Below, in pieces: positions 1 through 53,284 of a stretch of DNA of 53,284 bases. A program made the position numbers and the translations under genes. The DNA is from Desulfuromonas sp. SDB (GTDB lineage Bacteria; SDB-A), in NCBI GenBank assembly GCA_001412365.1, contig LKUE01000209.1, positions 1-53,284 on the forward strand, read 5' to 3'. The notes below the pieces were generated by a model, which ran no database searches, was not told where the DNA came from, and was given only the letters and a program-made list of their open reading frames with translations. Within the stretch, counting starts at the first letter, position 1. Each line of letters opens with the position of its first letter.

Positions 1-30
1 TTTTTCTCCTGGTTTAAATTAATGTTAATA

Positions 31-57
31 AATATAAAAGGGCAGCAAAAGCTGCCC
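31..57 (-). terminator. Rho-independent terminator downstream of the 67..2742 gene
   Basis: Perfect 7-bp stem GGGCAGC (40..46) / GCTGCCC (51..57) with a 4-nt AAAA loop. It lies 10 nt past the stop codon at 67..69. On the minus strand it is followed by TTTTATATT (39..31). Confidence 0.7.
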
Positions 58-66
58 TCATTAAAA

Positions 67-2742
67 CTACTTAACGATTACCAGCTTGCCGGTGTAAGTC
101 CTGCCCGCGGCAGTTACCCGGTAAACATAGGAACCGGTTGCTTCGCTTTGAAAATCAAAGGTCCGGGATCCCTGCATGGTGCCATCGAATAGATTGGCAA
201 CTTTCCTCCCGGCGATATCAAAGATATCTACGGAAACTTCAACTTCCAATGGTGAAGAGAAGAAAATTCCGGGTCGGGTTCCCACCGGATTAATTGCCCT
301 GACCGTAAACGGAGAGTTTCCAACAATTACCGGATACTCTTCTTCTATCCCCAGTCCGGAACAGACCAATGCGCCGATAGTCCAACCGTAGTTCAATCCG
401 TAAGCGCTTAGATATTCCCATCCTCCGGTATTGGTCCAAGCCCAGTCACTCTTCTGGGCAATTAAGGATTGAGCATTGCAAGGGAAGGGATAATTACCGG
501 TTTCATAGGTAAATCCGACCATTATCCACATGTCCGTACCGTCAATGTAAACACTGTCCGGCCCCAGGTAAATCTGATACCAGCCGGAGTCACCGGTTAC
601 AGTGAAGGGCTGATCAAACAAAGTATCTCCCAGGGTGTCTCCTAAAATCATCACCCGGGCATCGTCAAGGGGATTATTGCCGTCTCTTAACTGGAAGATA
701 ATTCTATTTACATAATCTCCGGTATAAGCTCCAATCTCAGTAGGTGTAAGTAAAATCGCCATAGCCATCCATTCTGGTGGATCACCGTAGCTAATGCCGG
801 TTTCCACCAGACCGCTCCAGTAGGTCAGGGTATCACAGGATAACAATCCTCCACAGGCAATGGTGAACATATCATCGGTGTAATCATATACTCCCGGATC
901 ATTATGATTTAATACGGCTAACTGGCACTGGGTGCTGGGTGTTCCGGGGATTACCCATTCATAAGGAGTGGCTACGCTTTCCGCCACTAGTTCCATGGTG
1001 TACCAGTTGTTGTAGGTGTACCAGATATCCACATAGTCCACATTGCCGGTCCAGGTGACATCAATAGTCTCCAGGGCGAAGAACGATTCTCCTCCGTTGG
1101 GATAGGTCAACTGCAGAGTGTCATATCCATTAGGAAATCCAAAAGTTTCAGTGATGTCAAATAAAGTGATCCCTCCTCCACTGCTAATCCAGTCATAACC
1201 GTCATGAGGGGCACAGCCGTTGGGTATTCTCTGGAAGGAAGAATCACTGTATTCACCAGCATATCCCAACTGATCCACCCTGGTGGTGTCTGCAGTGAAC
1301 AGGTATGCTACATCGGTACTGGCAAAATCAAATCCAAACTGGGTCTCATCAATGACCACATATTCCAGAGGATAGATTATCAGCGAAGCAAAGGTGTCCA
1401 CCTCATCCCCGTCGGACAGCAACCATCCCGCAGTGTTGACCACCTGAGTCATGGAAGGATTGAACAACTCCACTGAATCCGGTCCGCTTGCCGGATAAGG
1501 GTCAAGTTCATTAACGACCAACATTCCGTTTAAAGGTGCAGGATGAGCATCGTTGGGAGTATCAGGAGTAGGGCTCCCGTCAATATTGAAATCCCTGGCC
1601 ATGTCTCCGGTCATCAATCCATCTGTGATCCGGGAGCAGCTCCAATCGGTGATGGCTAAAGGTGCCGGTCCCATATCTCCATAAGCCACCATATCCACCG
1701 TTATTCCGGTATTTGTTTCCAAAAATAGGGAATCTCCGGAATTGTCCATAATATAACCTATACCGGACAGTAGAATCCGATCACCAGCGGCAATACTAGC
1801 AGTAGGAATTGTATAGATATCCCCGTCTTCAGATGAATAGAGAATCCAATCAGTTATATCCACTGCAGTTGTTCCGTAGTTGTACAATTCAACCCATTCA
1901 GTGCCCTTCATCTGGAATTCATTAATACACACCTCGGGACCCTGCATAACTCCGAAGTTATCCAGCATCTCATAAGCAGCGGCATACCAGGTGCTGGCGG
2001 TATTAGGCTGCCTGGCAGGATCAGCACTCCAATATGAACCTATCCAGTCATTACTTACACATGCAGGATTGGCTGCATTGGTGGGATCATAAGCTACTAT
2101 ATGACCGCTGGCAGAGACGGTGATATCATCCGGATAAAATATATTACTAGGGTAATCGGCTATAGTCCACCAGTCATATCCGGTTAATTCATTCTGACCC
2201 TGCATGTTTATGGAATCAAGACCAAATACATAGTCATCGGTAACTGAAGTTACCCCAAAATAAGTCTGGAGCATGGTCAGAAAGACTCCTCCCCCATGAC
2301 TGTAATGGGCATCCTGCCCGATAAACCACACCTTGCCGCCCTGGCTGAGATAATTACTCATCGCGGTTATAGCGTTAGCTGTAGGCCATACTGGTGAAGT
2401 CCACCACCAGTCATAGGTGTTCCAGATCACCAAATCGTAAAGAAGCAGCGTATCCACAGGAGGACCGTCACCGGTATCCACAATGGGTCCCCACCAGTCG
2501 TAATTACCAGCTCCCAATGTTGAATCCAAAGTGGCAATCCACATGGGATCAGGCTTGGTTGTAGGACCAAAACCGGGTTGTCCAGGAGCTTCCACAAATA
2601 GTACATTACCCGCTCTTCCTCCCTGGAATATTGGTCCAAAGTAATTATTAATTGGTTCAACATCTAATCCAGCTCTAGAAGAGGGTAAAGCCCAAATCTG
2701 AACTGCAAGCAAAATCATCAACAAAACTAATAGATTTCGCAA
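67..2742 (-). CDS. Secreted T9SS-sorted protein with two lamin-tail-like (LTD) domains; function unknown
   Basis: 891-aa ORF. TTG start at 2742 lies 5 nt after AGGAGG (2753..2748, minus strand). Signal peptide MRNLLVLLMILLAVQIWA. Two LTD-like segments (INEFQMKGTEWVELYNYG.. and VVNELDPYPASGPDSVELFNPS..). The C-terminus ..FDIAGRKVANLFDG..YVYRVTAAGRTYTGKLVIVK fits the type-A T9SS sorting domain pattern. Confidence 0.8.
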   Translation of the reverse strand: MRNLLVLLMILLAVQIWALPSSRAGLDVEPINNYFGPIFQGGRAGNVLFVEAPGQPGFGPTTKPDPMWIATLDSTLGAGNYDWWGPIVDTGDGPPVDTLLLYDLVIWNTYDWWWTSPVWPTANAITAMSNYLSQGGKVWFIGQDAHYSHGGGVFLTMLQTYFGVTSVTDDYVFGLDSINMQGQNELTGYDWWTIADYPSNIFYPDDITVSASGHIVAYDPTNAANPACVSNDWIGSYWSADPARQPNTASTWYAAAYEMLDNFGVMQGPEVCINEFQMKGTEWVELYNYGTTAVDITDWILYSSEDGDIYTIPTASIAAGDRILLSGIGYIMDNSGDSLFLETNTGITVDMVAYGDMGPAPLAITDWSCSRITDGLMTGDMARDFNIDGSPTPDTPNDAHPAPLNGMLVVNELDPYPASGPDSVELFNPSMTQVVNTAGWLLSDGDEVDTFASLIIYPLEYVVIDETQFGFDFASTDVAYLFTADTTRVDQLGYAGEYSDSSFQRIPNGCAPHDGYDWISSGGGITLFDITETFGFPNGYDTLQLTYPNGGESFFALETIDVTWTGNVDYVDIWYTYNNWYTMELVAESVATPYEWVIPGTPSTQCQLAVLNHNDPGVYDYTDDMFTIACGGLLSCDTLTYWSGLVETGISYGDPPEWMAMAILLTPTEIGAYTGDYVNRIIFQLRDGNNPLDDARVMILGDTLGDTLFDQPFTVTGDSGWYQIYLGPDSVYIDGTDMWIMVGFTYETGNYPFPCNAQSLIAQKSDWAWTNTGGWEYLSAYGLNYGWTIGALVCSGLGIEEEYPVIVGNSPFTVRAINPVGTRPGIFFSSPLEVEVSVDIFDIAGRKVANLFDGTMQGSRTFDFQSEATGSYVYRVTAAGRTYTGKLVIVK

Positions 2743-2871
2743 AACTACCTCCTGGTTAAATTTTTTATTGGAATAAAATTTGACATGCTTAAAAAGTTTT
2801 AACTCAACTGCATTAAAATAATGTTAATAATCAGTTAATTTATATTAACATAAATTTAATCTATTTACCTG

Positions 2872-3261
2872 TTATTCTGAATTATTTGCCTTTTTAAGTT
2901 CGTAATAATTTCCATCTTTGTCAATTATGAACAAGATGGTATGATCCTGCTTTCGATAACGGGTGAATTTATATCCTTTATCCTCTCCCCTTAAAACCAC
3001 TCCGGGCAGATCAGTAATTCTAAAACAGATATGATTGAAGCTTTGAGGGCTGTGCTGGTAATCCCGGTTGATAAAAACCTCGATCCAATCCTGATCTGAA
3101 CGATACACATAAACTTCAGTGGGGATGGATATGCCGAAGATTTCCTGAGCTGCTTTACGGTCAATACCGTACTTGTACAGAAATTGAAATTGCATAACTT
3201 GTTCAAAAAACTCCTGGAGGTTTTCCAGAGAGGATACAGTTACCGCAGCGTGAGAAATCAT
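2872..3261 (-). CDS. VOC / glyoxalase-bleomycin resistance family protein
   Basis: 129-aa ORF. Its size and beta-alpha-beta-beta-beta style pattern (MISHAAVTVSSLENLQEFF.., ..FNHICFRITDL..) are typical of single-domain VOC proteins. Confidence 0.6.
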   Translation of the reverse strand: MISHAAVTVSSLENLQEFFEQVMQFQFLYKYGIDRKAAQEIFGISIPTEVYVYRSDQDWIEVFINRDYQHSPQSFNHICFRITDLPGVVLRGEDKGYKFTRYRKQDHTILFIIDKDGNYYELKKANNSE

Positions 3262-3461
3262 AACCGATAATTACCACAAAAAATTTAACTGGTCAATTAA
3301 CAACTTAAAAACAATTTTTTAGATAAGCTTATATTTGCTTCACCCTAAACATTTAAAATCTTAAAAACAAAGTAAATCTGAAAATATTTGTGTTTTAGTT
3401 CATTGTTTATTATTTGTTGAAGGTTATAATATAGTAGATAAAAAATAATTTAAAGGAAGGA

Positions 3462-3995
3462 ATGATGGAAAAACTTATCTCCACCCGGACTATTTATAAA
3501 GGAAAAATATTAGATTTATACAAGGACAAGGTTATTCTGCCTTCGGGCAGGGAATCATTTAGAGAAGTAGTGCGCCACCGAGGGGCAGTGGCAGTTTTAC
3601 CCTGGATCAACCGCGAGGTGATACTGGTAAAACAATACCGCTATGCGGTGGATAAGTATTTATGGGAAATTCCCGCAGGATTAAAAGAAATTGGTGAGAC
3701 TCCAGTGCAGACTGCTCAGCGGGAACTGGTGGAGGAAACCAAATACTTTCCCCGCAAACTTGAAAAGCTGGTGGAATTTTACAGCACTCCCGGGTTTTCC
3801 GATGAAATAATTCATATATTTATTGCCACCGAATTGATAGAAGATACCTCAAAAAATGCTGATTATGATGAATTTATCGAGGTTGAAAGTTTTTCCAGGG
3901 AAAAAATTGAAAAAATGATTTTACAGGGAAAAATTGAAGATGCAAAAACACTGGTGGCTATTAATTTAGCCATAGCCCAAAACAAACTGAATTAG
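3462..3995 (+). CDS. NUDIX hydrolase (ADP-ribose pyrophosphatase-like)
   Basis: 177 aa. Nudix box GLKEIGETPVQTAQRELVEETKY (GX5EX7REUXEEXGU pattern). SD AAGGAAGG lies upstream of the ATG. Confidence 0.85.
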   Translation: MMEKLISTRTIYKGKILDLYKDKVILPSGRESFREVVRHRGAVAVLPWINREVILVKQYRYAVDKYLWEIPAGLKEIGETPVQTAQRELVEETKYFPRKLEKLVEFYSTPGFSDEIIHIFIATELIEDTSKNADYDEFIEVESFSREKIEKMILQGKIEDAKTLVAINLAIAQNKLN

Positions 3996-4000
3996 GTAAA

Positions 4001-5755
4001 GTGATGCCCGGGGTTAAATATCTTAGTGTTCTCATATTCAGTGCCTTTATTTTTCCGGTTTTCCTTTTTTCAGAGCCGCTGATAATAAGGGAAACGGAGG
4101 ATACTCCGGATATCTTAGCTCATTACCTGACTGAATACCCGGTTAATTTAAATACTGCTCCGGTGGACAGCTTATTGATGATTCCCGGTTTTGACCATAT
4201 TATCGCGGGGAATATCATTGAAAACAGGCCCTTCCGGTCAGTTAATTCTGCTTTAGTGGAAGCAGGGTTCTCCCCCGCGGAAATAAGTAATCTCATCCCT
4301 TATCTTACGGTGAGTCCTTCCCCCCGTATAATTCCCGAACAAGTTCAAGGAAATTTTTCCAGCTGGATTGATTATGGAAATCAGCCTGATGTCCTGGAAA
4401 AACCTCAACCCTGGGATTTAAAAACCAATTTATTTTTAAGATACCGCTGCTATCAAACCGGATGGTGCTTTGAACAGGACCGGGGAGAACAAAAATTTCC
4501 CGATCTCATCAATGGTTACATTGAATATCAAGGTACCTCTTTCCGGGTTTTGGGGGGAACTCAACAAATTAAAACCGGTGCCGGTCTTCTGCTGGGTCAA
4601 GGACAGTTTGGATTGAGATTATTTCCAGCATCATTTTTTTCAGCCAGAGGATACAGCGGATCAACTGAATTAGGATTACCCCTGGGGCTGTTCACCCAGT
4701 ACAGTCATAACTGGCTTAACAGCTGGGTATTCGCCGGAGTGAGATTCTATGATGCCATTTTAGACTCAAATAACCAAGCTACCAGCTTAAATACCCAGGG
4801 TGTTCATGTCAGCGATTTAGAAATCCAGAGAAGTAGAAATTTCAGAACTACCGAAATTGATGCCGGTTTGTACATCCCTGCGGTAAATGCTGGTGTTTTA
4901 GTTACTTCCCAGCATTACAGCCACCCTCTGCTTATCACCTCCTCTGTCCCCGCCAGCAATCAAACTGGTTTTGCCCTGTTATTTAAACCAGCTTTCCACA
5001 ACACTGAAATTTTTGGTGAACTGGCAAAAATCAGCACCGGTCCTCTGGGAGGTTATCTGGGTGTATTGTCTAACTTCAATAAATTTAGACTACTTATGGC
5101 GGCAAGACATTATCAGAAAGATTTCTACTTACCCACCTCCAATCCCCCTTCGGAAACCAGAGGTGAAAATGAAGAGGGAATTTACCTGGAGGTGAAAACT
5201 CTGTACACCCGGATTAAGTTCAGTACCTTTTTCAATTACTCCAGAGAGGTGGTTAGTCCATCTTCTAACTGGAGAACTGAAATCCATTCTGAACTATCTT
5301 CAAATATTGAATCAAAGACGAATCTATCTCTAAGTTACCGATTTCAATCTAAAAAAGGTGAATCAAGCGGCTTCCCCGGAATTTATCCGACCCGTCATCA
5401 AATCCGCATTGACTTGCAAAATGAATTTATAGATATTTACTATCTGAAATGCATAGCTACTGATTCCGGTTTTTACAATCAGGGGGATGCGGTGGCGGTA
5501 CAAACCAGGTTAAACCTGAATAAATTTAGTTTAGGTCTTTTCGGCGCTGCTTACCAAACTGATTCCTATGCTTCCAGGGTGTACCTGTATAAACCAGGAC
5601 TTCCCCAAACTATCAATTATATAATTGCCTCCGGCGAAGGGTCGTTTGCCCGACTTTATTTGAGTTATCAATGGGGCAATTACCGGATAAAGGCTTATAC
5701 CGACTTTAACACCCGGGAAAATTTCAGCGGAGTATATATTCATGCCACAATCTGA
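4001..5755 (+). CDS. Signal-peptide protein with a ComEA-type helix-hairpin-helix domain fused to a predicted beta-barrel; function unknown
   Basis: 584 aa with a GTG/ATG start at 4001/4004. Hydrophobic leader VKYLSVLIFSAFIFPVFLFS. HhH motif VNLNTAPVDSLLMIPGFDHIIAGNIIENRPFRS. The remaining ~450 aa show alternating hydrophobic/aromatic strand patterns (LSLSYRFQS, AVAVQTRLNLNKFSLGLFGAAYQ, ARLYLSYQWGNYRIKAYTDF). Confidence 0.7.
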   Translation: MMPGVKYLSVLIFSAFIFPVFLFSEPLIIRETEDTPDILAHYLTEYPVNLNTAPVDSLLMIPGFDHIIAGNIIENRPFRSVNSALVEAGFSPAEISNLIPYLTVSPSPRIIPEQVQGNFSSWIDYGNQPDVLEKPQPWDLKTNLFLRYRCYQTGWCFEQDRGEQKFPDLINGYIEYQGTSFRVLGGTQQIKTGAGLLLGQGQFGLRLFPASFFSARGYSGSTELGLPLGLFTQYSHNWLNSWVFAGVRFYDAILDSNNQATSLNTQGVHVSDLEIQRSRNFRTTEIDAGLYIPAVNAGVLVTSQHYSHPLLITSSVPASNQTGFALLFKPAFHNTEIFGELAKISTGPLGGYLGVLSNFNKFRLLMAARHYQKDFYLPTSNPPSETRGENEEGIYLEVKTLYTRIKFSTFFNYSREVVSPSSNWRTEIHSELSSNIESKTNLSLSYRFQSKKGESSGFPGIYPTRHQIRIDLQNEFIDIYYLKCIATDSGFYNQGDAVAVQTRLNLNKFSLGLFGAAYQTDSYASRVYLYKPGLPQTINYIIASGEGSFARLYLSYQWGNYRIKAYTDFNTRENFSGVYIHATI

Positions 5756-8108
5756 GCGGTGGGTGGACATTCTCATCATCAAACGCAGTTTGATGTTAAC
5801 CTACTGTATTCCGGAACATAAAAAAATCCAGGATTACTTGGGCAGATTAGTGGTAGTGCCGCTGAGAAAAGAAAAACTACTGGGCTGTGTGATCAGAAAA
5901 TCAGATCCGGGGCAACTTAAAAATATCCTGGATGTGGAATCAATTATCTGCCCGGAAGTATTTCTTTCTCCACTGAGTTTAAAGCTGGCTCAATTTATCA
6001 GCAATTACTATGCCTGTTCCTTAAGTAAAACCCTGGAAAAAATTTTCCCCGGGGGAAGCTACACCGTGGTTAGAAGGCAGCTGAAAGTAGTTAAAGAAAT
6101 ACCTGAAAAATATTTAAATGCCTCCCCTTCCCTGACCAGGTTAAATTCAAGGAAAGAACTTAATTATCTCACCGTAAGAAAAAATTTATCCTGTGAACAC
6201 AACCTTGATCTTCTTGCTAAACTGATCAATGAAAAATATTTAACATCCCACTATTTCATCCCTCCTCCTCAAAAATCAGTTTTTTCCACCCGCTTAATTA
6301 CCCTCACCTCCAAAATTCAACAGTATCTATCTCCCCGGCAAATCCGGCTTTTGGAAATTTTAGCCCTGCACCAGGGAGCATTGCCCCTGGACAAACTAAT
6401 TACCCTGATCGGGCCAAAAGTGGTAGATACAGTTATTCAGTTAGCCCGGAGAAGAATTATTAGAATATCCCGTATTTCTGCACCCCTTCCCCCTTCTGAT
6501 TTTCAGCTAACTCCTGAACAGAAAGCGGTGGTAGAAAAAATTATCAACCTTTATACCCCCGATCAATTCCTCCCCATTTTACTGCACGGGATAACCGGAA
6601 GCGGTAAAACCCTGGTGTATAAAAAAATAATGGAAAAAGTGTTGAGTTTACACAAAAAAGTTCTGGTGTTAGTTCCTGAAATCGGTCTTATCCAACAAAC
6701 GGTCAACTATTTCCGGGCTGCTTTCCCCCAATACCACATCGGGTTTTACCACAGTTCACTTTCTTCCCGGATTAGATTCGACCAGTACCGATTAGCTGCT
6801 CAAACTAAAATTGACATAATCATCGGCACCCGTTCAGCAATATTCATTCCCTTGGAGCCACTGGGTTTAGTGGTGGTGGATGAAGAACATTCCAGACAGT
6901 ACAAAGAACAGGAGTCCCCCCCCCTTTACTCAGCCAGGGATTTAGCGGTAGTAATAGCTAAATATCACTGCTGTCCGGTAATTTTAGGCAGCGCCACTCC
7001 TTCCGCGGAATCATATTTAAATGCTCAACAAGGAAAATATATTTACACTCAGTTAACTAAACGGGTTAAAAATGCCCGGCTGCCCTCCTGTTTCATTACC
7101 CCTATTGAACCCCAAGCTAAATTATCCCTTACTCCCGGTTTAATTGAAAATTTAGAACAGTGCGGCAAACAGCAAAGACAAGCTATTTTGCTGATAAACA
7201 GGCGGGGTTATGCAAATTTTGTTATCTGCCCCTCCTGCGGTGAAGTTATCAACTGCCCCCAATGTCAGGTAACCATGACCTATCACCGCAGTATTGATAA
7301 ATTGATCTGTCATTACTGCAATTATCAGAAAAAAATTCCCGCTAAATGTCCTCACTGTGAAAACAACCGTCTGCACATTCACGGCTGGGGAACCCAAAAA
7401 GTTGAACAACAACTTAAACAGTTATTGCCCCAGCGGATTATTGTCCGTTTGGATACTGATGTTCTTAAGAGGAAAAAGATGACTCACGCTGAAGTTTTCA
7501 ATGAATTTCAGAGGTATAATACTTCTATACTGCTGGGAACTCAAATGGTCTCCAAAGGTTTGGATTTTCCGGGAGTCTCCCTGGTGGGCATTATTGACGC
7601 CGATGAAGCTTTGTCCTTTCCCGATTTCAGATGCGGTGAATACACCTTTCAGCTGTTGGTTCAGGCAGCGGGAAGATCAGGAAGGGAAGATCAGAAGGGA
7701 AAAGTGATAATTCAAACCAGGAATCCCCGGCATCCGGTGATATTGCATGCCAGTAAGCACGATTATATAAGTTTTATTAGCCAGGAACTGAACATGAGAA
7801 AAGCAGCTAACTATCCCCCTTATTCAAAATTAATAAGAATTATTATTAAATCCACCAATTTAAACCTGGTTAAACAAACTGCCAATAAATTTAAAATTTT
7901 AATTGAAAAGAAAATTGGTGGAAAATATGAATTGCTGGGACCATCTCCCGCCCCCCTGGAAAAAATAAAAAGATACCACCGCTGGCATCTGCTAATTAAA
8001 ACTGATAAAACTGATCATCTAGGAGTAAGACTACTGAATTTAAAGGAAAGTATTAATTCATCAAAGATATCTATTATTATTGACGTAGATCCTCAATGGA
8101 TGATGTAG
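5742..8108 (+). CDS. priA: Primosomal protein N' (replication restart helicase PriA)
   Basis: 788 aa. Walker A GITGSGKT and a DEEH box (VVVDEEH). Cys-rich zinc region CPSCGEVINCPQCQVTMTYH..CHYCNY..CPHC. The N-terminal ..LTYCIPE..GRLVVVPL..GCVI pattern is typical of PriA. Confidence 0.93.
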   Translation: MPQSERWVDILIIKRSLMLTYCIPEHKKIQDYLGRLVVVPLRKEKLLGCVIRKSDPGQLKNILDVESIICPEVFLSPLSLKLAQFISNYYACSLSKTLEKIFPGGSYTVVRRQLKVVKEIPEKYLNASPSLTRLNSRKELNYLTVRKNLSCEHNLDLLAKLINEKYLTSHYFIPPPQKSVFSTRLITLTSKIQQYLSPRQIRLLEILALHQGALPLDKLITLIGPKVVDTVIQLARRRIIRISRISAPLPPSDFQLTPEQKAVVEKIINLYTPDQFLPILLHGITGSGKTLVYKKIMEKVLSLHKKVLVLVPEIGLIQQTVNYFRAAFPQYHIGFYHSSLSSRIRFDQYRLAAQTKIDIIIGTRSAIFIPLEPLGLVVVDEEHSRQYKEQESPPLYSARDLAVVIAKYHCCPVILGSATPSAESYLNAQQGKYIYTQLTKRVKNARLPSCFITPIEPQAKLSLTPGLIENLEQCGKQQRQAILLINRRGYANFVICPSCGEVINCPQCQVTMTYHRSIDKLICHYCNYQKKIPAKCPHCENNRLHIHGWGTQKVEQQLKQLLPQRIIVRLDTDVLKRKKMTHAEVFNEFQRYNTSILLGTQMVSKGLDFPGVSLVGIIDADEALSFPDFRCGEYTFQLLVQAAGRSGREDQKGKVIIQTRNPRHPVILHASKHDYISFISQELNMRKAANYPPYSKLIRIIIKSTNLNLVKQTANKFKILIEKKIGGKYELLGPSPAPLEKIKRYHRWHLLIKTDKTDHLGVRLLNLKESINSSKISIIIDVDPQWMM

Positions 8109-8118
8109 CAGGGAAAGA

Positions 8119-8412
8119 CTACAAACCGTATTTCTTCTCCACCCCTTTTCTGGATTCATAATAAAGATTTGACAGTATATCATGAACTGCTAATTTTTTA
8201 TCCCCATTTTTAACTAAATTTATATCCCTGACCAGTTCATCTAAACCATAAGTTGGCTGGTAATCAGGAATAATTTTATCATTGACCGCAATAATTCCTG
8301 CACAGATAAAAGTTCTCACTGCTTCAGAAAAACTGAAATCATATTCCTGGGCATACTTCCTGATAAAACTTTCCTGCCAGCTATAAAGCATTACCTGGTA
8401 TCTTTTCAGCAT
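8119..8412 (-). CDS. Small ribbon-helix-helix-like (CopG/MetJ-type) DNA-binding protein, putative
   Basis: 97 aa. The N-terminus KRYQVMLYSWQESFIRKYAQEYDFSFSEAVRTFI fits a strand-helix-helix pattern. A perfect palindrome lies in its upstream region (8465..8481). Confidence 0.5.
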   Translation of the reverse strand: MLKRYQVMLYSWQESFIRKYAQEYDFSFSEAVRTFICAGIIAVNDKIIPDYQPTYGLDELVRDINLVKNGDKKLAVHDILSNLYYESRKGVEKKYGL

Positions 8413-8464
8413 TATACCTCCATTTTAGCTATATGTAATAATTTAAACTGCAGTAAATATATCT

Positions 8465-8481
8465 AGTTATAATATATAACT
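8465..8481. promoter_or_regulatory. Perfect 7-3-7 palindrome, candidate operator upstream of the RHH gene
   Basis: AGTTATA-ATA-TATAACT at 8465..8481, which is 53-69 nt upstream of the start at 8412. It overlaps TATAAT-like sequence on the minus strand. The octamer CTAGTTAT recurs at 8463..8470 and 8508..8515. Confidence 0.4.
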
Positions 8482-8507
8482 GTACTTATATAACCAGAAA
8501 AACCTTG

Positions 8508-8909
8508 CTAGTTATCTCTAATTATAAAAGCCTGGAGATTTCCAATTGCTATAATTTTTCCTTCACTGTATGTTTCAATTTGGCAATGTCCCAAGCTGCT
8601 GCCGAGTTTAATTACTTTAGCTCTGGTCTCAATAGATTGTCCGGTGGCTTTTACCGGATTGACAAAGGATATTTGAATATTTAAAGTTACCGGATGGATA
8701 TCATCGGATGTTTTCAGGGCATAGCAGCCGCAGGTATCCATCAGTGAAGTGATAAAGCCACCGTGCAATGAACCCATGGTGTTGAGATGATCATCTTCAA
8801 CTACCTGGGTAGCAGTAGCTTGTCCCTGTTCCCGCTTAAGAATTATTCCCCGCTTCCGGTAATATTCAGTAAATTCAGAATCATTCAACAGTTTTTTCCT
8901 TCTCTTCAA
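8508..8909 (-). CDS. PaaI-family hotdog-fold thioesterase
   Basis: 133 aa. Motif ..MGSLHGGFITSLMDTCGCYA.. is typical of PaaI/YbgC-like thioesterases. The start at 8909 is TTG. An alternative TTG at 8888 would cut the overlap with the upstream gene from 29 nt to 8 nt. Confidence 0.75.
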   Translation of the reverse strand: MKRRKKLLNDSEFTEYYRKRGIILKREQGQATATQVVEDDHLNTMGSLHGGFITSLMDTCGCYALKTSDDIHPVTLNIQISFVNPVKATGQSIETRAKVIKLGSSLGHCQIETYSEGKIIAIGNLQAFIIRDN

Positions 8910-10203
8910 AAGTCATGCCTAATTTCTCTAATTCCTGCAGAATGGGCAGATAAATCTCCGGTTTAACTGGAGCCCATACTCCGCTCATCTTTATTTTACC
9001 ATCCAGATACAATTTAGCGGCAATAGCCACAGGAAGACTTACCGTCTGAGCCATAGCTGAATCTCCCCCCGGAGTTCCGTAAAACACAAAGGTAGAAGTG
9101 ATTTCTTCAGCAGGATGTTCAGGATATTCAGCGCGGAACAGATGTTTCATCACCAGCATGTCCCTTTCCTCGGGTTTAAAAGGCATTTTTTCCTTCATCA
9201 CTTCAGTAACCAAATCAATAGGAGCCGAAGAGGTAACCTTTAACCTGCGGTCGCTGAATAAGTCCAACCATTCTAATTTTTCAATTACCTCATCTTGTTC
9301 ACTGATATTAAAGTATCTGGCAAGCTCTTCTTTTATATTCTGTTGGGTGCTTCCCGGGATTAGTTTAACCATCAGATCTTTGTAAGTTGAAGAATCATCA
9401 AATTGCAGGGGTTGTTGGGAAAACAAACCCATCTTCACCATCTTACTCCACAACTTACAGTGTCCCGGATAGCGCAAAGTCCCTCTAAACAGGGTTCTTA
9501 TTTCATCCAGTTGGTAAATATCTTGGTACACGGTGGAATCCCTGTTGGGATAACCCTGGAATGTACCCACTCCTTCCACTTGGATATCCTCGCAATGGTA
9601 AAATAACTGATCTCCGGGAATTTCCTCAATTCTGCTCTTTTTTAAAAATTTAGCGGGATTGGTGGCAGCAATCAGAACTCCTTTAGGACTCCAGGAAAAT
9701 TTATAGTTGAGGGGATTATCACAGGCTTCAGGCGCAGGCAAGCCTCCGCAGTAGGAGATAAACTCGGTAATTTTTCCACCTTTTTCCCTTACTGAATTAA
9801 TAATCTTCATTGCGGACATATGATCCATACCCGGATCAACCCCGCATTCATTGAGCAGAAGTAAATCTTTTTCCCGGGCTAAATTATCTAAACTTCTCAT
9901 CTTGGGGCTGATATAAGATGTAGTCATCATCGGTTTATGGGATTCCAAAGCTATTTCCGCCACTGTAGGATGAAATTCCGCAGGGAGTAAACTGATTACC
10001 AAGTCATGTTCAGAAATAAGTTCTTTTAATTTTGACAGATCATCTGTTTTCCAAACTAATCCTTGAGACCGGGGTCTTCCTGCTAAAATTCCCTTATCCC
10101 CGCTTCTACTGGCAATACTCAACTCAATATCAGATTGAGAAAGAAAATAATCAACTAAAGGTTTGACCACTAAACCCGCACCTAAAACTAGAACTTTTTT
10201 CAA
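8881..10203 (-). CDS. Saccharopine dehydrogenase family protein, Lys9-type saccharopine reductase-like
   Basis: The ORF extends to 10221. TTG at 10203 is preceded by AGGGAGG (10215..10209) with a 5-nt spacer, and it gives MKKVLVLGAGLV (Rossmann GxGxxG). Conserved blocks: SYISP, GVDPGMDH, YCGGLPAPE..NPL.YKFSWSP.GVL, YPNRDS, RGTLRYPG, ERDM.V. Confidence 0.8.
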   Translation of the reverse strand: MKKVLVLGAGLVVKPLVDYFLSQSDIELSIASRSGDKGILAGRPRSQGLVWKTDDLSKLKELISEHDLVISLLPAEFHPTVAEIALESHKPMMTTSYISPKMRSLDNLAREKDLLLLNECGVDPGMDHMSAMKIINSVREKGGKITEFISYCGGLPAPEACDNPLNYKFSWSPKGVLIAATNPAKFLKKSRIEEIPGDQLFYHCEDIQVEGVGTFQGYPNRDSTVYQDIYQLDEIRTLFRGTLRYPGHCKLWSKMVKMGLFSQQPLQFDDSSTYKDLMVKLIPGSTQQNIKEELARYFNISEQDEVIEKLEWLDLFSDRRLKVTSSAPIDLVTEVMKEKMPFKPEERDMLVMKHLFRAEYPEHPAEEITSTFVFYGTPGGDSAMAQTVSLPVAIAAKLYLDGKIKMSGVWAPVKPEIYLPILQELEKLGMTFEEKEKTVE

Positions 10204-10229
10204 TTTTTCCTCCCTGATCAAGTTAAAAA

Positions 10230-12599
10230 TTATCTGTATTCATGCCACAGGTAGCGCTGATTATAACATCTACAATTAAGATGTGGTAAGTAAAATTTTA
10301 ATGCTCCCTGAACATCTGTTCTCCATCCGCGGATATTGAAAATTTCAGTCAGCCATACCAACTGCTCATGAGGGTGGCCATAAGAATTATATTTTCCGCA
10401 GCTAATGACCAGGTCCTGGGGAGAAATTGACAAAACTGTTTCCACGGGATTAGCTAATCTATCCCCATGATGAGAAGCGTGAAGCCATATCTGGCTGATT
10501 TCAGGGGAAATATCTAAATCAACAAGCCTGCCATCACCCGGAAAAATATAAATATTTGAATCTGAATTTAATTTTACCAGTAAAAACAGGGAAGCGGCAT
10601 TTTGATTTTCAGTGATCCGGCTGATCTGCAGATCACTTTCCCCGGGAGCCAGAACTTGTATCTGAAAATCCTTCCCCACAATTTTATAACCGCTTTTAAC
10701 TACTGCTTCGGTGGCTCCCCCGGCTTTTCTGAAATCATTGTAGATGCCGGTGTTTCTTCTGACTCCATTGGTTAAAACAGGACAATGGGGGAAATTCCTG
10801 ATTATTCCGGGTAAACCTCCGATATGGTCGGCATCTGGATGTGAAGCTATTATCAAATCTAAATGGTCAATTCCTTCTCTGAGTAAATATGGCAAAATAA
10901 TATTTGAAGCCACGTAATCACCTGGACCGCCGTCAATTAATATATTACTCCCCTGTTCGGTGTGGATTAAACAAGCATCCCCCTGTCCTACATCAAATAT
11001 TAAAATATAATCCGGGGAAGAGTTAAAATCAGCATAAAAAACAGTGATAATAAACAGAAGCCCCGAAATCAGCCACCATCTGAAATAGTTTCGGTAATTC
11101 AACCACAACTTAAAAAAGACCAGCATAAGGTAATATGCAAAAATCTGGTAATAGGGGGGAGGCGTAAAAGTCCAAACAGCAGTACTTAAATCAGCAAAAA
11201 AACCAGTTAGATTTATAAATCCGCCTGCCAGAAATTTTAAGGAAAGAGTGAACACCCCTCCCCCCCATTGGGGAAAAAGAAGAAACAGCAATATTGATAC
11301 AATTAATATTGAAAGATAAGGTATCATCACTAAATTTGATAGCCAGGCTACCGGATATATTTCACCGTAACTGCAGCATAAAATTGGCCAGGTACCTACG
11401 TAAATTACGGTAATGGTGAGGAAGCTGGCGGTCAGCCATTTTACCCCTTTATTTTTCAATGAATTTTTAAATAACTTCCAGACATCCGGGAAAATAAATA
11501 TCAAGGCAAAAACACTGGCAAATGACAGTAAAAAACCGGAATTCCATAATTCCAGAGGATGCCTTATCAACACTACCAATCCGGCAATCCCTAAAATCTG
11601 AAACATATCCCTGTTTCGCTGAAAAATATAGGCAAATGAATATACCACTGCAAATATCACCGCTCTCCACACCGAGGGATTAGCTCCCGCAATTAATAAA
11701 TAAAATAATAAAAGGCAACCTGCCAGAAAATATCTCCAATGCTTAGAAACCCGGATTAATTTAAAAAAAGTAGTTATCAATAAAAAGATAATACCCACAT
11801 GCAGTCCGCTGATTGCCAGGAGATGAGCTAATCCTCCCTGCTGGAAATTCAATCTCAAATTATCGCTAATTTTACTTCTATCTCCAATGGTTAAAGCATT
11901 TACCAATTCAATAATATCTGTATGGGGATAGAGGTAACGGTTAATCCGTTCACGTATTGAATTTCTCAGATTGTCCAACCAGTTATCTGATTTAGATAAA
12001 ACCTCAATATGTTGTGCACGAAAAACTGCTTGATTGCCCTGGGACAGCAGGAAGCGGCCGTAATCAAATTGATGGGGATTGGTGGCAAAAGGCAGCGGAT
12101 ATAAAACTCCCTGCGCCTTTATGATATCTCCATCCCTTAAGTCCATACTATCCCACAGACATACTTTTGAATTAAACTCAATACTATTAAAAGAATAAAC
12201 TTCTATCTGGTAATTGCTTCTGGCTACCGGCATCACCCTCCCGGTTATAATTCCCTTAGGTCTTAACGCTGCAATTCGGGCTAATTGATCACGAGGAATG
12301 ATGATCCAGGACCATTGGATGAAAAAGAAAATTGTGCTTATCAAAACCGCCGTACCCGCCAAAATCAGATGTTTTGATATTACTGCTGCCATTGACAGTA
12401 TTAAAAAGGAAAGCATCAATATAAATGCCAACCAGAAATTAAACTTATAAGAGGATATGTATATGCCTATGGCTGCAGATAAACACAGCCAGAAGGAAAA
12501 TTTGCCAAATAAAAGCTTACTTTTTAAACATGGATTTGAATTTTGAGAAAAGACCTGCGCTATCTGACCCCATAAATTTATCAAGCTGTTTGTTGACAT
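10230..12599 (-). CDS. comEC: DNA internalization-related competence protein ComEC/Rec2
   Basis: 789 aa. Polytopic membrane N-terminal two-thirds (competence domain). C-terminal metallo-beta-lactamase domain with FDVGQGDA and SHPDADHIGG motifs. Confidence 0.88.
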   Translation of the reverse strand: MSTNSLINLWGQIAQVFSQNSNPCLKSKLLFGKFSFWLCLSAAIGIYISSYKFNFWLAFILMLSFLILSMAAVISKHLILAGTAVLISTIFFFIQWSWIIIPRDQLARIAALRPKGIITGRVMPVARSNYQIEVYSFNSIEFNSKVCLWDSMDLRDGDIIKAQGVLYPLPFATNPHQFDYGRFLLSQGNQAVFRAQHIEVLSKSDNWLDNLRNSIRERINRYLYPHTDIIELVNALTIGDRSKISDNLRLNFQQGGLAHLLAISGLHVGIIFLLITTFFKLIRVSKHWRYFLAGCLLLFYLLIAGANPSVWRAVIFAVVYSFAYIFQRNRDMFQILGIAGLVVLIRHPLELWNSGFLLSFASVFALIFIFPDVWKLFKNSLKNKGVKWLTASFLTITVIYVGTWPILCCSYGEIYPVAWLSNLVMIPYLSILIVSILLFLLFPQWGGGVFTLSLKFLAGGFINLTGFFADLSTAVWTFTPPPYYQIFAYYLMLVFFKLWLNYRNYFRWWLISGLLFIITVFYADFNSSPDYILIFDVGQGDACLIHTEQGSNILIDGGPGDYVASNIILPYLLREGIDHLDLIIASHPDADHIGGLPGIIRNFPHCPVLTNGVRRNTGIYNDFRKAGGATEAVVKSGYKIVGKDFQIQVLAPGESDLQISRITENQNAASLFLLVKLNSDSNIYIFPGDGRLVDLDISPEISQIWLHASHHGDRLANPVETVLSISPQDLVISCGKYNSYGHPHEQLVWLTEIFNIRGWRTDVQGALKFYLPHLNCRCYNQRYLWHEYR

Positions 12600-13167
12600 C
12601 TATAGCTTCTTCACAATCCGGATCCCACTTAAGGGCATCTTGGGCAAATTTGGTGGCTTCTTCCATCCTCCCCAAAGCCAGCAGTGCCCGAGCATAAACT
12701 GCATGAAAAAAACCTTCAAACATCTTCTGATCAACAATCCTCTGTAATTCAATAAGACTTTGATCAATATCTTTTGATAAATTAATTTTTATCATATCCA
12801 TGTAGGCTACATATTCAGGAGTTTTACTTAGTTTTAAAATCCCATCCATAATTGCTTCCGCTTTCTGAAAATCCATCTGATTTACCGAATTCCTGGCATC
12901 CTGGAACAATTTCCGGATATGCATTTGGGTTCCCCGGTCAATACCTCCCCTTAACTTACGATCGTATTCCCTTCTCCTATCCTTATCAATCAAAGTACGG
13001 TAAGCCAGGGTTATATTGGCAAATCGGTCATTAGCCAGTCTCCACTTTTCTCCGCTTTTATCGGGAACATGGTCAGGGTGACATAGCTTGGCTAAAGTTA
13101 AGTAAGCATTGCGAATTTCTTCATCAGTTGAAGTTATGCTTACATTTAATATAGAATAATAATCCAT
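12517..13167 (-). CDS. J-domain (DnaJ-like) protein with a TPR-like C-terminal region
   Basis: 216 aa. J-domain DYYSILNV..EEIRNAYLTLAKLCHPDH with the HPD tripeptide. The C-terminal helical repeat ..YARALLALGRMEEATKFAQDALKWDPD.. is TPR-like. Confidence 0.8.
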   Translation of the reverse strand: MDYYSILNVSITSTDEEIRNAYLTLAKLCHPDHVPDKSGEKWRLANDRFANITLAYRTLIDKDRRREYDRKLRGGIDRGTQMHIRKLFQDARNSVNQMDFQKAEAIMDGILKLSKTPEYVAYMDMIKINLSKDIDQSLIELQRIVDQKMFEGFFHAVYARALLALGRMEEATKFAQDALKWDPDCEEAIDVNKQLDKFMGSDSAGLFSKFKSMFKK

Positions 13168-13213
13168 TCCAAGTTATGGGCATAAGCCCGTTTTAGCATT
13201 AACCCTAAATACC

Positions 13214-13243
13214 TTGCCAGGTAATCTTTTATGGAAGTATAAT
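13214..13243 (+). promoter_or_regulatory. Sigma70-like promoter candidate for the DUF3467 / carboxyltransferase / BCCP operon
   Basis: TTGCCA (13214..13219), an 18-nt spacer, then TATAAT (13238..13243). It lies about 60 nt upstream of the ATG at 13306. Confidence 0.4.
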
Positions 13244-13305
13244 AGTGCTTAATTTTTCAAGCAACATCAATTTTCAACAATAGTTAAACAATAAGAGGAG
13301 AATAT

Positions 13306-13596
13306 ATGAAAAATCAATCAACTCAGATTAACCTTGAACTTCCCGATGAAGTATTTGAGGGAACTTATGCTAACATTGTAATTATAATGTCCTCTCCCGC
13401 TGAGTTCGTACTCGATTTCGCCAGAATAGTTCCAGGCAAGCCCAAAGCCAAAATCAAGTCCAGGGTAATCATTCCCCCCCAAACCGCTAAAAAAATGGTA
13501 AAAATTTTAGAAGACCGCATAAAGGATTATGAAAACAGGTTTGGAGACATTAAAATCGAAGCAGAGGATAAAAATATTATTGGTTTTCAAAACTAG
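13306..13596 (+). CDS. DUF3467-family small protein
   Basis: 96 aa. The YANIVIIMSSPAEFVLDFARIVPG core matches the DUF3467 pattern as I recall it. SD AAGAGGAG lies upstream. Confidence 0.65.
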   Translation: MKNQSTQINLELPDEVFEGTYANIVIIMSSPAEFVLDFARIVPGKPKAKIKSRVIIPPQTAKKMVKILEDRIKDYENRFGDIKIEAEDKNIIGFQN

Positions 13597-13605
13597 AGGG
13601 TAAAT

Positions 13606-15150
13606 ATGGAAATTGCCAAAAAAATCAGTGAATTCCTTAGCCGAGTTCAGGAATTACTTCTGGGGGGAGGAGAAAAATCAATAAAAAAACAAAAAGCTCA
13701 GGGTAAATTAACCGCCAGAGAAAGACTGGAATTACTGCTGGATCAAGGAAGCTTTTTAGAAATTGATTTATTTGTCGAACACAGAGCCAGAAGTTCATCC
13801 CTTCAAAATAAAAAACTTGCCGGTGACGGGGTTATCACCGGGGTAGGTAAAATCAAACGCCGTCCGGTAACTGTATTTGCCCAAGATTTCACGGTGGCGG
13901 GAGGATCTCTGGGACAAGGCCATGCTTCGAAAATTGCAAAAATAATGAATACCGCTAAAAGTTCAGGAGTGCCTTTGATCGGCTTGAATGATTCGGGAGG
14001 AGCCCGGATTCAAGAAGGAGTAGGTGCTTTAGCCGGCTACGGAGACATTTTTTACCTCAACACCAAGCTATCAGGAGTAGTACCTCAAATTTCAGTAATT
14101 CTGGGACCCTGTGCAGGAGGAGCAGTTTATTCACCTGCATTGACTGATTTCGTAATTGTAGTACAGGGGATTAGTAAAATGTTCATCACCGGTCCGGAGG
14201 TTATTAAAACAGTGATCGGTGAAGAAATTTCCATGGAAGAATTGGGAGGAGCTAAAACTCATTCCGAAATAACCGGAAATGTGCACTTTCTGGCGGAAGA
14301 TGAGGAAAGTGCATTTAAAATAATAAAACAACTTCTATCCTTTCTTCCCAGCAGTTACCAGGAATTACCTCCGGAAATTCCCCCTGAGGAACCCTTGAAA
14401 AAATTTGACATAACTTCAGTAATTCCGGCAAATCCTAAGGAAACTTATGATGTTCTGGATATTGTGAAGTCAATAATTGATGGATCAAATTTTCTGGAAG
14501 TTCAGCAACATTGGGCAAAAAATATAATTATCGGCTTTGGGCGGTTAAACGGCAAGGTAATGGGTATAGTGGCCAATCAGCCATATTACCTGGCAGGGGT
14601 ATTGGATGTAAATGCCGCAGATAAAGCCAGCCGGTTTATAAGATTTTGTGATTGTTTCAACATCCCCCTGCTCACCTTAGTGGATATCCCCGGCTACTTG
14701 CCAGGAGTAGATCAGGAGCACGCAGGAGTAATCCGTCATGGGGCAAAAGTTCTCTACGCTTATTCAGAGGCAACTGTTCCTAAACTCACCTTAATCATCA
14801 GAAAAGCTTACGGGGGAGGATACATCGCCATGTGCAGCAAACATTTAGGGGCTGACTTCGTAGCGGCTTGGCCTACTGCGGAAATTGCAGTAATGGGACC
14901 AGAGGGAGCGGCTAATATTCTTTACCGCAGGGAAATTTCCGCCAGCGATGAACCTGAAAAGCTAAGACAACAGAAAATTACCGAATATCAGGAACAATTT
15001 GCCAATCCTTATGTAGCCGCTTCTCAGGGATTTGTTGATGCGGTAATTGAACCTGAATCCACCCGGGATATTCTGGTGGAAATGCTCACCTTGTATTATG
15101 ATAAACAACGGGATAAAACTGGCAAGCATCACGGGAATATCCCCTTATAG
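13606..15150 (+). CDS. Acyl-CoA carboxyltransferase subunit (methylmalonyl-CoA decarboxylase alpha / propionyl-CoA carboxylase beta family)
   Basis: 514 aa. Typical blocks: GKLTARERLELLLD.GSF.E, FAQDFTV.GGSLG, NDSGGARIQEG, ILGPCAGGAVYSPALTDF, GIVANQP..LAGVLD, AYGGGY.AM. Confidence 0.9.
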   Translation: MEIAKKISEFLSRVQELLLGGGEKSIKKQKAQGKLTARERLELLLDQGSFLEIDLFVEHRARSSSLQNKKLAGDGVITGVGKIKRRPVTVFAQDFTVAGGSLGQGHASKIAKIMNTAKSSGVPLIGLNDSGGARIQEGVGALAGYGDIFYLNTKLSGVVPQISVILGPCAGGAVYSPALTDFVIVVQGISKMFITGPEVIKTVIGEEISMEELGGAKTHSEITGNVHFLAEDEESAFKIIKQLLSFLPSSYQELPPEIPPEEPLKKFDITSVIPANPKETYDVLDIVKSIIDGSNFLEVQQHWAKNIIIGFGRLNGKVMGIVANQPYYLAGVLDVNAADKASRFIRFCDCFNIPLLTLVDIPGYLPGVDQEHAGVIRHGAKVLYAYSEATVPKLTLIIRKAYGGGYIAMCSKHLGADFVAAWPTAEIAVMGPEGAANILYRREISASDEPEKLRQQKITEYQEQFANPYVAASQGFVDAVIEPESTRDILVEMLTLYYDKQRDKTGKHHGNIPL

Positions 15151-15155
15151 GAGTA

Positions 15156-15464
15156 ATGGTGGATAAAATAAAATTAATTATAGATTTTACTGAATATTCA
15201 ACTCTCCGTTTTAAATACTCCAGACCGGGGATAATATATCCTCATAACACCCCCCATGAAATTGTAGTTCCCATACCCGGAATTATAAAACAGGTACTGG
15301 TAAAAACCGGAGATGTAATAAAAAGGGGGGATGTTATTTTAGTATTGGAAGCGATGAAATCCTACAATAAAATTATTGCTGACCATCCTGGAAAAATTAC
15401 TGAAATACTGGTAAATCCAGGAGACCGGGTGATTAAAGATCAAGTTGTAGTGAAGATGGACTGA
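15156..15464 (+). CDS. Biotin carboxyl carrier / biotinyl-domain protein
   Basis: 102 aa. Biotinyl-lysine context VLEAMKSYNKI (EAMK motif) flanked by the usual PGxI..V.V..GD.V..GD..V hammerhead pattern. Confidence 0.8.
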   Translation: MVDKIKLIIDFTEYSTLRFKYSRPGIIYPHNTPHEIVVPIPGIIKQVLVKTGDVIKRGDVILVLEAMKSYNKIIADHPGKITEILVNPGDRVIKDQVVVKMD

Positions 15465-15492
15465 AATATTTAACATTTAATTTGGAGTTATT

Positions 15493-17889
15493 ATGGATCC
15501 AATCCCCCTAAAACAACTTCACTGGGAATGTCCCCAGGAAATATTTTCTTTTAACCACACCAATGAAATCGAACCGCCCAATGAAATTATCGGGCAGGCA
15601 TCGGCTTTGGAATCCATTAAAATTGGCACTGAAATTTCCAGTCCTGGATATAATATCTTCATAACCGGTCTGGTGGGGACCGGCAGAAAAACCATGGTTT
15701 ATAAATACTTGAGATCATTAATTTCTTCTTTTCCCCCCGAACTTGAGGACATTCTTTATTTCTACAACTTCGACACTCCGGATGAACCATTGGCGTTTAA
15801 GGTTAAAGCTGGGCAAGGGAAAGCCCTGATGATTGCTCTAAATGATTTTGCAGAGAATATTGAAGATTTTATATCCACAAATTTCAGGGCGAATGTTTAT
15901 TTTGAAAATTTACTGGTTTTAGAGCAGCAGCAAAAACAAGAAGAAACTGACATATTCAACAATCTCAACGACACTGTAAAACAGTACGGTTTTGAGTGGT
16001 CTCAATCTTCTCAAGACCCTACAAAATTAATTTTAGTTCCCCTGGTGGAAGGTAAACCCATTGATTTCAATGAGCTATCCAACCTGGCAAGTGAGGATAA
16101 GATAACTACTGATCAGCTAAATGAAATTAAAGAAAAGAAAGACAAGCTGGAAAAGGTTATCACTTCTTCCCTTAATGAAGTGCGTATTATGAAGAATAAA
16201 CATCAGGAGCAACAGGAACAATTAGACCGAAAAATTGCCGAACCTTTGACCAACCTGATATTTGAAGATCTTAAAAAAATTACTGACTCCGATCAGGTTC
16301 AGGTAGCTCTGGATAGAATAAAAAATTTTATCCTGGATAATATTCCCAAATGGAAACTATTAACTCAAGATATTAACAACAAACAGCTTTGGCAGGACTT
16401 GAAACCAGTAATTATAAATAAACTTAAGACAAATTTAGCAGTGGACAATTCTACCAAAAAGGAAGCACCGATAATCATAGAAAATTCACCCACCGAGAGT
16501 AATCTTTTCGGCACGGTGGAATTAAGCGAACAGGGGGATAAAAATCATTTAAATGTCAAACCGGGAAGTTTCCTCAAAGCACACCGGGGATTTTTACTGA
16601 TAGATGCTTATGAACTTCTCCAATCCAATGAGACCTGGCAGAGATTTAAGCGGACTTTAAAAACAGGAAGACTGGAAATTTCACCTATTGCCACTCCTTA
16701 TTCAGTGAGAGGCTACTTACGCCCCCATCCTATTAAAATTGAAGTAAAAGTAATATTGATAGGTAAAGAAGAAATTTATTCCGCCCTGTTTATGAAAGAT
16801 CCTGAATTTTCTAAAATATTTAAAATCAAGGCAAATTTTGTAAATCACATGCCTCTTACCAATGATAACTTACTGAAATATGCAGAATTCACTTCTTTGA
16901 TTTCCAAACGGGATAAGCTACTTCCCTTTGATCCCTCTAGCATTGTTGCAATCTGCGAGTACGGGTACCGTTTGGCGGGTGGACAACAGAGAATCAGCAC
17001 TGAATTTGGGAAGATTTCCGATTTAATCAAACAGAGTAATTACTGGCAGAAACAAATTGATCCCCAGGCAAAAATAGTTACAACTCAAGCCGTAAAATTA
17101 GCATTAGAGAAAAAAAGAGAGCGCCATACCCATCTGGAAAGGGAAATACATAAGTTAATTCAGGATGAGATAATCAAGTTGAACCTGTCCGGGAAAAAAA
17201 TCGGACAGATTAACGGTTTAACTATCCTGGAAGATGAAGAAACTTTGATGGGTTTTCCGGTGAGGATTACTGCCAGCACCTCTCCGGGGAAAAAGGGGGT
17301 AATCAGCATTGACCGTGAATCCGAACTGTCCGGAGAAATTCACACCAAAGGGATCATGATTATCAACGGTTTCCTCAGACAAAAATATGCTAAAAATTTT
17401 CCCCTTTCCCTTCAGGCAAGCATCTGTTTTGAGCAAACCTATAATTTGATAGACGGAGATAGCGCAACTTGCGCTGAAATTTGCGCCTTGCTATCCAGCA
17501 TTACTCAAATACCTATCTATCAAAATTTTGCCATAACCGGTTCTGCCGATCAATACGGCAATGTTCAGGCAGTGGGAGGGATTAATGAAAAAATCGAAGG
17601 TTTCTATTATATCTGTAAAATGAAAAATATCAACGATGGATCAGTGATAATACCCCGGGATAATCTGCAAAATTTACAGCTTAATGATCAAGTTTTAGAA
17701 GAAGTAAAAAATCATAAATTTAAGATTTTTCCAGTGAGTAAAATTGATCAGATTATTGAACTCATTTCTGGTTGTCAAGCTGGAGAAATTGATTACCAAC
17801 CGGAAGGTCTTATAAACTTCAACCGGGAAGTTATGCAGTCTCTTAAAAAGATGTCGGAAATCGTATACCCCCCAGAAAAGGAGTTTTAA
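15493..17889 (+). CDS. Lon-like protease (AAA-like domain with a large helical insertion plus an S16 Lon proteolytic domain)
   Basis: 798 aa. P-loop-like GLVGTGRKT (15667..15693). Long charged helical insert (about aa 130-330). Lon protease domain with IDGDSATCAEICALLSS (Ser) and VGGINEKIEGF (Lys). Confidence 0.8.
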   Translation: MDPIPLKQLHWECPQEIFSFNHTNEIEPPNEIIGQASALESIKIGTEISSPGYNIFITGLVGTGRKTMVYKYLRSLISSFPPELEDILYFYNFDTPDEPLAFKVKAGQGKALMIALNDFAENIEDFISTNFRANVYFENLLVLEQQQKQEETDIFNNLNDTVKQYGFEWSQSSQDPTKLILVPLVEGKPIDFNELSNLASEDKITTDQLNEIKEKKDKLEKVITSSLNEVRIMKNKHQEQQEQLDRKIAEPLTNLIFEDLKKITDSDQVQVALDRIKNFILDNIPKWKLLTQDINNKQLWQDLKPVIINKLKTNLAVDNSTKKEAPIIIENSPTESNLFGTVELSEQGDKNHLNVKPGSFLKAHRGFLLIDAYELLQSNETWQRFKRTLKTGRLEISPIATPYSVRGYLRPHPIKIEVKVILIGKEEIYSALFMKDPEFSKIFKIKANFVNHMPLTNDNLLKYAEFTSLISKRDKLLPFDPSSIVAICEYGYRLAGGQQRISTEFGKISDLIKQSNYWQKQIDPQAKIVTTQAVKLALEKKRERHTHLEREIHKLIQDEIIKLNLSGKKIGQINGLTILEDEETLMGFPVRITASTSPGKKGVISIDRESELSGEIHTKGIMIINGFLRQKYAKNFPLSLQASICFEQTYNLIDGDSATCAEICALLSSITQIPIYQNFAITGSADQYGNVQAVGGINEKIEGFYYICKMKNINDGSVIIPRDNLQNLQLNDQVLEEVKNHKFKIFPVSKIDQIIELISGCQAGEIDYQPEGLINFNREVMQSLKKMSEIVYPPEKEF

Positions 17890-19163
17890 TGCTGGATTTA
17901 AAATTTATTCGGGAAAATCCACATATAGTTGCTCAGGCGATTAAAGATAAACAGGAAAAAGTTGATTTCAGTCAATTTCTGGATTTAGATGAACAAAGAA
18001 GAAATTTTCTTCAGGAACTGGAATTTAAAAGGAGACAGTTAAATCAATTGTCATCATCAATGGCTAAATTTAAAAAGCAAGGTGAACCTACTGACCAAAT
18101 CCATCATCAACTAAAAGATTTATCCCAGGAAATCAAACAAATTGAACTGAACTACAAAAAAGTTTATGATCAATGGGAGAAACTATATCATTTCATCCCC
18201 AATATACCTGAGCAAGATACTCCCCTGGGCTCATCTGAACAGGATAACAAAACCATTAAAATCTGGGGAGAGGTGGAAAAATCCAAGGAGGGATTGGACT
18301 ACCACCAGGTTTGTGAGAAGCTTCATCTGGTTAACTGGCAGAGTGCCAGTATAATAAGTCAATCTTCATTTCCTCTGTATCTAGGGGATGGAGCCAGATT
18401 AGAAATGGCTTTGATCATGTTCATGCTTGATCTGCATCAAAAACATCAGTATACACAGGTTTTCCCCCCCTTTCTGATAAACCGGGATTCCATGTTTGGC
18501 ACAGGTCAATTGCCTAAAATGGAAGAAGATTCTTATGTAATTGAAAAAGATGACCTCTTCCTCAATCCCACTGCAGAAGTGCCGGTAACCAACTTATTTA
18601 AAGGTCAAATTATTCCTGAACAGAAATTACCCGTAAAGCTATCCGCATTCACCACCTGTTTCAGAAGAGAAGCTGGTTCTTATGGCAAGGAAACAAAAGG
18701 ACTTCTGAGGATGCATCAATTTAACAAGGTAGAATTAGTACACTTAGTTAAACCAGAAGATGGATTCAACAGTCTGGAACAATTATTAAGTCAGGCAGAA
18801 TTAGTTCTCCAGCAGTTAAAGCTCCCCTACCGGGTGAGAATGTTATGCCGGGGTGATATGACTTTTGCCAGTGCTTTAACTTATGATTTAGAAGTCTGGG
18901 CGCCAATTTCCAAGAAATTCCTTGAAGTATCATCAGTTAGTTACTTTAAAGATTTTCAAGCGAGAAGGATTGGACTCAAATATCAACCGGAAAACGGTGC
19001 TAAACAGTTTATTCATACCTTAAATGGAAGTGCTCTGGCTACACCTCGTACTATGATTGCAATTTTAGAGCATTACCAGCAAGAGGATAATACCGTAATG
19101 ATTCCCGAAGTTCTACTGCCATATTTTTCCGGTCAAAAAGTAATAAATTCATCTGAACAATAA
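17889..19163 (+). CDS. serS: Seryl-tRNA synthetase
   Basis: 424 aa. N-terminal MLDLKFIRENP.. coiled-coil arm. Class II motifs (FRRE.GS.G..T.GL.R.HQF.KVE, TLNGSALA..R). Its ATG overlaps the upstream stop (TAATG). Confidence 0.95.
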   Translation: MLDLKFIRENPHIVAQAIKDKQEKVDFSQFLDLDEQRRNFLQELEFKRRQLNQLSSSMAKFKKQGEPTDQIHHQLKDLSQEIKQIELNYKKVYDQWEKLYHFIPNIPEQDTPLGSSEQDNKTIKIWGEVEKSKEGLDYHQVCEKLHLVNWQSASIISQSSFPLYLGDGARLEMALIMFMLDLHQKHQYTQVFPPFLINRDSMFGTGQLPKMEEDSYVIEKDDLFLNPTAEVPVTNLFKGQIIPEQKLPVKLSAFTTCFRREAGSYGKETKGLLRMHQFNKVELVHLVKPEDGFNSLEQLLSQAELVLQQLKLPYRVRMLCRGDMTFASALTYDLEVWAPISKKFLEVSSVSYFKDFQARRIGLKYQPENGAKQFIHTLNGSALATPRTMIAILEHYQQEDNTVMIPEVLLPYFSGQKVINSSEQ

Positions 19164-19204
19164 ATTTGTTAAATAAATAGTCGGATCGATAAATTTTTAC
19201 ATCT

Positions 19205-20980
19205 TTGAAATTTATTAAATATCATACATTAATTATCATTCTGGGGGGGATAGGATTGATCTCCTGTGCCAGTCATAATTCCAGCATGCAATTCACCTCT
19301 ATTGATAAAATCATCTTCCAGGGGAACCAGTCCATTCCTCCCCGGGAATTGGAGGCTATTTTATATTCAAAGTCCGGAGAAATATACAGTTCATTTACTC
19401 CCCGTGAAAACATCAAGGCAATTGTAGAACACTACCGCCAAATGGGCTTTCTCCAGGCGGAAGTGACTCAATCCTCAGATACCCTTGGTGAAAACGGTTA
19501 TATATTACTTTACACCATTAAAGAAGGACCCCGCTCTACCATAAATTCAATAACAATTATTGCTCCGGACATCGAAGTTGATTTATCCATGTTTGCTAAA
19601 CATCAAATTCTGCCCGGCCAACCCCTCAACCAGTACAATCTGTCCATGGCTTTATATATTTTGGCTTCAAGATATATTAATAAAGGCTATTATCATACTG
19701 AGATTTTCGATTCTCTTATTGCCTTGGATTATGATTCAACTGTTTTTGATATAAGCATCTTGGTTAATCCGGGTAATCAAGTGTACATACAAACTGTGGA
19801 AATAAGGGGGAACCGGAAAGTTAGGGAACAGGTTATTCAAAGAGAGTTAAATTTTGCCCGGGGGGACCTTTTTTATCCCGCTTTACTGGATATAGCAAAA
19901 ACCAGGCTTTATTACACCAGCTTATTTTCATATGTTTCATTGAGACCGTTACTTTCCAAAACAGATCAAGATAGTGTTAGGATTATTATCACGGTCAATG
20001 AATCAAAACCATCTTATATTTCCACAGGGATAAGCTACCGCACCAATCAACAGGCAGGCATTAACCTTCAGTGGGGAAATAACAATATTTTCGGGAATGC
20101 TCAAAAAGTTGATATTAAAGCTTCCTACACCTTTGATTTTTCAGGCAACTACCTGATTGACGCAGGAATAGGATACTATGAACCTTATTTTTTCAATTCC
20201 GGATTCATGGCTTCAACCAATATCAACGGTCAGCGTCAGGGTGGACAGCAGTTAAGCGCTAATTATATTGAAATAGTACAGGCATTTGGTCGAAAATTAT
20301 CTAGATTTGGGACAGCTTACCTCGCCTATAAATACCACATAGCCTGGCTGGACACTTCTTTTCAGAACCAGGTGTTCAATGAGAAGTACACTAATAGTAT
20401 TTTATTTAATTATGTTTACGATTCCCGGGATAATCCCTTTTATCCTTCCAAAGGATTTTATCAAGATTTAGGGGTGGAGTTTGCCGGAGGGATTTTAAAT
20501 GGAAACAACAATTTCATTAGACCTTCTGCTAAATGGGCTAGAATTGACAATATTAGTTCATGGGGAGGTTATCTGTTGGTAAAAGGCATATACACCCATC
20601 CCTACGGGTCAACTGCTGAGCAGGGGATTACCCCCGATCAGAAACTTCACCTGGGGGGAGTGAATTCATTGAGAGGTTATCCTGAGAACTCAATTGGAGA
20701 GGTGGATGAGATCGGAGAACACAGCGGTAATATTTTAATTAACTTCATGTCGGAAGCACATTACAAATACAATATAATTTCGTTTTGTGTTTTTTTGGAC
20801 GGGGGGGGATTATGGAATGAATATGCTGAGGTTTCAACTAACACTAATACCCAATTGGGATTTGGAGCAGGAATAAATTTTGAAACTCCTGCTGGTCCCA
20901 TAAGATTTGAATACGGAAAATCTTTAACCGAATTCAACCGACAGGGGATTTTTCATTTTGCCTTGGGATATCCTTTTTAA
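19205..20980 (+). CDS. BamA/TamA-family outer membrane protein (POTRA plus surface-antigen D15 barrel)
   Basis: 591 aa. The TTG start gives a signal/lipoprotein-like leader ..IILGGIGLISCAS. POTRA-like I.FQGN..I....LE. The barrel ends ..FHFALGYPF with a terminal Phe. Confidence 0.85.
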   Translation: MKFIKYHTLIIILGGIGLISCASHNSSMQFTSIDKIIFQGNQSIPPRELEAILYSKSGEIYSSFTPRENIKAIVEHYRQMGFLQAEVTQSSDTLGENGYILLYTIKEGPRSTINSITIIAPDIEVDLSMFAKHQILPGQPLNQYNLSMALYILASRYINKGYYHTEIFDSLIALDYDSTVFDISILVNPGNQVYIQTVEIRGNRKVREQVIQRELNFARGDLFYPALLDIAKTRLYYTSLFSYVSLRPLLSKTDQDSVRIIITVNESKPSYISTGISYRTNQQAGINLQWGNNNIFGNAQKVDIKASYTFDFSGNYLIDAGIGYYEPYFFNSGFMASTNINGQRQGGQQLSANYIEIVQAFGRKLSRFGTAYLAYKYHIAWLDTSFQNQVFNEKYTNSILFNYVYDSRDNPFYPSKGFYQDLGVEFAGGILNGNNNFIRPSAKWARIDNISSWGGYLLVKGIYTHPYGSTAEQGITPDQKLHLGGVNSLRGYPENSIGEVDEIGEHSGNILINFMSEAHYKYNIISFCVFLDGGGLWNEYAEVSTNTNTQLGFGAGINFETPAGPIRFEYGKSLTEFNRQGIFHFALGYPF

Positions 20981-23900
20981 ATCAATACCGGTGTTCAGAG
21001 GGGAAGGACGGTGGAGAAAATTCATTCCCCGGTTGAGGATCATTCTGTTTTTAGGTTGCTGTTTCATTATTGCAGTTTCCATCCAGGGCATCTACCAGGG
21101 CAAAGTATCCAATTATATTTTAGGGGAAATTAGTAAAATATTAAATCAACAATACGGATATGAATTTTCATTTGAAAATTCTTCTCTGATCCTCCCTGAC
21201 GGGATAATAGTAAAAGATATCAGTTTGTATTCACAGGATTCAATCTTACTTCTCCGGGCTGAAGAAGTATATATCAAGATGAATGTAAAGAACATCATCA
21301 GGGCATGGGAGTTGGAAAATATCTTATTTAAACAGGGAGAGATACACCTAACCCATCGTGAAAATGGAACTTCAATTTGGACCTCCCCCCAACCAAGCCG
21401 TCAAGAAACTCCACCCCCCCCCCCGGGCAAACTAAATTTCCCTAACATTTTAGTTGAAAATTTTGAAATTATGGATACGGATATCTATTTATCTGAAGAT
21501 AGTATCCTGGATTTTCAATTGAAATTATCCATTTTATCCAGTTCAAAAAAGATCTACGCGGAATTACATCAGATTTCCGGGGAATGGACTTCACCGGATA
21601 TAACTTTAACCGGCCGGGGTAATTTTAGTTTTGACCAGAATGGATATTTCAGCGGACAAATTGAAATGAACAGCTTAAAATCAAGTTTGATATCAGAGTT
21701 CAATGTAAATTTTCAAAAACACGAATACAGCATAAACTTACATCAAGCCAATGTTAAAATATCTGAATTTGTTCCTGAATTTTCTGGCTATTTAGAACTC
21801 CATGGTTATCTATCCTTTACCCCCCAGGACAGTTTTGCCCATTTCAATTTAATTGCCAGTAAAATTCACTATAGTGGGGTTAAAACAGATTCATTAACCG
21901 CAGATATTATTTTAGAGGACAATGTACTGTCAACCAATTTAACTTTAAATTTCAATCAAAAATCATCAATTAACTCTGAACTCCGTTATTTTTTACCGGG
22001 TGATTCTGTAAATTATCAAATATCTGTAGTGAACTTTGATCCTCAGTTAGTTCCCTTCACCCCTAGTAACTACATTCAGAATTTATCCGGTAATTTAAAT
22101 GGAACCATTAAATACTTAAAAAATTTAGATTCATCGGAAATATATGCTGATCTATCCCTTGTGGGAATAGATCACCATAACCGCTCCTCTCACCTGTTTG
22201 GACAGGCGAACTACTTCCGAGGAGAAGATTCGCTAAATGCCCATTTAAATCTAGAGAATTTCAATCCTTCCCTGTTGTATAATATTCCCGACTCCATTCC
22301 GGTTACTGTAAACGGAGTGATTGACGGGGCAATCAGCAATATTTCACAACAGTCTATCCGGACCATTTTCTCCACTTTCAATTTCACAAACTCAAAGATT
22401 GCAAATTACATCATTAACTCAGTTCAAGGTCAGTTCAACTATCAAAATAATAAACTAACCCTCAGTTTTATCAGCCAGTCATCAGACCTGGGCGATATCA
22501 ATGCACAGCTGCAGTATTACAGCAAAAACATGGACTTTACAGCCACCTGCAGCAATTTCCCCTTATCTGAACTACACCGTAATGGATTGATTGACCAAGA
22601 AATTTCAGGCAATTTAAATGCAACATTTGCACTGGTAAAACGAACTTTGAATATTGCCGCCGATATTGATAATTTTTATTTTCAACAACACCGGGCGGAA
22701 AAAATAAGTCTTAGATTAGTTGATTTCTCCATTAGTGACTTCTCCGGAGAACAGCTAAAACTGATTGTTGATAACTTTCAAAGCAGGGGCATAATTTTTG
22801 ACCAGATTGAACTTCTTGCCCGGGGTGAACATCAGAATTGGCAGGGAAGGTTGAGCGCGGTGAAAATTGACCAGAATATAAATCTGGGATTTTATTACTA
22901 CCCCCAGTCAGAAATAATAAATATTAACTCCTGGGAATGGACTAATCCCGCCCTAAACCTGCATCTGGACAATCCTTTTTCCATTGACTTCAGTGAAGGT
23001 CTGGAAATTGATACAATTAGCTTGACTGGTGAATCCGGAGTGAAAATTAAAGGATATTTCTCTTGGCTTGAAGATTCTCTGAACGGTTTTATACAAATAA
23101 AATCTCTGAACATAGATATAGTGGAAAAATTCTTCTACTTCGATCAGGATTTAGAAGGAACGGTTTCAGTATATTCCGGCATTAATGGAACCGCCCAGAA
23201 TCCTCATATTTCCCTGAGGGCAATGATGAGAGATTGCTTAATCGAACCGGTAAAAATTGACAGTGCAGAAATTGCAGCAATAATTTTCAATGAAAAAGTA
23301 GAAATTGATCAGTTTGAAATTTACAATCATCAGGAGATATCCACCATCCAGGGCACTCTGCCTTTAAATAGCGAAGATAATATTGATCTGTACTGTCAAT
23401 TCAACAATATCGGATTATGGCCTTTTGAATTCATTTCCGATATTGTGTCTCCCCTCAACGGTCGTATAGATGGAAATATTCAGGTGCAAGGCACCTATTC
23501 AGATTTAGATATAAATGGAAATCTTACCATTGATCAAGCCAGCATGTATGTAATTGTAATTGGGCAAGTAGTGGAAAATATAGCTGGCACTTTAAATTTT
23601 TCTCAAGACACTGCCTGGCTGGATATAAAAGGGGAAAATAATGGAGGGGATATTGATATGAACGGATTTATCCAATTCAATCGTAATTTCTCATCTATCA
23701 GCAGCAGACTGCATTTTAATTTCAATGAAATCGCCTGGGCAGGGCTGGAGGGATTGTGGGCTAATCTCAACGGTCATATTGATATCGAAATTGACACTTT
23801 TGAAAACATTTCCATTCAGGGTGATGTTGATATTAATGAAGCATTAATCATACCCCCCCCAAAAACTGCGGCTCCTCAAACCGGAGAACAGGAATTACCG

Positions 23901-24653
23901 GAAATGGATTTATTTATAGACGGATCAGAAGGGAATATCTGGTTTAAAAGCGATTTTGCCGACGCAAAATTATTTGGTAATTTATATATATCCAGCTTTA
24001 ATAATGTAATTGAAACCAAGGGTGATCTGGAAGTGGAAAGAGGGAATATATTTTATTTGGACAGGGCATTTCGAATTACCGAAGGTTTTATCTTTATCCT
24101 TTCCCAGGGAGATAAAATTGACGGCAATGTAGATATTAAAGGTGAAACTACAATTAACTACACTATTCCCACCGAGCAGGGAACCCCGGAAAGACAATCA
24201 GCTACTATATATGTTGAACTTAAAGGAAAAATTTCAGCGCCTGAATTTATATTGACCTCTACCCCCAAACTATCTCAGCAGGATATTGCCTCCCTGCTGA
24301 CTTTCAATACTACCTGGAGTAACATCTCCTCATTTTCCACCATTGCCCAGGCAGTTCCAGACCGGGCGTTGAATTACCTTCTCCGTACTCAGATTTTAAA
24401 CCGATTGCAGAGAACTATAGGATTAGATGCTATTGATCTGGAAACTGAATTTGGATCAACTAACCGGGCTAAGCTTACCCTGGGGAAATATCTGACTAAT
24501 CAGTTTTATGTTGAATATCAAAAAGATATATTAAATGATACAGATTCAGAAATTAGTCTTCAGTACAATATCTGGAAAAACGCTTCAGTATTTTTAAATA
24601 AACAGCAAGATAATATCTTCGGCTTAGGATTAAGATTTATCTGGAGGTATTAA
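20958..24653 (+). CDS. tamB: TamB-like translocation and assembly module protein (DUF490 C-terminus)
   Basis: 1231 aa. Single N-terminal TM anchor (ILFLGCCFIIAVSI) and a long beta-rich body. The C-terminus ..LTLGKYLTNQFYVEYQKD.. fits DUF490. The start is uncertain: TTG at 20958 overlaps the BamA-like gene by 23 nt, whereas in-frame GTG at 20991 avoids the overlap. Confidence 0.8.
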   Translation: MPWDILFKSIPVFRGEGRWRKFIPRLRIILFLGCCFIIAVSIQGIYQGKVSNYILGEISKILNQQYGYEFSFENSSLILPDGIIVKDISLYSQDSILLLRAEEVYIKMNVKNIIRAWELENILFKQGEIHLTHRENGTSIWTSPQPSRQETPPPPPGKLNFPNILVENFEIMDTDIYLSEDSILDFQLKLSILSSSKKIYAELHQISGEWTSPDITLTGRGNFSFDQNGYFSGQIEMNSLKSSLISEFNVNFQKHEYSINLHQANVKISEFVPEFSGYLELHGYLSFTPQDSFAHFNLIASKIHYSGVKTDSLTADIILEDNVLSTNLTLNFNQKSSINSELRYFLPGDSVNYQISVVNFDPQLVPFTPSNYIQNLSGNLNGTIKYLKNLDSSEIYADLSLVGIDHHNRSSHLFGQANYFRGEDSLNAHLNLENFNPSLLYNIPDSIPVTVNGVIDGAISNISQQSIRTIFSTFNFTNSKIANYIINSVQGQFNYQNNKLTLSFISQSSDLGDINAQLQYYSKNMDFTATCSNFPLSELHRNGLIDQEISGNLNATFALVKRTLNIAADIDNFYFQQHRAEKISLRLVDFSISDFSGEQLKLIVDNFQSRGIIFDQIELLARGEHQNWQGRLSAVKIDQNINLGFYYYPQSEIININSWEWTNPALNLHLDNPFSIDFSEGLEIDTISLTGESGVKIKGYFSWLEDSLNGFIQIKSLNIDIVEKFFYFDQDLEGTVSVYSGINGTAQNPHISLRAMMRDCLIEPVKIDSAEIAAIIFNEKVEIDQFEIYNHQEISTIQGTLPLNSEDNIDLYCQFNNIGLWPFEFISDIVSPLNGRIDGNIQVQGTYSDLDINGNLTIDQASMYVIVIGQVVENIAGTLNFSQDTAWLDIKGENNGGDIDMNGFIQFNRNFSSISSRLHFNFNEIAWAGLEGLWANLNGHIDIEIDTFENISIQGDVDINEALIIPPPKTAAPQTGEQELPEMDLFIDGSEGNIWFKSDFADAKLFGNLYISSFNNVIETKGDLEVERGNIFYLDRAFRITEGFIFILSQGDKIDGNVDIKGETTINYTIPTEQGTPERQSATIYVELKGKISAPEFILTSTPKLSQQDIASLLTFNTTWSNISSFSTIAQAVPDRALNYLLRTQILNRLQRTIGLDAIDLETEFGSTNRAKLTLGKYLTNQFYVEYQKDILNDTDSEISLQYNIWKNASVFLNKQQDNIFGLGLRFIWRY

Positions 24654-24777
24654 ATATCTTTTAATTTCAAACCTTTAAAATTCTTTCAACATCTGATGGT
24701 GACAGTCAATCCATAAATACTAAATAGATATTTAAATAAAAACTCATTGATAATCTAAATTAAACCGGGCTGAATTA

Positions 24778-26538
24778 TTAATTAATAACTGCTTGAATAA
24801 TTTTCGGATCGACATTGTACTGTTTTAGAAATTTTTCCCTGGCTTCTTTCATCTTTTGCACCCAGTTCTGGTAGTCCTTCTCCCTATGGTTATTCTTAAA
24901 ATAAATATAGGGATTAAGTATTTCCACGGGGACCTGTTCAATTAAATTTTTATTTTCAGGATTATCCACATCTACAATGTAATAATTAAAATCAGGATCA
25001 AGTTTCCATTTAATTATATTTTTAAATAACGCTTCCAGCATAGCTGATGAATGTCTGATTTTAACTTTCAGTGCATTGCCCAATTCTAAATCCCTGGCAT
25101 CCCCCCCGATATAACCGGTATTCATCAGCCAAGTTTGCAGTTTTGAAAAATTAGCCAGCAATTCCTTGAACCTTACCGGCTGCAGACTGTAATTGCGGGG
25201 AAAGAAGGGCTGGGTAAACGGAGATCTGGTTTTTCCCCGTTCCTTACCCGCAGCAGAAGTCTTGGAGGTTTCCCCCAGCATAAAATAACCTGCAGCTTGT
25301 TCCGGAGAACTGAACAGCACTATTCCCGGAGTTGCTGCGTCTGATCCTTCATCCCGATTCAGAATGCCCAGTGAACCTAAATCCGGTAATTTTTGAAAAT
25401 CAGCGGCATTCTCTATTGCGGACATGGGAATAATTGATCTTCCATTCTGAGTCCACACCACAAAATCCCAACCATCCTGGGGGATATTGTATTCATCTAC
25501 AACCTCAGATGATTTAACTTCACCGGAAATGTATTTGTTTAAATTCTCCTCGGAGCTGCCAGTCAACAGCAACATCTTTTTAAGTCTGTCCACTTCTTCA
25601 GGGCTGAGAATGTTTTTAGAAAAATCATAAGTTCCGTCAGGGTTGGGGAATACGTTTTCAATCCAGGCATCTGGATGGACCGTACCTCTGTAAATTACCG
25701 GCTCACTTTGTTCAGTTAAACCGTAGGTTTTGGCAAAACAGCCGTTTTCGGTAATGGAAAATGTACCGTCAGGCCAGAGAGCGATCATATCATCCTGAAT
25801 TGGTTCAGTGCCTTCACCCTGACGGGAAAAAGTAGTAGTGGTTTTTCCTGTTCCGGACAGCCCCATGATTGCCACCGATATTTTCTTTTCCGCTAATTTC
25901 ACTACTTTTGCCCCGGCATGCAGTACCAGCCCCCCCCGTTGATATACATATTCATTGAACATTCTCAGTTCACCCTTTTTGCTTTCTCCAAAGTAATCAG
26001 GTCCTATCACATGAGTTACATAATTTTCCAGGTCAACGATAATAGCTTGATCTCCAGGCATTCCCACCGCTCTTGCTCCCGCAGTGAACACCAGGGTTAA
26101 CTGGTTTTTAAAAGGTTTTTCCAGTTGTTCAGGAGTTTCAATTATTTCCCGGGGAAAAGCAAGAACCTGCTGCATACCGGCGATGTTGGAAACTTCCAGG
26201 TCATAAAACCAGGTAACCCCTACTGCTCTCTCACCAATACCGATATAACCGTCAATCCTGATCATGATTCCCTGCTCCACCATATATTTTTTTGCCTGTT
26301 CAATCAATTCACCAGCTTGTTGGGAGGTTATTACCTTACTGGAGTATTTTGATGATTCGCTGGGGGGGGCGATAATATAGGTCCATTCTGCTTTCCGGGC
26401 TTTGTTACGGGTGAGTTTTAATATATTACCGTAATAGCTTTTCATGGTAGCTAAACCATGTTTTAAGCTTAACTCTCTCAACTCTTCCTGATCTGGATTA
26501 TCAATAATTTTAACTTGGGAAGGAATCAGCTGATCCAT
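24778..26538 (-). CDS. pckA: Phosphoenolpyruvate carboxykinase (ATP)
   Basis: Kinase-1a motif IMGLSGTGKTT plus surrounding PEPCK(ATP) blocks. The ORF extends to 26568, but ATG at 26538 has AAGGAG (26554..26549) upstream and avoids overlap with the pfk stop. Confidence 0.88.
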   Translation of the reverse strand: MDQLIPSQVKIIDNPDQEELRELSLKHGLATMKSYYGNILKLTRNKARKAEWTYIIAPPSESSKYSSKVITSQQAGELIEQAKKYMVEQGIMIRIDGYIGIGERAVGVTWFYDLEVSNIAGMQQVLAFPREIIETPEQLEKPFKNQLTLVFTAGARAVGMPGDQAIIVDLENYVTHVIGPDYFGESKKGELRMFNEYVYQRGGLVLHAGAKVVKLAEKKISVAIMGLSGTGKTTTTFSRQGEGTEPIQDDMIALWPDGTFSITENGCFAKTYGLTEQSEPVIYRGTVHPDAWIENVFPNPDGTYDFSKNILSPEEVDRLKKMLLLTGSSEENLNKYISGEVKSSEVVDEYNIPQDGWDFVVWTQNGRSIIPMSAIENAADFQKLPDLGSLGILNRDEGSDAATPGIVLFSSPEQAAGYFMLGETSKTSAAGKERGKTRSPFTQPFFPRNYSLQPVRFKELLANFSKLQTWLMNTGYIGGDARDLELGNALKVKIRHSSAMLEALFKNIIKWKLDPDFNYYIVDVDNPENKNLIEQVPVEILNPYIYFKNNHREKDYQNWVQKMKEAREKFLKQYNVDPKIIQAVIN

Positions 26539-26554
26539 GTCTGTAATTCTCCTT

Positions 26555-27766
26555 TCAATATTGAACATTAATTTTAGGGGCAGAAAGTTTCGCCCAGTTG
26601 GGCAATTCTCCCACTAGAGGTTTGAGGTAGTTTACAAACTGGGTGGTTATAAAACTGTTTTCAGTATCAATGTACTGATCAGGCATTGATTTGGTTTTTT
26701 TAGCCACTTCAGTTAAGGAAGTTAATTGATATTGAATTGAATAATCTCCGGTTCTATGCATGGTAATTGAACCATCAGCTTCAATTGAGCTGGAAATATT
26801 GACTGCATATTCGGCAATTTCCCTGGCTTCCCAGGTATCCACTTGACTGGTGCAGCCTAAAAATGACCGTTGTAAATATCCAAAGGTATCCCCCCTCACC
26901 CGTTTTACCTTTAACTTTTCCTTTATCAGGTCTTTCAGCGCATCTCCCAGCATACCGGTGCCGGATAACTGAACATTGCCGTGGGAATCATGCTCCACTC
27001 TCTCCTGAAGCTTCACCATCATTGGATTTCCCTGTTCATCCACTATTCCTTCACTGACTGCGATGACGCACCGCCCCTGATCTGAAAGCACTTTTTCCAC
27101 ATCTTTGAGAAACCGGTCAATGCTGAAAGGTTTTTCAGGCAGATAAATCAAATGAGGACCATCCTCACTGTACTTCTTAGCCAAACCGGCAGCGGCAGTT
27201 AAAAATCCGGCGTGTCTGCCCATCACCACTCCGATGTAGACACCGGGAATTGAACGGTTGTCCAAATTTACCCCGGTAAAGGCTTGGGTTACAAATTTTG
27301 CTGCGGAAGGATAACCCGGGGTATGATCGGTAACCAACAGATCATTGTCAATGGTTTTGGGTATGTGAAAAACCCTTAAATCATAATTGTGAATATTGGA
27401 CTGCTCGTTGACAATACGGCAGGTGTCCGCAGAGTCATTGCCCCCGATGTAGAAGAAATACCTTATATCATGTTTTTTAAATACTTCAAATATTTTCTGG
27501 CAGTATTCCTGATCAGGTTTATCCCTGGTGCTGCCCAGCGCAGCACCCGGAGTGACCGCTACATCTTCTATGTTCCGGGAGGAAATTCTGCCCAAGTCAA
27601 TGAAATTTTCCTCAATAATTCCTCTAACTCCGTGGATTGCCCCGTACAGCTCAGATATATGATTATGCCTTTGAACCTGAAAGATTACTCCGGCTAAAGA
27701 TTGATTTATTACCGCAGTGGGACCACCTCCCTGAGCGATCACTGCCTTTCCCATTAATTTTGCCAT
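26555..27766 (-). CDS. pfp: 6-phosphofructokinase, probably pyrophosphate-dependent (PPi-PFK)
   Basis: Starts MAKLMGKAVIAQGGGPTAVIN, with AAGGAGAG upstream. PFK blocks IGGNDSA, IPKTIDNDL and MGRHAG. Asp and Lys occupy the positions of E. coli PfkA Gly104 and Gly124, which is the PPi-type signature. The 30-aa N-terminal extension in the ORF track (to 27856) overlaps the upstream gene and is rejected. Confidence 0.8.
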   Translation of the reverse strand: MAKLMGKAVIAQGGGPTAVINQSLAGVIFQVQRHNHISELYGAIHGVRGIIEENFIDLGRISSRNIEDVAVTPGAALGSTRDKPDQEYCQKIFEVFKKHDIRYFFYIGGNDSADTCRIVNEQSNIHNYDLRVFHIPKTIDNDLLVTDHTPGYPSAAKFVTQAFTGVNLDNRSIPGVYIGVVMGRHAGFLTAAAGLAKKYSEDGPHLIYLPEKPFSIDRFLKDVEKVLSDQGRCVIAVSEGIVDEQGNPMMVKLQERVEHDSHGNVQLSGTGMLGDALKDLIKEKLKVKRVRGDTFGYLQRSFLGCTSQVDTWEAREIAEYAVNISSSIEADGSITMHRTGDYSIQYQLTSLTEVAKKTKSMPDQYIDTENSFITTQFVNYLKPLVGELPNWAKLSAPKINVQY

Positions 27767-27780
27767 AACTCTCTCCTTAT

Positions 27781-29025
27781 TTATCTGGTAAATGCGATAA
27801 TTACTGCAGTGAGGCTGGATAAAGCCCCGATAATGGTTATATAATCCTGCCACCATTTCAAGGTCATGGAAGGAACTTCAACAATATCTCCTCTCTCCAC
27901 AATTACATTTAACCCTCTGCCCCTCACTGTTCCCTCCGCACTGTACACTACCAGTTTATCCGCCATGCCCCTTTCGGTAATACCCCCCGCCCGGTTGATA
28001 TAATCGTAAGCAGTCATCATGGGCTGATAGATAAATGATCCCGGCTGTTCCACTGCACCGGTTACCATTACATTGTTTCTGATTTCAGGAACCACAACTG
28101 TATCTTCATGCTGTAAAACCAGTTCACTGACCAGTAGGGTATCATAATAATTTACGGGAATTACCCTTCCATCCCTGATCAACTGAATGTTTCTGCGGTT
28201 AGCCCAGGGCAGGAATCCCCCTGCCTGCTCAATAACATCCTTTAAGCTTTCCCCGGGAAGAATTTCATAAACACATTCTTTGGAGGTCAGATAGGTTGAA
28301 GAGTCATAGGCTACATTTACATTTTGGGTCCTTAATCCCTCCACCGCCCCTCTGATCACCACCGTTTTTTCCATAGGAGGGAACAGCAGTACATCTCCCT
28401 CTCCTTGAAAGAAGGGATCGTACTGATAATCTCCGGTTTCTAAAAACTTAACATAGTCGGCAGTGTCCACTTCACCCCCCGGATGAATCAGCATTATCCT
28501 CCTGAGGGAAGCGGAAGGAGTTAATTCAATCTCGGTAAGATAAAACTGTCCGATCACTTCTGATATTCTCCAAAAATTAGTAACCTCTACCGGGGTGGAA
28601 GCGGTCACTTCCCCCACCAGTGAAATTACAAAATGTCTGGGTCTAACCATGACCAGGTCAACTCCCACATTGTGGTAATATTTTCTGACAATTTGAGCCA
28701 CTTCAGCTTCCACCTGCCTGAGGGTCTTACCATCTGCGTAAACAACTCCCAGGGGAATACCCTGGGTGAAATCGGCAGTGATAACACTGGTTTCACCGGG
28801 TGTAGCGGTGGTCGGTTCGGGCACAGTGGGCTGACCTCCGATGGCTACAATCATGGTGCCATCGCTGTTCACCACTAAATCCTGGATAAAGCCTTCAATT
28901 CCGCTGACCACCAATTGCAGCCGGTCCCGGGGATGAAGAATATAGGTTTCCGGATCTACCAGAAAAGCATCGGTTGGTTCACTGCTGGAACAAAACAACA
29001 TGAATAATATTGAAACCGCAACCAT
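27781..29025 (-). CDS. Polysaccharide export protein (Wza-like: Poly_export plus SLBB domains)
   Basis: 414 aa. Lipoprotein-like leader MVAVSILFMLFCSS with AAGGAG upstream. SLBB-type repeats (VTGAVEQPGSFIYQP.MTAYDYINRAGGIT, ESLKDVIEQAGGF). C-terminal hydrophobic helix. Confidence 0.7.
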   Translation of the reverse strand: MVAVSILFMLFCSSSEPTDAFLVDPETYILHPRDRLQLVVSGIEGFIQDLVVNSDGTMIVAIGGQPTVPEPTTATPGETSVITADFTQGIPLGVVYADGKTLRQVEAEVAQIVRKYYHNVGVDLVMVRPRHFVISLVGEVTASTPVEVTNFWRISEVIGQFYLTEIELTPSASLRRIMLIHPGGEVDTADYVKFLETGDYQYDPFFQGEGDVLLFPPMEKTVVIRGAVEGLRTQNVNVAYDSSTYLTSKECVYEILPGESLKDVIEQAGGFLPWANRRNIQLIRDGRVIPVNYYDTLLVSELVLQHEDTVVVPEIRNNVMVTGAVEQPGSFIYQPMMTAYDYINRAGGITERGMADKLVVYSAEGTVRGRGLNVIVERGDIVEVPSMTLKWWQDYITIIGALSSLTAVIIAFTR

Positions 29026-29153
29026 ATAGGAACTCCTTATAATATTTTCATAAATTAAATGTTGGTTTATTAAATATTACAACATACTCCATTTTGTATA
29101 AAAGTAAATCTATAATATATTTATAAAAATAAATAAAGAATTTTTAATTTTAC

Positions 29154-29202
29154 AAAAAAAACCCTTCTCAACCCAAGATAAATTAACTTAAATTGAAAAG
29201 GG
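29154..29202 (-). terminator. Putative intrinsic terminator after the ferredoxin gene
   Basis: On the minus strand, CCCTTTTC (29202..29195) pairs with GAGAAGGG (29169..29162), with one G-U pair. The loop is large (25 nt). A T8 run follows (29161..29154). Confidence 0.4.
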
Positions 29203-29238
29203 ATTTTATCTAATTTTACTGATTAATACTTGTTAATA

Positions 29239-29427
29239 CTACTCTTCTTTAACTTCGATGCAGCTTACCGGGCAGTTGTTTTGACATTCCAGACAACCGG
29301 TACAGGCATCGGGATTAGCAACTTTTGCCGTATCTTCAATTTCAAAGACGTTTGGATCAGCTGGACATACATCTTGACAAACTCCGCAGGCAATACAATC
29401 AGATTCATTTACATAAGGTCTCATCAT
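29239..29427 (-). CDS. 2x[4Fe-4S] ferredoxin
   Basis: 62 aa from ATG 29427 (MMRPYV..) with AAAGGAGGT immediately upstream. Two CxxCxxCxxxCP clusters: CIACGVCQDVCP and CTGCLECQNNCP. The longer 96-aa ORF has no SD and adds a hydrophobic non-ferredoxin extension. Confidence 0.85.
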   Translation of the reverse strand: MMRPYVNESDCIACGVCQDVCPADPNVFEIEDTAKVANPDACTGCLECQNNCPVSCIEVKEE

Positions 29428-29472
29428 ACCTCCTTTATCAAACTCAATTAAATATCTAGTTAAAATTATAAA

Positions 29473-29488
29473 TGGAATATTAATTCCA
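29473..29488. promoter_or_regulatory. 6-4-6 inverted repeat in the ferredoxin leader (candidate operator or RNA hairpin)
   Basis: TGGAAT-ATTA-ATTCCA at 29473..29488. It lies between the predicted -10 element (29503..29498) and the SD of the ferredoxin gene. Confidence 0.3.
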
Positions 29489-29497
29489 ATTGCCAAA

Positions 29498-29526
29498 ATT
29501 ATATAGATTTGCTTTAAACCGGGCAA
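29498..29526 (-). promoter_or_regulatory. Sigma70-like promoter candidate for the ferredoxin gene
   Basis: On the minus strand: TTGCCC (29526..29521), a 17-nt spacer, then TATAAT (29503..29498). Confidence 0.45.
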
Positions 29527-29574
29527 CAATTATTTAGTTTGTTTTTATAAAAATTAAAAAGTTAACGTTATTTC

Positions 29575-29602
29575 TTGATAAAAATCATAGATAAAGTAAA
29601 AT
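29575..29602 (+). promoter_or_regulatory. Sigma70-like promoter candidate for the giant TPR / coiled-coil operon (near-leaderless)
   Basis: TTGATA (29575..29580), a 16-nt spacer, then TAAAAT (29597..29602). The -10 ends 9 nt before the ATG at 29612, and that ATG has no SD. Confidence 0.35.
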
Positions 29603-29611
29603 AAATTTATC

Positions 29612-32600
29612 ATGTTTGAATTCATTTTAGGAAAAGATGTCAAAAAGATTATAGAAAAAGCGCATGAGCTGGAAAATTCCGGTGAAGAAAAGAAAGCTTT
29701 ATCCTTGCTGGAAAAAGAAGCTAAAAACAAGGAAGAATACAGCTTATACCTGGAATTGGGCAGACTTCAGGCAAAAATGAATCTCGGGGCAGCAGCCCAG
29801 AGAAATCTTTCCAATGCTCATATGCTTGCTCCTGAAAACATCGACAATACTTTAGAAAGAGCTGAAGACGGGTATTTTCTGGGAGGAAGAGATCCTGAAG
29901 TAGCTGTATTTTTAGGGGAAACACATTTAGAACAGGGGAATGTCGAAAAAGCAATTGAGTACTTTCAGGAGATACCTAAAGAAAATCTGGAGAAAGAGAT
30001 AAAAACCAAACAATCCCATCTGAAAAACTTCCCTCCGGATACTGCAAATAAAGCCAAAAGATTGAATTTATGTCAGTCCATTGCAGTAATAACTGTGTTC
30101 ATAGACCAGGAATCTGCCATCCCCCTGCTGGAAAACTTATATCAGGAATTTCCCCAAACCAAGGAACTGATAGATAACACCCTGGGTTGGATGTCCAGAA
30201 ATGACTACCGTACCCCCTTCCCCCACATTCATTACGGAAGTTTCCTAACTAAGACCGATCAGCCCGAGAAAGCCATAGATTTTTTCAATAAAGCAATAAA
30301 TATTGACCGTAAATCAACCGAGAAAATAATTGCCATTCTTGAACAAAGAAAATCACACAGTCCGGAAATGGTTGATTTCCTGTTTAAACTTTACACCCTC
30401 ACCAACCAACCTGAACAAGCATTGGAATTAATTCAGAATGCTGATCTTCCTTCTGAAAAAGTAGCCAGATATTACCGGGAAATTATCAAAGGGGACAAAA
30501 AGAACCTGGAGGCTAGAAAAAATTACACTGAAAATTTACTCAAGGGAAAAAAATACTCAGAAGCTGCCCTGGAATTAGATTTTTTCAGTGATCAGCAGAA
30601 TTATTTTCCCTGGGTTCAGGAAAAAATTGATCAGATACTGGTTGAACCCAATGATAAGGCATTGTTCATCGGGGCAGAGATAAATATAAAACAGGATAAT
30701 TTAGAAAAAGCCATTGATTATCTAAATAGTTTATTGTCCAATTATCCTTCTTCCACTGAATCTATTGAAATGCTGGTATTGGATATTGTAAAAAACAATC
30801 CTGATTTTCATCCTGCTCTAATTTTATTGATAAAAGTTCTGATTGAAAAGCGGGAACAAATTTTATGCTTAATGCTATTCGAATATATGATTTTTTCAGG
30901 TTTTTCCCCTTTAATTGATGCAGCTAAACAGCTATTCAAAGAGTATGGAAAAAATCTGAAGGCAGACTTCCAATGGCTGACTGTTAGCTACATGATATCC
31001 CTTATCTCCGGTTCAGAAACCAGATCAAAGATAATCAATCAGATGGTGGAAAAGTTTCCTGACCAATTAGATGAGTTCATAGTTAAAATAGATTTGCTTT
31101 CCGACATTTATAAAGAGGTTATTCCCGCAGTAAACCAGGATATCATGTTCTTATTAGCGAAACATCCCAGTGAGGTTTGTTACGTGACCACGATTTTTTC
31201 TTCAATAAAAGTAAATTCACCCCAGGAAGCAATTAAAATCCTTCAGGAATACAAAAGCCAATTCCCCAGTAACAAATTCTCCCGAAAATTATTGTCTGAC
31301 ATAACCCAACATTTTCCTGATGATCCCGAGGTTCTTAAAACCAATATTATTGACAATCTCAAACAGAAGAAAATAAATTCTTCTCTGGAATATTTAAGAA
31401 CATTAATCAATTATCCTAAACAGGATACCTGGGTAATTGAGTTATTTAAGCGATTAAATAAATCCTACCCCAAGAACTATCAGGTACATTTTACCTACTT
31501 AGAGTTTTTACTTAAGAGGAAACTATACTCGAAATTGATTACAGAAGTAGATAAAGCAATGGAAGTTGTACCTTCCCAGGACAAATCCTACCTTCACTAC
31601 ATTAAAGGACAAGCACTTCTTGAAAATGATAAATTTGAAGAAGGCATCATCTGTCTAGCCAACAGTATTGAAACTTCTTCTCAGTACGCCCAGCAAGTTA
31701 TTGATTCTCTTTTAAAAGCAGAAGAATTTTACGATCATCCCAAGATAAAATATGTTTTGATAAAAGCTTATGCTAAGAAAAAAGAATACCAGCAGGCAGC
31801 AATAAATTTATTTTCTCTAAAAGACCATCCCAAAATCAAAAAAAGCAGGATAATTAGTGAATTTAAAGTTTTATTAAAAGATGCCCCTACTGATTCCTAT
31901 TTAAGATTTTATCTTGGAAAAATTCTCAACATAACCGGATCTATAGATGAAGCGGTAACTGAATTTCAATTAGCGGCAACTTACAACCAAGAATTAGCTG
32001 AACCAGCTTTCCAGGAAGTACAGCAAATATCCAAACAAATCCACTCGCCGGAAGTACTTCAGGCAATGGGTATATTAGCAGAACATTGTAAAAGATATGA
32101 TGTATTCTATAAAACTTTTTCAAGCTTATTCAAGCAGAAAGCCAACCAAAAAAAACTACTGCACTATATAACTGAAAAAATAGAGCAAAATCCCCAGCAA
32201 GCTATTTACAAAATTATTTTTTCAAAATTTCAGATCCTCACCGGTAACCCCGACCAGGGTTTGACTACTGCATTGAGTATAGGCGATTTAGACAATCTGG
32301 AACATCCAAGCTACGCAAATTTAATTTCAGAACTTATTGAAAAATATCCTGAAAATCCTGAATTATGGATAAGACAGGGCAAAATTCAAATGATCTCCGT
32401 TCAACCTGAACAGGGAATAAATTCCTACCTAAATGCATTTAAACTTAATCCCGATTTCAGCGACCAAATACTGGATGATTTAAAAAACATCGAAGACTTA
32501 AGCGCATCATTTCTAGCTATCCGCATTCACCTGAAGAAAAATAATTTCGATCAAGCTAAGCAGATTCTAGAAGAACATATTGAAAAATTTTCAGAAGATC

Positions 32601-33409
32601 ATATTCAAACCTTAACCGATGACATCATCAAAGCACCCCTTAATGAAGATTCACTCAGTTTGTATATTTTGCTGGTTGATCTTCTATACAAACTGGATAA
32701 ATATGAAGAAGTAATAAAAATTGTAAAGAACATTGAAAAATATCCATTTGAACCGGCATTAAGAGAAAAAATATATTCAAATATGATTCACGCAGCAGTA
32801 AAAATAGACAAAAACATCGCCGCTGAATATTTGGCTAAATTTAAAATTCTAGTTGGTCATCAAAAATTTATCCAATGGATCCTGGAACAAAGAGAAAATC
32901 AAATAAAACAATTATCAGTAAAATTTACTGAAAGCCAATCTGATCCGTTGATCTATTATAATTTAGCAGTTAAATTTATTGAAATGAATTATCTTGACCA
33001 AGCCGATCAAATCCTCACAAAAATTTTAAAAAACAATCTAACTTCTGAACAATTTGATCAAGAAAAGATCTGGTTTGAAAAATGCAGAATTAAAGTTTTG
33101 CAAAGGAACTACCACCAGGCATATTTTTTAATTAAGCAAAGAATGGATTATAATATTAAAAATGATCACTGGAGCAGTAAATACTTTAAACTACTGTTAA
33201 ATTTACAGATGGCGACATCTGATTACCGGGGAGCTCTCTCCACCTATAAAGTCGCATTTTCCCATCTGTCCCCAAAAGAACAGAACATCTATTATGATAT
33301 TGTATCCAGGGCATTTGGAGATAATGCTCTGATGATTATTAATAAAAAGCAGTCAGTTAATAAATTAATTAACCAAAACCTTATTAAAAACATCATGGAA
33401 AGCTTATGA
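29612..33409 (+). CDS. Giant all-helical TPR-like repeat protein, function unknown
   Basis: 1265-aa uninterrupted ORF. I see no signal peptide or TM segment. TPR-like helix pairs recur (..GNVEKAIEYFQEI.., ..QPEKAIDFFNKAINID.., ..DNLEKAIDYLNSLLSNYP.., ..GINSYLNAFKLNPD..). Its stop overlaps the next start (ATGA at 33406..33409). Confidence 0.8.
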   Translation: MFEFILGKDVKKIIEKAHELENSGEEKKALSLLEKEAKNKEEYSLYLELGRLQAKMNLGAAAQRNLSNAHMLAPENIDNTLERAEDGYFLGGRDPEVAVFLGETHLEQGNVEKAIEYFQEIPKENLEKEIKTKQSHLKNFPPDTANKAKRLNLCQSIAVITVFIDQESAIPLLENLYQEFPQTKELIDNTLGWMSRNDYRTPFPHIHYGSFLTKTDQPEKAIDFFNKAINIDRKSTEKIIAILEQRKSHSPEMVDFLFKLYTLTNQPEQALELIQNADLPSEKVARYYREIIKGDKKNLEARKNYTENLLKGKKYSEAALELDFFSDQQNYFPWVQEKIDQILVEPNDKALFIGAEINIKQDNLEKAIDYLNSLLSNYPSSTESIEMLVLDIVKNNPDFHPALILLIKVLIEKREQILCLMLFEYMIFSGFSPLIDAAKQLFKEYGKNLKADFQWLTVSYMISLISGSETRSKIINQMVEKFPDQLDEFIVKIDLLSDIYKEVIPAVNQDIMFLLAKHPSEVCYVTTIFSSIKVNSPQEAIKILQEYKSQFPSNKFSRKLLSDITQHFPDDPEVLKTNIIDNLKQKKINSSLEYLRTLINYPKQDTWVIELFKRLNKSYPKNYQVHFTYLEFLLKRKLYSKLITEVDKAMEVVPSQDKSYLHYIKGQALLENDKFEEGIICLANSIETSSQYAQQVIDSLLKAEEFYDHPKIKYVLIKAYAKKKEYQQAAINLFSLKDHPKIKKSRIISEFKVLLKDAPTDSYLRFYLGKILNITGSIDEAVTEFQLAATYNQELAEPAFQEVQQISKQIHSPEVLQAMGILAEHCKRYDVFYKTFSSLFKQKANQKKLLHYITEKIEQNPQQAIYKIIFSKFQILTGNPDQGLTTALSIGDLDNLEHPSYANLISELIEKYPENPELWIRQGKIQMISVQPEQGINSYLNAFKLNPDFSDQILDDLKNIEDLSASFLAIRIHLKKNNFDQAKQILEEHIEKFSEDHIQTLTDDIIKAPLNEDSLSLYILLVDLLYKLDKYEEVIKIVKNIEKYPFEPALREKIYSNMIHAAVKIDKNIAAEYLAKFKILVGHQKFIQWILEQRENQIKQLSVKFTESQSDPLIYYNLAVKFIEMNYLDQADQILTKILKNNLTSEQFDQEKIWFEKCRIKVLQRNYHQAYFLIKQRMDYNIKNDHWSSKYFKLLLNLQMATSDYRGALSTYKVAFSHLSPKEQNIYYDIVSRAFGDNALMIINKKQSVNKLINQNLIKNIMESL

Positions 33410-36400
33410 AAAAATGTCCATTAAATGAATCAATAGAAGTTTCAGAAGTAAACGGGAAAATTTCCTGCAACCAAGATTGTCTGTTCTTTGACCCAGAGCA
33501 AAAGAAGTGCAAACTGTTGGAGTTTATAAGTGGAAATAAATTAATCGAGCAGCTTGAATCAGTAAAACAAGGAATCAGTAATATTTCCGATCCAGTGGTA
33601 ACCAGCTTTCAGAAAAACAATGAAAATCTCTCCACCCTCATGGAAACATTAGACAGGTTAAATGAAAAATTCAATTCCATCTACAGCTTATTGGAAAATT
33701 TTTCCGATCAGAAATCACAGATAGACCTGGAACATCGAAATCAAATCCAGGAGTATCTGGGTAATTTAAAAGATCAGATAAATTCCTGGTCGGGGGGATT
33801 AAACGATTTAAGAGATAATCTGGTGGAGATAAATGCAAAATTACAAAATGATGAAATCATAACCTTTCTAAAAAATCAACATCAGGATCAATTAAAAACT
33901 TTAATTGAAAACCACCAACAAAATCTGTCTGAACAATTTTCCACTTCAGTTAATTCAGTGGTTTCAGGACTGGAAAATCTTTCAGTAAAATTAAATGGAA
34001 TCGAAGATAAATTTCAGCATCAAGAAATTGTGAATCAGATCAAAACCAGCACTGATTCAATGCAACAGTATTTTGACCAATTCATTAACAATATTAATAC
34101 CGCCAGTTCCCAGCAGCAGCAGCAAATTATTGATCAAACCAGTGAGTTTTTTAACCAGGTGAATTTATCTCTAAATGATATTAAACAACAACTTTCGGAT
34201 CAAAGTTTAAACGATTTGCTAAAACAACAACAGCTTCAGTATCAACAAAACCAACAGGAATTAACTTCTAGTTTATCAACATTAATCAGTGAAAATCAGT
34301 CTAATTATCAACAGCAACTGGAAAATTTAATTGATCAACTGAAATCGCCGTTATCCCTTATTGACCACAGTATTCATGAAATCAATTCAAAACCTCAATT
34401 AGATGAACTGAAATCGCAGCTTCAACAAAATCATTTGCAGAATCAGCAGTTAGCTGAAGATTTTCTAGGCCGTTTGAAAAATATCGGAGAACAAAATAAT
34501 CAAATAATCACTGATCAGATAAATTCCCAACTTCAATTAATTAGCCAAACCATTAATAGTATACCGTTGAAACTAGACGAGTTAACCCAGCATCAAAATT
34601 TCGACCAAATCATTGAACTGCTGAGAACCCAACAACAAGTTGATCAACAAAAAGTGGATGAATTGTCCAATCATCTCATTCAATCACTATCTCAAAATCG
34701 CCAAATACTTGTGGATAAATTATCTGAATACTTTGAAGGTTCTTTTAATATTTTAGAGAAAATTCCTTCAGCTCTCACTGATTTGCAAAACAATTTCGCC
34801 AATCTTAATTTAGAACAAGCAATAAATACTCAAGTTCAACAAGTCAGCTCTCAGATGAAATTAATCTGGTCTGAATTTCAGCAGATTCAATCCGAACATC
34901 ATCAAAATTTAGTGGATAATATTGGGACCAGTTTAAAATTCACCGTGGATAAATTAACCAGCATCAATCAGCTGCTTACTGATATTCAGCAAGACCCCAA
35001 ATTCAGTAAATTTGTAGGCGTTTTTCAGGAATTTCAATCTGATCAGTCATTTCAGTTCCAACAACTTTATACTACTTTAAATCAGATATCAGAGGAAATT
35101 GAAAATACTAACCGCACTCTGGTTAACCAGGATATTAAACAAATTCTATTGGAGAATTTAGATAAAAATCAGCAATTTCTTCAATCTCAATCTGAACTTC
35201 AGAAAAAAGTTAATGAAGAATATTTTCTTCAAATTAATAAGCTGTACACCTCCCTGACCAACATACACCCGAAACTAGCCAATATTGAAGATATTTTAGA
35301 GAAATTGAATTTAACCGGGCTTTTCCAGCAATTTTTAACTAACTCCGCCAGCCAAAACCAAACTTTCATTGAACAATTTAAATCCGATCAAACTGCTTTA
35401 GTTGAAAACTTAAATAATAACCTCCAACAGAATTTTGGTTTGTTGGAGAATTCAATTAAACAAAATTTGGAAAGCATATTAGTGCAGATTCCTGAAAAGA
35501 TTGAACAAATCAATGAGATTTTAATTCAGGATAAATTATTTAGTTTATTAAATCAGAATTTTCAGCAGCAATCACAACAGATCAGTATTCTAGGTGAAAA
35601 TTTAAGAAATCTCCATTCACAAAATTATCAAACTATTACTAAAAATATTGAACTGATTAATGAAAATTTAAACACACTATCCGGACAGTTAGTCAGTTCT
35701 ATCCAAAATATTGAAAACAACACCGAACAACGGGAGTTGCTTGAATATCTTCAACAAAAAGAAGTAAAAGATCGAGATTACTCTGAAGCGATGATGAAGA
35801 TAATTAACGAAAGTTCACTCAGGGCCAGCGAAGATTTAAATGAAAAATTCAATCATCTGGTTCAAAATTTATATCCATCAGTAAAAATGACCGCTTCCGG
35901 CATTTTGGACATTAAAAAAGAGTTTTCAGATAATTTTATACCCACCCTGCTAGACCATCGGAAACAAGACCGGAAATTTCTCAAAGAAGCACTCTCCCGC
36001 TGGACTTCCGCTTATATTCATGAACAGCAGCAACTTTACAGTCATCTGGAAAACTTAACTGAAAAGATGAATTCACTGGCAAATTCTTTTCAATCATTGC
36101 AATCAGAACAACTAATTGCAGCAATATCAGAGACAAGCGAGAAAAATGCTGAGTTTATCAGAACTATGTTTACAGATTGGATAAATAGCTTTAACTCTAC
36201 TCAACAAAATATAAGTGATTTACAGCAGCAGTCTCTTCAAGCCGGCAATGTCCTCAACGACAAAATAACCGAACAAGTTCAAGCAATTCAGGATTCAAAT
36301 ATAAAAACCTTAAACTTTTTATCTGAAGTGACTGACAAAATTAATTCTGCATTTGAGAACATTGAAAAGTTAGCTGAAATCCAAAGTGAAACTGACCACC

Positions 36401-36975
36401 GTATCTCTCAATTAACCGAAAAAATGGAAAAGCTTACAGAATTTCAAACAGAGAGTATCGCTAAAGAACAGGAAAGAATGGAATTTATTGAGCAGGACCG
36501 AAAAATTTCTCAAGCTAAGATGCATAATGATAGAGGAGTTGGATTTTTCTATGCAAACCAAATTCAATCAGCATATCGGGAACTGCAAAAGGCAGTTCAG
36601 CTTGCCCCGGAGATGTATGAAACTTACTTAAATTTAGGAGTAGTTTTATCTGAAATGAATGAGGTGGAAAAAGCTAAAGAGCATTTCAAGAAAGTAATTG
36701 ATTTAAATCCCGAAATAACTGAGGCATACTTGAATTTGGGTATGCTGGAGATACATGATAAAAACTTGGAAGATGCGGAAAAACTAATTAATCAAGCTCT
36801 GAAAATCTCCCCGCAGTATTCAAGGTCCTATGAAGTACTGGGAGATGTATATCTTGAAAAAAATGAAGTACAGTTAGCTGAAGATGCTTATCAGAAAGCC
36901 CTTCAATTAAATCCCCTAAATCAGGAATTGAAGTTAAAACTAAAACAGTTAAGAGGTGAAGACATTGTCGAATGA
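33406..36975 (+). CDS. Giant Gln/Asn-rich coiled-coil protein with an N-terminal 4-Cys cluster and C-terminal TPR repeats, function unknown
   Basis: 1189 aa. The N-terminus has Cys at residues 4, 21, 25 and 35. A ~1000-aa low-complexity heptad-like helical region follows (for example 23 Gln in the 81 residues 234-314, nt 34105..34347). About four canonical TPRs lie at aa 1040-1180 (..AYRELQKAVQLAPE.., ..AKEHFKKVIDLNPE.., ..AEDAYQKALQLNPLN..). Confidence 0.8.
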   Translation: MKKCPLNESIEVSEVNGKISCNQDCLFFDPEQKKCKLLEFISGNKLIEQLESVKQGISNISDPVVTSFQKNNENLSTLMETLDRLNEKFNSIYSLLENFSDQKSQIDLEHRNQIQEYLGNLKDQINSWSGGLNDLRDNLVEINAKLQNDEIITFLKNQHQDQLKTLIENHQQNLSEQFSTSVNSVVSGLENLSVKLNGIEDKFQHQEIVNQIKTSTDSMQQYFDQFINNINTASSQQQQQIIDQTSEFFNQVNLSLNDIKQQLSDQSLNDLLKQQQLQYQQNQQELTSSLSTLISENQSNYQQQLENLIDQLKSPLSLIDHSIHEINSKPQLDELKSQLQQNHLQNQQLAEDFLGRLKNIGEQNNQIITDQINSQLQLISQTINSIPLKLDELTQHQNFDQIIELLRTQQQVDQQKVDELSNHLIQSLSQNRQILVDKLSEYFEGSFNILEKIPSALTDLQNNFANLNLEQAINTQVQQVSSQMKLIWSEFQQIQSEHHQNLVDNIGTSLKFTVDKLTSINQLLTDIQQDPKFSKFVGVFQEFQSDQSFQFQQLYTTLNQISEEIENTNRTLVNQDIKQILLENLDKNQQFLQSQSELQKKVNEEYFLQINKLYTSLTNIHPKLANIEDILEKLNLTGLFQQFLTNSASQNQTFIEQFKSDQTALVENLNNNLQQNFGLLENSIKQNLESILVQIPEKIEQINEILIQDKLFSLLNQNFQQQSQQISILGENLRNLHSQNYQTITKNIELINENLNTLSGQLVSSIQNIENNTEQRELLEYLQQKEVKDRDYSEAMMKIINESSLRASEDLNEKFNHLVQNLYPSVKMTASGILDIKKEFSDNFIPTLLDHRKQDRKFLKEALSRWTSAYIHEQQQLYSHLENLTEKMNSLANSFQSLQSEQLIAAISETSEKNAEFIRTMFTDWINSFNSTQQNISDLQQQSLQAGNVLNDKITEQVQAIQDSNIKTLNFLSEVTDKINSAFENIEKLAEIQSETDHRISQLTEKMEKLTEFQTESIAKEQERMEFIEQDRKISQAKMHNDRGVGFFYANQIQSAYRELQKAVQLAPEMYETYLNLGVVLSEMNEVEKAKEHFKKVIDLNPEITEAYLNLGMLEIHDKNLEDAEKLINQALKISPQYSRSYEVLGDVYLEKNEVQLAEDAYQKALQLNPLNQELKLKLKQLRGEDIVE

Positions 36976-37255
36976 AATATATTTAAGTTTCTTAGATTCA
37001 TTGAAACAAAAAGCAAAACAATCAAATTTACAGGAATATTTTCCAAATAAAGTTAGCAATTTATTTCAATACCGGATACAAGATCAAGGTCCTGAAATTA
37101 TTTCAGAAACCACTTCCCAAACCCCTCCTCCCGTATCCTCTCCTGAAGAATCCTCCCCGTCTCCGCCCCCAGTTGAAAATGAACAGGGAGACCTATTTAA
37201 ATTTGCTGACGGAATTAGAGAATTGAAATTCGAGGATAAAGGAGAGGGGAGCTAA
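36956..37255 (+). CDS. Small Pro/Ser/Glu-rich protein, function unknown
   Basis: 99 aa. The GTG start overlaps the end of the coiled-coil gene by 20 nt. Tripartite layout: N-terminal helix, TSQTPPPVSSPEESSPSPPPVENEQ linker, and a short C-terminal amphipathic segment GDLFKFADGIRELKF. It is called as coding only because of its operon position and ORF length. Confidence 0.5.
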   Translation: MKTLSNEIYLSFLDSLKQKAKQSNLQEYFPNKVSNLFQYRIQDQGPEIISETTSQTPPPVSSPEESSPSPPPVENEQGDLFKFADGIRELKFEDKGEGS

Positions 37256-37279
37256 CCAGCTTTAAACTTTCTCTTAATC

Positions 37280-38080
37280 ATGACTAAATGGGCAAAAATG
37301 GATATTAAAACCGAATTGGAAATAAAAAAAATGGAAAAAGCTGGAGAACTTTTAGCCAGTATTTTAAGCGAACTTTGCACTCTCTGTGTCCCCGGAATTT
37401 CTACTAAACAGCTAGATGAAATTGCTGAAAATTTAGTTTTAGACAACAATGCACTACCCACCTTCAAAGGATACCATGGATATCCTGCTACAATATGTTC
37501 GTCAGTTAATGATGTAATTATTCATGGAATTCCCACTTCCGCTAAATTAAAATCAGGAGATATTTTAAGTATTGACATGGGATTGACTCTGGAAGGATGG
37601 ATTGCGGATTCAGCCCTGACCATTCCCATTGGAAAGGTCAGCGCCGAGGCGATGAAATTAATTGAAGTAACTCAAACTTCTTTATACCGTGGTCTTGAAT
37701 TAGCCAAACCAGGTTTCAGATTATTTGATATCAGCAGGGCAATACAGAATTATGTCGAAGATAATGGTTATTCAGTGGTGCGTGATTTTGTCGGTCATGG
37801 AGTGGGTAGAAATCTTCATGAAGATCCAAGTATCCCCAATTTCATCCCACCGCTAACTTCAATTTACCGCAATATTAAATTAAAACCGGGAATGACCCTG
37901 GCTATTGAACCCATGGTCAATCAGGGCACTCATGATGTGAAAATTATGAAGGACCGGTGGACAGTCAGAACAAGAGATAATAAATTATCTGCTCATTTTG
38001 AACACAGTATTGCCATCTGCAAAGATAAAACTGTAATTTTAACTCACCGCAAAGATGATAAAATTAACAGGGAATTGTGA
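37280..38080 (+). CDS. map: Methionine aminopeptidase, type I
   Basis: Classic Map blocks (IKT..EI..M.KAG, HGIP, DxG....G...D, FVGHG.G...HE, EPM). The true start may be the second ATG at 37298 (MDIKTELEIKKMEKAG), which aligns better with known Map N-termini. Confidence 0.93.
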   Translation: MTKWAKMDIKTELEIKKMEKAGELLASILSELCTLCVPGISTKQLDEIAENLVLDNNALPTFKGYHGYPATICSSVNDVIIHGIPTSAKLKSGDILSIDMGLTLEGWIADSALTIPIGKVSAEAMKLIEVTQTSLYRGLELAKPGFRLFDISRAIQNYVEDNGYSVVRDFVGHGVGRNLHEDPSIPNFIPPLTSIYRNIKLKPGMTLAIEPMVNQGTHDVKIMKDRWTVRTRDNKLSAHFEHSIAICKDKTVILTHRKDDKINREL

Positions 38081-38121
38081 TAAATTTATAACATTAATTA
38101 ATTTTATATTAAGGAGAACCG

Positions 38122-39489
38122 ATGCAGGATAATTACTCACATGAAAAAAAACCAGCTTGGGAAAAAATGCAATCATCAGAAAGGGAAATTGCGGAGAAAT
38201 TCAGTCATAACTATATAAATTTCTTATCCCAGTGTAAGACGGAGAGAGAAGCGATACAATGGTTAAAATCTGATCTTAAAAATTCAGATCAATTCCATCT
38301 TAGTGAATTCAGTTCAAAAGCGGTGGCATTAACTAAGTTTGGAAAACTGCCTGTAGAAAAGGGAATAAATATTATTATTGCTCATGTTGATGCTCCTCGT
38401 TTAGATTTAAAACCGTCTCCCCTGGTGGAAGAATCGGAATTAGCATTTTTAAAAACACATTATTACGGTGGAATAAAAAAATATCACTGGTTAAACCGCC
38501 CCTTAGCCCTACATGGCTATATGATCCTTTCCGATGGAAAATCCCTCCAATTCACTATCGGTGAAAATGCCGATGATCCTGTTTTTACTATTGCTGATTT
38601 ACTGCCCCACCTCTCTAAAAATGTGCAGTCAGATAAAAAAATTTCTGAAGCTATTCCCGGAGAAAAACTCAATATCTTAGTTGGTTCATTAAAACTGGAA
38701 AGCAATGACAAGACCAAGGAAAATTCAGTAAAATTAGCAATTCTTAAATTGTTACATGAGAAATTTAATATTACTGAAGAGGATTTTATCTCTGCCGAAT
38801 TTGAGGTTGTCCCCGCCGGACCAGCCAGGGAAGTGGGATTGGATCGCTCCATGGTGGGAGGATATGGACAAGATGACCGAATATGCGCATGGTGTGCCTA
38901 CCAGGCATTGATGAATACATCTGAATTACAGAAAACTGCAATGGTGGTATGGATTGACAAGGAAGAAATCGGATCAGCAGGAAATACCGGTGCGGATTCT
39001 GTTCTTATTTCTGATGCCATTCTGCAAGTCCTTAAAAAATCAAATTCCCCGGTTAGTTATGACTTGTTGAGGACCACTATTCAAAATAGTTTCTGTATCT
39101 CTGCTGATGTTGCCTGTGCGGAGAATCCATTTAACCCAGAAGTTTTAGATAAAAATAATTCAGCAAAACTGGGATACGGTGTAACCATTGTCAAATACAC
39201 CGGAGTTAGAGGGAAATCCGGAGCTAACGACGCTCATGCTGAATTGATGGGAAAACTACGGCTAATTTTCAATTCCCAAAAGGTAGTATGGCAGAGTGGA
39301 GAACTGGGCAAAGTTGATGAAGGAGGCGGAGGAACCGTAGCCAAATACATTGCCCATTGGGGCATCCCCACCATTGACTGCGGAACTCCCGTTATTTCCA
39401 TGCATTCCCCTTTTGAAATTTCACACAAAGCAGATATCTATCAAACCGTAAAAGGATACCAAGCTTTTTTTGAACAGGAGGAAAATTGA
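38122..39489 (+). CDS. M18-family aminopeptidase (aminopeptidase 1 / aspartyl aminopeptidase-like)
   Basis: 455 aa with SD AAGGAG upstream. Blocks IIAHVDAPRLDLKP, GYGQDDR.C, EEIGS.G, GGGGT.A and MHSP.E are typical of M18 peptidases. Confidence 0.8.
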   Translation: MQDNYSHEKKPAWEKMQSSEREIAEKFSHNYINFLSQCKTEREAIQWLKSDLKNSDQFHLSEFSSKAVALTKFGKLPVEKGINIIIAHVDAPRLDLKPSPLVEESELAFLKTHYYGGIKKYHWLNRPLALHGYMILSDGKSLQFTIGENADDPVFTIADLLPHLSKNVQSDKKISEAIPGEKLNILVGSLKLESNDKTKENSVKLAILKLLHEKFNITEEDFISAEFEVVPAGPAREVGLDRSMVGGYGQDDRICAWCAYQALMNTSELQKTAMVVWIDKEEIGSAGNTGADSVLISDAILQVLKKSNSPVSYDLLRTTIQNSFCISADVACAENPFNPEVLDKNNSAKLGYGVTIVKYTGVRGKSGANDAHAELMGKLRLIFNSQKVVWQSGELGKVDEGGGGTVAKYIAHWGIPTIDCGTPVISMHSPFEISHKADIYQTVKGYQAFFEQEEN

Positions 39490-40721
39490 AACGATTAGCA
39501 ATTAACGGGAGTCAACCAATTAATACAAAATCATTCCCCGCTTGGCCCAGATATGATCAATCAGAGCAACAAGCTTTACTGAAAGTTTTACAAAGTGGTC
39601 AATGGGGAGCCACCAAAGGAAATGAAGTTAAAGAATTTGAACAACAATTTGCTGATTTTCATCAGGCTAAATTCGGAATAGCAACTACCAGCGGAACTAC
39701 TGCTTTATCCATAGCTTTACGTGCTTCAGGAATTGGACCGGGTGATGAAGTAATTTTACCGGGTTATACTTTTGTCGCTTCCGCTACTTCAATTTTAGAT
39801 GCCCTGGCTAAGCCTGTTTTTGTTGACATTGATTTAGATAGTTTTAATATTGATACCTCCAAGATTGAAGCATCCATCACCAAACAGACCAAGGCTATTA
39901 TGCCGGTGCATTTTGGGGGGAGACCGGCAGATATGGATAAAATAAATATGCTGGCACAAAAATATAATTTAACAGTGATTGAAGATGCCTGCCAGGCATG
40001 GGGAAGCAAATTCAATGGCAAGTATTCAGGTTCTCTGGGAACTGCCGGTTGTTACAGTTTTCAATCCTCCAAAAATATTACCGCAGGGGAAGGAGGAATG
40101 ATATTAACTAACAATGAAAAAATAGCCGACCTTGCCCGAAGTATATCAAATTGCGGTAGAAATCCAGATGGTTTATGGTATGCTCATTATCTGTGGGGTG
40201 GTAATTATAGAATGACTGAATTTCAGGGAGCTCTTCTTCAAGTACAATTATCTAGATATACTGAACTTCATGAAAAAAGAGAACTTGCTGCAGACTACCT
40301 TGATCAAGCTATCCGGCAGTTAGAAGGATATAATACCTTATCCCCCATTCCTTCCTCATCAAGATCATCCTGGCATATTTTTGTGTTCAAGCTTGATCTG
40401 GAAAAATGGGATGGAATCGGTAAAAATAAAATCATTGAAGCAATCCGGGCGGAGGGAATACCGATTAGCCCAGGTTACTCCCTTCCCGTCTATCAACAAC
40501 CTTTGTTTAAAGTTAAAAATTTTGGGCTTGATCATGATTTTTCCCGGATATTTAATGATTTACCTGATTTTGAAAAATTCCACCTCCCCTGCACTGAACA
40601 GGCAGTATTCCACCAGGGATTATGGCTAACCCAAAATATCATGCTGGCTGAAAATCAACAGCTGGATGTACTAGTAGACGGTTTAGCTAAAGTTTACCAA
40701 TTCAGAGAAGAATTGAAATGA
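39486..40721 (+). CDS. DegT/DnrJ/EryC1/StrS-family PLP-dependent aminotransferase
   Basis: 411 aa. The TTG start lies behind AGGAGG and overlaps the upstream stop by 4 nt. Motifs: FE..FA.F, TSGT.AL..AL, PVHFGG and the PLP-lysine block [19 protein letters not shown]. Confidence 0.88.
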
Positions 40722-41692
40722 CCTCAAGCAAACCACTGATATTATTGGTAGATGATGATGATTTGATTCTGGATACAATTAAAATGTCCTTAGCTGATCA
40801 ATGTTATCAATTTGTTACCGCTACCGACGGGAAAGAAGCACTGAAAATAGTTCAGCAGACCCCCCCCTCTTTAGTTATTACTGATGTTACTATGCCCATA
40901 ATGAATGGTCTGGACTTATGCAAATCAATAAAAGAAAATTATAATACCCGGTTAATACCAGTAATCGTGGTCACTGCTTTCGATGCTTTTGAGGATAAAA
41001 TCAAAGCAATTAAAGCCGGAGCTGACGAATTTTTGAGCAAGCCTTTTAATACTTTGGAACTGAAAGTAAGAATCAACGCCCTGCTCAGGTTTAAAGATCT
41101 GGTGGACCGGTTAGAGGACTTTTCCAAAGTTCTGTCAGCTTTAGCCAGAGCTATTGATGCCCGGGATCATTATACTCAGGGACATTGTACCAGGGTTTCC
41201 TATCTAGCTAAAGAAATTGGCAAAGCAATGGATCTGGAACAAAATGTCATTGATGACCTGGGATTAGCCGGATTACTGCATGATATTGGAAAAATTGGAA
41301 TTCCTGAAAGCATACTGAACAAACCAGGCAAGCTGACTCATGAAGAAATGGATATCATGAAAACCCATCCGTTGATTGGAGAAAAAATTTTAAAACCTCT
41401 AAAAACTACGGAAACTTTTAGATCTATCATCCGTTCTCATCATGAAAGACTTGACGGCACAGGATATCCTGACGGTCACCGGGCAGAACAAATAGTAGTT
41501 CCAGTTAGAGTTATTGCGGTTGCCGATGTTTATGATGCCCTTAGATCAGATCGTCCCTACCGCAATAGCCTTGACTTAAACACCACTATGGATATTATCG
41601 AACAGGAAATTGAAAGAGGTTTTTGGGACCGAGATGTGTTCTCTGAGTTAAAGAAAGTGTCCGCCAGGGATACAGTAAAATTCATGCATTAA
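40718..41692 (+). CDS. Response regulator with an HD-GYP output domain (c-di-GMP phosphodiesterase type)
   Basis: 324 aa. REC domain (ILLVDDDD.., ..ITDVTMP.., ..[11 protein letters not shown]). HD-GYP domain ([22 protein letters not shown]). Its ATG overlaps the upstream stop (ATGA). Confidence 0.9.
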
Positions 41693-42345
41693 TAGTACCA
41701 ATAATCAAGTTTAAGCATAAACTCAGCGCCGTCAATCTGGGTTGATTCAAGATGACCGTACTGGTCCCAGACCCAATTAAACAAGTACTCCTGATCCTGG
41801 TAGAAAACTGCTGCTTTTAAAGGAAAATTATGCTGATCGAACTCCACCACATAGGTAACCTCATCAAAACAATAAGCTATATGTTTTTGATCTTCATTGA
41901 TTATATCTCCCTTGACATATCCCAGACAGAGACCAAAAAACAAATCTCCAAATGGGAGCAGGGGTGAATAAGTAGTATCTTCCCAGCTGCGGTAAGTTTC
42001 CCATTGATCCTGTTCATTTTTCCACATGGTTATCAAGGAATCTTTTTCCAATTTCACCTTCAGTACAGAATATCCCATTGGTCCGGAGACATTCATAGAC
42101 CAAAATTCTCTATGGTTTATTCTTCTGATCACAAAATCACCCTGCATTTCTGACTGATAATCCTGATAATATAGAAAACCATGCCAGCTGCTGTCTTGGG
42201 GAAGTATGCGGTAATTCCCATTGTTATATAGATCAGAGTCAGAAATAATCCTTGAATTAATCAGCATTCCACAGGAACAAAACAGCATGGATAGACCCAG
42301 CAAGAGGAGAAATTTAATAACTATATTTTCTATGGAATCATTCAA
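41689..42345 (-). CDS. Hypothetical lipoprotein
   Basis: The ORF runs to 42357. TTG at 42345 follows GGAGG with a 5-nt spacer and sits just after the upstream stop. Leader ..[16 protein letters not shown] is lipoprotein-like. I recognise no family. Confidence 0.6.
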
Positions 42346-42347
42346 AT

Positions 42348-43097
42348 TTACCTCCAAACAGTTTTTAACATCGTCAATATTTTATCATCTTCTGATCTTG
42401 TGAATTTATGAAGATAAATGGAATCAGAAATTTTCCCGGTTAGCAATTTAATTTTTTCACCGACAAATGCTTCTCCCAAATAATTTACCTCTAGATGTGT
42501 AAGGGTATGATTTTTAATAAATCTATCTTCCATGCAATCCACCAGCCATTTTATATAAGCACAATTATTTACATGATTATTTACATCCAAATCACTGTTT
42601 TTAACCGACAGTTCTTCTTGAAATTGTAATTTCCCGGTTTTAGGAATCTTGTCTAGCTTATACTTTTCCTCAATAATATTTTCCATGCAAATGATATTTT
42701 TTAATTTTGAAGTAAATAAAGGTTTTTTCTCATTTACATTTAAAACCAGCCAGTAACTAAATGCTTTTACCAGCACTTGTTGATGGGAATTTAAAACTTT
42801 AAAATTACGCCAGAAATATAAACGATCTTTACCGCTGGGCCATGTATTAACAGTAATTACATCGCCCCAACGGGGATAATCATTGAAAATGATTTTTAAT
42901 CTGGATAGAACCCAGATTAAATTTTGACTGAATAAATATCTGTATCCAACTTTTAAATCCTCGGCATGCCTCCAAGCAGCTTCCTGAAGGTACTGAGTAA
43001 TAACTTCAGCTCTTGCCCTGGAATTTATATCAACCTGAAAAGAAAATATCTGAAAATCATATCTGCCCTCTTGTTTTAAAAACTTCTTTTCTTTCAT
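42348..43097 (-). CDS. Acyl-ACP thioesterase family protein
   Basis: 249 aa. Tandem hotdog pattern typical of FatA/B-like acyl-ACP thioesterases (..ITQYLQEAAWRHAEDL..LIWVLSRLKI....P.WGD.I.V.TWP.., ..D.N.HVNN..Y..W..). Confidence 0.75.
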   Translation of the reverse strand: MKEKKFLKQEGRYDFQIFSFQVDINSRARAEVITQYLQEAAWRHAEDLKVGYRYLFSQNLIWVLSRLKIIFNDYPRWGDVITVNTWPSGKDRLYFWRNFKVLNSHQQVLVKAFSYWLVLNVNEKKPLFTSKLKNIICMENIIEEKYKLDKIPKTGKLQFQEELSVKNSDLDVNNHVNNCAYIKWLVDCMEDRFIKNHTLTHLEVNYLGEAFVGEKIKLLTGKISDSIYLHKFTRSEDDKILTMLKTVWR

Positions 43098-43748
43098 AAT
43101 ATTTGAAAATTGTTTTGTTTTTTACCGGTTAAATTTTGTTGTTTTTCTTATCAAAACCTGTTTTAAAGCTACCTCTTAACCAATATAATTTGTTAAGTAA
43201 ACCTGCATAGTTTATACCCTTAACTAGAAGTTATTCTACCCTTTTACCTCAGTAAAAGCTAACAGAGTTATGGCAGTAATAATTTAAGAAATATTTCCAA
43301 GCAATTAGCTTAAAAATATTCATTTAAGAATTAATCAATATATTTTTTCAGATAAATAAATTGTCTGGAATTTTAACTTTTTTCCTATCTAATCCGCCAT
43401 CTCCTGATTTAGATGATATTAACCTAAATTTTCCTTTAAATTGGGTAATCATAATGGTTAACAAAATCTGGCAAAACATTTATCTGAATATGCTTGTTTG
43501 AAAACTGATGGAAATATTGCAAAAACATATTAAATCACCATTTTTCGATGATTTAATAAATTAAGAGGTCAATAAAATATACTGAATATAAAAAACTTAC
43601 GGAAATTAAGATTTTTACACACCCCTTTCAAATTTAATTTAAAAATTAGCATATTTATCTAACATTTGCAACATATATTTTACAATTTTTATAATTTAAA
43701 TTAGAAATAATCAAATCTGCTGATTATTTATTATTATACCAATAAAAT

Positions 43749-44645
43749 TTACGGAGAAAGCAGAGTATCCCTGCGGAGGAAAATTTCCAAGACCACATAG
43801 TTCCCCACATTATCATGGAGGGCAGCTATTCCGGTTAAATTAAAATCCCCTTTAACATTGCGATTATTTTCATCATTATTCAGCCAGGTTGAGATAACTA
43901 CTGAATCAGGATTTTCCACTGCATTGAATTTCAAATAATTAAATGCAATTCCCGAAAAACCATAAATGTCAGCAACTTCATCAATGATATCTTCATAAGC
44001 ATTGCGGTTAATCTGTTGTAATTCCATCAGCATTTCACAACCTCTAATACATAAATCCTCTAGAATCCGGTCATATTTAATTGCAGTTAAATTTTCACTT
44101 AGCCGCATTTTCTTTATTCTAGTAAAAATTAACCTGCTCAGTGAATCATGTTTTAAAAAGCTTACTTCCTTGGCCGGAAATATAAATATTTGGGTAAAAT
44201 ACAATCCTCCCCCGGAATCCTGGGCAATCCCTATCCCTGTAAACAAATAATCACCCTCCATATTAGCACGGTGTCCCGGGCTATTGATCCAACCTGTCAC
44301 CGCTGCTGAGCAGGGATCATTTACCCCCAAATTATAGGCGACATTTTCAGAAGCAGATGAAATATTGATTTCATTTTTTAACCGTTCCATTCTCTGTTCA
44401 AAGCCGGCGTGGCTTATGGTCTGGAAATTTGCAGCCATATCCGACGAATGTCCCCGGCACTGCGCTGCAATTAAATCAGACCACTGCAAACCTCCCAAAT
44501 TCCGGGACAATCTGTACTGGTTAACCGAGTTGAATACTTCTTGTTCCAGACTGTCCAGGTTCATTGTCTCTCCCCACATACAGCAAGTCATAGTAATCAC
44601 TGTTATACCGGTAAGAATTGCGGTTATAGCCATACTCCTGTTCAT
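43749..44645 (-). CDS. Secreted CAP/SCP/PR1-like domain protein (one clear CAP domain plus a degenerate second one)
   Basis: 298 aa with hydrophobic leader AITAILTGITVITMTCC. CAP blocks: VN.YR....L..L.W....A...R.HS.DMA, ENVAY, GWINSPGHRANM. The C-terminal half repeats the pattern weakly (..WLNNDENNRNVKGDFNLTGIA..). Confidence 0.7.
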   Translation of the reverse strand: MNRSMAITAILTGITVITMTCCMWGETMNLDSLEQEVFNSVNQYRLSRNLGGLQWSDLIAAQCRGHSSDMAANFQTISHAGFEQRMERLKNEINISSASENVAYNLGVNDPCSAAVTGWINSPGHRANMEGDYLFTGIGIAQDSGGGLYFTQIFIFPAKEVSFLKHDSLSRLIFTRIKKMRLSENLTAIKYDRILEDLCIRGCEMLMELQQINRNAYEDIIDEVADIYGFSGIAFNYLKFNAVENPDSVVISTWLNNDENNRNVKGDFNLTGIAALHDNVGNYVVLEIFLRRDTLLSP

Positions 44646-44676
44646 GGATTAATATTACTTTAAACTATTATCAATG

Positions 44677-44710
44677 AAAAGAAAAAGCCCTTCAGCGATT
44701 GCTGAAGGGC
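44677..44710 (-). terminator. Rho-independent terminator downstream of the 44729..45670 gene
   Basis: Perfect 10-bp stem GCCCTTCAGC (44687..44696) / GCTGAAGGGC (44701..44710) with a GATT loop. On the minus strand it is followed by TTTTTCTTTT (44686..44677). It lies 18 nt after the stop. Confidence 0.8.
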
Positions 44711-44728
44711 ATGTATAGCAATAAAATA

Positions 44729-45670
44729 TTATTCAACAACAATTAACTTACCACTGGTAACCTGACCATTGGCAGTTACTTTGTAGATATAGGTTCCCTG
44801 ATTGGCTTGGTCAAAGGTAAATGAACCTTCGCCCTGGAAAGAACCGCTGAACAGTTGATCAATCTGGCGTCCGGAAAGGTCAAAAACTTCCACGGTCAGA
44901 TCTACTCTGTCTGCAACTGATAAGCTGATAGTGGGGGTATTGTTGAAATCATTAACAGTTACTGAGTAAGCTGCTGGTCCTTCCACCTGCTCTTCCACAC
45001 CCAGTTCTGTTCCGATTAGGACAATACCGATTTCCAGAGGTTCTCCCCACTGGGTAACAGCAGATGTCCAGTTGGGAACACCCAAAACCTGTGATCTGAA
45101 ATAGAGAGGAGAACTGTTTCCGATTCCGGATTGACACTGCCAGCCAGTCTGTCCGTTGACGGTGAAAACAGTGGAAGGTTGAACTTCAATCCACCAAGTA
45201 CCTGCGGTGATGTTAAGGCTGTAGGAAGTCACATCCATGGTGAGGTTATATTTATCAGTGCCAATAGTAGTTGCTGTAAAATCAGCCGCTTCTACCACTA
45301 TTTCCACAGTGGGATTAACCTCGGGGGTTCCTGAATTGTCAGCATACAATAGTATATGTACGTTGGGAACATTAGCCCAGGTGGTAAATCCGTTCCAGTT
45401 TGACCACCAGGTAATCACTGTATCCACTTGCCAATCGGAAGTTGGGGAGATATCATCAGCAATATCTGCTTCAAAAGGATAAACACTGTCCAATTGGCAG
45501 GCGTATCCGTTAGCGGAAAGGGTATCCGGTACTTGCTGAAGTAGGACTGCCCGGTTGAGTTCGCCTACCGGCATTTGAGGCTGGCTGGTTCCAATGCTAT
45601 GTTCCATTAAAACCCCAGCATTTAAACTCACTGCCAGCATTGCAATTAACAACAACATCATAGTTTTCAT
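44729..45670 (-). CDS. Secreted T9SS-sorted protein, N-terminal domain unknown
   Basis: 313 aa. Signal peptide MKTMMLLLIAMLAVSLNA, with GAGGAG upstream. The C-terminus ..VFDLSGRQIDQLFSG..YIYKVTANGQVTSGKLIVVE matches the same type-A T9SS sorting pattern as the 67..2742 protein. Confidence 0.8.
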   Translation of the reverse strand: MKTMMLLLIAMLAVSLNAGVLMEHSIGTSQPQMPVGELNRAVLLQQVPDTLSANGYACQLDSVYPFEADIADDISPTSDWQVDTVITWWSNWNGFTTWANVPNVHILLYADNSGTPEVNPTVEIVVEAADFTATTIGTDKYNLTMDVTSYSLNITAGTWWIEVQPSTVFTVNGQTGWQCQSGIGNSSPLYFRSQVLGVPNWTSAVTQWGEPLEIGIVLIGTELGVEEQVEGPAAYSVTVNDFNNTPTISLSVADRVDLTVEVFDLSGRQIDQLFSGSFQGEGSFTFDQANQGTYIYKVTANGQVTSGKLIVVE

Positions 45671-45770
45671 CTAAACTCCTCGGTTAAGGTTTTGTTACTA
45701 TTTTAATAACTAAAATTTATTAATTTTAACCTCATCAAATTTCAAAGTCAAATTAATTAACACTTAAAAT

Positions 45771-45790
45771 ATTCACCATTATTCACCATT
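45771..45790. repeat. Perfect tandem 10-bp direct repeat
   Basis: ATTCACCATT occurs twice: 45771..45780 and 45781..45790. It abuts the stop of the LVIVD gene (45791) and lies about 100-120 nt upstream of the T9SS cargo gene start (45670). Confidence 0.9.
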
Positions 45791-46783
45791 TTAATAAATT
45801 GGAGATAAATCAACAAACCAGATAAATCCCCGGGGAATTCTTCCTGCATGGGCTACAAATAACAGGCTATCTCCCCGGGCTAGTCTTTCCGCAGGGGAAG
45901 TTTCACTGCAGGTTGCCACCACCTGCCCTTCCCGGTCAACTGCTATAACTCCCTGAACATCTGCAGCCACCAAGATGAAATCGCCAAAACCGACAAGATC
46001 GTAAGCGGGAAAATCAATTATATTTTTTACCACTTCCGGTTCATGGGGGTTGCTGACATCAACAAGGTACAATCCTTCACTTTCTCCAGCAACAAAAAGC
46101 ATGGAATCAACTAACACCATATCCGCTATTGCTGGCAGATCTTCCAGTTGGGATAATTTTTCAAAATTACTGTCATTAAACCTGAATAAAAATAATTCTT
46201 TGCTGTCCCAACAGGCTGCAAATATTATATTATTCCCCATTTCCACCGAGGATACTGTTCCTGATAATCCTACCTTATCCAACAAGGAAAACTTTAAGTA
46301 ATCATTATCTGAATCTTGTCTGTAATACGCCTGCAATCCTGCTTTTCCTGCGGCACAGAAAACAAAGTTATCCGTAATTTCTAAATCAAAAGCAAAAAAA
46401 TTTGAATCATTGCTGTCAATCAGTCTACCTACTGCTCTGAAATTCTCTCCGCTTAGGTCAACAAATAAACCTCCATCCGAACCTTCCATTATTATCAGGT
46501 ATTGGTCAATAATTTTAAGATCCCTGACCAAATACCCCTCTCTGGTCAGATGACCGATTTTTGAATTTGATGGGTCTGCAGAAAGATCCCAAGCCTCAAC
46601 AACCTGTTTGCTCAAGCCATCAAAAGTGGCAAATAACAAACTGTCCTTGGCTGCAATTGAAGAACAGGTTCCGGTAATTGAATCCACTACATTTAGATTC
46701 ACCGGTTCAGTTTCTACCGGAGAAGAACAGGAAATCAACAGCAGATTAAACAAAATTGTCATTATCAGAATATTTCTAATCAT
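45791..46783 (-). CDS. LVIVD-repeat beta-propeller lipoprotein
   Basis: Start taken at ATG 46783 (MIRNILIMTILFNLLLISCSS, lipobox LISC). The ORF extends to 46822. LVIVD-type repeats are present, for example GLYLVDVSNPHEPEVV and VIAVDREG. Confidence 0.7.
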   Translation of the reverse strand: MIRNILIMTILFNLLLISCSSPVETEPVNLNVVDSITGTCSSIAAKDSLLFATFDGLSKQVVEAWDLSADPSNSKIGHLTREGYLVRDLKIIDQYLIIMEGSDGGLFVDLSGENFRAVGRLIDSNDSNFFAFDLEITDNFVFCAAGKAGLQAYYRQDSDNDYLKFSLLDKVGLSGTVSSVEMGNNIIFAACWDSKELFLFRFNDSNFEKLSQLEDLPAIADMVLVDSMLFVAGESEGLYLVDVSNPHEPEVVKNIIDFPAYDLVGFGDFILVAADVQGVIAVDREGQVVATCSETSPAERLARGDSLLFVAHAGRIPRGFIWFVDLSPIY

Positions 46784-48194
46784 TGGTCCCTCGCTGAATT
46801 TTTTTTCTTCTTTGATAAGCATCTAGACGTGCTCCGTTTTTACTTTTCAATTTAAACTCTTCACTCCTCAACATATCGCTATTACCTGGATGCCTGCGGT
46901 AATGATAGAGTACTTGCGGTATTCTCAGCAACTTGTATTTTTCAGTTACCTTCAACACCATATCGTAATCTTCACCATAATTACAATAATCTTTTTCATC
47001 AAAACCGCCCATTTCCTGGATTACTGACTTTCTCCAGACTCTAACTGCTCCTGCTCCATCTACCCTTAGAATATTGTTCACTGAATATTCCAAATGCTTA
47101 ACTACCCCCATCTCTTCTATGATCTGATCATCTGGATCAATTAAATCATAGAAGCTAACTGCCAATCCTGCAGATAAATCCTGGTCCAATGATCTGGTAA
47201 TTACCTCCAGAGTTTGGGGCAGATAAACATCATCAGAATCCAACTGGGCGATGTATTCTCCTCGGGAGATTTTAATTCCTTGATTTAAAGCCCGGGCAAT
47301 TTTATTTTCAGTTAGTTTCACCAGCTTAATCCGCTTATCTTTTTTTTGCCAACTTTCCACTACCTCCACCGTATGATCGGTTGAGTTGTTGTCCACCACA
47401 ATTAATTCCCAATTCTGCATAGCCTGGGCGACCACACTGGCAATGGCTTTATTTAATAGTTCTGCCCGGTTATGAACCGGGACAACCACTGATACTTTCA
47501 CCGGATAATTTAAGTTAAGCTGAGGAACACTCTGGGCAGGTTCTTCAGCAAAATAAATTCCTTCCCTGTGCAAGAAATCAAAAAATATTTTCTCGGTTTC
47601 TGCATTAATTTCAGGAGGGTAGTACAGATAAGAAAAACCTCCTAAATCTCCCTGGGCAGGAAAAAATAACTTGTTTTTCAAATTAGTGTTATTCTCATTT
47701 TCACCATCTGCACGGTTGGAGTAATAGTAATAGAGAACTTGGGGTATTCTAAATATTTTATTTTGATTCCAAAATCTCAATTGGAGGTAGTAGTGAAACA
47801 TAAATTTATAGTGGAAGGGAAATCCCCCCATAGCTTCAATTTGTTTGAAATTGTAAAATCTTAATTTTCCAAAATTCCATCTCTCCGTCCAGTCATTGGA
47901 GTAATCTAACAATTTTATTTCCTGCTGATCCCAGTAATCAGAATATACTATTGAAGCTTCAGGTCTACGGGTAAACTCTTGTTCCACCCGGTCCAGTGCC
48001 CCTGGTTTAAGCACGACTCCATCCACCAGCACCCCAAAATATCTCCCTTTAAGTTTACGGTAAAATTCATGAATGGAGTTAATATCTATTCGGTCAGCTT
48101 GATGAATCTCATCTTGATGTAAATTTACCGCTTCTTTCAATCTTGAATAATTTTCATGTCCGTATTGTTTGCTTACCAGAATGGAAAACCTCAT
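46776..48194 (-). CDS. Family 2 glycosyltransferase with an extra N-terminal GT-like domain
   Basis: 472 aa. The C-terminal half carries the GT2 signature VSVVVPVHNRAELLNKAIASVVAQ...ELIVVDNNSTD and a DSDD motif. The N-terminal ~230 aa are only loosely GT-like. It overlaps both neighbours by 4-8 nt. Confidence 0.8.
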   Translation of the reverse strand: MRFSILVSKQYGHENYSRLKEAVNLHQDEIHQADRIDINSIHEFYRKLKGRYFGVLVDGVVLKPGALDRVEQEFTRRPEASIVYSDYWDQQEIKLLDYSNDWTERWNFGKLRFYNFKQIEAMGGFPFHYKFMFHYYLQLRFWNQNKIFRIPQVLYYYYSNRADGENENNTNLKNKLFFPAQGDLGGFSYLYYPPEINAETEKIFFDFLHREGIYFAEEPAQSVPQLNLNYPVKVSVVVPVHNRAELLNKAIASVVAQAMQNWELIVVDNNSTDHTVEVVESWQKKDKRIKLVKLTENKIARALNQGIKISRGEYIAQLDSDDVYLPQTLEVITRSLDQDLSAGLAVSFYDLIDPDDQIIEEMGVVKHLEYSVNNILRVDGAGAVRVWRKSVIQEMGGFDEKDYCNYGEDYDMVLKVTEKYKLLRIPQVLYHYRRHPGNSDMLRSEEFKLKSKNGARLDAYQRRKKIQRGTND

Positions 48195-50347
48195 CGGGGA
48201 TAAACCCCCTGGTCTACTTTTTCATAAATTCGGGCAGTACTTAACACCTTGGGCACATATGCCCTGGTTTCCATAAAAGTTATCCCATCAATAAAATCTT
48301 CTTCCCCTAAATTATCCTTCCACCTGGCAGCATTTCCCGGACCGGCATTATAGGCAGCAATAGCAACTTCCATCCGGTCAAAGTAAGAATATTGAGAAGA
48401 CAGATAATAAGCGCCCATGTGAATATTGTGGTCAGGATCGGTTAAGCTGTAGTTAATCCATCCCAGGGTCTGGGCAATCCCCTGGGCAGTGGAAGGCATC
48501 AGCTGAGCCAGTCCGGTGGCTCCCGCCCAGGATTTTATCTGATGATCAAATAAACTTTCGGTACGAATGAGACCCTGGAGTACACTCACCGGCAGGTTGT
48601 ATTTATGGGCATAGCCTTCAATAATTAACCGATAAGCTTGGGGATAGAGTATGAAAAATAAGTCGGAAGGAAGTTTATCCGGGCAGTAACTTTTCAAACC
48701 ATAAGCAGTGCTAATTGCCCTGTACCGATCTAATCCACGATCCGCAGTGAAGGCGATTAAAAATCTTTCCCGGGGATTTAAGTCACTGGTGGCAGCTAAT
48801 TCACTTCGGGCAATATCTCTTAGCCCCGCTGCATATAGTAATTTGGCTTTTTCACAATGGAGACGGACTTCATCCCTGATTGAATATTGGGAAAACAAAT
48901 CTTCACAACTCACTGAAAAATCAACGGGCAAAGGCAGGGGAGAAATTCCCATGTCCAATAATTTATTTTCAGCTCTGCGGCTGAATTCGTTCCAGTAATC
49001 ATATTCAATTATTCTTTTGTAGATTTTTTCGGTAGTACCGGGATCACATAATTCAGCTGCGCTGTAGATTACCGGTATAATTTGATCAGACAGGGGACGG
49101 TTTAAATAATCCCCGACTAATTCCAGTTTCTCCTCTCTATCCAGAATATTCCACAGCAGGTTAAATGCGGGGGCAACCATGTCATTGGAATGGGGAGAAT
49201 TGAGTATTTCCTGCAGATGTCTAACTGCATCTGCAGTGTCCTGCTGTTGCAGGGAAATTTTAGACAGGTAATATAATCCGTCATCGTATAAATTTCCCTG
49301 ATTGCATTCGGAAATAAAAGTTCCCCACAGCTGTTTTTCCTGTTGGGTACGGTTCAACGATTGATAGCAGAGTCCAATATTGTAAAGTGCTTTGCACCTC
49401 CATTCTCCCCTGGCTGCCTGCTGAAGATATTCCAAAGCTTCAGGATAATTATTAATTTTTCGATAAGACCTGCCTAAAAGATAGTTCGCTTCATTGCTAT
49501 TTGGATGGTCATGGAGATATTGGTTAAGTAAATTAATCACAGACTGATATTCCCGCCGGGAACTCAGTGCTCTTGCCCTGGCTAAGCTATCTGCCTGCCC
49601 TATCCGGATTAAATAATTCCAGGCACTGTCCGAATAGGAGTTAGATTTAGAAAGTAAGGGAGTGAAATAAAAACTTGCTGAATTATAATCTCCACTTTGA
49701 TAATAAATTTTCCCCAATAAATAGTTAACATGATCGGAAGGATAAATTTCCTTTAAAAATCTCAATGCTTCCTGGTAGTTTTCTTTTTGTAAGTAAATCT
49801 GTCCCATTAACTCGGCAATATCTGAACTCAAATAGTTCTGGTAATTATTGACATATTCTTTTCCAGAATTTATAAACTGTACGCTGTCTGCTGACCTGAG
49901 CAGGGATATCAGGTAGTAGTACTGAACCACATCATCAAGATTATAAATTCTGTTTTGATGCAGCTGTTCACAGGCATTTAATAAAATCTGCTGAGCTTCC
50001 TCATACCGCCGCTGCTCCAGAAGTTCTACTCCATCCATCAATGATGCCAATTCACAATCATAGCTGGGGTTTTGTCTATGGGCTAAAGCTTTAATTTCTA
50101 CAGGAAGCTGATTATAGTCAGCAGTTTGGGATACCCAATACAGGCAGCTATCTAACGCATTTAACTGGTAGTAAATTTTTGAAGCCAAAACTGAAAATTG
50201 ATCGGAATTGACAGAAAAACTGTTTACTTCCCTGAGAAGATATCTAGCCCTGAGATAATCTCCCCGGTCAACCAGCTGTTCAATATCGTTAACAGAAGCT
50301 GAATGCAATGCTATGGGAATCATCAAAATAATCCATAATTTATTCAT
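48191..50347 (-). CDS. Soluble lytic transglycosylase (TPR-like superhelical N-terminus plus SLT domain)
   Basis: 718 aa with a signal peptide. SLT motifs ..ESLFD....S.AGA.GLAQLMP.TA.. and AYNAGPGN are present. Confidence 0.88.
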   Translation of the reverse strand: MNKLWIILMIPIALHSASVNDIEQLVDRGDYLRARYLLREVNSFSVNSDQFSVLASKIYYQLNALDSCLYWVSQTADYNQLPVEIKALAHRQNPSYDCELASLMDGVELLEQRRYEEAQQILLNACEQLHQNRIYNLDDVVQYYYLISLLRSADSVQFINSGKEYVNNYQNYLSSDIAELMGQIYLQKENYQEALRFLKEIYPSDHVNYLLGKIYYQSGDYNSASFYFTPLLSKSNSYSDSAWNYLIRIGQADSLARARALSSRREYQSVINLLNQYLHDHPNSNEANYLLGRSYRKINNYPEALEYLQQAARGEWRCKALYNIGLCYQSLNRTQQEKQLWGTFISECNQGNLYDDGLYYLSKISLQQQDTADAVRHLQEILNSPHSNDMVAPAFNLLWNILDREEKLELVGDYLNRPLSDQIIPVIYSAAELCDPGTTEKIYKRIIEYDYWNEFSRRAENKLLDMGISPLPLPVDFSVSCEDLFSQYSIRDEVRLHCEKAKLLYAAGLRDIARSELAATSDLNPRERFLIAFTADRGLDRYRAISTAYGLKSYCPDKLPSDLFFILYPQAYRLIIEGYAHKYNLPVSVLQGLIRTESLFDHQIKSWAGATGLAQLMPSTAQGIAQTLGWINYSLTDPDHNIHMGAYYLSSQYSYFDRMEVAIAAYNAGPGNAARWKDNLGEEDFIDGITFMETRAYVPKVLSTARIYEKVDQGVYPR

Positions 50348-50401
50348 TTATCCCCCCTGCTTTAGGAAATATTGATTTTTAGAATTTTACTTATAAAAAA
50401 A

Positions 50402-51727
50402 CTAAAGTTCACTATACGGTGGACTCCCCTTGCAGTCAAGGGGTCCATTGCCGGATTTGCCGTATGCACATCTGTGTAGCTGATAACAATTCGCATATTC
50501 ATAGCAAGGTCTTTTTTCCTCCCAGCTTAAAGGGCTAATAGGAGGGGGCGAGAACAATTTTTTTAACTCAACTCCAGGAAAATAATGTTGTAGTATTTCT
50601 TGGAACTTATAGCCATTTACTGCCATCTGCAGTGCTCCTATCTGGCACATCCCCACTCCATGCCCCCAACCTGCCCCCTGTAGTTTAATAGAATCAGTAT
50701 AGAAAGTTAGGTTAAAACAAGCTGAAAACAGGGTTGAGTTTGACAATATTTTCCGAATATTTAGTTCTCCCTTAATCACTGCCTCCCCTTTTTCTCCAAT
50801 TATTTTAATTTCAGTATTGCGGAAGCTCTTATTAATTCTGGATATAAGGATATTTCGAATTTTTCCCACCTCATAATTAAATTGGTGAAGATTTTCTCTG
50901 ATCAACTCTAAATCAATAAATTCAGTCCATCTAAAATAATCTGGTACATATTCAAATCCGGGAATCAAACCCCGGGAAGGAGAACACCAAACCTCAGGGA
51001 AATCACCTTCAATATACTGCTGCCGGGAAATATCCGGAACCCGGTCAACCGGAGCATCCCATTTCCGGATTAGATAGGGATGGGAATTAAATTCCGGCCA
51101 TGCTTCCCCGTATTCCATGGTCAATCCTCCGCAAATTTTGGAAAATCTCAGATCGGCAATTTCATCTTTATAATGCACTACTTGACCTGATGTCTGCATC
51201 ACTGCATTTAATATGCAGCTGCTTTCTCTCAATATCCCCCGGTAATCCTGACAGTGGTCATCTGCGCAAAGATCATAGGGCTGATGGGGATGAGCAGCTT
51301 TCATCATACTCAACGCAGCAGTCCGGGCAACTACCGCATGAAGTTTCAAATATTCTCCGGGAAGATCAGCTTTCATCTCCGAACCAACTACTGAACATAA
51401 ATACTGATCCAGCCCCAGTTCATTAATTATTTGCAGCTTTTTGTTTTCATTTCTGATAATCAATGTCCCTCTGAACGCTTGATCTTCCAGATGCTCCCAG
51501 TGAAAACCTTGTCCTACGGGTATGTCTCTGACTACAAAATAATCATCAACTTTAACCTTGAACAACCGGTATAATTTCCCCCCTACTTCTACCTGATCAT
51601 CTTTGACCTTGACCTTGATATTTTCCAGGTTACCTTGTGGAATTGAAATTACTGCCTGATCACAATCAACTTTTAGAGCAACTTTGATAATGAGATCGTC
51701 ATCAACAGATTCAGATTTATGATTCAA
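50402..51727 (-). CDS. SpoIID/LytB-domain protein (amidase enhancer / lytic transglycosylase family)
   Basis: 441 aa. SpoIID blocks: YL..VV..EM, A.R...., C....CQ.Y.G and GWGHGVGMCQIGA. It carries a Cys-rich C-terminal tail. Confidence 0.8.
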   Translation of the reverse strand: MNHKSESVDDDLIIKVALKVDCDQAVISIPQGNLENIKVKVKDDQVEVGGKLYRLFKVKVDDYFVVRDIPVGQGFHWEHLEDQAFRGTLIIRNENKKLQIINELGLDQYLCSVVGSEMKADLPGEYLKLHAVVARTAALSMMKAAHPHQPYDLCADDHCQDYRGILRESSCILNAVMQTSGQVVHYKDEIADLRFSKICGGLTMEYGEAWPEFNSHPYLIRKWDAPVDRVPDISRQQYIEGDFPEVWCSPSRGLIPGFEYVPDYFRWTEFIDLELIRENLHQFNYEVGKIRNILISRINKSFRNTEIKIIGEKGEAVIKGELNIRKILSNSTLFSACFNLTFYTDSIKLQGAGWGHGVGMCQIGALQMAVNGYKFQEILQHYFPGVELKKLFSPPPISPLSWEEKRPCYEYANCYQLHRCAYGKSGNGPLDCKGSPPYSEL

Positions 51728-52644
51728 GGTGTCACCGCTCCTTCTACAAAATTTATAATCCGTGAATCAGCGTTAATTTCCACTTCCACTCCCAGAGGTA
51801 AAGTAATTTTATCTCTAATATGACCAAATGGAGCATTGAGAAGTATAGGAACACTTAACCTGGATAACCGTTCTTTTACCACTTCCCACAATAAATCTGA
51901 ATTGACCGATTCTGCCCGGACATTTCCTACCACAACTCCGGCTGCCTTGGAAAACTTTCCAGCATCAAACAGATGAGTTAACATCCGATCCACTCGGTAG
52001 GGCTCTTCTCCCACCTCCTCCCAAAAAATAATTCTGTCGGTGGTATCAATTTCCCAATTAGTCCCCAGGGAAGTTTGTATAAGGGAAAGACATCCTCCGG
52101 TTAAAATTCCCCTGGCTTTTCCGGAGTTCATGCTAAAACAGTTATCAGGAAGTTGGAAAACTCCGTATCCATCCGGGGAAGTCAGCATCTTCTTCCAAAA
52201 ATTAAAAGTAAATTTTGACTGGTGCTCACCGAAGTCTGAACTCAGCATGGGACCGTAAAAACTTACCATTTCAGCTTTAAGCATTTTTAAATTTATTACA
52301 GTTAAGTCTGAGAAGCCGCAGAAGATTTTATTAAATTTTTGTAAATTCTCAAAAAAATTATCCAGCTGGGTCAACCGGCTGCATCCATACCCTCCCCGTA
52401 TTCCCATAACTATCTTGGCTTGGGGATCAGTAAATGCCTGCCGAATTCCATTAAATCTTTGCTGATCGGAGGCACAAAGGTAATCATGTTGAATATCCGG
52501 GGAAAAATCAAAATCCCTGACCTTGTATTTATTTTTTTTCAGGAATTTAACTGATTGATAAAACCGGTTGATATGTTTTAAAGGTCCCGCAGGTAATACA
52601 GGAATTATCTCATCGCCCGGTTTAAGCGAATGAGGTTTTTTCAT
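51724..52644 (-). CDS. ldcA: LD-carboxypeptidase (S66, muramoyltetrapeptide carboxypeptidase-like)
   Basis: 306 aa. S66 hallmarks: GIRGGYG, the nucleophile block CGFSDLT, FWEEVGEEPYR.DRML and PFGH. Confidence 0.85.
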   Translation of the reverse strand: MKKPHSLKPGDEIIPVLPAGPLKHINRFYQSVKFLKKNKYKVRDFDFSPDIQHDYLCASDQQRFNGIRQAFTDPQAKIVMGIRGGYGCSRLTQLDNFFENLQKFNKIFCGFSDLTVINLKMLKAEMVSFYGPMLSSDFGEHQSKFTFNFWKKMLTSPDGYGVFQLPDNCFSMNSGKARGILTGGCLSLIQTSLGTNWEIDTTDRIIFWEEVGEEPYRVDRMLTHLFDAGKFSKAAGVVVGNVRAESVNSDLLWEVVKERLSRLSVPILLNAPFGHIRDKITLPLGVEVEINADSRIINFVEGAVTP

Positions 52645-52682
52645 TAAAGATACTTATATCAGTAAGATAATGACCTTATTAA

Positions 52683-53138
52683 TTATTCTATGACCACACT
52701 CACTGAACCACTGCAATCCCATTCTTTCTCATATCCCATGGCATCTTCACCGTAAAGGTGAATGTCCAGGATAATATCCTCGTTTGGATTGTTGGTCATG
52801 TAAGTATGAATTTCAGCAGTAGGAATTGCATAAGCATTGAGTATGCTGTAATTTGATCCAGTAGCAGGTATGACCGAATTGAAATACCTGGTTACATTAT
52901 TAACTCCAGTAATTGATGAACCATCGGATTTTAGAAATCTGAATACTACTTTTAGAAGCCTAGCCTCTACATTATTTTCAACATTGACAGATACAGACAC
53001 TGCACCAGTGGTAGTAGTAGCCACAAAATTGTCAGGAGTAATACTGTATATATTTACTTCCGGTGCCCTTACCAAATTACTACAGCTAAATAAAATGAAC
53101 AACAAGCATACTGCAGTCAATGATACATACCTCTTCAT
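52683..53138 (-). CDS. Hypothetical lipoprotein
   Basis: 151 aa. Leader MKRYVSLTAVCLLFILFSCS (lipobox LFSC) with TAAGGAGG upstream. I recognise no family. Confidence 0.6.
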   Translation of the reverse strand: MKRYVSLTAVCLLFILFSCSNLVRAPEVNIYSITPDNFVATTTTGAVSVSVNVENNVEARLLKVVFRFLKSDGSSITGVNNVTRYFNSVIPATGSNYSILNAYAIPTAEIHTYMTNNPNEDIILDIHLYGEDAMGYEKEWDCSGSVSVVIE

Positions 53139-53284
53139 TCCAACCTCCTTATTTCAAAAATTATACTATAATTCTTTAAATTTTAAAATTATTTTTTAAA
53201 ATCAGTAATATAATTATATAAACCAATTTATATCTTCTTATTTTTATAATCACTTATATTTAATTATTTTTTCATAACTATAAC

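Follow-up and report, generated by a model that had tools for sequence, protein, structure and literature searches.

The plus strand of the window (the whole stretch of DNA analysed, 53,284 nt) contains, at positions 29612–37255, three ORFs, A, B, and C, each overlapping the next, which form a real, conserved module of very narrow distribution, present in a handful of MAGs. The best explanation, to which a probability of roughly 0.45 is assigned, is that A–B–C would be the translationally coupled head of an operon in a small WOR-3-type lineage and would encode a cytoplasmic structural or scaffolding complex. We infer that a non-heptad coiled-coil rod lies at the centre of this scaffold.

Organization of the Locus

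Gene A (29612–33409) encodes an all-helical TPR-like solenoid of 1265 aa, gene B (33406–36975) encodes a protein of 1189 aa consisting of a four-cysteine motif, a rod of 67-residue repeats, and four TPRs, and gene C (36965–37255) encodes 96 aa when read from a TTG start. The sizes and common strand of A and B given in the initial annotation were confirmed, as was the ATGA stop/start overlap at 33406–33409; these 4 nt were kept in L001, L002, L003, L005, and L009. Frames of 1265 and 1189 codons cannot be due to chance, since about 0.07 stops per codon can be reckoned with in DNA of 33% GC. The GC content across the trio was 31–36%, which was below that of most flanking sequence. The rest of the window had been described as recognisable housekeeping genes; this did not hold, as at least four other ORFs lacked a Pfam family (e.g., 4001–5755, 41689–42357, 44729–45670, and 45791–46822), and thus the trio is not the only unassigned stretch.

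A candidate sigma-70-like promoter (TTGATA-16-TAAAAT, plus strand, 29575–29602) ends 9 nt upstream of the gene A start codon (ATG), and no Shine–Dalgarno sequence was found between TAAAAT and this ATG, the spacer consisting of A and T only. Four loci, the A proteins of which were only about 35% identical, had an element GTAAAATA 9–10 nt upstream of the ATG. Promoter-like matches in the region were no more frequent than expected from shuffled sequences (30 versus 34.5), so that the support for the candidate −10 element comes from its positional conservation in the four loci and not from hit frequency. The SD-less, near-leaderless start of A noted earlier is a conserved arrangement.

The initial annotation had placed the start of C at GTG 36956, which gave 99 aa and a 20-nt overlap with B. 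This GTG is part of the putative Shine–Dalgarno sequence of C (GAGGTG, plus strand, 36953–36958), which itself lies within the codons for the conserved C-terminal "LRGxD" of B. Five loci had GAGGTG or GAGGAG 6–7 nt upstream of the TTG, and in all five other loci C began with TTG and overlapped B by 11 nt; judging by these sequences, TTG 36965 is most likely the start of C.

Proteins A and C

Protein A consists almost without interruption of TPR-like hairpins, about 35 in number, in agreement with its earlier description as a giant TPR-like protein. Its Pfam matches to TPR_19 (86 bits, cut-off 25) and TPR_14 (80 bits, cut-off 23.5) were far above threshold and were accompanied by weak matches to ARM_TT21 and HEAT_Nup120. 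A hydrophobic period of 34/2 residues (z = 18.9) originated mostly from residues 200–800, and the AF2 model (pLDDT 76) was an alpha-solenoid with 71 short helices. Full-length orthologues were 34–35% identical. The N-terminal 100 residues (29612–29911, plus strand) were the best conserved part of the trio, with 66% identity to L005 versus 34% overall, and had an AF2 pLDDT of only 33–62. The best Foldseek matches of the model were IFT139/TTC21B, SKI3/TTC37, Ctr9, and Naa15, including NatA–MetAP2–ribosome entries (E-values from 3 × 10−13 to 1 × 10−6); the TM-scores of 0.08–0.23 and identities of 8–14% imply that the likeness is one of generic TPR repeat type, not of architecture or ancestry, and no family could be assigned by this check, which the initial annotation had suggested.

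Genes of 94–107 aa were called at the position of C in L006–L009. In the alignment of five C sequences, which were 25–33% identical overall, approximately 45 N-terminal residues were conserved, the linker after them varied, and the C-terminus carried a conserved motif, D[LI]F-x(1,2)-F-x2-GIRE[LI]xF[ED]D (37190–37237, plus strand), with invariant D, F, F, G, I, R, E, F, and D. No family match for C was found in Pfam, NCBIfam, PHROGs, or PADLOC. The proline richness noted earlier is true of this protein (10% P) but not of its orthologues, and is therefore a matter of lineage composition, not a family trait. Beyond generic TPR models, none of the three proteins matched a characterised family, as had been stated before, and no NCBIfam model reached its cut-off.

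Protein B

The central part of B (33658–36300, plus strand; residues ~85–965) is a rod of roughly 800–900 residues in which about 14 helical units of 67 residues each follow one another in tandem. The units were positioned with a repeat HMM; autocorrelation maxima were found at 67 and 134 residues, and no DNA-level tandem repeat behind the rod was found. The hydrophobic seam has a period of 67/18 = 3.72 residues, i.e., 18 turns per unit. Spectral power at 3.72 was 9.2, a value reached by none of 300 shuffles (highest, 1.97), whereas power at the heptad period of 3.50 was at background level. The L005 orthologue likewise had a sharp peak at 3.72 and no power at 3.50, and the exact periodicity was retained in both orthologues at an identity of only 9–24%. 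The coiled coil of the initial annotation consists of 67-residue tandem units and not of heptads. The phase of the seam was constant over residues ~202–871, including across a 309-residue spacing (4 × 67 + 41, or 83.0 turns) between the projected repeat starts 404 and 713. Part of this constancy simply follows from the homology and identical length of the repeats. The seam was narrow and L/I-rich with 3-4-4 spacing, the core was not Ala-rich, each super-repeat included a charged core-less segment of ~13 residues, and most units contained one proline. Estimates of the hydrophobic period of the rod ranged from 3.65 to 3.72. The AF2 model of B was unreliable (pLDDT 44), and the rod geometry is accordingly based on sequence periodicity alone. 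Near the end of the rod, a conserved segment (35848–36045, plus strand; residues ~815–880, NLYPSVKMTASGI...DRKFLKEALSRW) contained invariant alignment columns; identity to L005 was 37% over residues 801–900 versus 9–24% over the first 800.

Both ends of B are distinct from the rod. The N-terminus (33406–33525, plus strand) carries the motif MKxCP-x(11-16)-C-x3-C-x9-C-x-LLE, a putative metal-binding knuckle, which accounts for the only four cysteines of the protein (residues 4, 21, 25, and 35; 4, 16, 20, and 30 in the L005 orthologue) and was also kept in the B fragments of L001–L003. A small beta hairpin was modelled at residues 27–36, and no Pfam match to the motif was found. Scanning of the trio for Walker A, HExxH, and CxxC gave no match, so that the earlier view that the proteins lack Walker and catalytic motifs stood, while the four-cysteine motif had been missed. 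The C-terminal domain (36511–36960, plus strand; residues ~1036–1185) comprises four TPRs (TPR_2, 74 bits; TPR_1, 73.5 bits; far over the Pfam thresholds) and is the best conserved part of B (45–48% identity to L005; pLDDT 63–84). With 13.2% Q and 9.9% N, B is Q/N-rich, as had been noted, but its orthologues are not, so that this is lineage composition and not a family feature.

Conservation and Alternative Explanations

The A–B–C arrangement, with overlaps of 4 and 11 nt and an A start that lacks a Shine–Dalgarno sequence, was found in about five other MAG assemblies at 26–35% protein identity (loci L001–L003 and L005–L008) and in the 99%-identical contig L009. Relatives were annotated mostly as "candidate division WOR-3", not as the Cloacimonadota/FCB genomes that had been anticipated. 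Separation of the genes in related genomes, named in the initial annotation as evidence against its view, was not seen: in every readable related locus the trio was adjacent with the same overlaps. It should be noted that these genomes are collinear over approximately 25 kb surrounding the trio, and synteny is therefore weak evidence of joint function, since adjacency would be expected anyway.

This collinearity is also the starting point of the strongest alternative, namely, that A, B, and C are fast-evolving, lineage-specific repeat proteins without a joint function, the adjacency and overlaps of which are ancestral. The trio was only 26–34% identical versus 50–63% for neighbouring genes, a rate of divergence equally compatible with relaxed constraint and with a structural role; the number of repeats varied (L005 has a recent duplication of 201 aa), and the family's restriction to a few MAGs and the low GC content of the trio point in the same direction. 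Nevertheless, frames of 1032–1265 codons stayed open despite the divergence, the overlaps, internal Shine–Dalgarno sequences, and SD-less A start were conserved in layout nucleotide for nucleotide, and the 3.72-residue period persisted at 9–24% sequence identity. Strongly conserved blocks were likewise retained in the A N-terminus, the B four-cysteine motif and TPR domain, and both termini of C, and the peaks in the A N-terminus, the B TPR domain, and the C C-terminus form a pattern that would be expected of interfaces. Absence of a joint function is considered unlikely, though it deserves some weight.

The gene map, encoding type I methionine aminopeptidase (37280–38080, plus strand; TIGR00500, 310 bits), and an M18 aminopeptidase gene follow C on the same strand. 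Depending on the choice of the map start (PGAP start 37298 in L009), the gap after C is 24–42 nt, a motif scan found no terminator-like site in it, and map is possibly co-transcribed with the trio. By analogy with Naa15 and SKI3, both among the structural matches of A, the trio might be a scaffold associated with ribosomes or nascent chains and acting with the two aminopeptidases, and the C–map–M18 order was the same in L005, L007, and L008. This order, however, runs on into unrelated genes (DegT in the same three loci, and a response regulator), as in ordinary collinearity, TM-scores of only 0.1–0.2 indicate generic TPR repeats, and B and C gave no pointer to the ribosome; such a role is improbable.

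Envelope genes flank the trio on both sides (BamA-like, TamB, SLBB export protein, GT2, SLT, SpoIID, and LD-carboxypeptidase), and surface adhesins typically bear long non-heptad coiled-coil stalks, such as those of trimeric autotransporters and tetrabrachion. On these grounds, one could propose a fibre or tether that is exported or associated with the envelope. However, the envelope genes lie on the other strand or beyond intervening housekeeping genes, and the clustered N-terminal cysteines of B better suit a cytoplasmic metal site. In agreement with the initial annotation, a sequence scan of A, B, and C revealed no signal peptide, lipobox, beta-barrel, or TM-grade hydrophobic segment conserved among orthologues (maximum KD19 of 0.74 in B), and the proteins were net acidic; they look cytoplasmic, and export seems doubtful, with about the same low probability as the ribosomal role. 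That B is a surface-active protein coating a membrane, lipid body, or inclusion is highly improbable, for although its period approaches the 11/3 of lipid-binding amphipathic helices (apolipoprotein, perilipin, or LEA type) and most of its units contain proline, the protein is strongly acidic (101 K + R versus 168 D + E), a charge ill suited to anionic bacterial membranes, its seam is narrow with an L/I-rich 3-4-4 pattern, and no Pfam apolipoprotein, perilipin, or LEA match was found at E ≤ 1.

Proposed Scaffold and Comparison with Known Systems

In the preferred reading of a cytoplasmic scaffold, B would self-associate via its non-heptad seam, in which hendecad- and heptad-like spacing are mixed to give 18 turns per 67 residues, into a long rod on the 100-nm scale, perhaps with filamentous or other higher-order assembly. 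Partners may bind to the TPR surfaces present in A and at the B C-terminus, the conserved C-terminal peptide of C and the highly conserved N-terminus of A could act as docking elements, the latter in partner binding, and coupled translation would set the stoichiometry of A, B, and C. Such a complex might serve cell shape, polarity, spacing, or tethering, and the cytoskeleton-like or polar-hub scaffold suggested in the initial annotation is likewise conjectural.

Among large TPR proteins, IFT139/TTC21B, SKI3/TTC37, Ctr9, and Naa15 are, like A, solenoids of 800–1300 or more residues, and the eukaryotic proteins serve as assembly platforms; beyond the low structural scores given above, the partners of these eukaryotic complexes are absent. 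The bacterial TPR assembly factors PrsT, PilW/PilF, MamA, Tgl, and NlpI were also considered. The best NCBIfam models were PrsT and MamA for A and PilW, Tgl, and MamA for the B C-terminus, and identification of A or B as PrsT, MamA, PilW, or Tgl was rejected with scores far below cut-offs (58.9 versus 312, 68 versus 154, and 46 versus 200). A and B also differ from this group in lacking a lipoprotein signal and a matching gene context. All4981 of Anabaena, a TPR protein of ~650 aa that polymerises into filaments, is co-transcribed with a neighbouring gene and binds its product (Springstein et al. 2020, PMC7002697). This cyanobacterial protein has no 67-residue rod and showed no homology to the trio in our searches; the two systems are alike in kind only, All4981 being built of TPR repeats and having been proposed to act as a cytoskeletal element or scaffold.

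The closest parallels to B are the bacterial coiled-coil-rich or intermediate-filament-like cytoskeletal proteins Scy and FilP of Streptomyces, crescentin, and Ccrp, which are likewise very long cytoplasmic alpha-helical rods without an enzymatic domain. The rod of Streptomyces Scy exceeds 1000 residues and consists nearly entirely of hendecads (PMC9858780), and is thus non-heptad, as is that of B. No sequence similarity to these proteins was detected: an exhaustive search of the B rod against 1.84 billion proteins returned only itself and two orthologue fragments. FilP and Scy are marked by a DivIVA-like N-terminal motif (PMC9858780), whereas B had no Pfam DivIVA match at E ≤ 1. Filament formation by B is putative; the features that set B apart from all four proteins are the 67-residue, 18-turn super-repeat with its charged segment, the L/I-rich core, and the unique ends.

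Organization of the Trio and Translation Starts

The three consecutive plus-strand ORFs reported by the initial annotation were all present in the six-frame ORF list, namely, gene A (29612..33409, 1265 aa), gene B (33406..36975, 1189 aa), and gene C, which spans 36956..37255 (99 aa) when read from a GTG. The ATGA overlap between A and B at 33406..33409 is real, and the overlap of these two genes was 4 nt in all the loci read, while that of B and C was 11 nt, with a TTG start after GAGGTG or GAGGAG. Since the TTG, the 11-nt overlap, and the upstream GAGGTG/GAGGAG recurred in every locus, the start of C in the window was placed at TTG 36965. Thus, the small gene described earlier exists, but its product is almost certainly 96 aa with an 11-nt overlap, not 99 aa with a 20-nt overlap: the GTG (36956-58) falls within the Shine–Dalgarno (SD) sequence of C at 36953-58, and the PGAP call in the 99%-identical contig likewise gives 96 aa. 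The SD of C (36953..36958 in the window, with equivalents in the related loci L005-L008) is located inside the codons for the conserved C-terminal 'LRG[EG]D' of protein B, so its bases are under dual constraint, encoding the end of B and binding the ribosome.

Both B and C have clear SDs within the preceding gene, whereas A has none. The SD-less start of A with a -10 element 9 nt before the ATG, as noted previously, was seen in the window: a sigma-70-like TTGATA-16-TAAAAT (29575..29602, plus strand) is separated from the ATG by nine A/T-only bases. It should be noted that such a consensus match alone means little, because promoter-like matches in the region were not enriched over shuffles (30 found versus 34.5 expected). 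Nevertheless, 'GTAAAATA' was found 9-10 nt 5' of the ATG of A, again with no SD, in four loci. Given this conservation and the clear SDs of B and C, A may reasonably be read as translated from a leaderless or near-leaderless mRNA, with translational coupling of the genes behind it. The GC content of the trio (0.31-0.365) was below that of most flanking sequence.

Upstream of A, the ferredoxin ORF (29239..29529, minus strand) encodes 96 aa, as it does in the 99%-identical contig; its counterparts in the WOR-3 loci encode 59 aa. The ~35 residues added at the N-terminus are hydrophobic (MLPGLKQIYIILAIGINIPFIILTRYLIEF) and are a membrane anchor unless the start has been called too far upstream.

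Synteny, Conservation and Distribution

Gene order was compared in the divergent related loci L001-L003 and L005-L008, which lie on MAG contigs mostly labelled WOR-3, and in the 99%-identical contig L009, in each case as far as the contig extends. The order 5' of A was SerRS, Omp85/BamA-like, TamB, PEPCK(-), PFK(-), SLBB export protein(-), and ferredoxin(-), and from A onwards it was A, B, C, the type I methionine aminopeptidase gene map, M18 aminopeptidase, DegT, and a response regulator with an HD domain; the neighbours in the window were the same. In every locus read, A, B, and C were adjacent with identical overlaps, which answers positively the synteny check proposed in the initial annotation. 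The location of map and the M18 gene directly after C would suit a reading in which the trio partners the downstream aminopeptidases; since the entire region is collinear, adjacency alone says little about joint function.

Between the window and L005, the identities of neighbouring products were 63% for PFK, 50% for SLBB, 53% for map, 56% for M18, 54% for DegT, and 57% for the response regulator with the HD domain, versus 34%, 26%, and 29% for A, B, and C, respectively; the trio has therefore evolved faster than its neighbours. Such rates would fit a reading of the trio as fast-evolving filler. The long open frames, the kept overlap/SD layout, and the blocky conservation argue for selection on the trio: identity reached 66% in residues 1-100 of A and 45-48% in the TPR end of B, the Cys4 motif of B was conserved, and the termini of C carried invariant residues although this protein was just 25-33% identical overall.

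The trio family is tiny and has a very narrow distribution. A word-indexed search returned only three homologues of A, of which P0001 was a 99% copy, whereas P0002 and P0003 were full-length orthologues (34-35% identity) from MAGs annotated as 'candidate division WOR-3'. In the scan of GTDB species genome contigs, two loci were detected; two scans of JGI metagenomes and one of viral contigs gave no relative. An exhaustive phmmer search with residues 1-1030 of B against 1.84 billion representatives recovered, besides B itself, only two fragments of orthologues. With full-length B, the word-indexed search was swamped by TPR matches, and with residues 780-1189 as the query, three orthologue fragments were recovered. 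The contigs of L001, L002, L003, L006, L007, and L008 end inside B; these short-read assembly breaks are attributable to repeats such as the exact 201-aa (three-unit) duplication in B of L005 (13732..16830).

A mistake in labelling or binning is probable for the L005 contig (CAYNIW010000002.1, 155 kb): it is titled 'uncultured Desulfuromonadaceae bacterium', yet its locus is collinear with those of the WOR-3 MAGs, and P0002, from a WOR-3 MAG, is nearly the same protein as its A.

Protein A Is a TPR Solenoid

Protein A belongs to the TPR superfamily according to curated Pfam models (TPR_19, 86.3 bits versus a cut-off of 25; TPR_14, 80.3 versus 23.5; TPR_16, 51.1 versus 32.7) and its 34-residue solenoid units. 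The hydrophobic 17-residue (34/2) harmonic had z = 18.9 (19.0 in the L005 orthologue) and, in 200-residue windows, came mostly from residues ~200-800. The AF2 model of residues 1-1200 (four sequences, pLDDT 76) contained 71 helices of ~10-17 residues, i.e., ~35 hairpins, with low-confidence stretches at 1-93, 807-862, and 1127-1149. All Foldseek matches of this model in the PDB were TPR solenoids (IFT139/TTC21B, SKI3, Ctr9, Naa15, OGT), with TM-scores of 0.08-0.23, so that the modelled likeness is one of repeat type only; a PDB sequence search with A retrieved designed consensus TPRs only. A lacks Walker and catalytic motifs, and none of its segments is a TM segment conserved among the orthologues. 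All scores against NCBIfam equivalogs (PrsT, MamA, LapB, BcsC, and others) were far below cut-off. The XrtA/PEP-CTERM TPR lipoprotein PrsT (TIGR02917) was rejected for A (58.9 bits versus 312.2, and no N-terminal hydrophobic segment), as was MamA (NF040959) for A and B (45.9 and 42.7 bits, respectively, versus 200).

Protein B Contains a 67-Residue Repeat Rod

The repeats of B were identified by BLOSUM autocorrelation and an iterated repeat HMM. Autocorrelation peaks were found at 67 (z = 4.2) and 134 (z = 3.1) in the window B and at 67, 134, and 201 (z = 5.4, 4.5, and 7.2, respectively) in L005 B. The number of units varied by lineage, with ~14 in the window B (residues ~85 to ~965) and ~10 in L005; TRF revealed no repeat at the DNA level. 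In local 45-residue windows, the LIVMF period peaked at 3.65-3.70, not 3.5, and residues 202-871 gave a single sharp peak at 3.72 = 67/18 (power 9.2 versus a shuffle maximum of 1.97; 0/300 shuffles). The power at 3.50 was 0.19, and a canonical heptad coiled coil was therefore rejected. L005 B had the same 3.72 peak (power 8.2), though the two rods are just 9-24% identical.

The phase of B remained within ~65 degrees over ten consecutive 67-residue windows, which is partly a by-product of the homology and equal length of the repeats. A continuous seam is hinted at more independently by a phase-neutral excess of 41 residues: the distance between the projected repeat starts, 404 and 713, is 309 residues, i.e., 4x67 + 41, or 83.0 turns of 3.72. 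Stacked units had a core spacing of 4-3-4-4-4-3-4-3-4-3-4, in which hendecad- and heptad-like steps are mixed, and each unit contained a charged ~13-residue segment with no core (EKEARDRE-like). The rod was predicted to be all-helical and shares with IF-like and coiled-coil-rich cytoskeletal proteins a long central stretch of amphipathic helices with a continuous hydrophobic seam; a PDB sequence search with it gave only a chance-level TatB match (E 0.016). At a rise of ~0.15 nm per residue, a helix of ~800 residues would span ~120 nm. An undistorted helix has 3.63 residues per turn, and a period above this value results in a right-handed supercoil (PMC9858780); at 3.72, B is predicted to have a slight supercoil of this hand. 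The L/I-rich core may favour more than two strands. The AF2 model of full-length B was unreliable (pLDDT 44).

The initial annotation had seen no Walker or catalytic motif in the trio and had not mentioned the conserved N-terminal Cys4 motif of B. The four cysteines (4, 21, 25, and 35), the only ones in B, are all in the first ~40 residues and are kept in orthologues as MKxCP...C-x3-C-x9-C-x-LLE; AF2 placed a small beta hairpin in this region. The spacing C-x(11-16)-C-x3-C-x9-C has no CxxC and does not correspond to known zinc-ribbon or Fe-S motifs, and no Pfam match at E <= 10 was obtained with the first 55 residues from three orthologues. The Cys4 is a putative metal-binding knuckle. Residues ~815-880 form a better conserved segment, and at the C-terminal end, residues 1036-1185 form four TPRs (TPR_2, 74.3 bits versus 27; TPR_1, 73.5 versus 27.8), which place B in the TPR superfamily; an assignment of this end to the PilW/PilF type IV pilus TPR lipoprotein (TIGR02521) was rejected (68 bits versus 154). 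The Q/N richness attributed to B is true of the window protein but not of L005 B, which is S/E/K-rich, and a prion-like Q/N domain was rejected because this richness is not conserved.

Protein C

Alignment of five C sequences revealed a conserved N-terminal part of ~45 residues, SNxI[YF]..L....K.K....[YF]F......F.[YI]K, a variable linker in the middle, and, only a few residues short of the C-terminus, the conserved motif D[LI]F..F..GIRE[LI].F[ED]D. The linker is Pro-rich in the window C only; the earlier description of C as Pro-rich thus applies to this sequence and not to the other orthologues. No family match to C was found in Pfam, NCBIfam, PADLOC, or PHROGs.

Comparison with Known Families

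Scans against these four collections yielded nothing beyond generic TPR for all three proteins, in agreement with the initial annotation, and the same was true of scans limited to the Cys4 region, to residues 800-1030 of B, and to residues 1-100 of A. The generic TPR superfamily is the sole membership found. In kind, A is nearest to large TPR scaffolds, and B to bacterial coiled-coil-rich/IF-like proteins (Scy, FilP, crescentin, Ccrp), filament assembly being putative in B. Scy and FilP carry an N-terminal DivIVA-like motif, and their rods are hendecad-rich with an Ala-rich core (PMC9858780), whereas the core of B is L/I-rich. No DivIVA match was found in B (Pfam, full length at E <= 1 and first 55 residues at E <= 10), and membership in the FilP/Scy (DivIVA-like) family was rejected, the N-terminus bearing the Cys4 motif instead. 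The TPR filament former All4981 indicates that such proteins can be cytoskeletal (PMC7002697). Because sequence homology and a DivIVA-like motif are lacking and equivalog scores are sub-threshold, membership of the trio in the Scy/FilP/crescentin/Ccrp, large TPR scaffold, or All4981 families is not supported.

An SMC/Rad50/MukB-like protein was rejected, as there is no Walker A or ATPase head and the matches, all sub-threshold (Rad50, 17.6 bits versus 700; JetC, 16.4 bits), cover the coiled-coil region only. Anti-phage defence or phage origin was likewise rejected, with only weak coiled-coil or TPR noise (ZorA, 18 bits; a TPR match to phrog_7590) and no viral-contig relative. The literature search found nothing on WOR-3 with TPR or on WOR-3 cell morphology.

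Possible Function

As judged from sequence, A-B-C was shown to be a conserved, translationally coupled module of repeat and interaction parts that has no enzymatic signature and is apparently cytoplasmic. We infer a scaffold of coiled coil and TPRs, in which the 67/18 rod and the Cys4 cap are the distinctive parts. In this reading, B would associate with itself along its non-heptad seam to give a long rod, partners would bind to the TPR surfaces of A and B, and docking would involve the C-terminal motif of C and the N-terminus of A. The earlier suggestion of an undescribed system holds in the weak sense that three orphan families are co-conserved, while the function proposed for it is still conjectural.

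With a probability of roughly one in five, B could be the core of an undescribed cytoskeletal or 'ruler' element, a ~100-130-nm rod formed by a 67-residue, 18-turn non-heptad coiled coil with a slight right-handed supercoil, capped by a metal-binding knuckle and with the TPR head at its other end; together with the ~35-TPR solenoid A and the small adaptor C, it would build a lattice or spacer that organises the cell and is specific to WOR-3-type bacteria. Less probable readings of B are an exported fibre and an amphipathic lipid-coating protein; B contains no hydrophobic segment and is acidic (101 K+R versus 168 D+E).

If the inferred scaffold is real, an uncultured phylum would gain its own cytoskeleton-like scaffold, and coiled-coil research would gain a natural ~800-residue rod with a clean 67/18 (3.72) period, a rare geometry. 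In practical terms, the start of the small gene was corrected, three orphan families were defined together with the interaction-type blocks conserved in them, and the assembly breaks in B were explained.

Other Features of the Window

The longest PFK ORF (26555..27856, minus strand, 433 aa) overlaps the SLBB gene (27781..29025, minus strand) by 76 nt; its true start is an internal ATG (MAKLMGKAV...), as follows from the orthologues and the PGAP call of 403 aa. No Rfam family or tRNA was detected in the window. A 650-bp AT-rich gap (43098..43748, GC ~27%) between two minus-strand genes had no Rfam or tRNA match and no ORF of at least 150 aa. Large ORFs with little or no family assignment were located at 67..2742 (-), 4001..5755 (+), 41689..42357 (-), 44729..45670 (-), and 45791..46822 (-); four of these had no Pfam match at E <= 1e-6, and one, an 891-aa protein, had the Lamin Tail Domain as its sole Pfam match.
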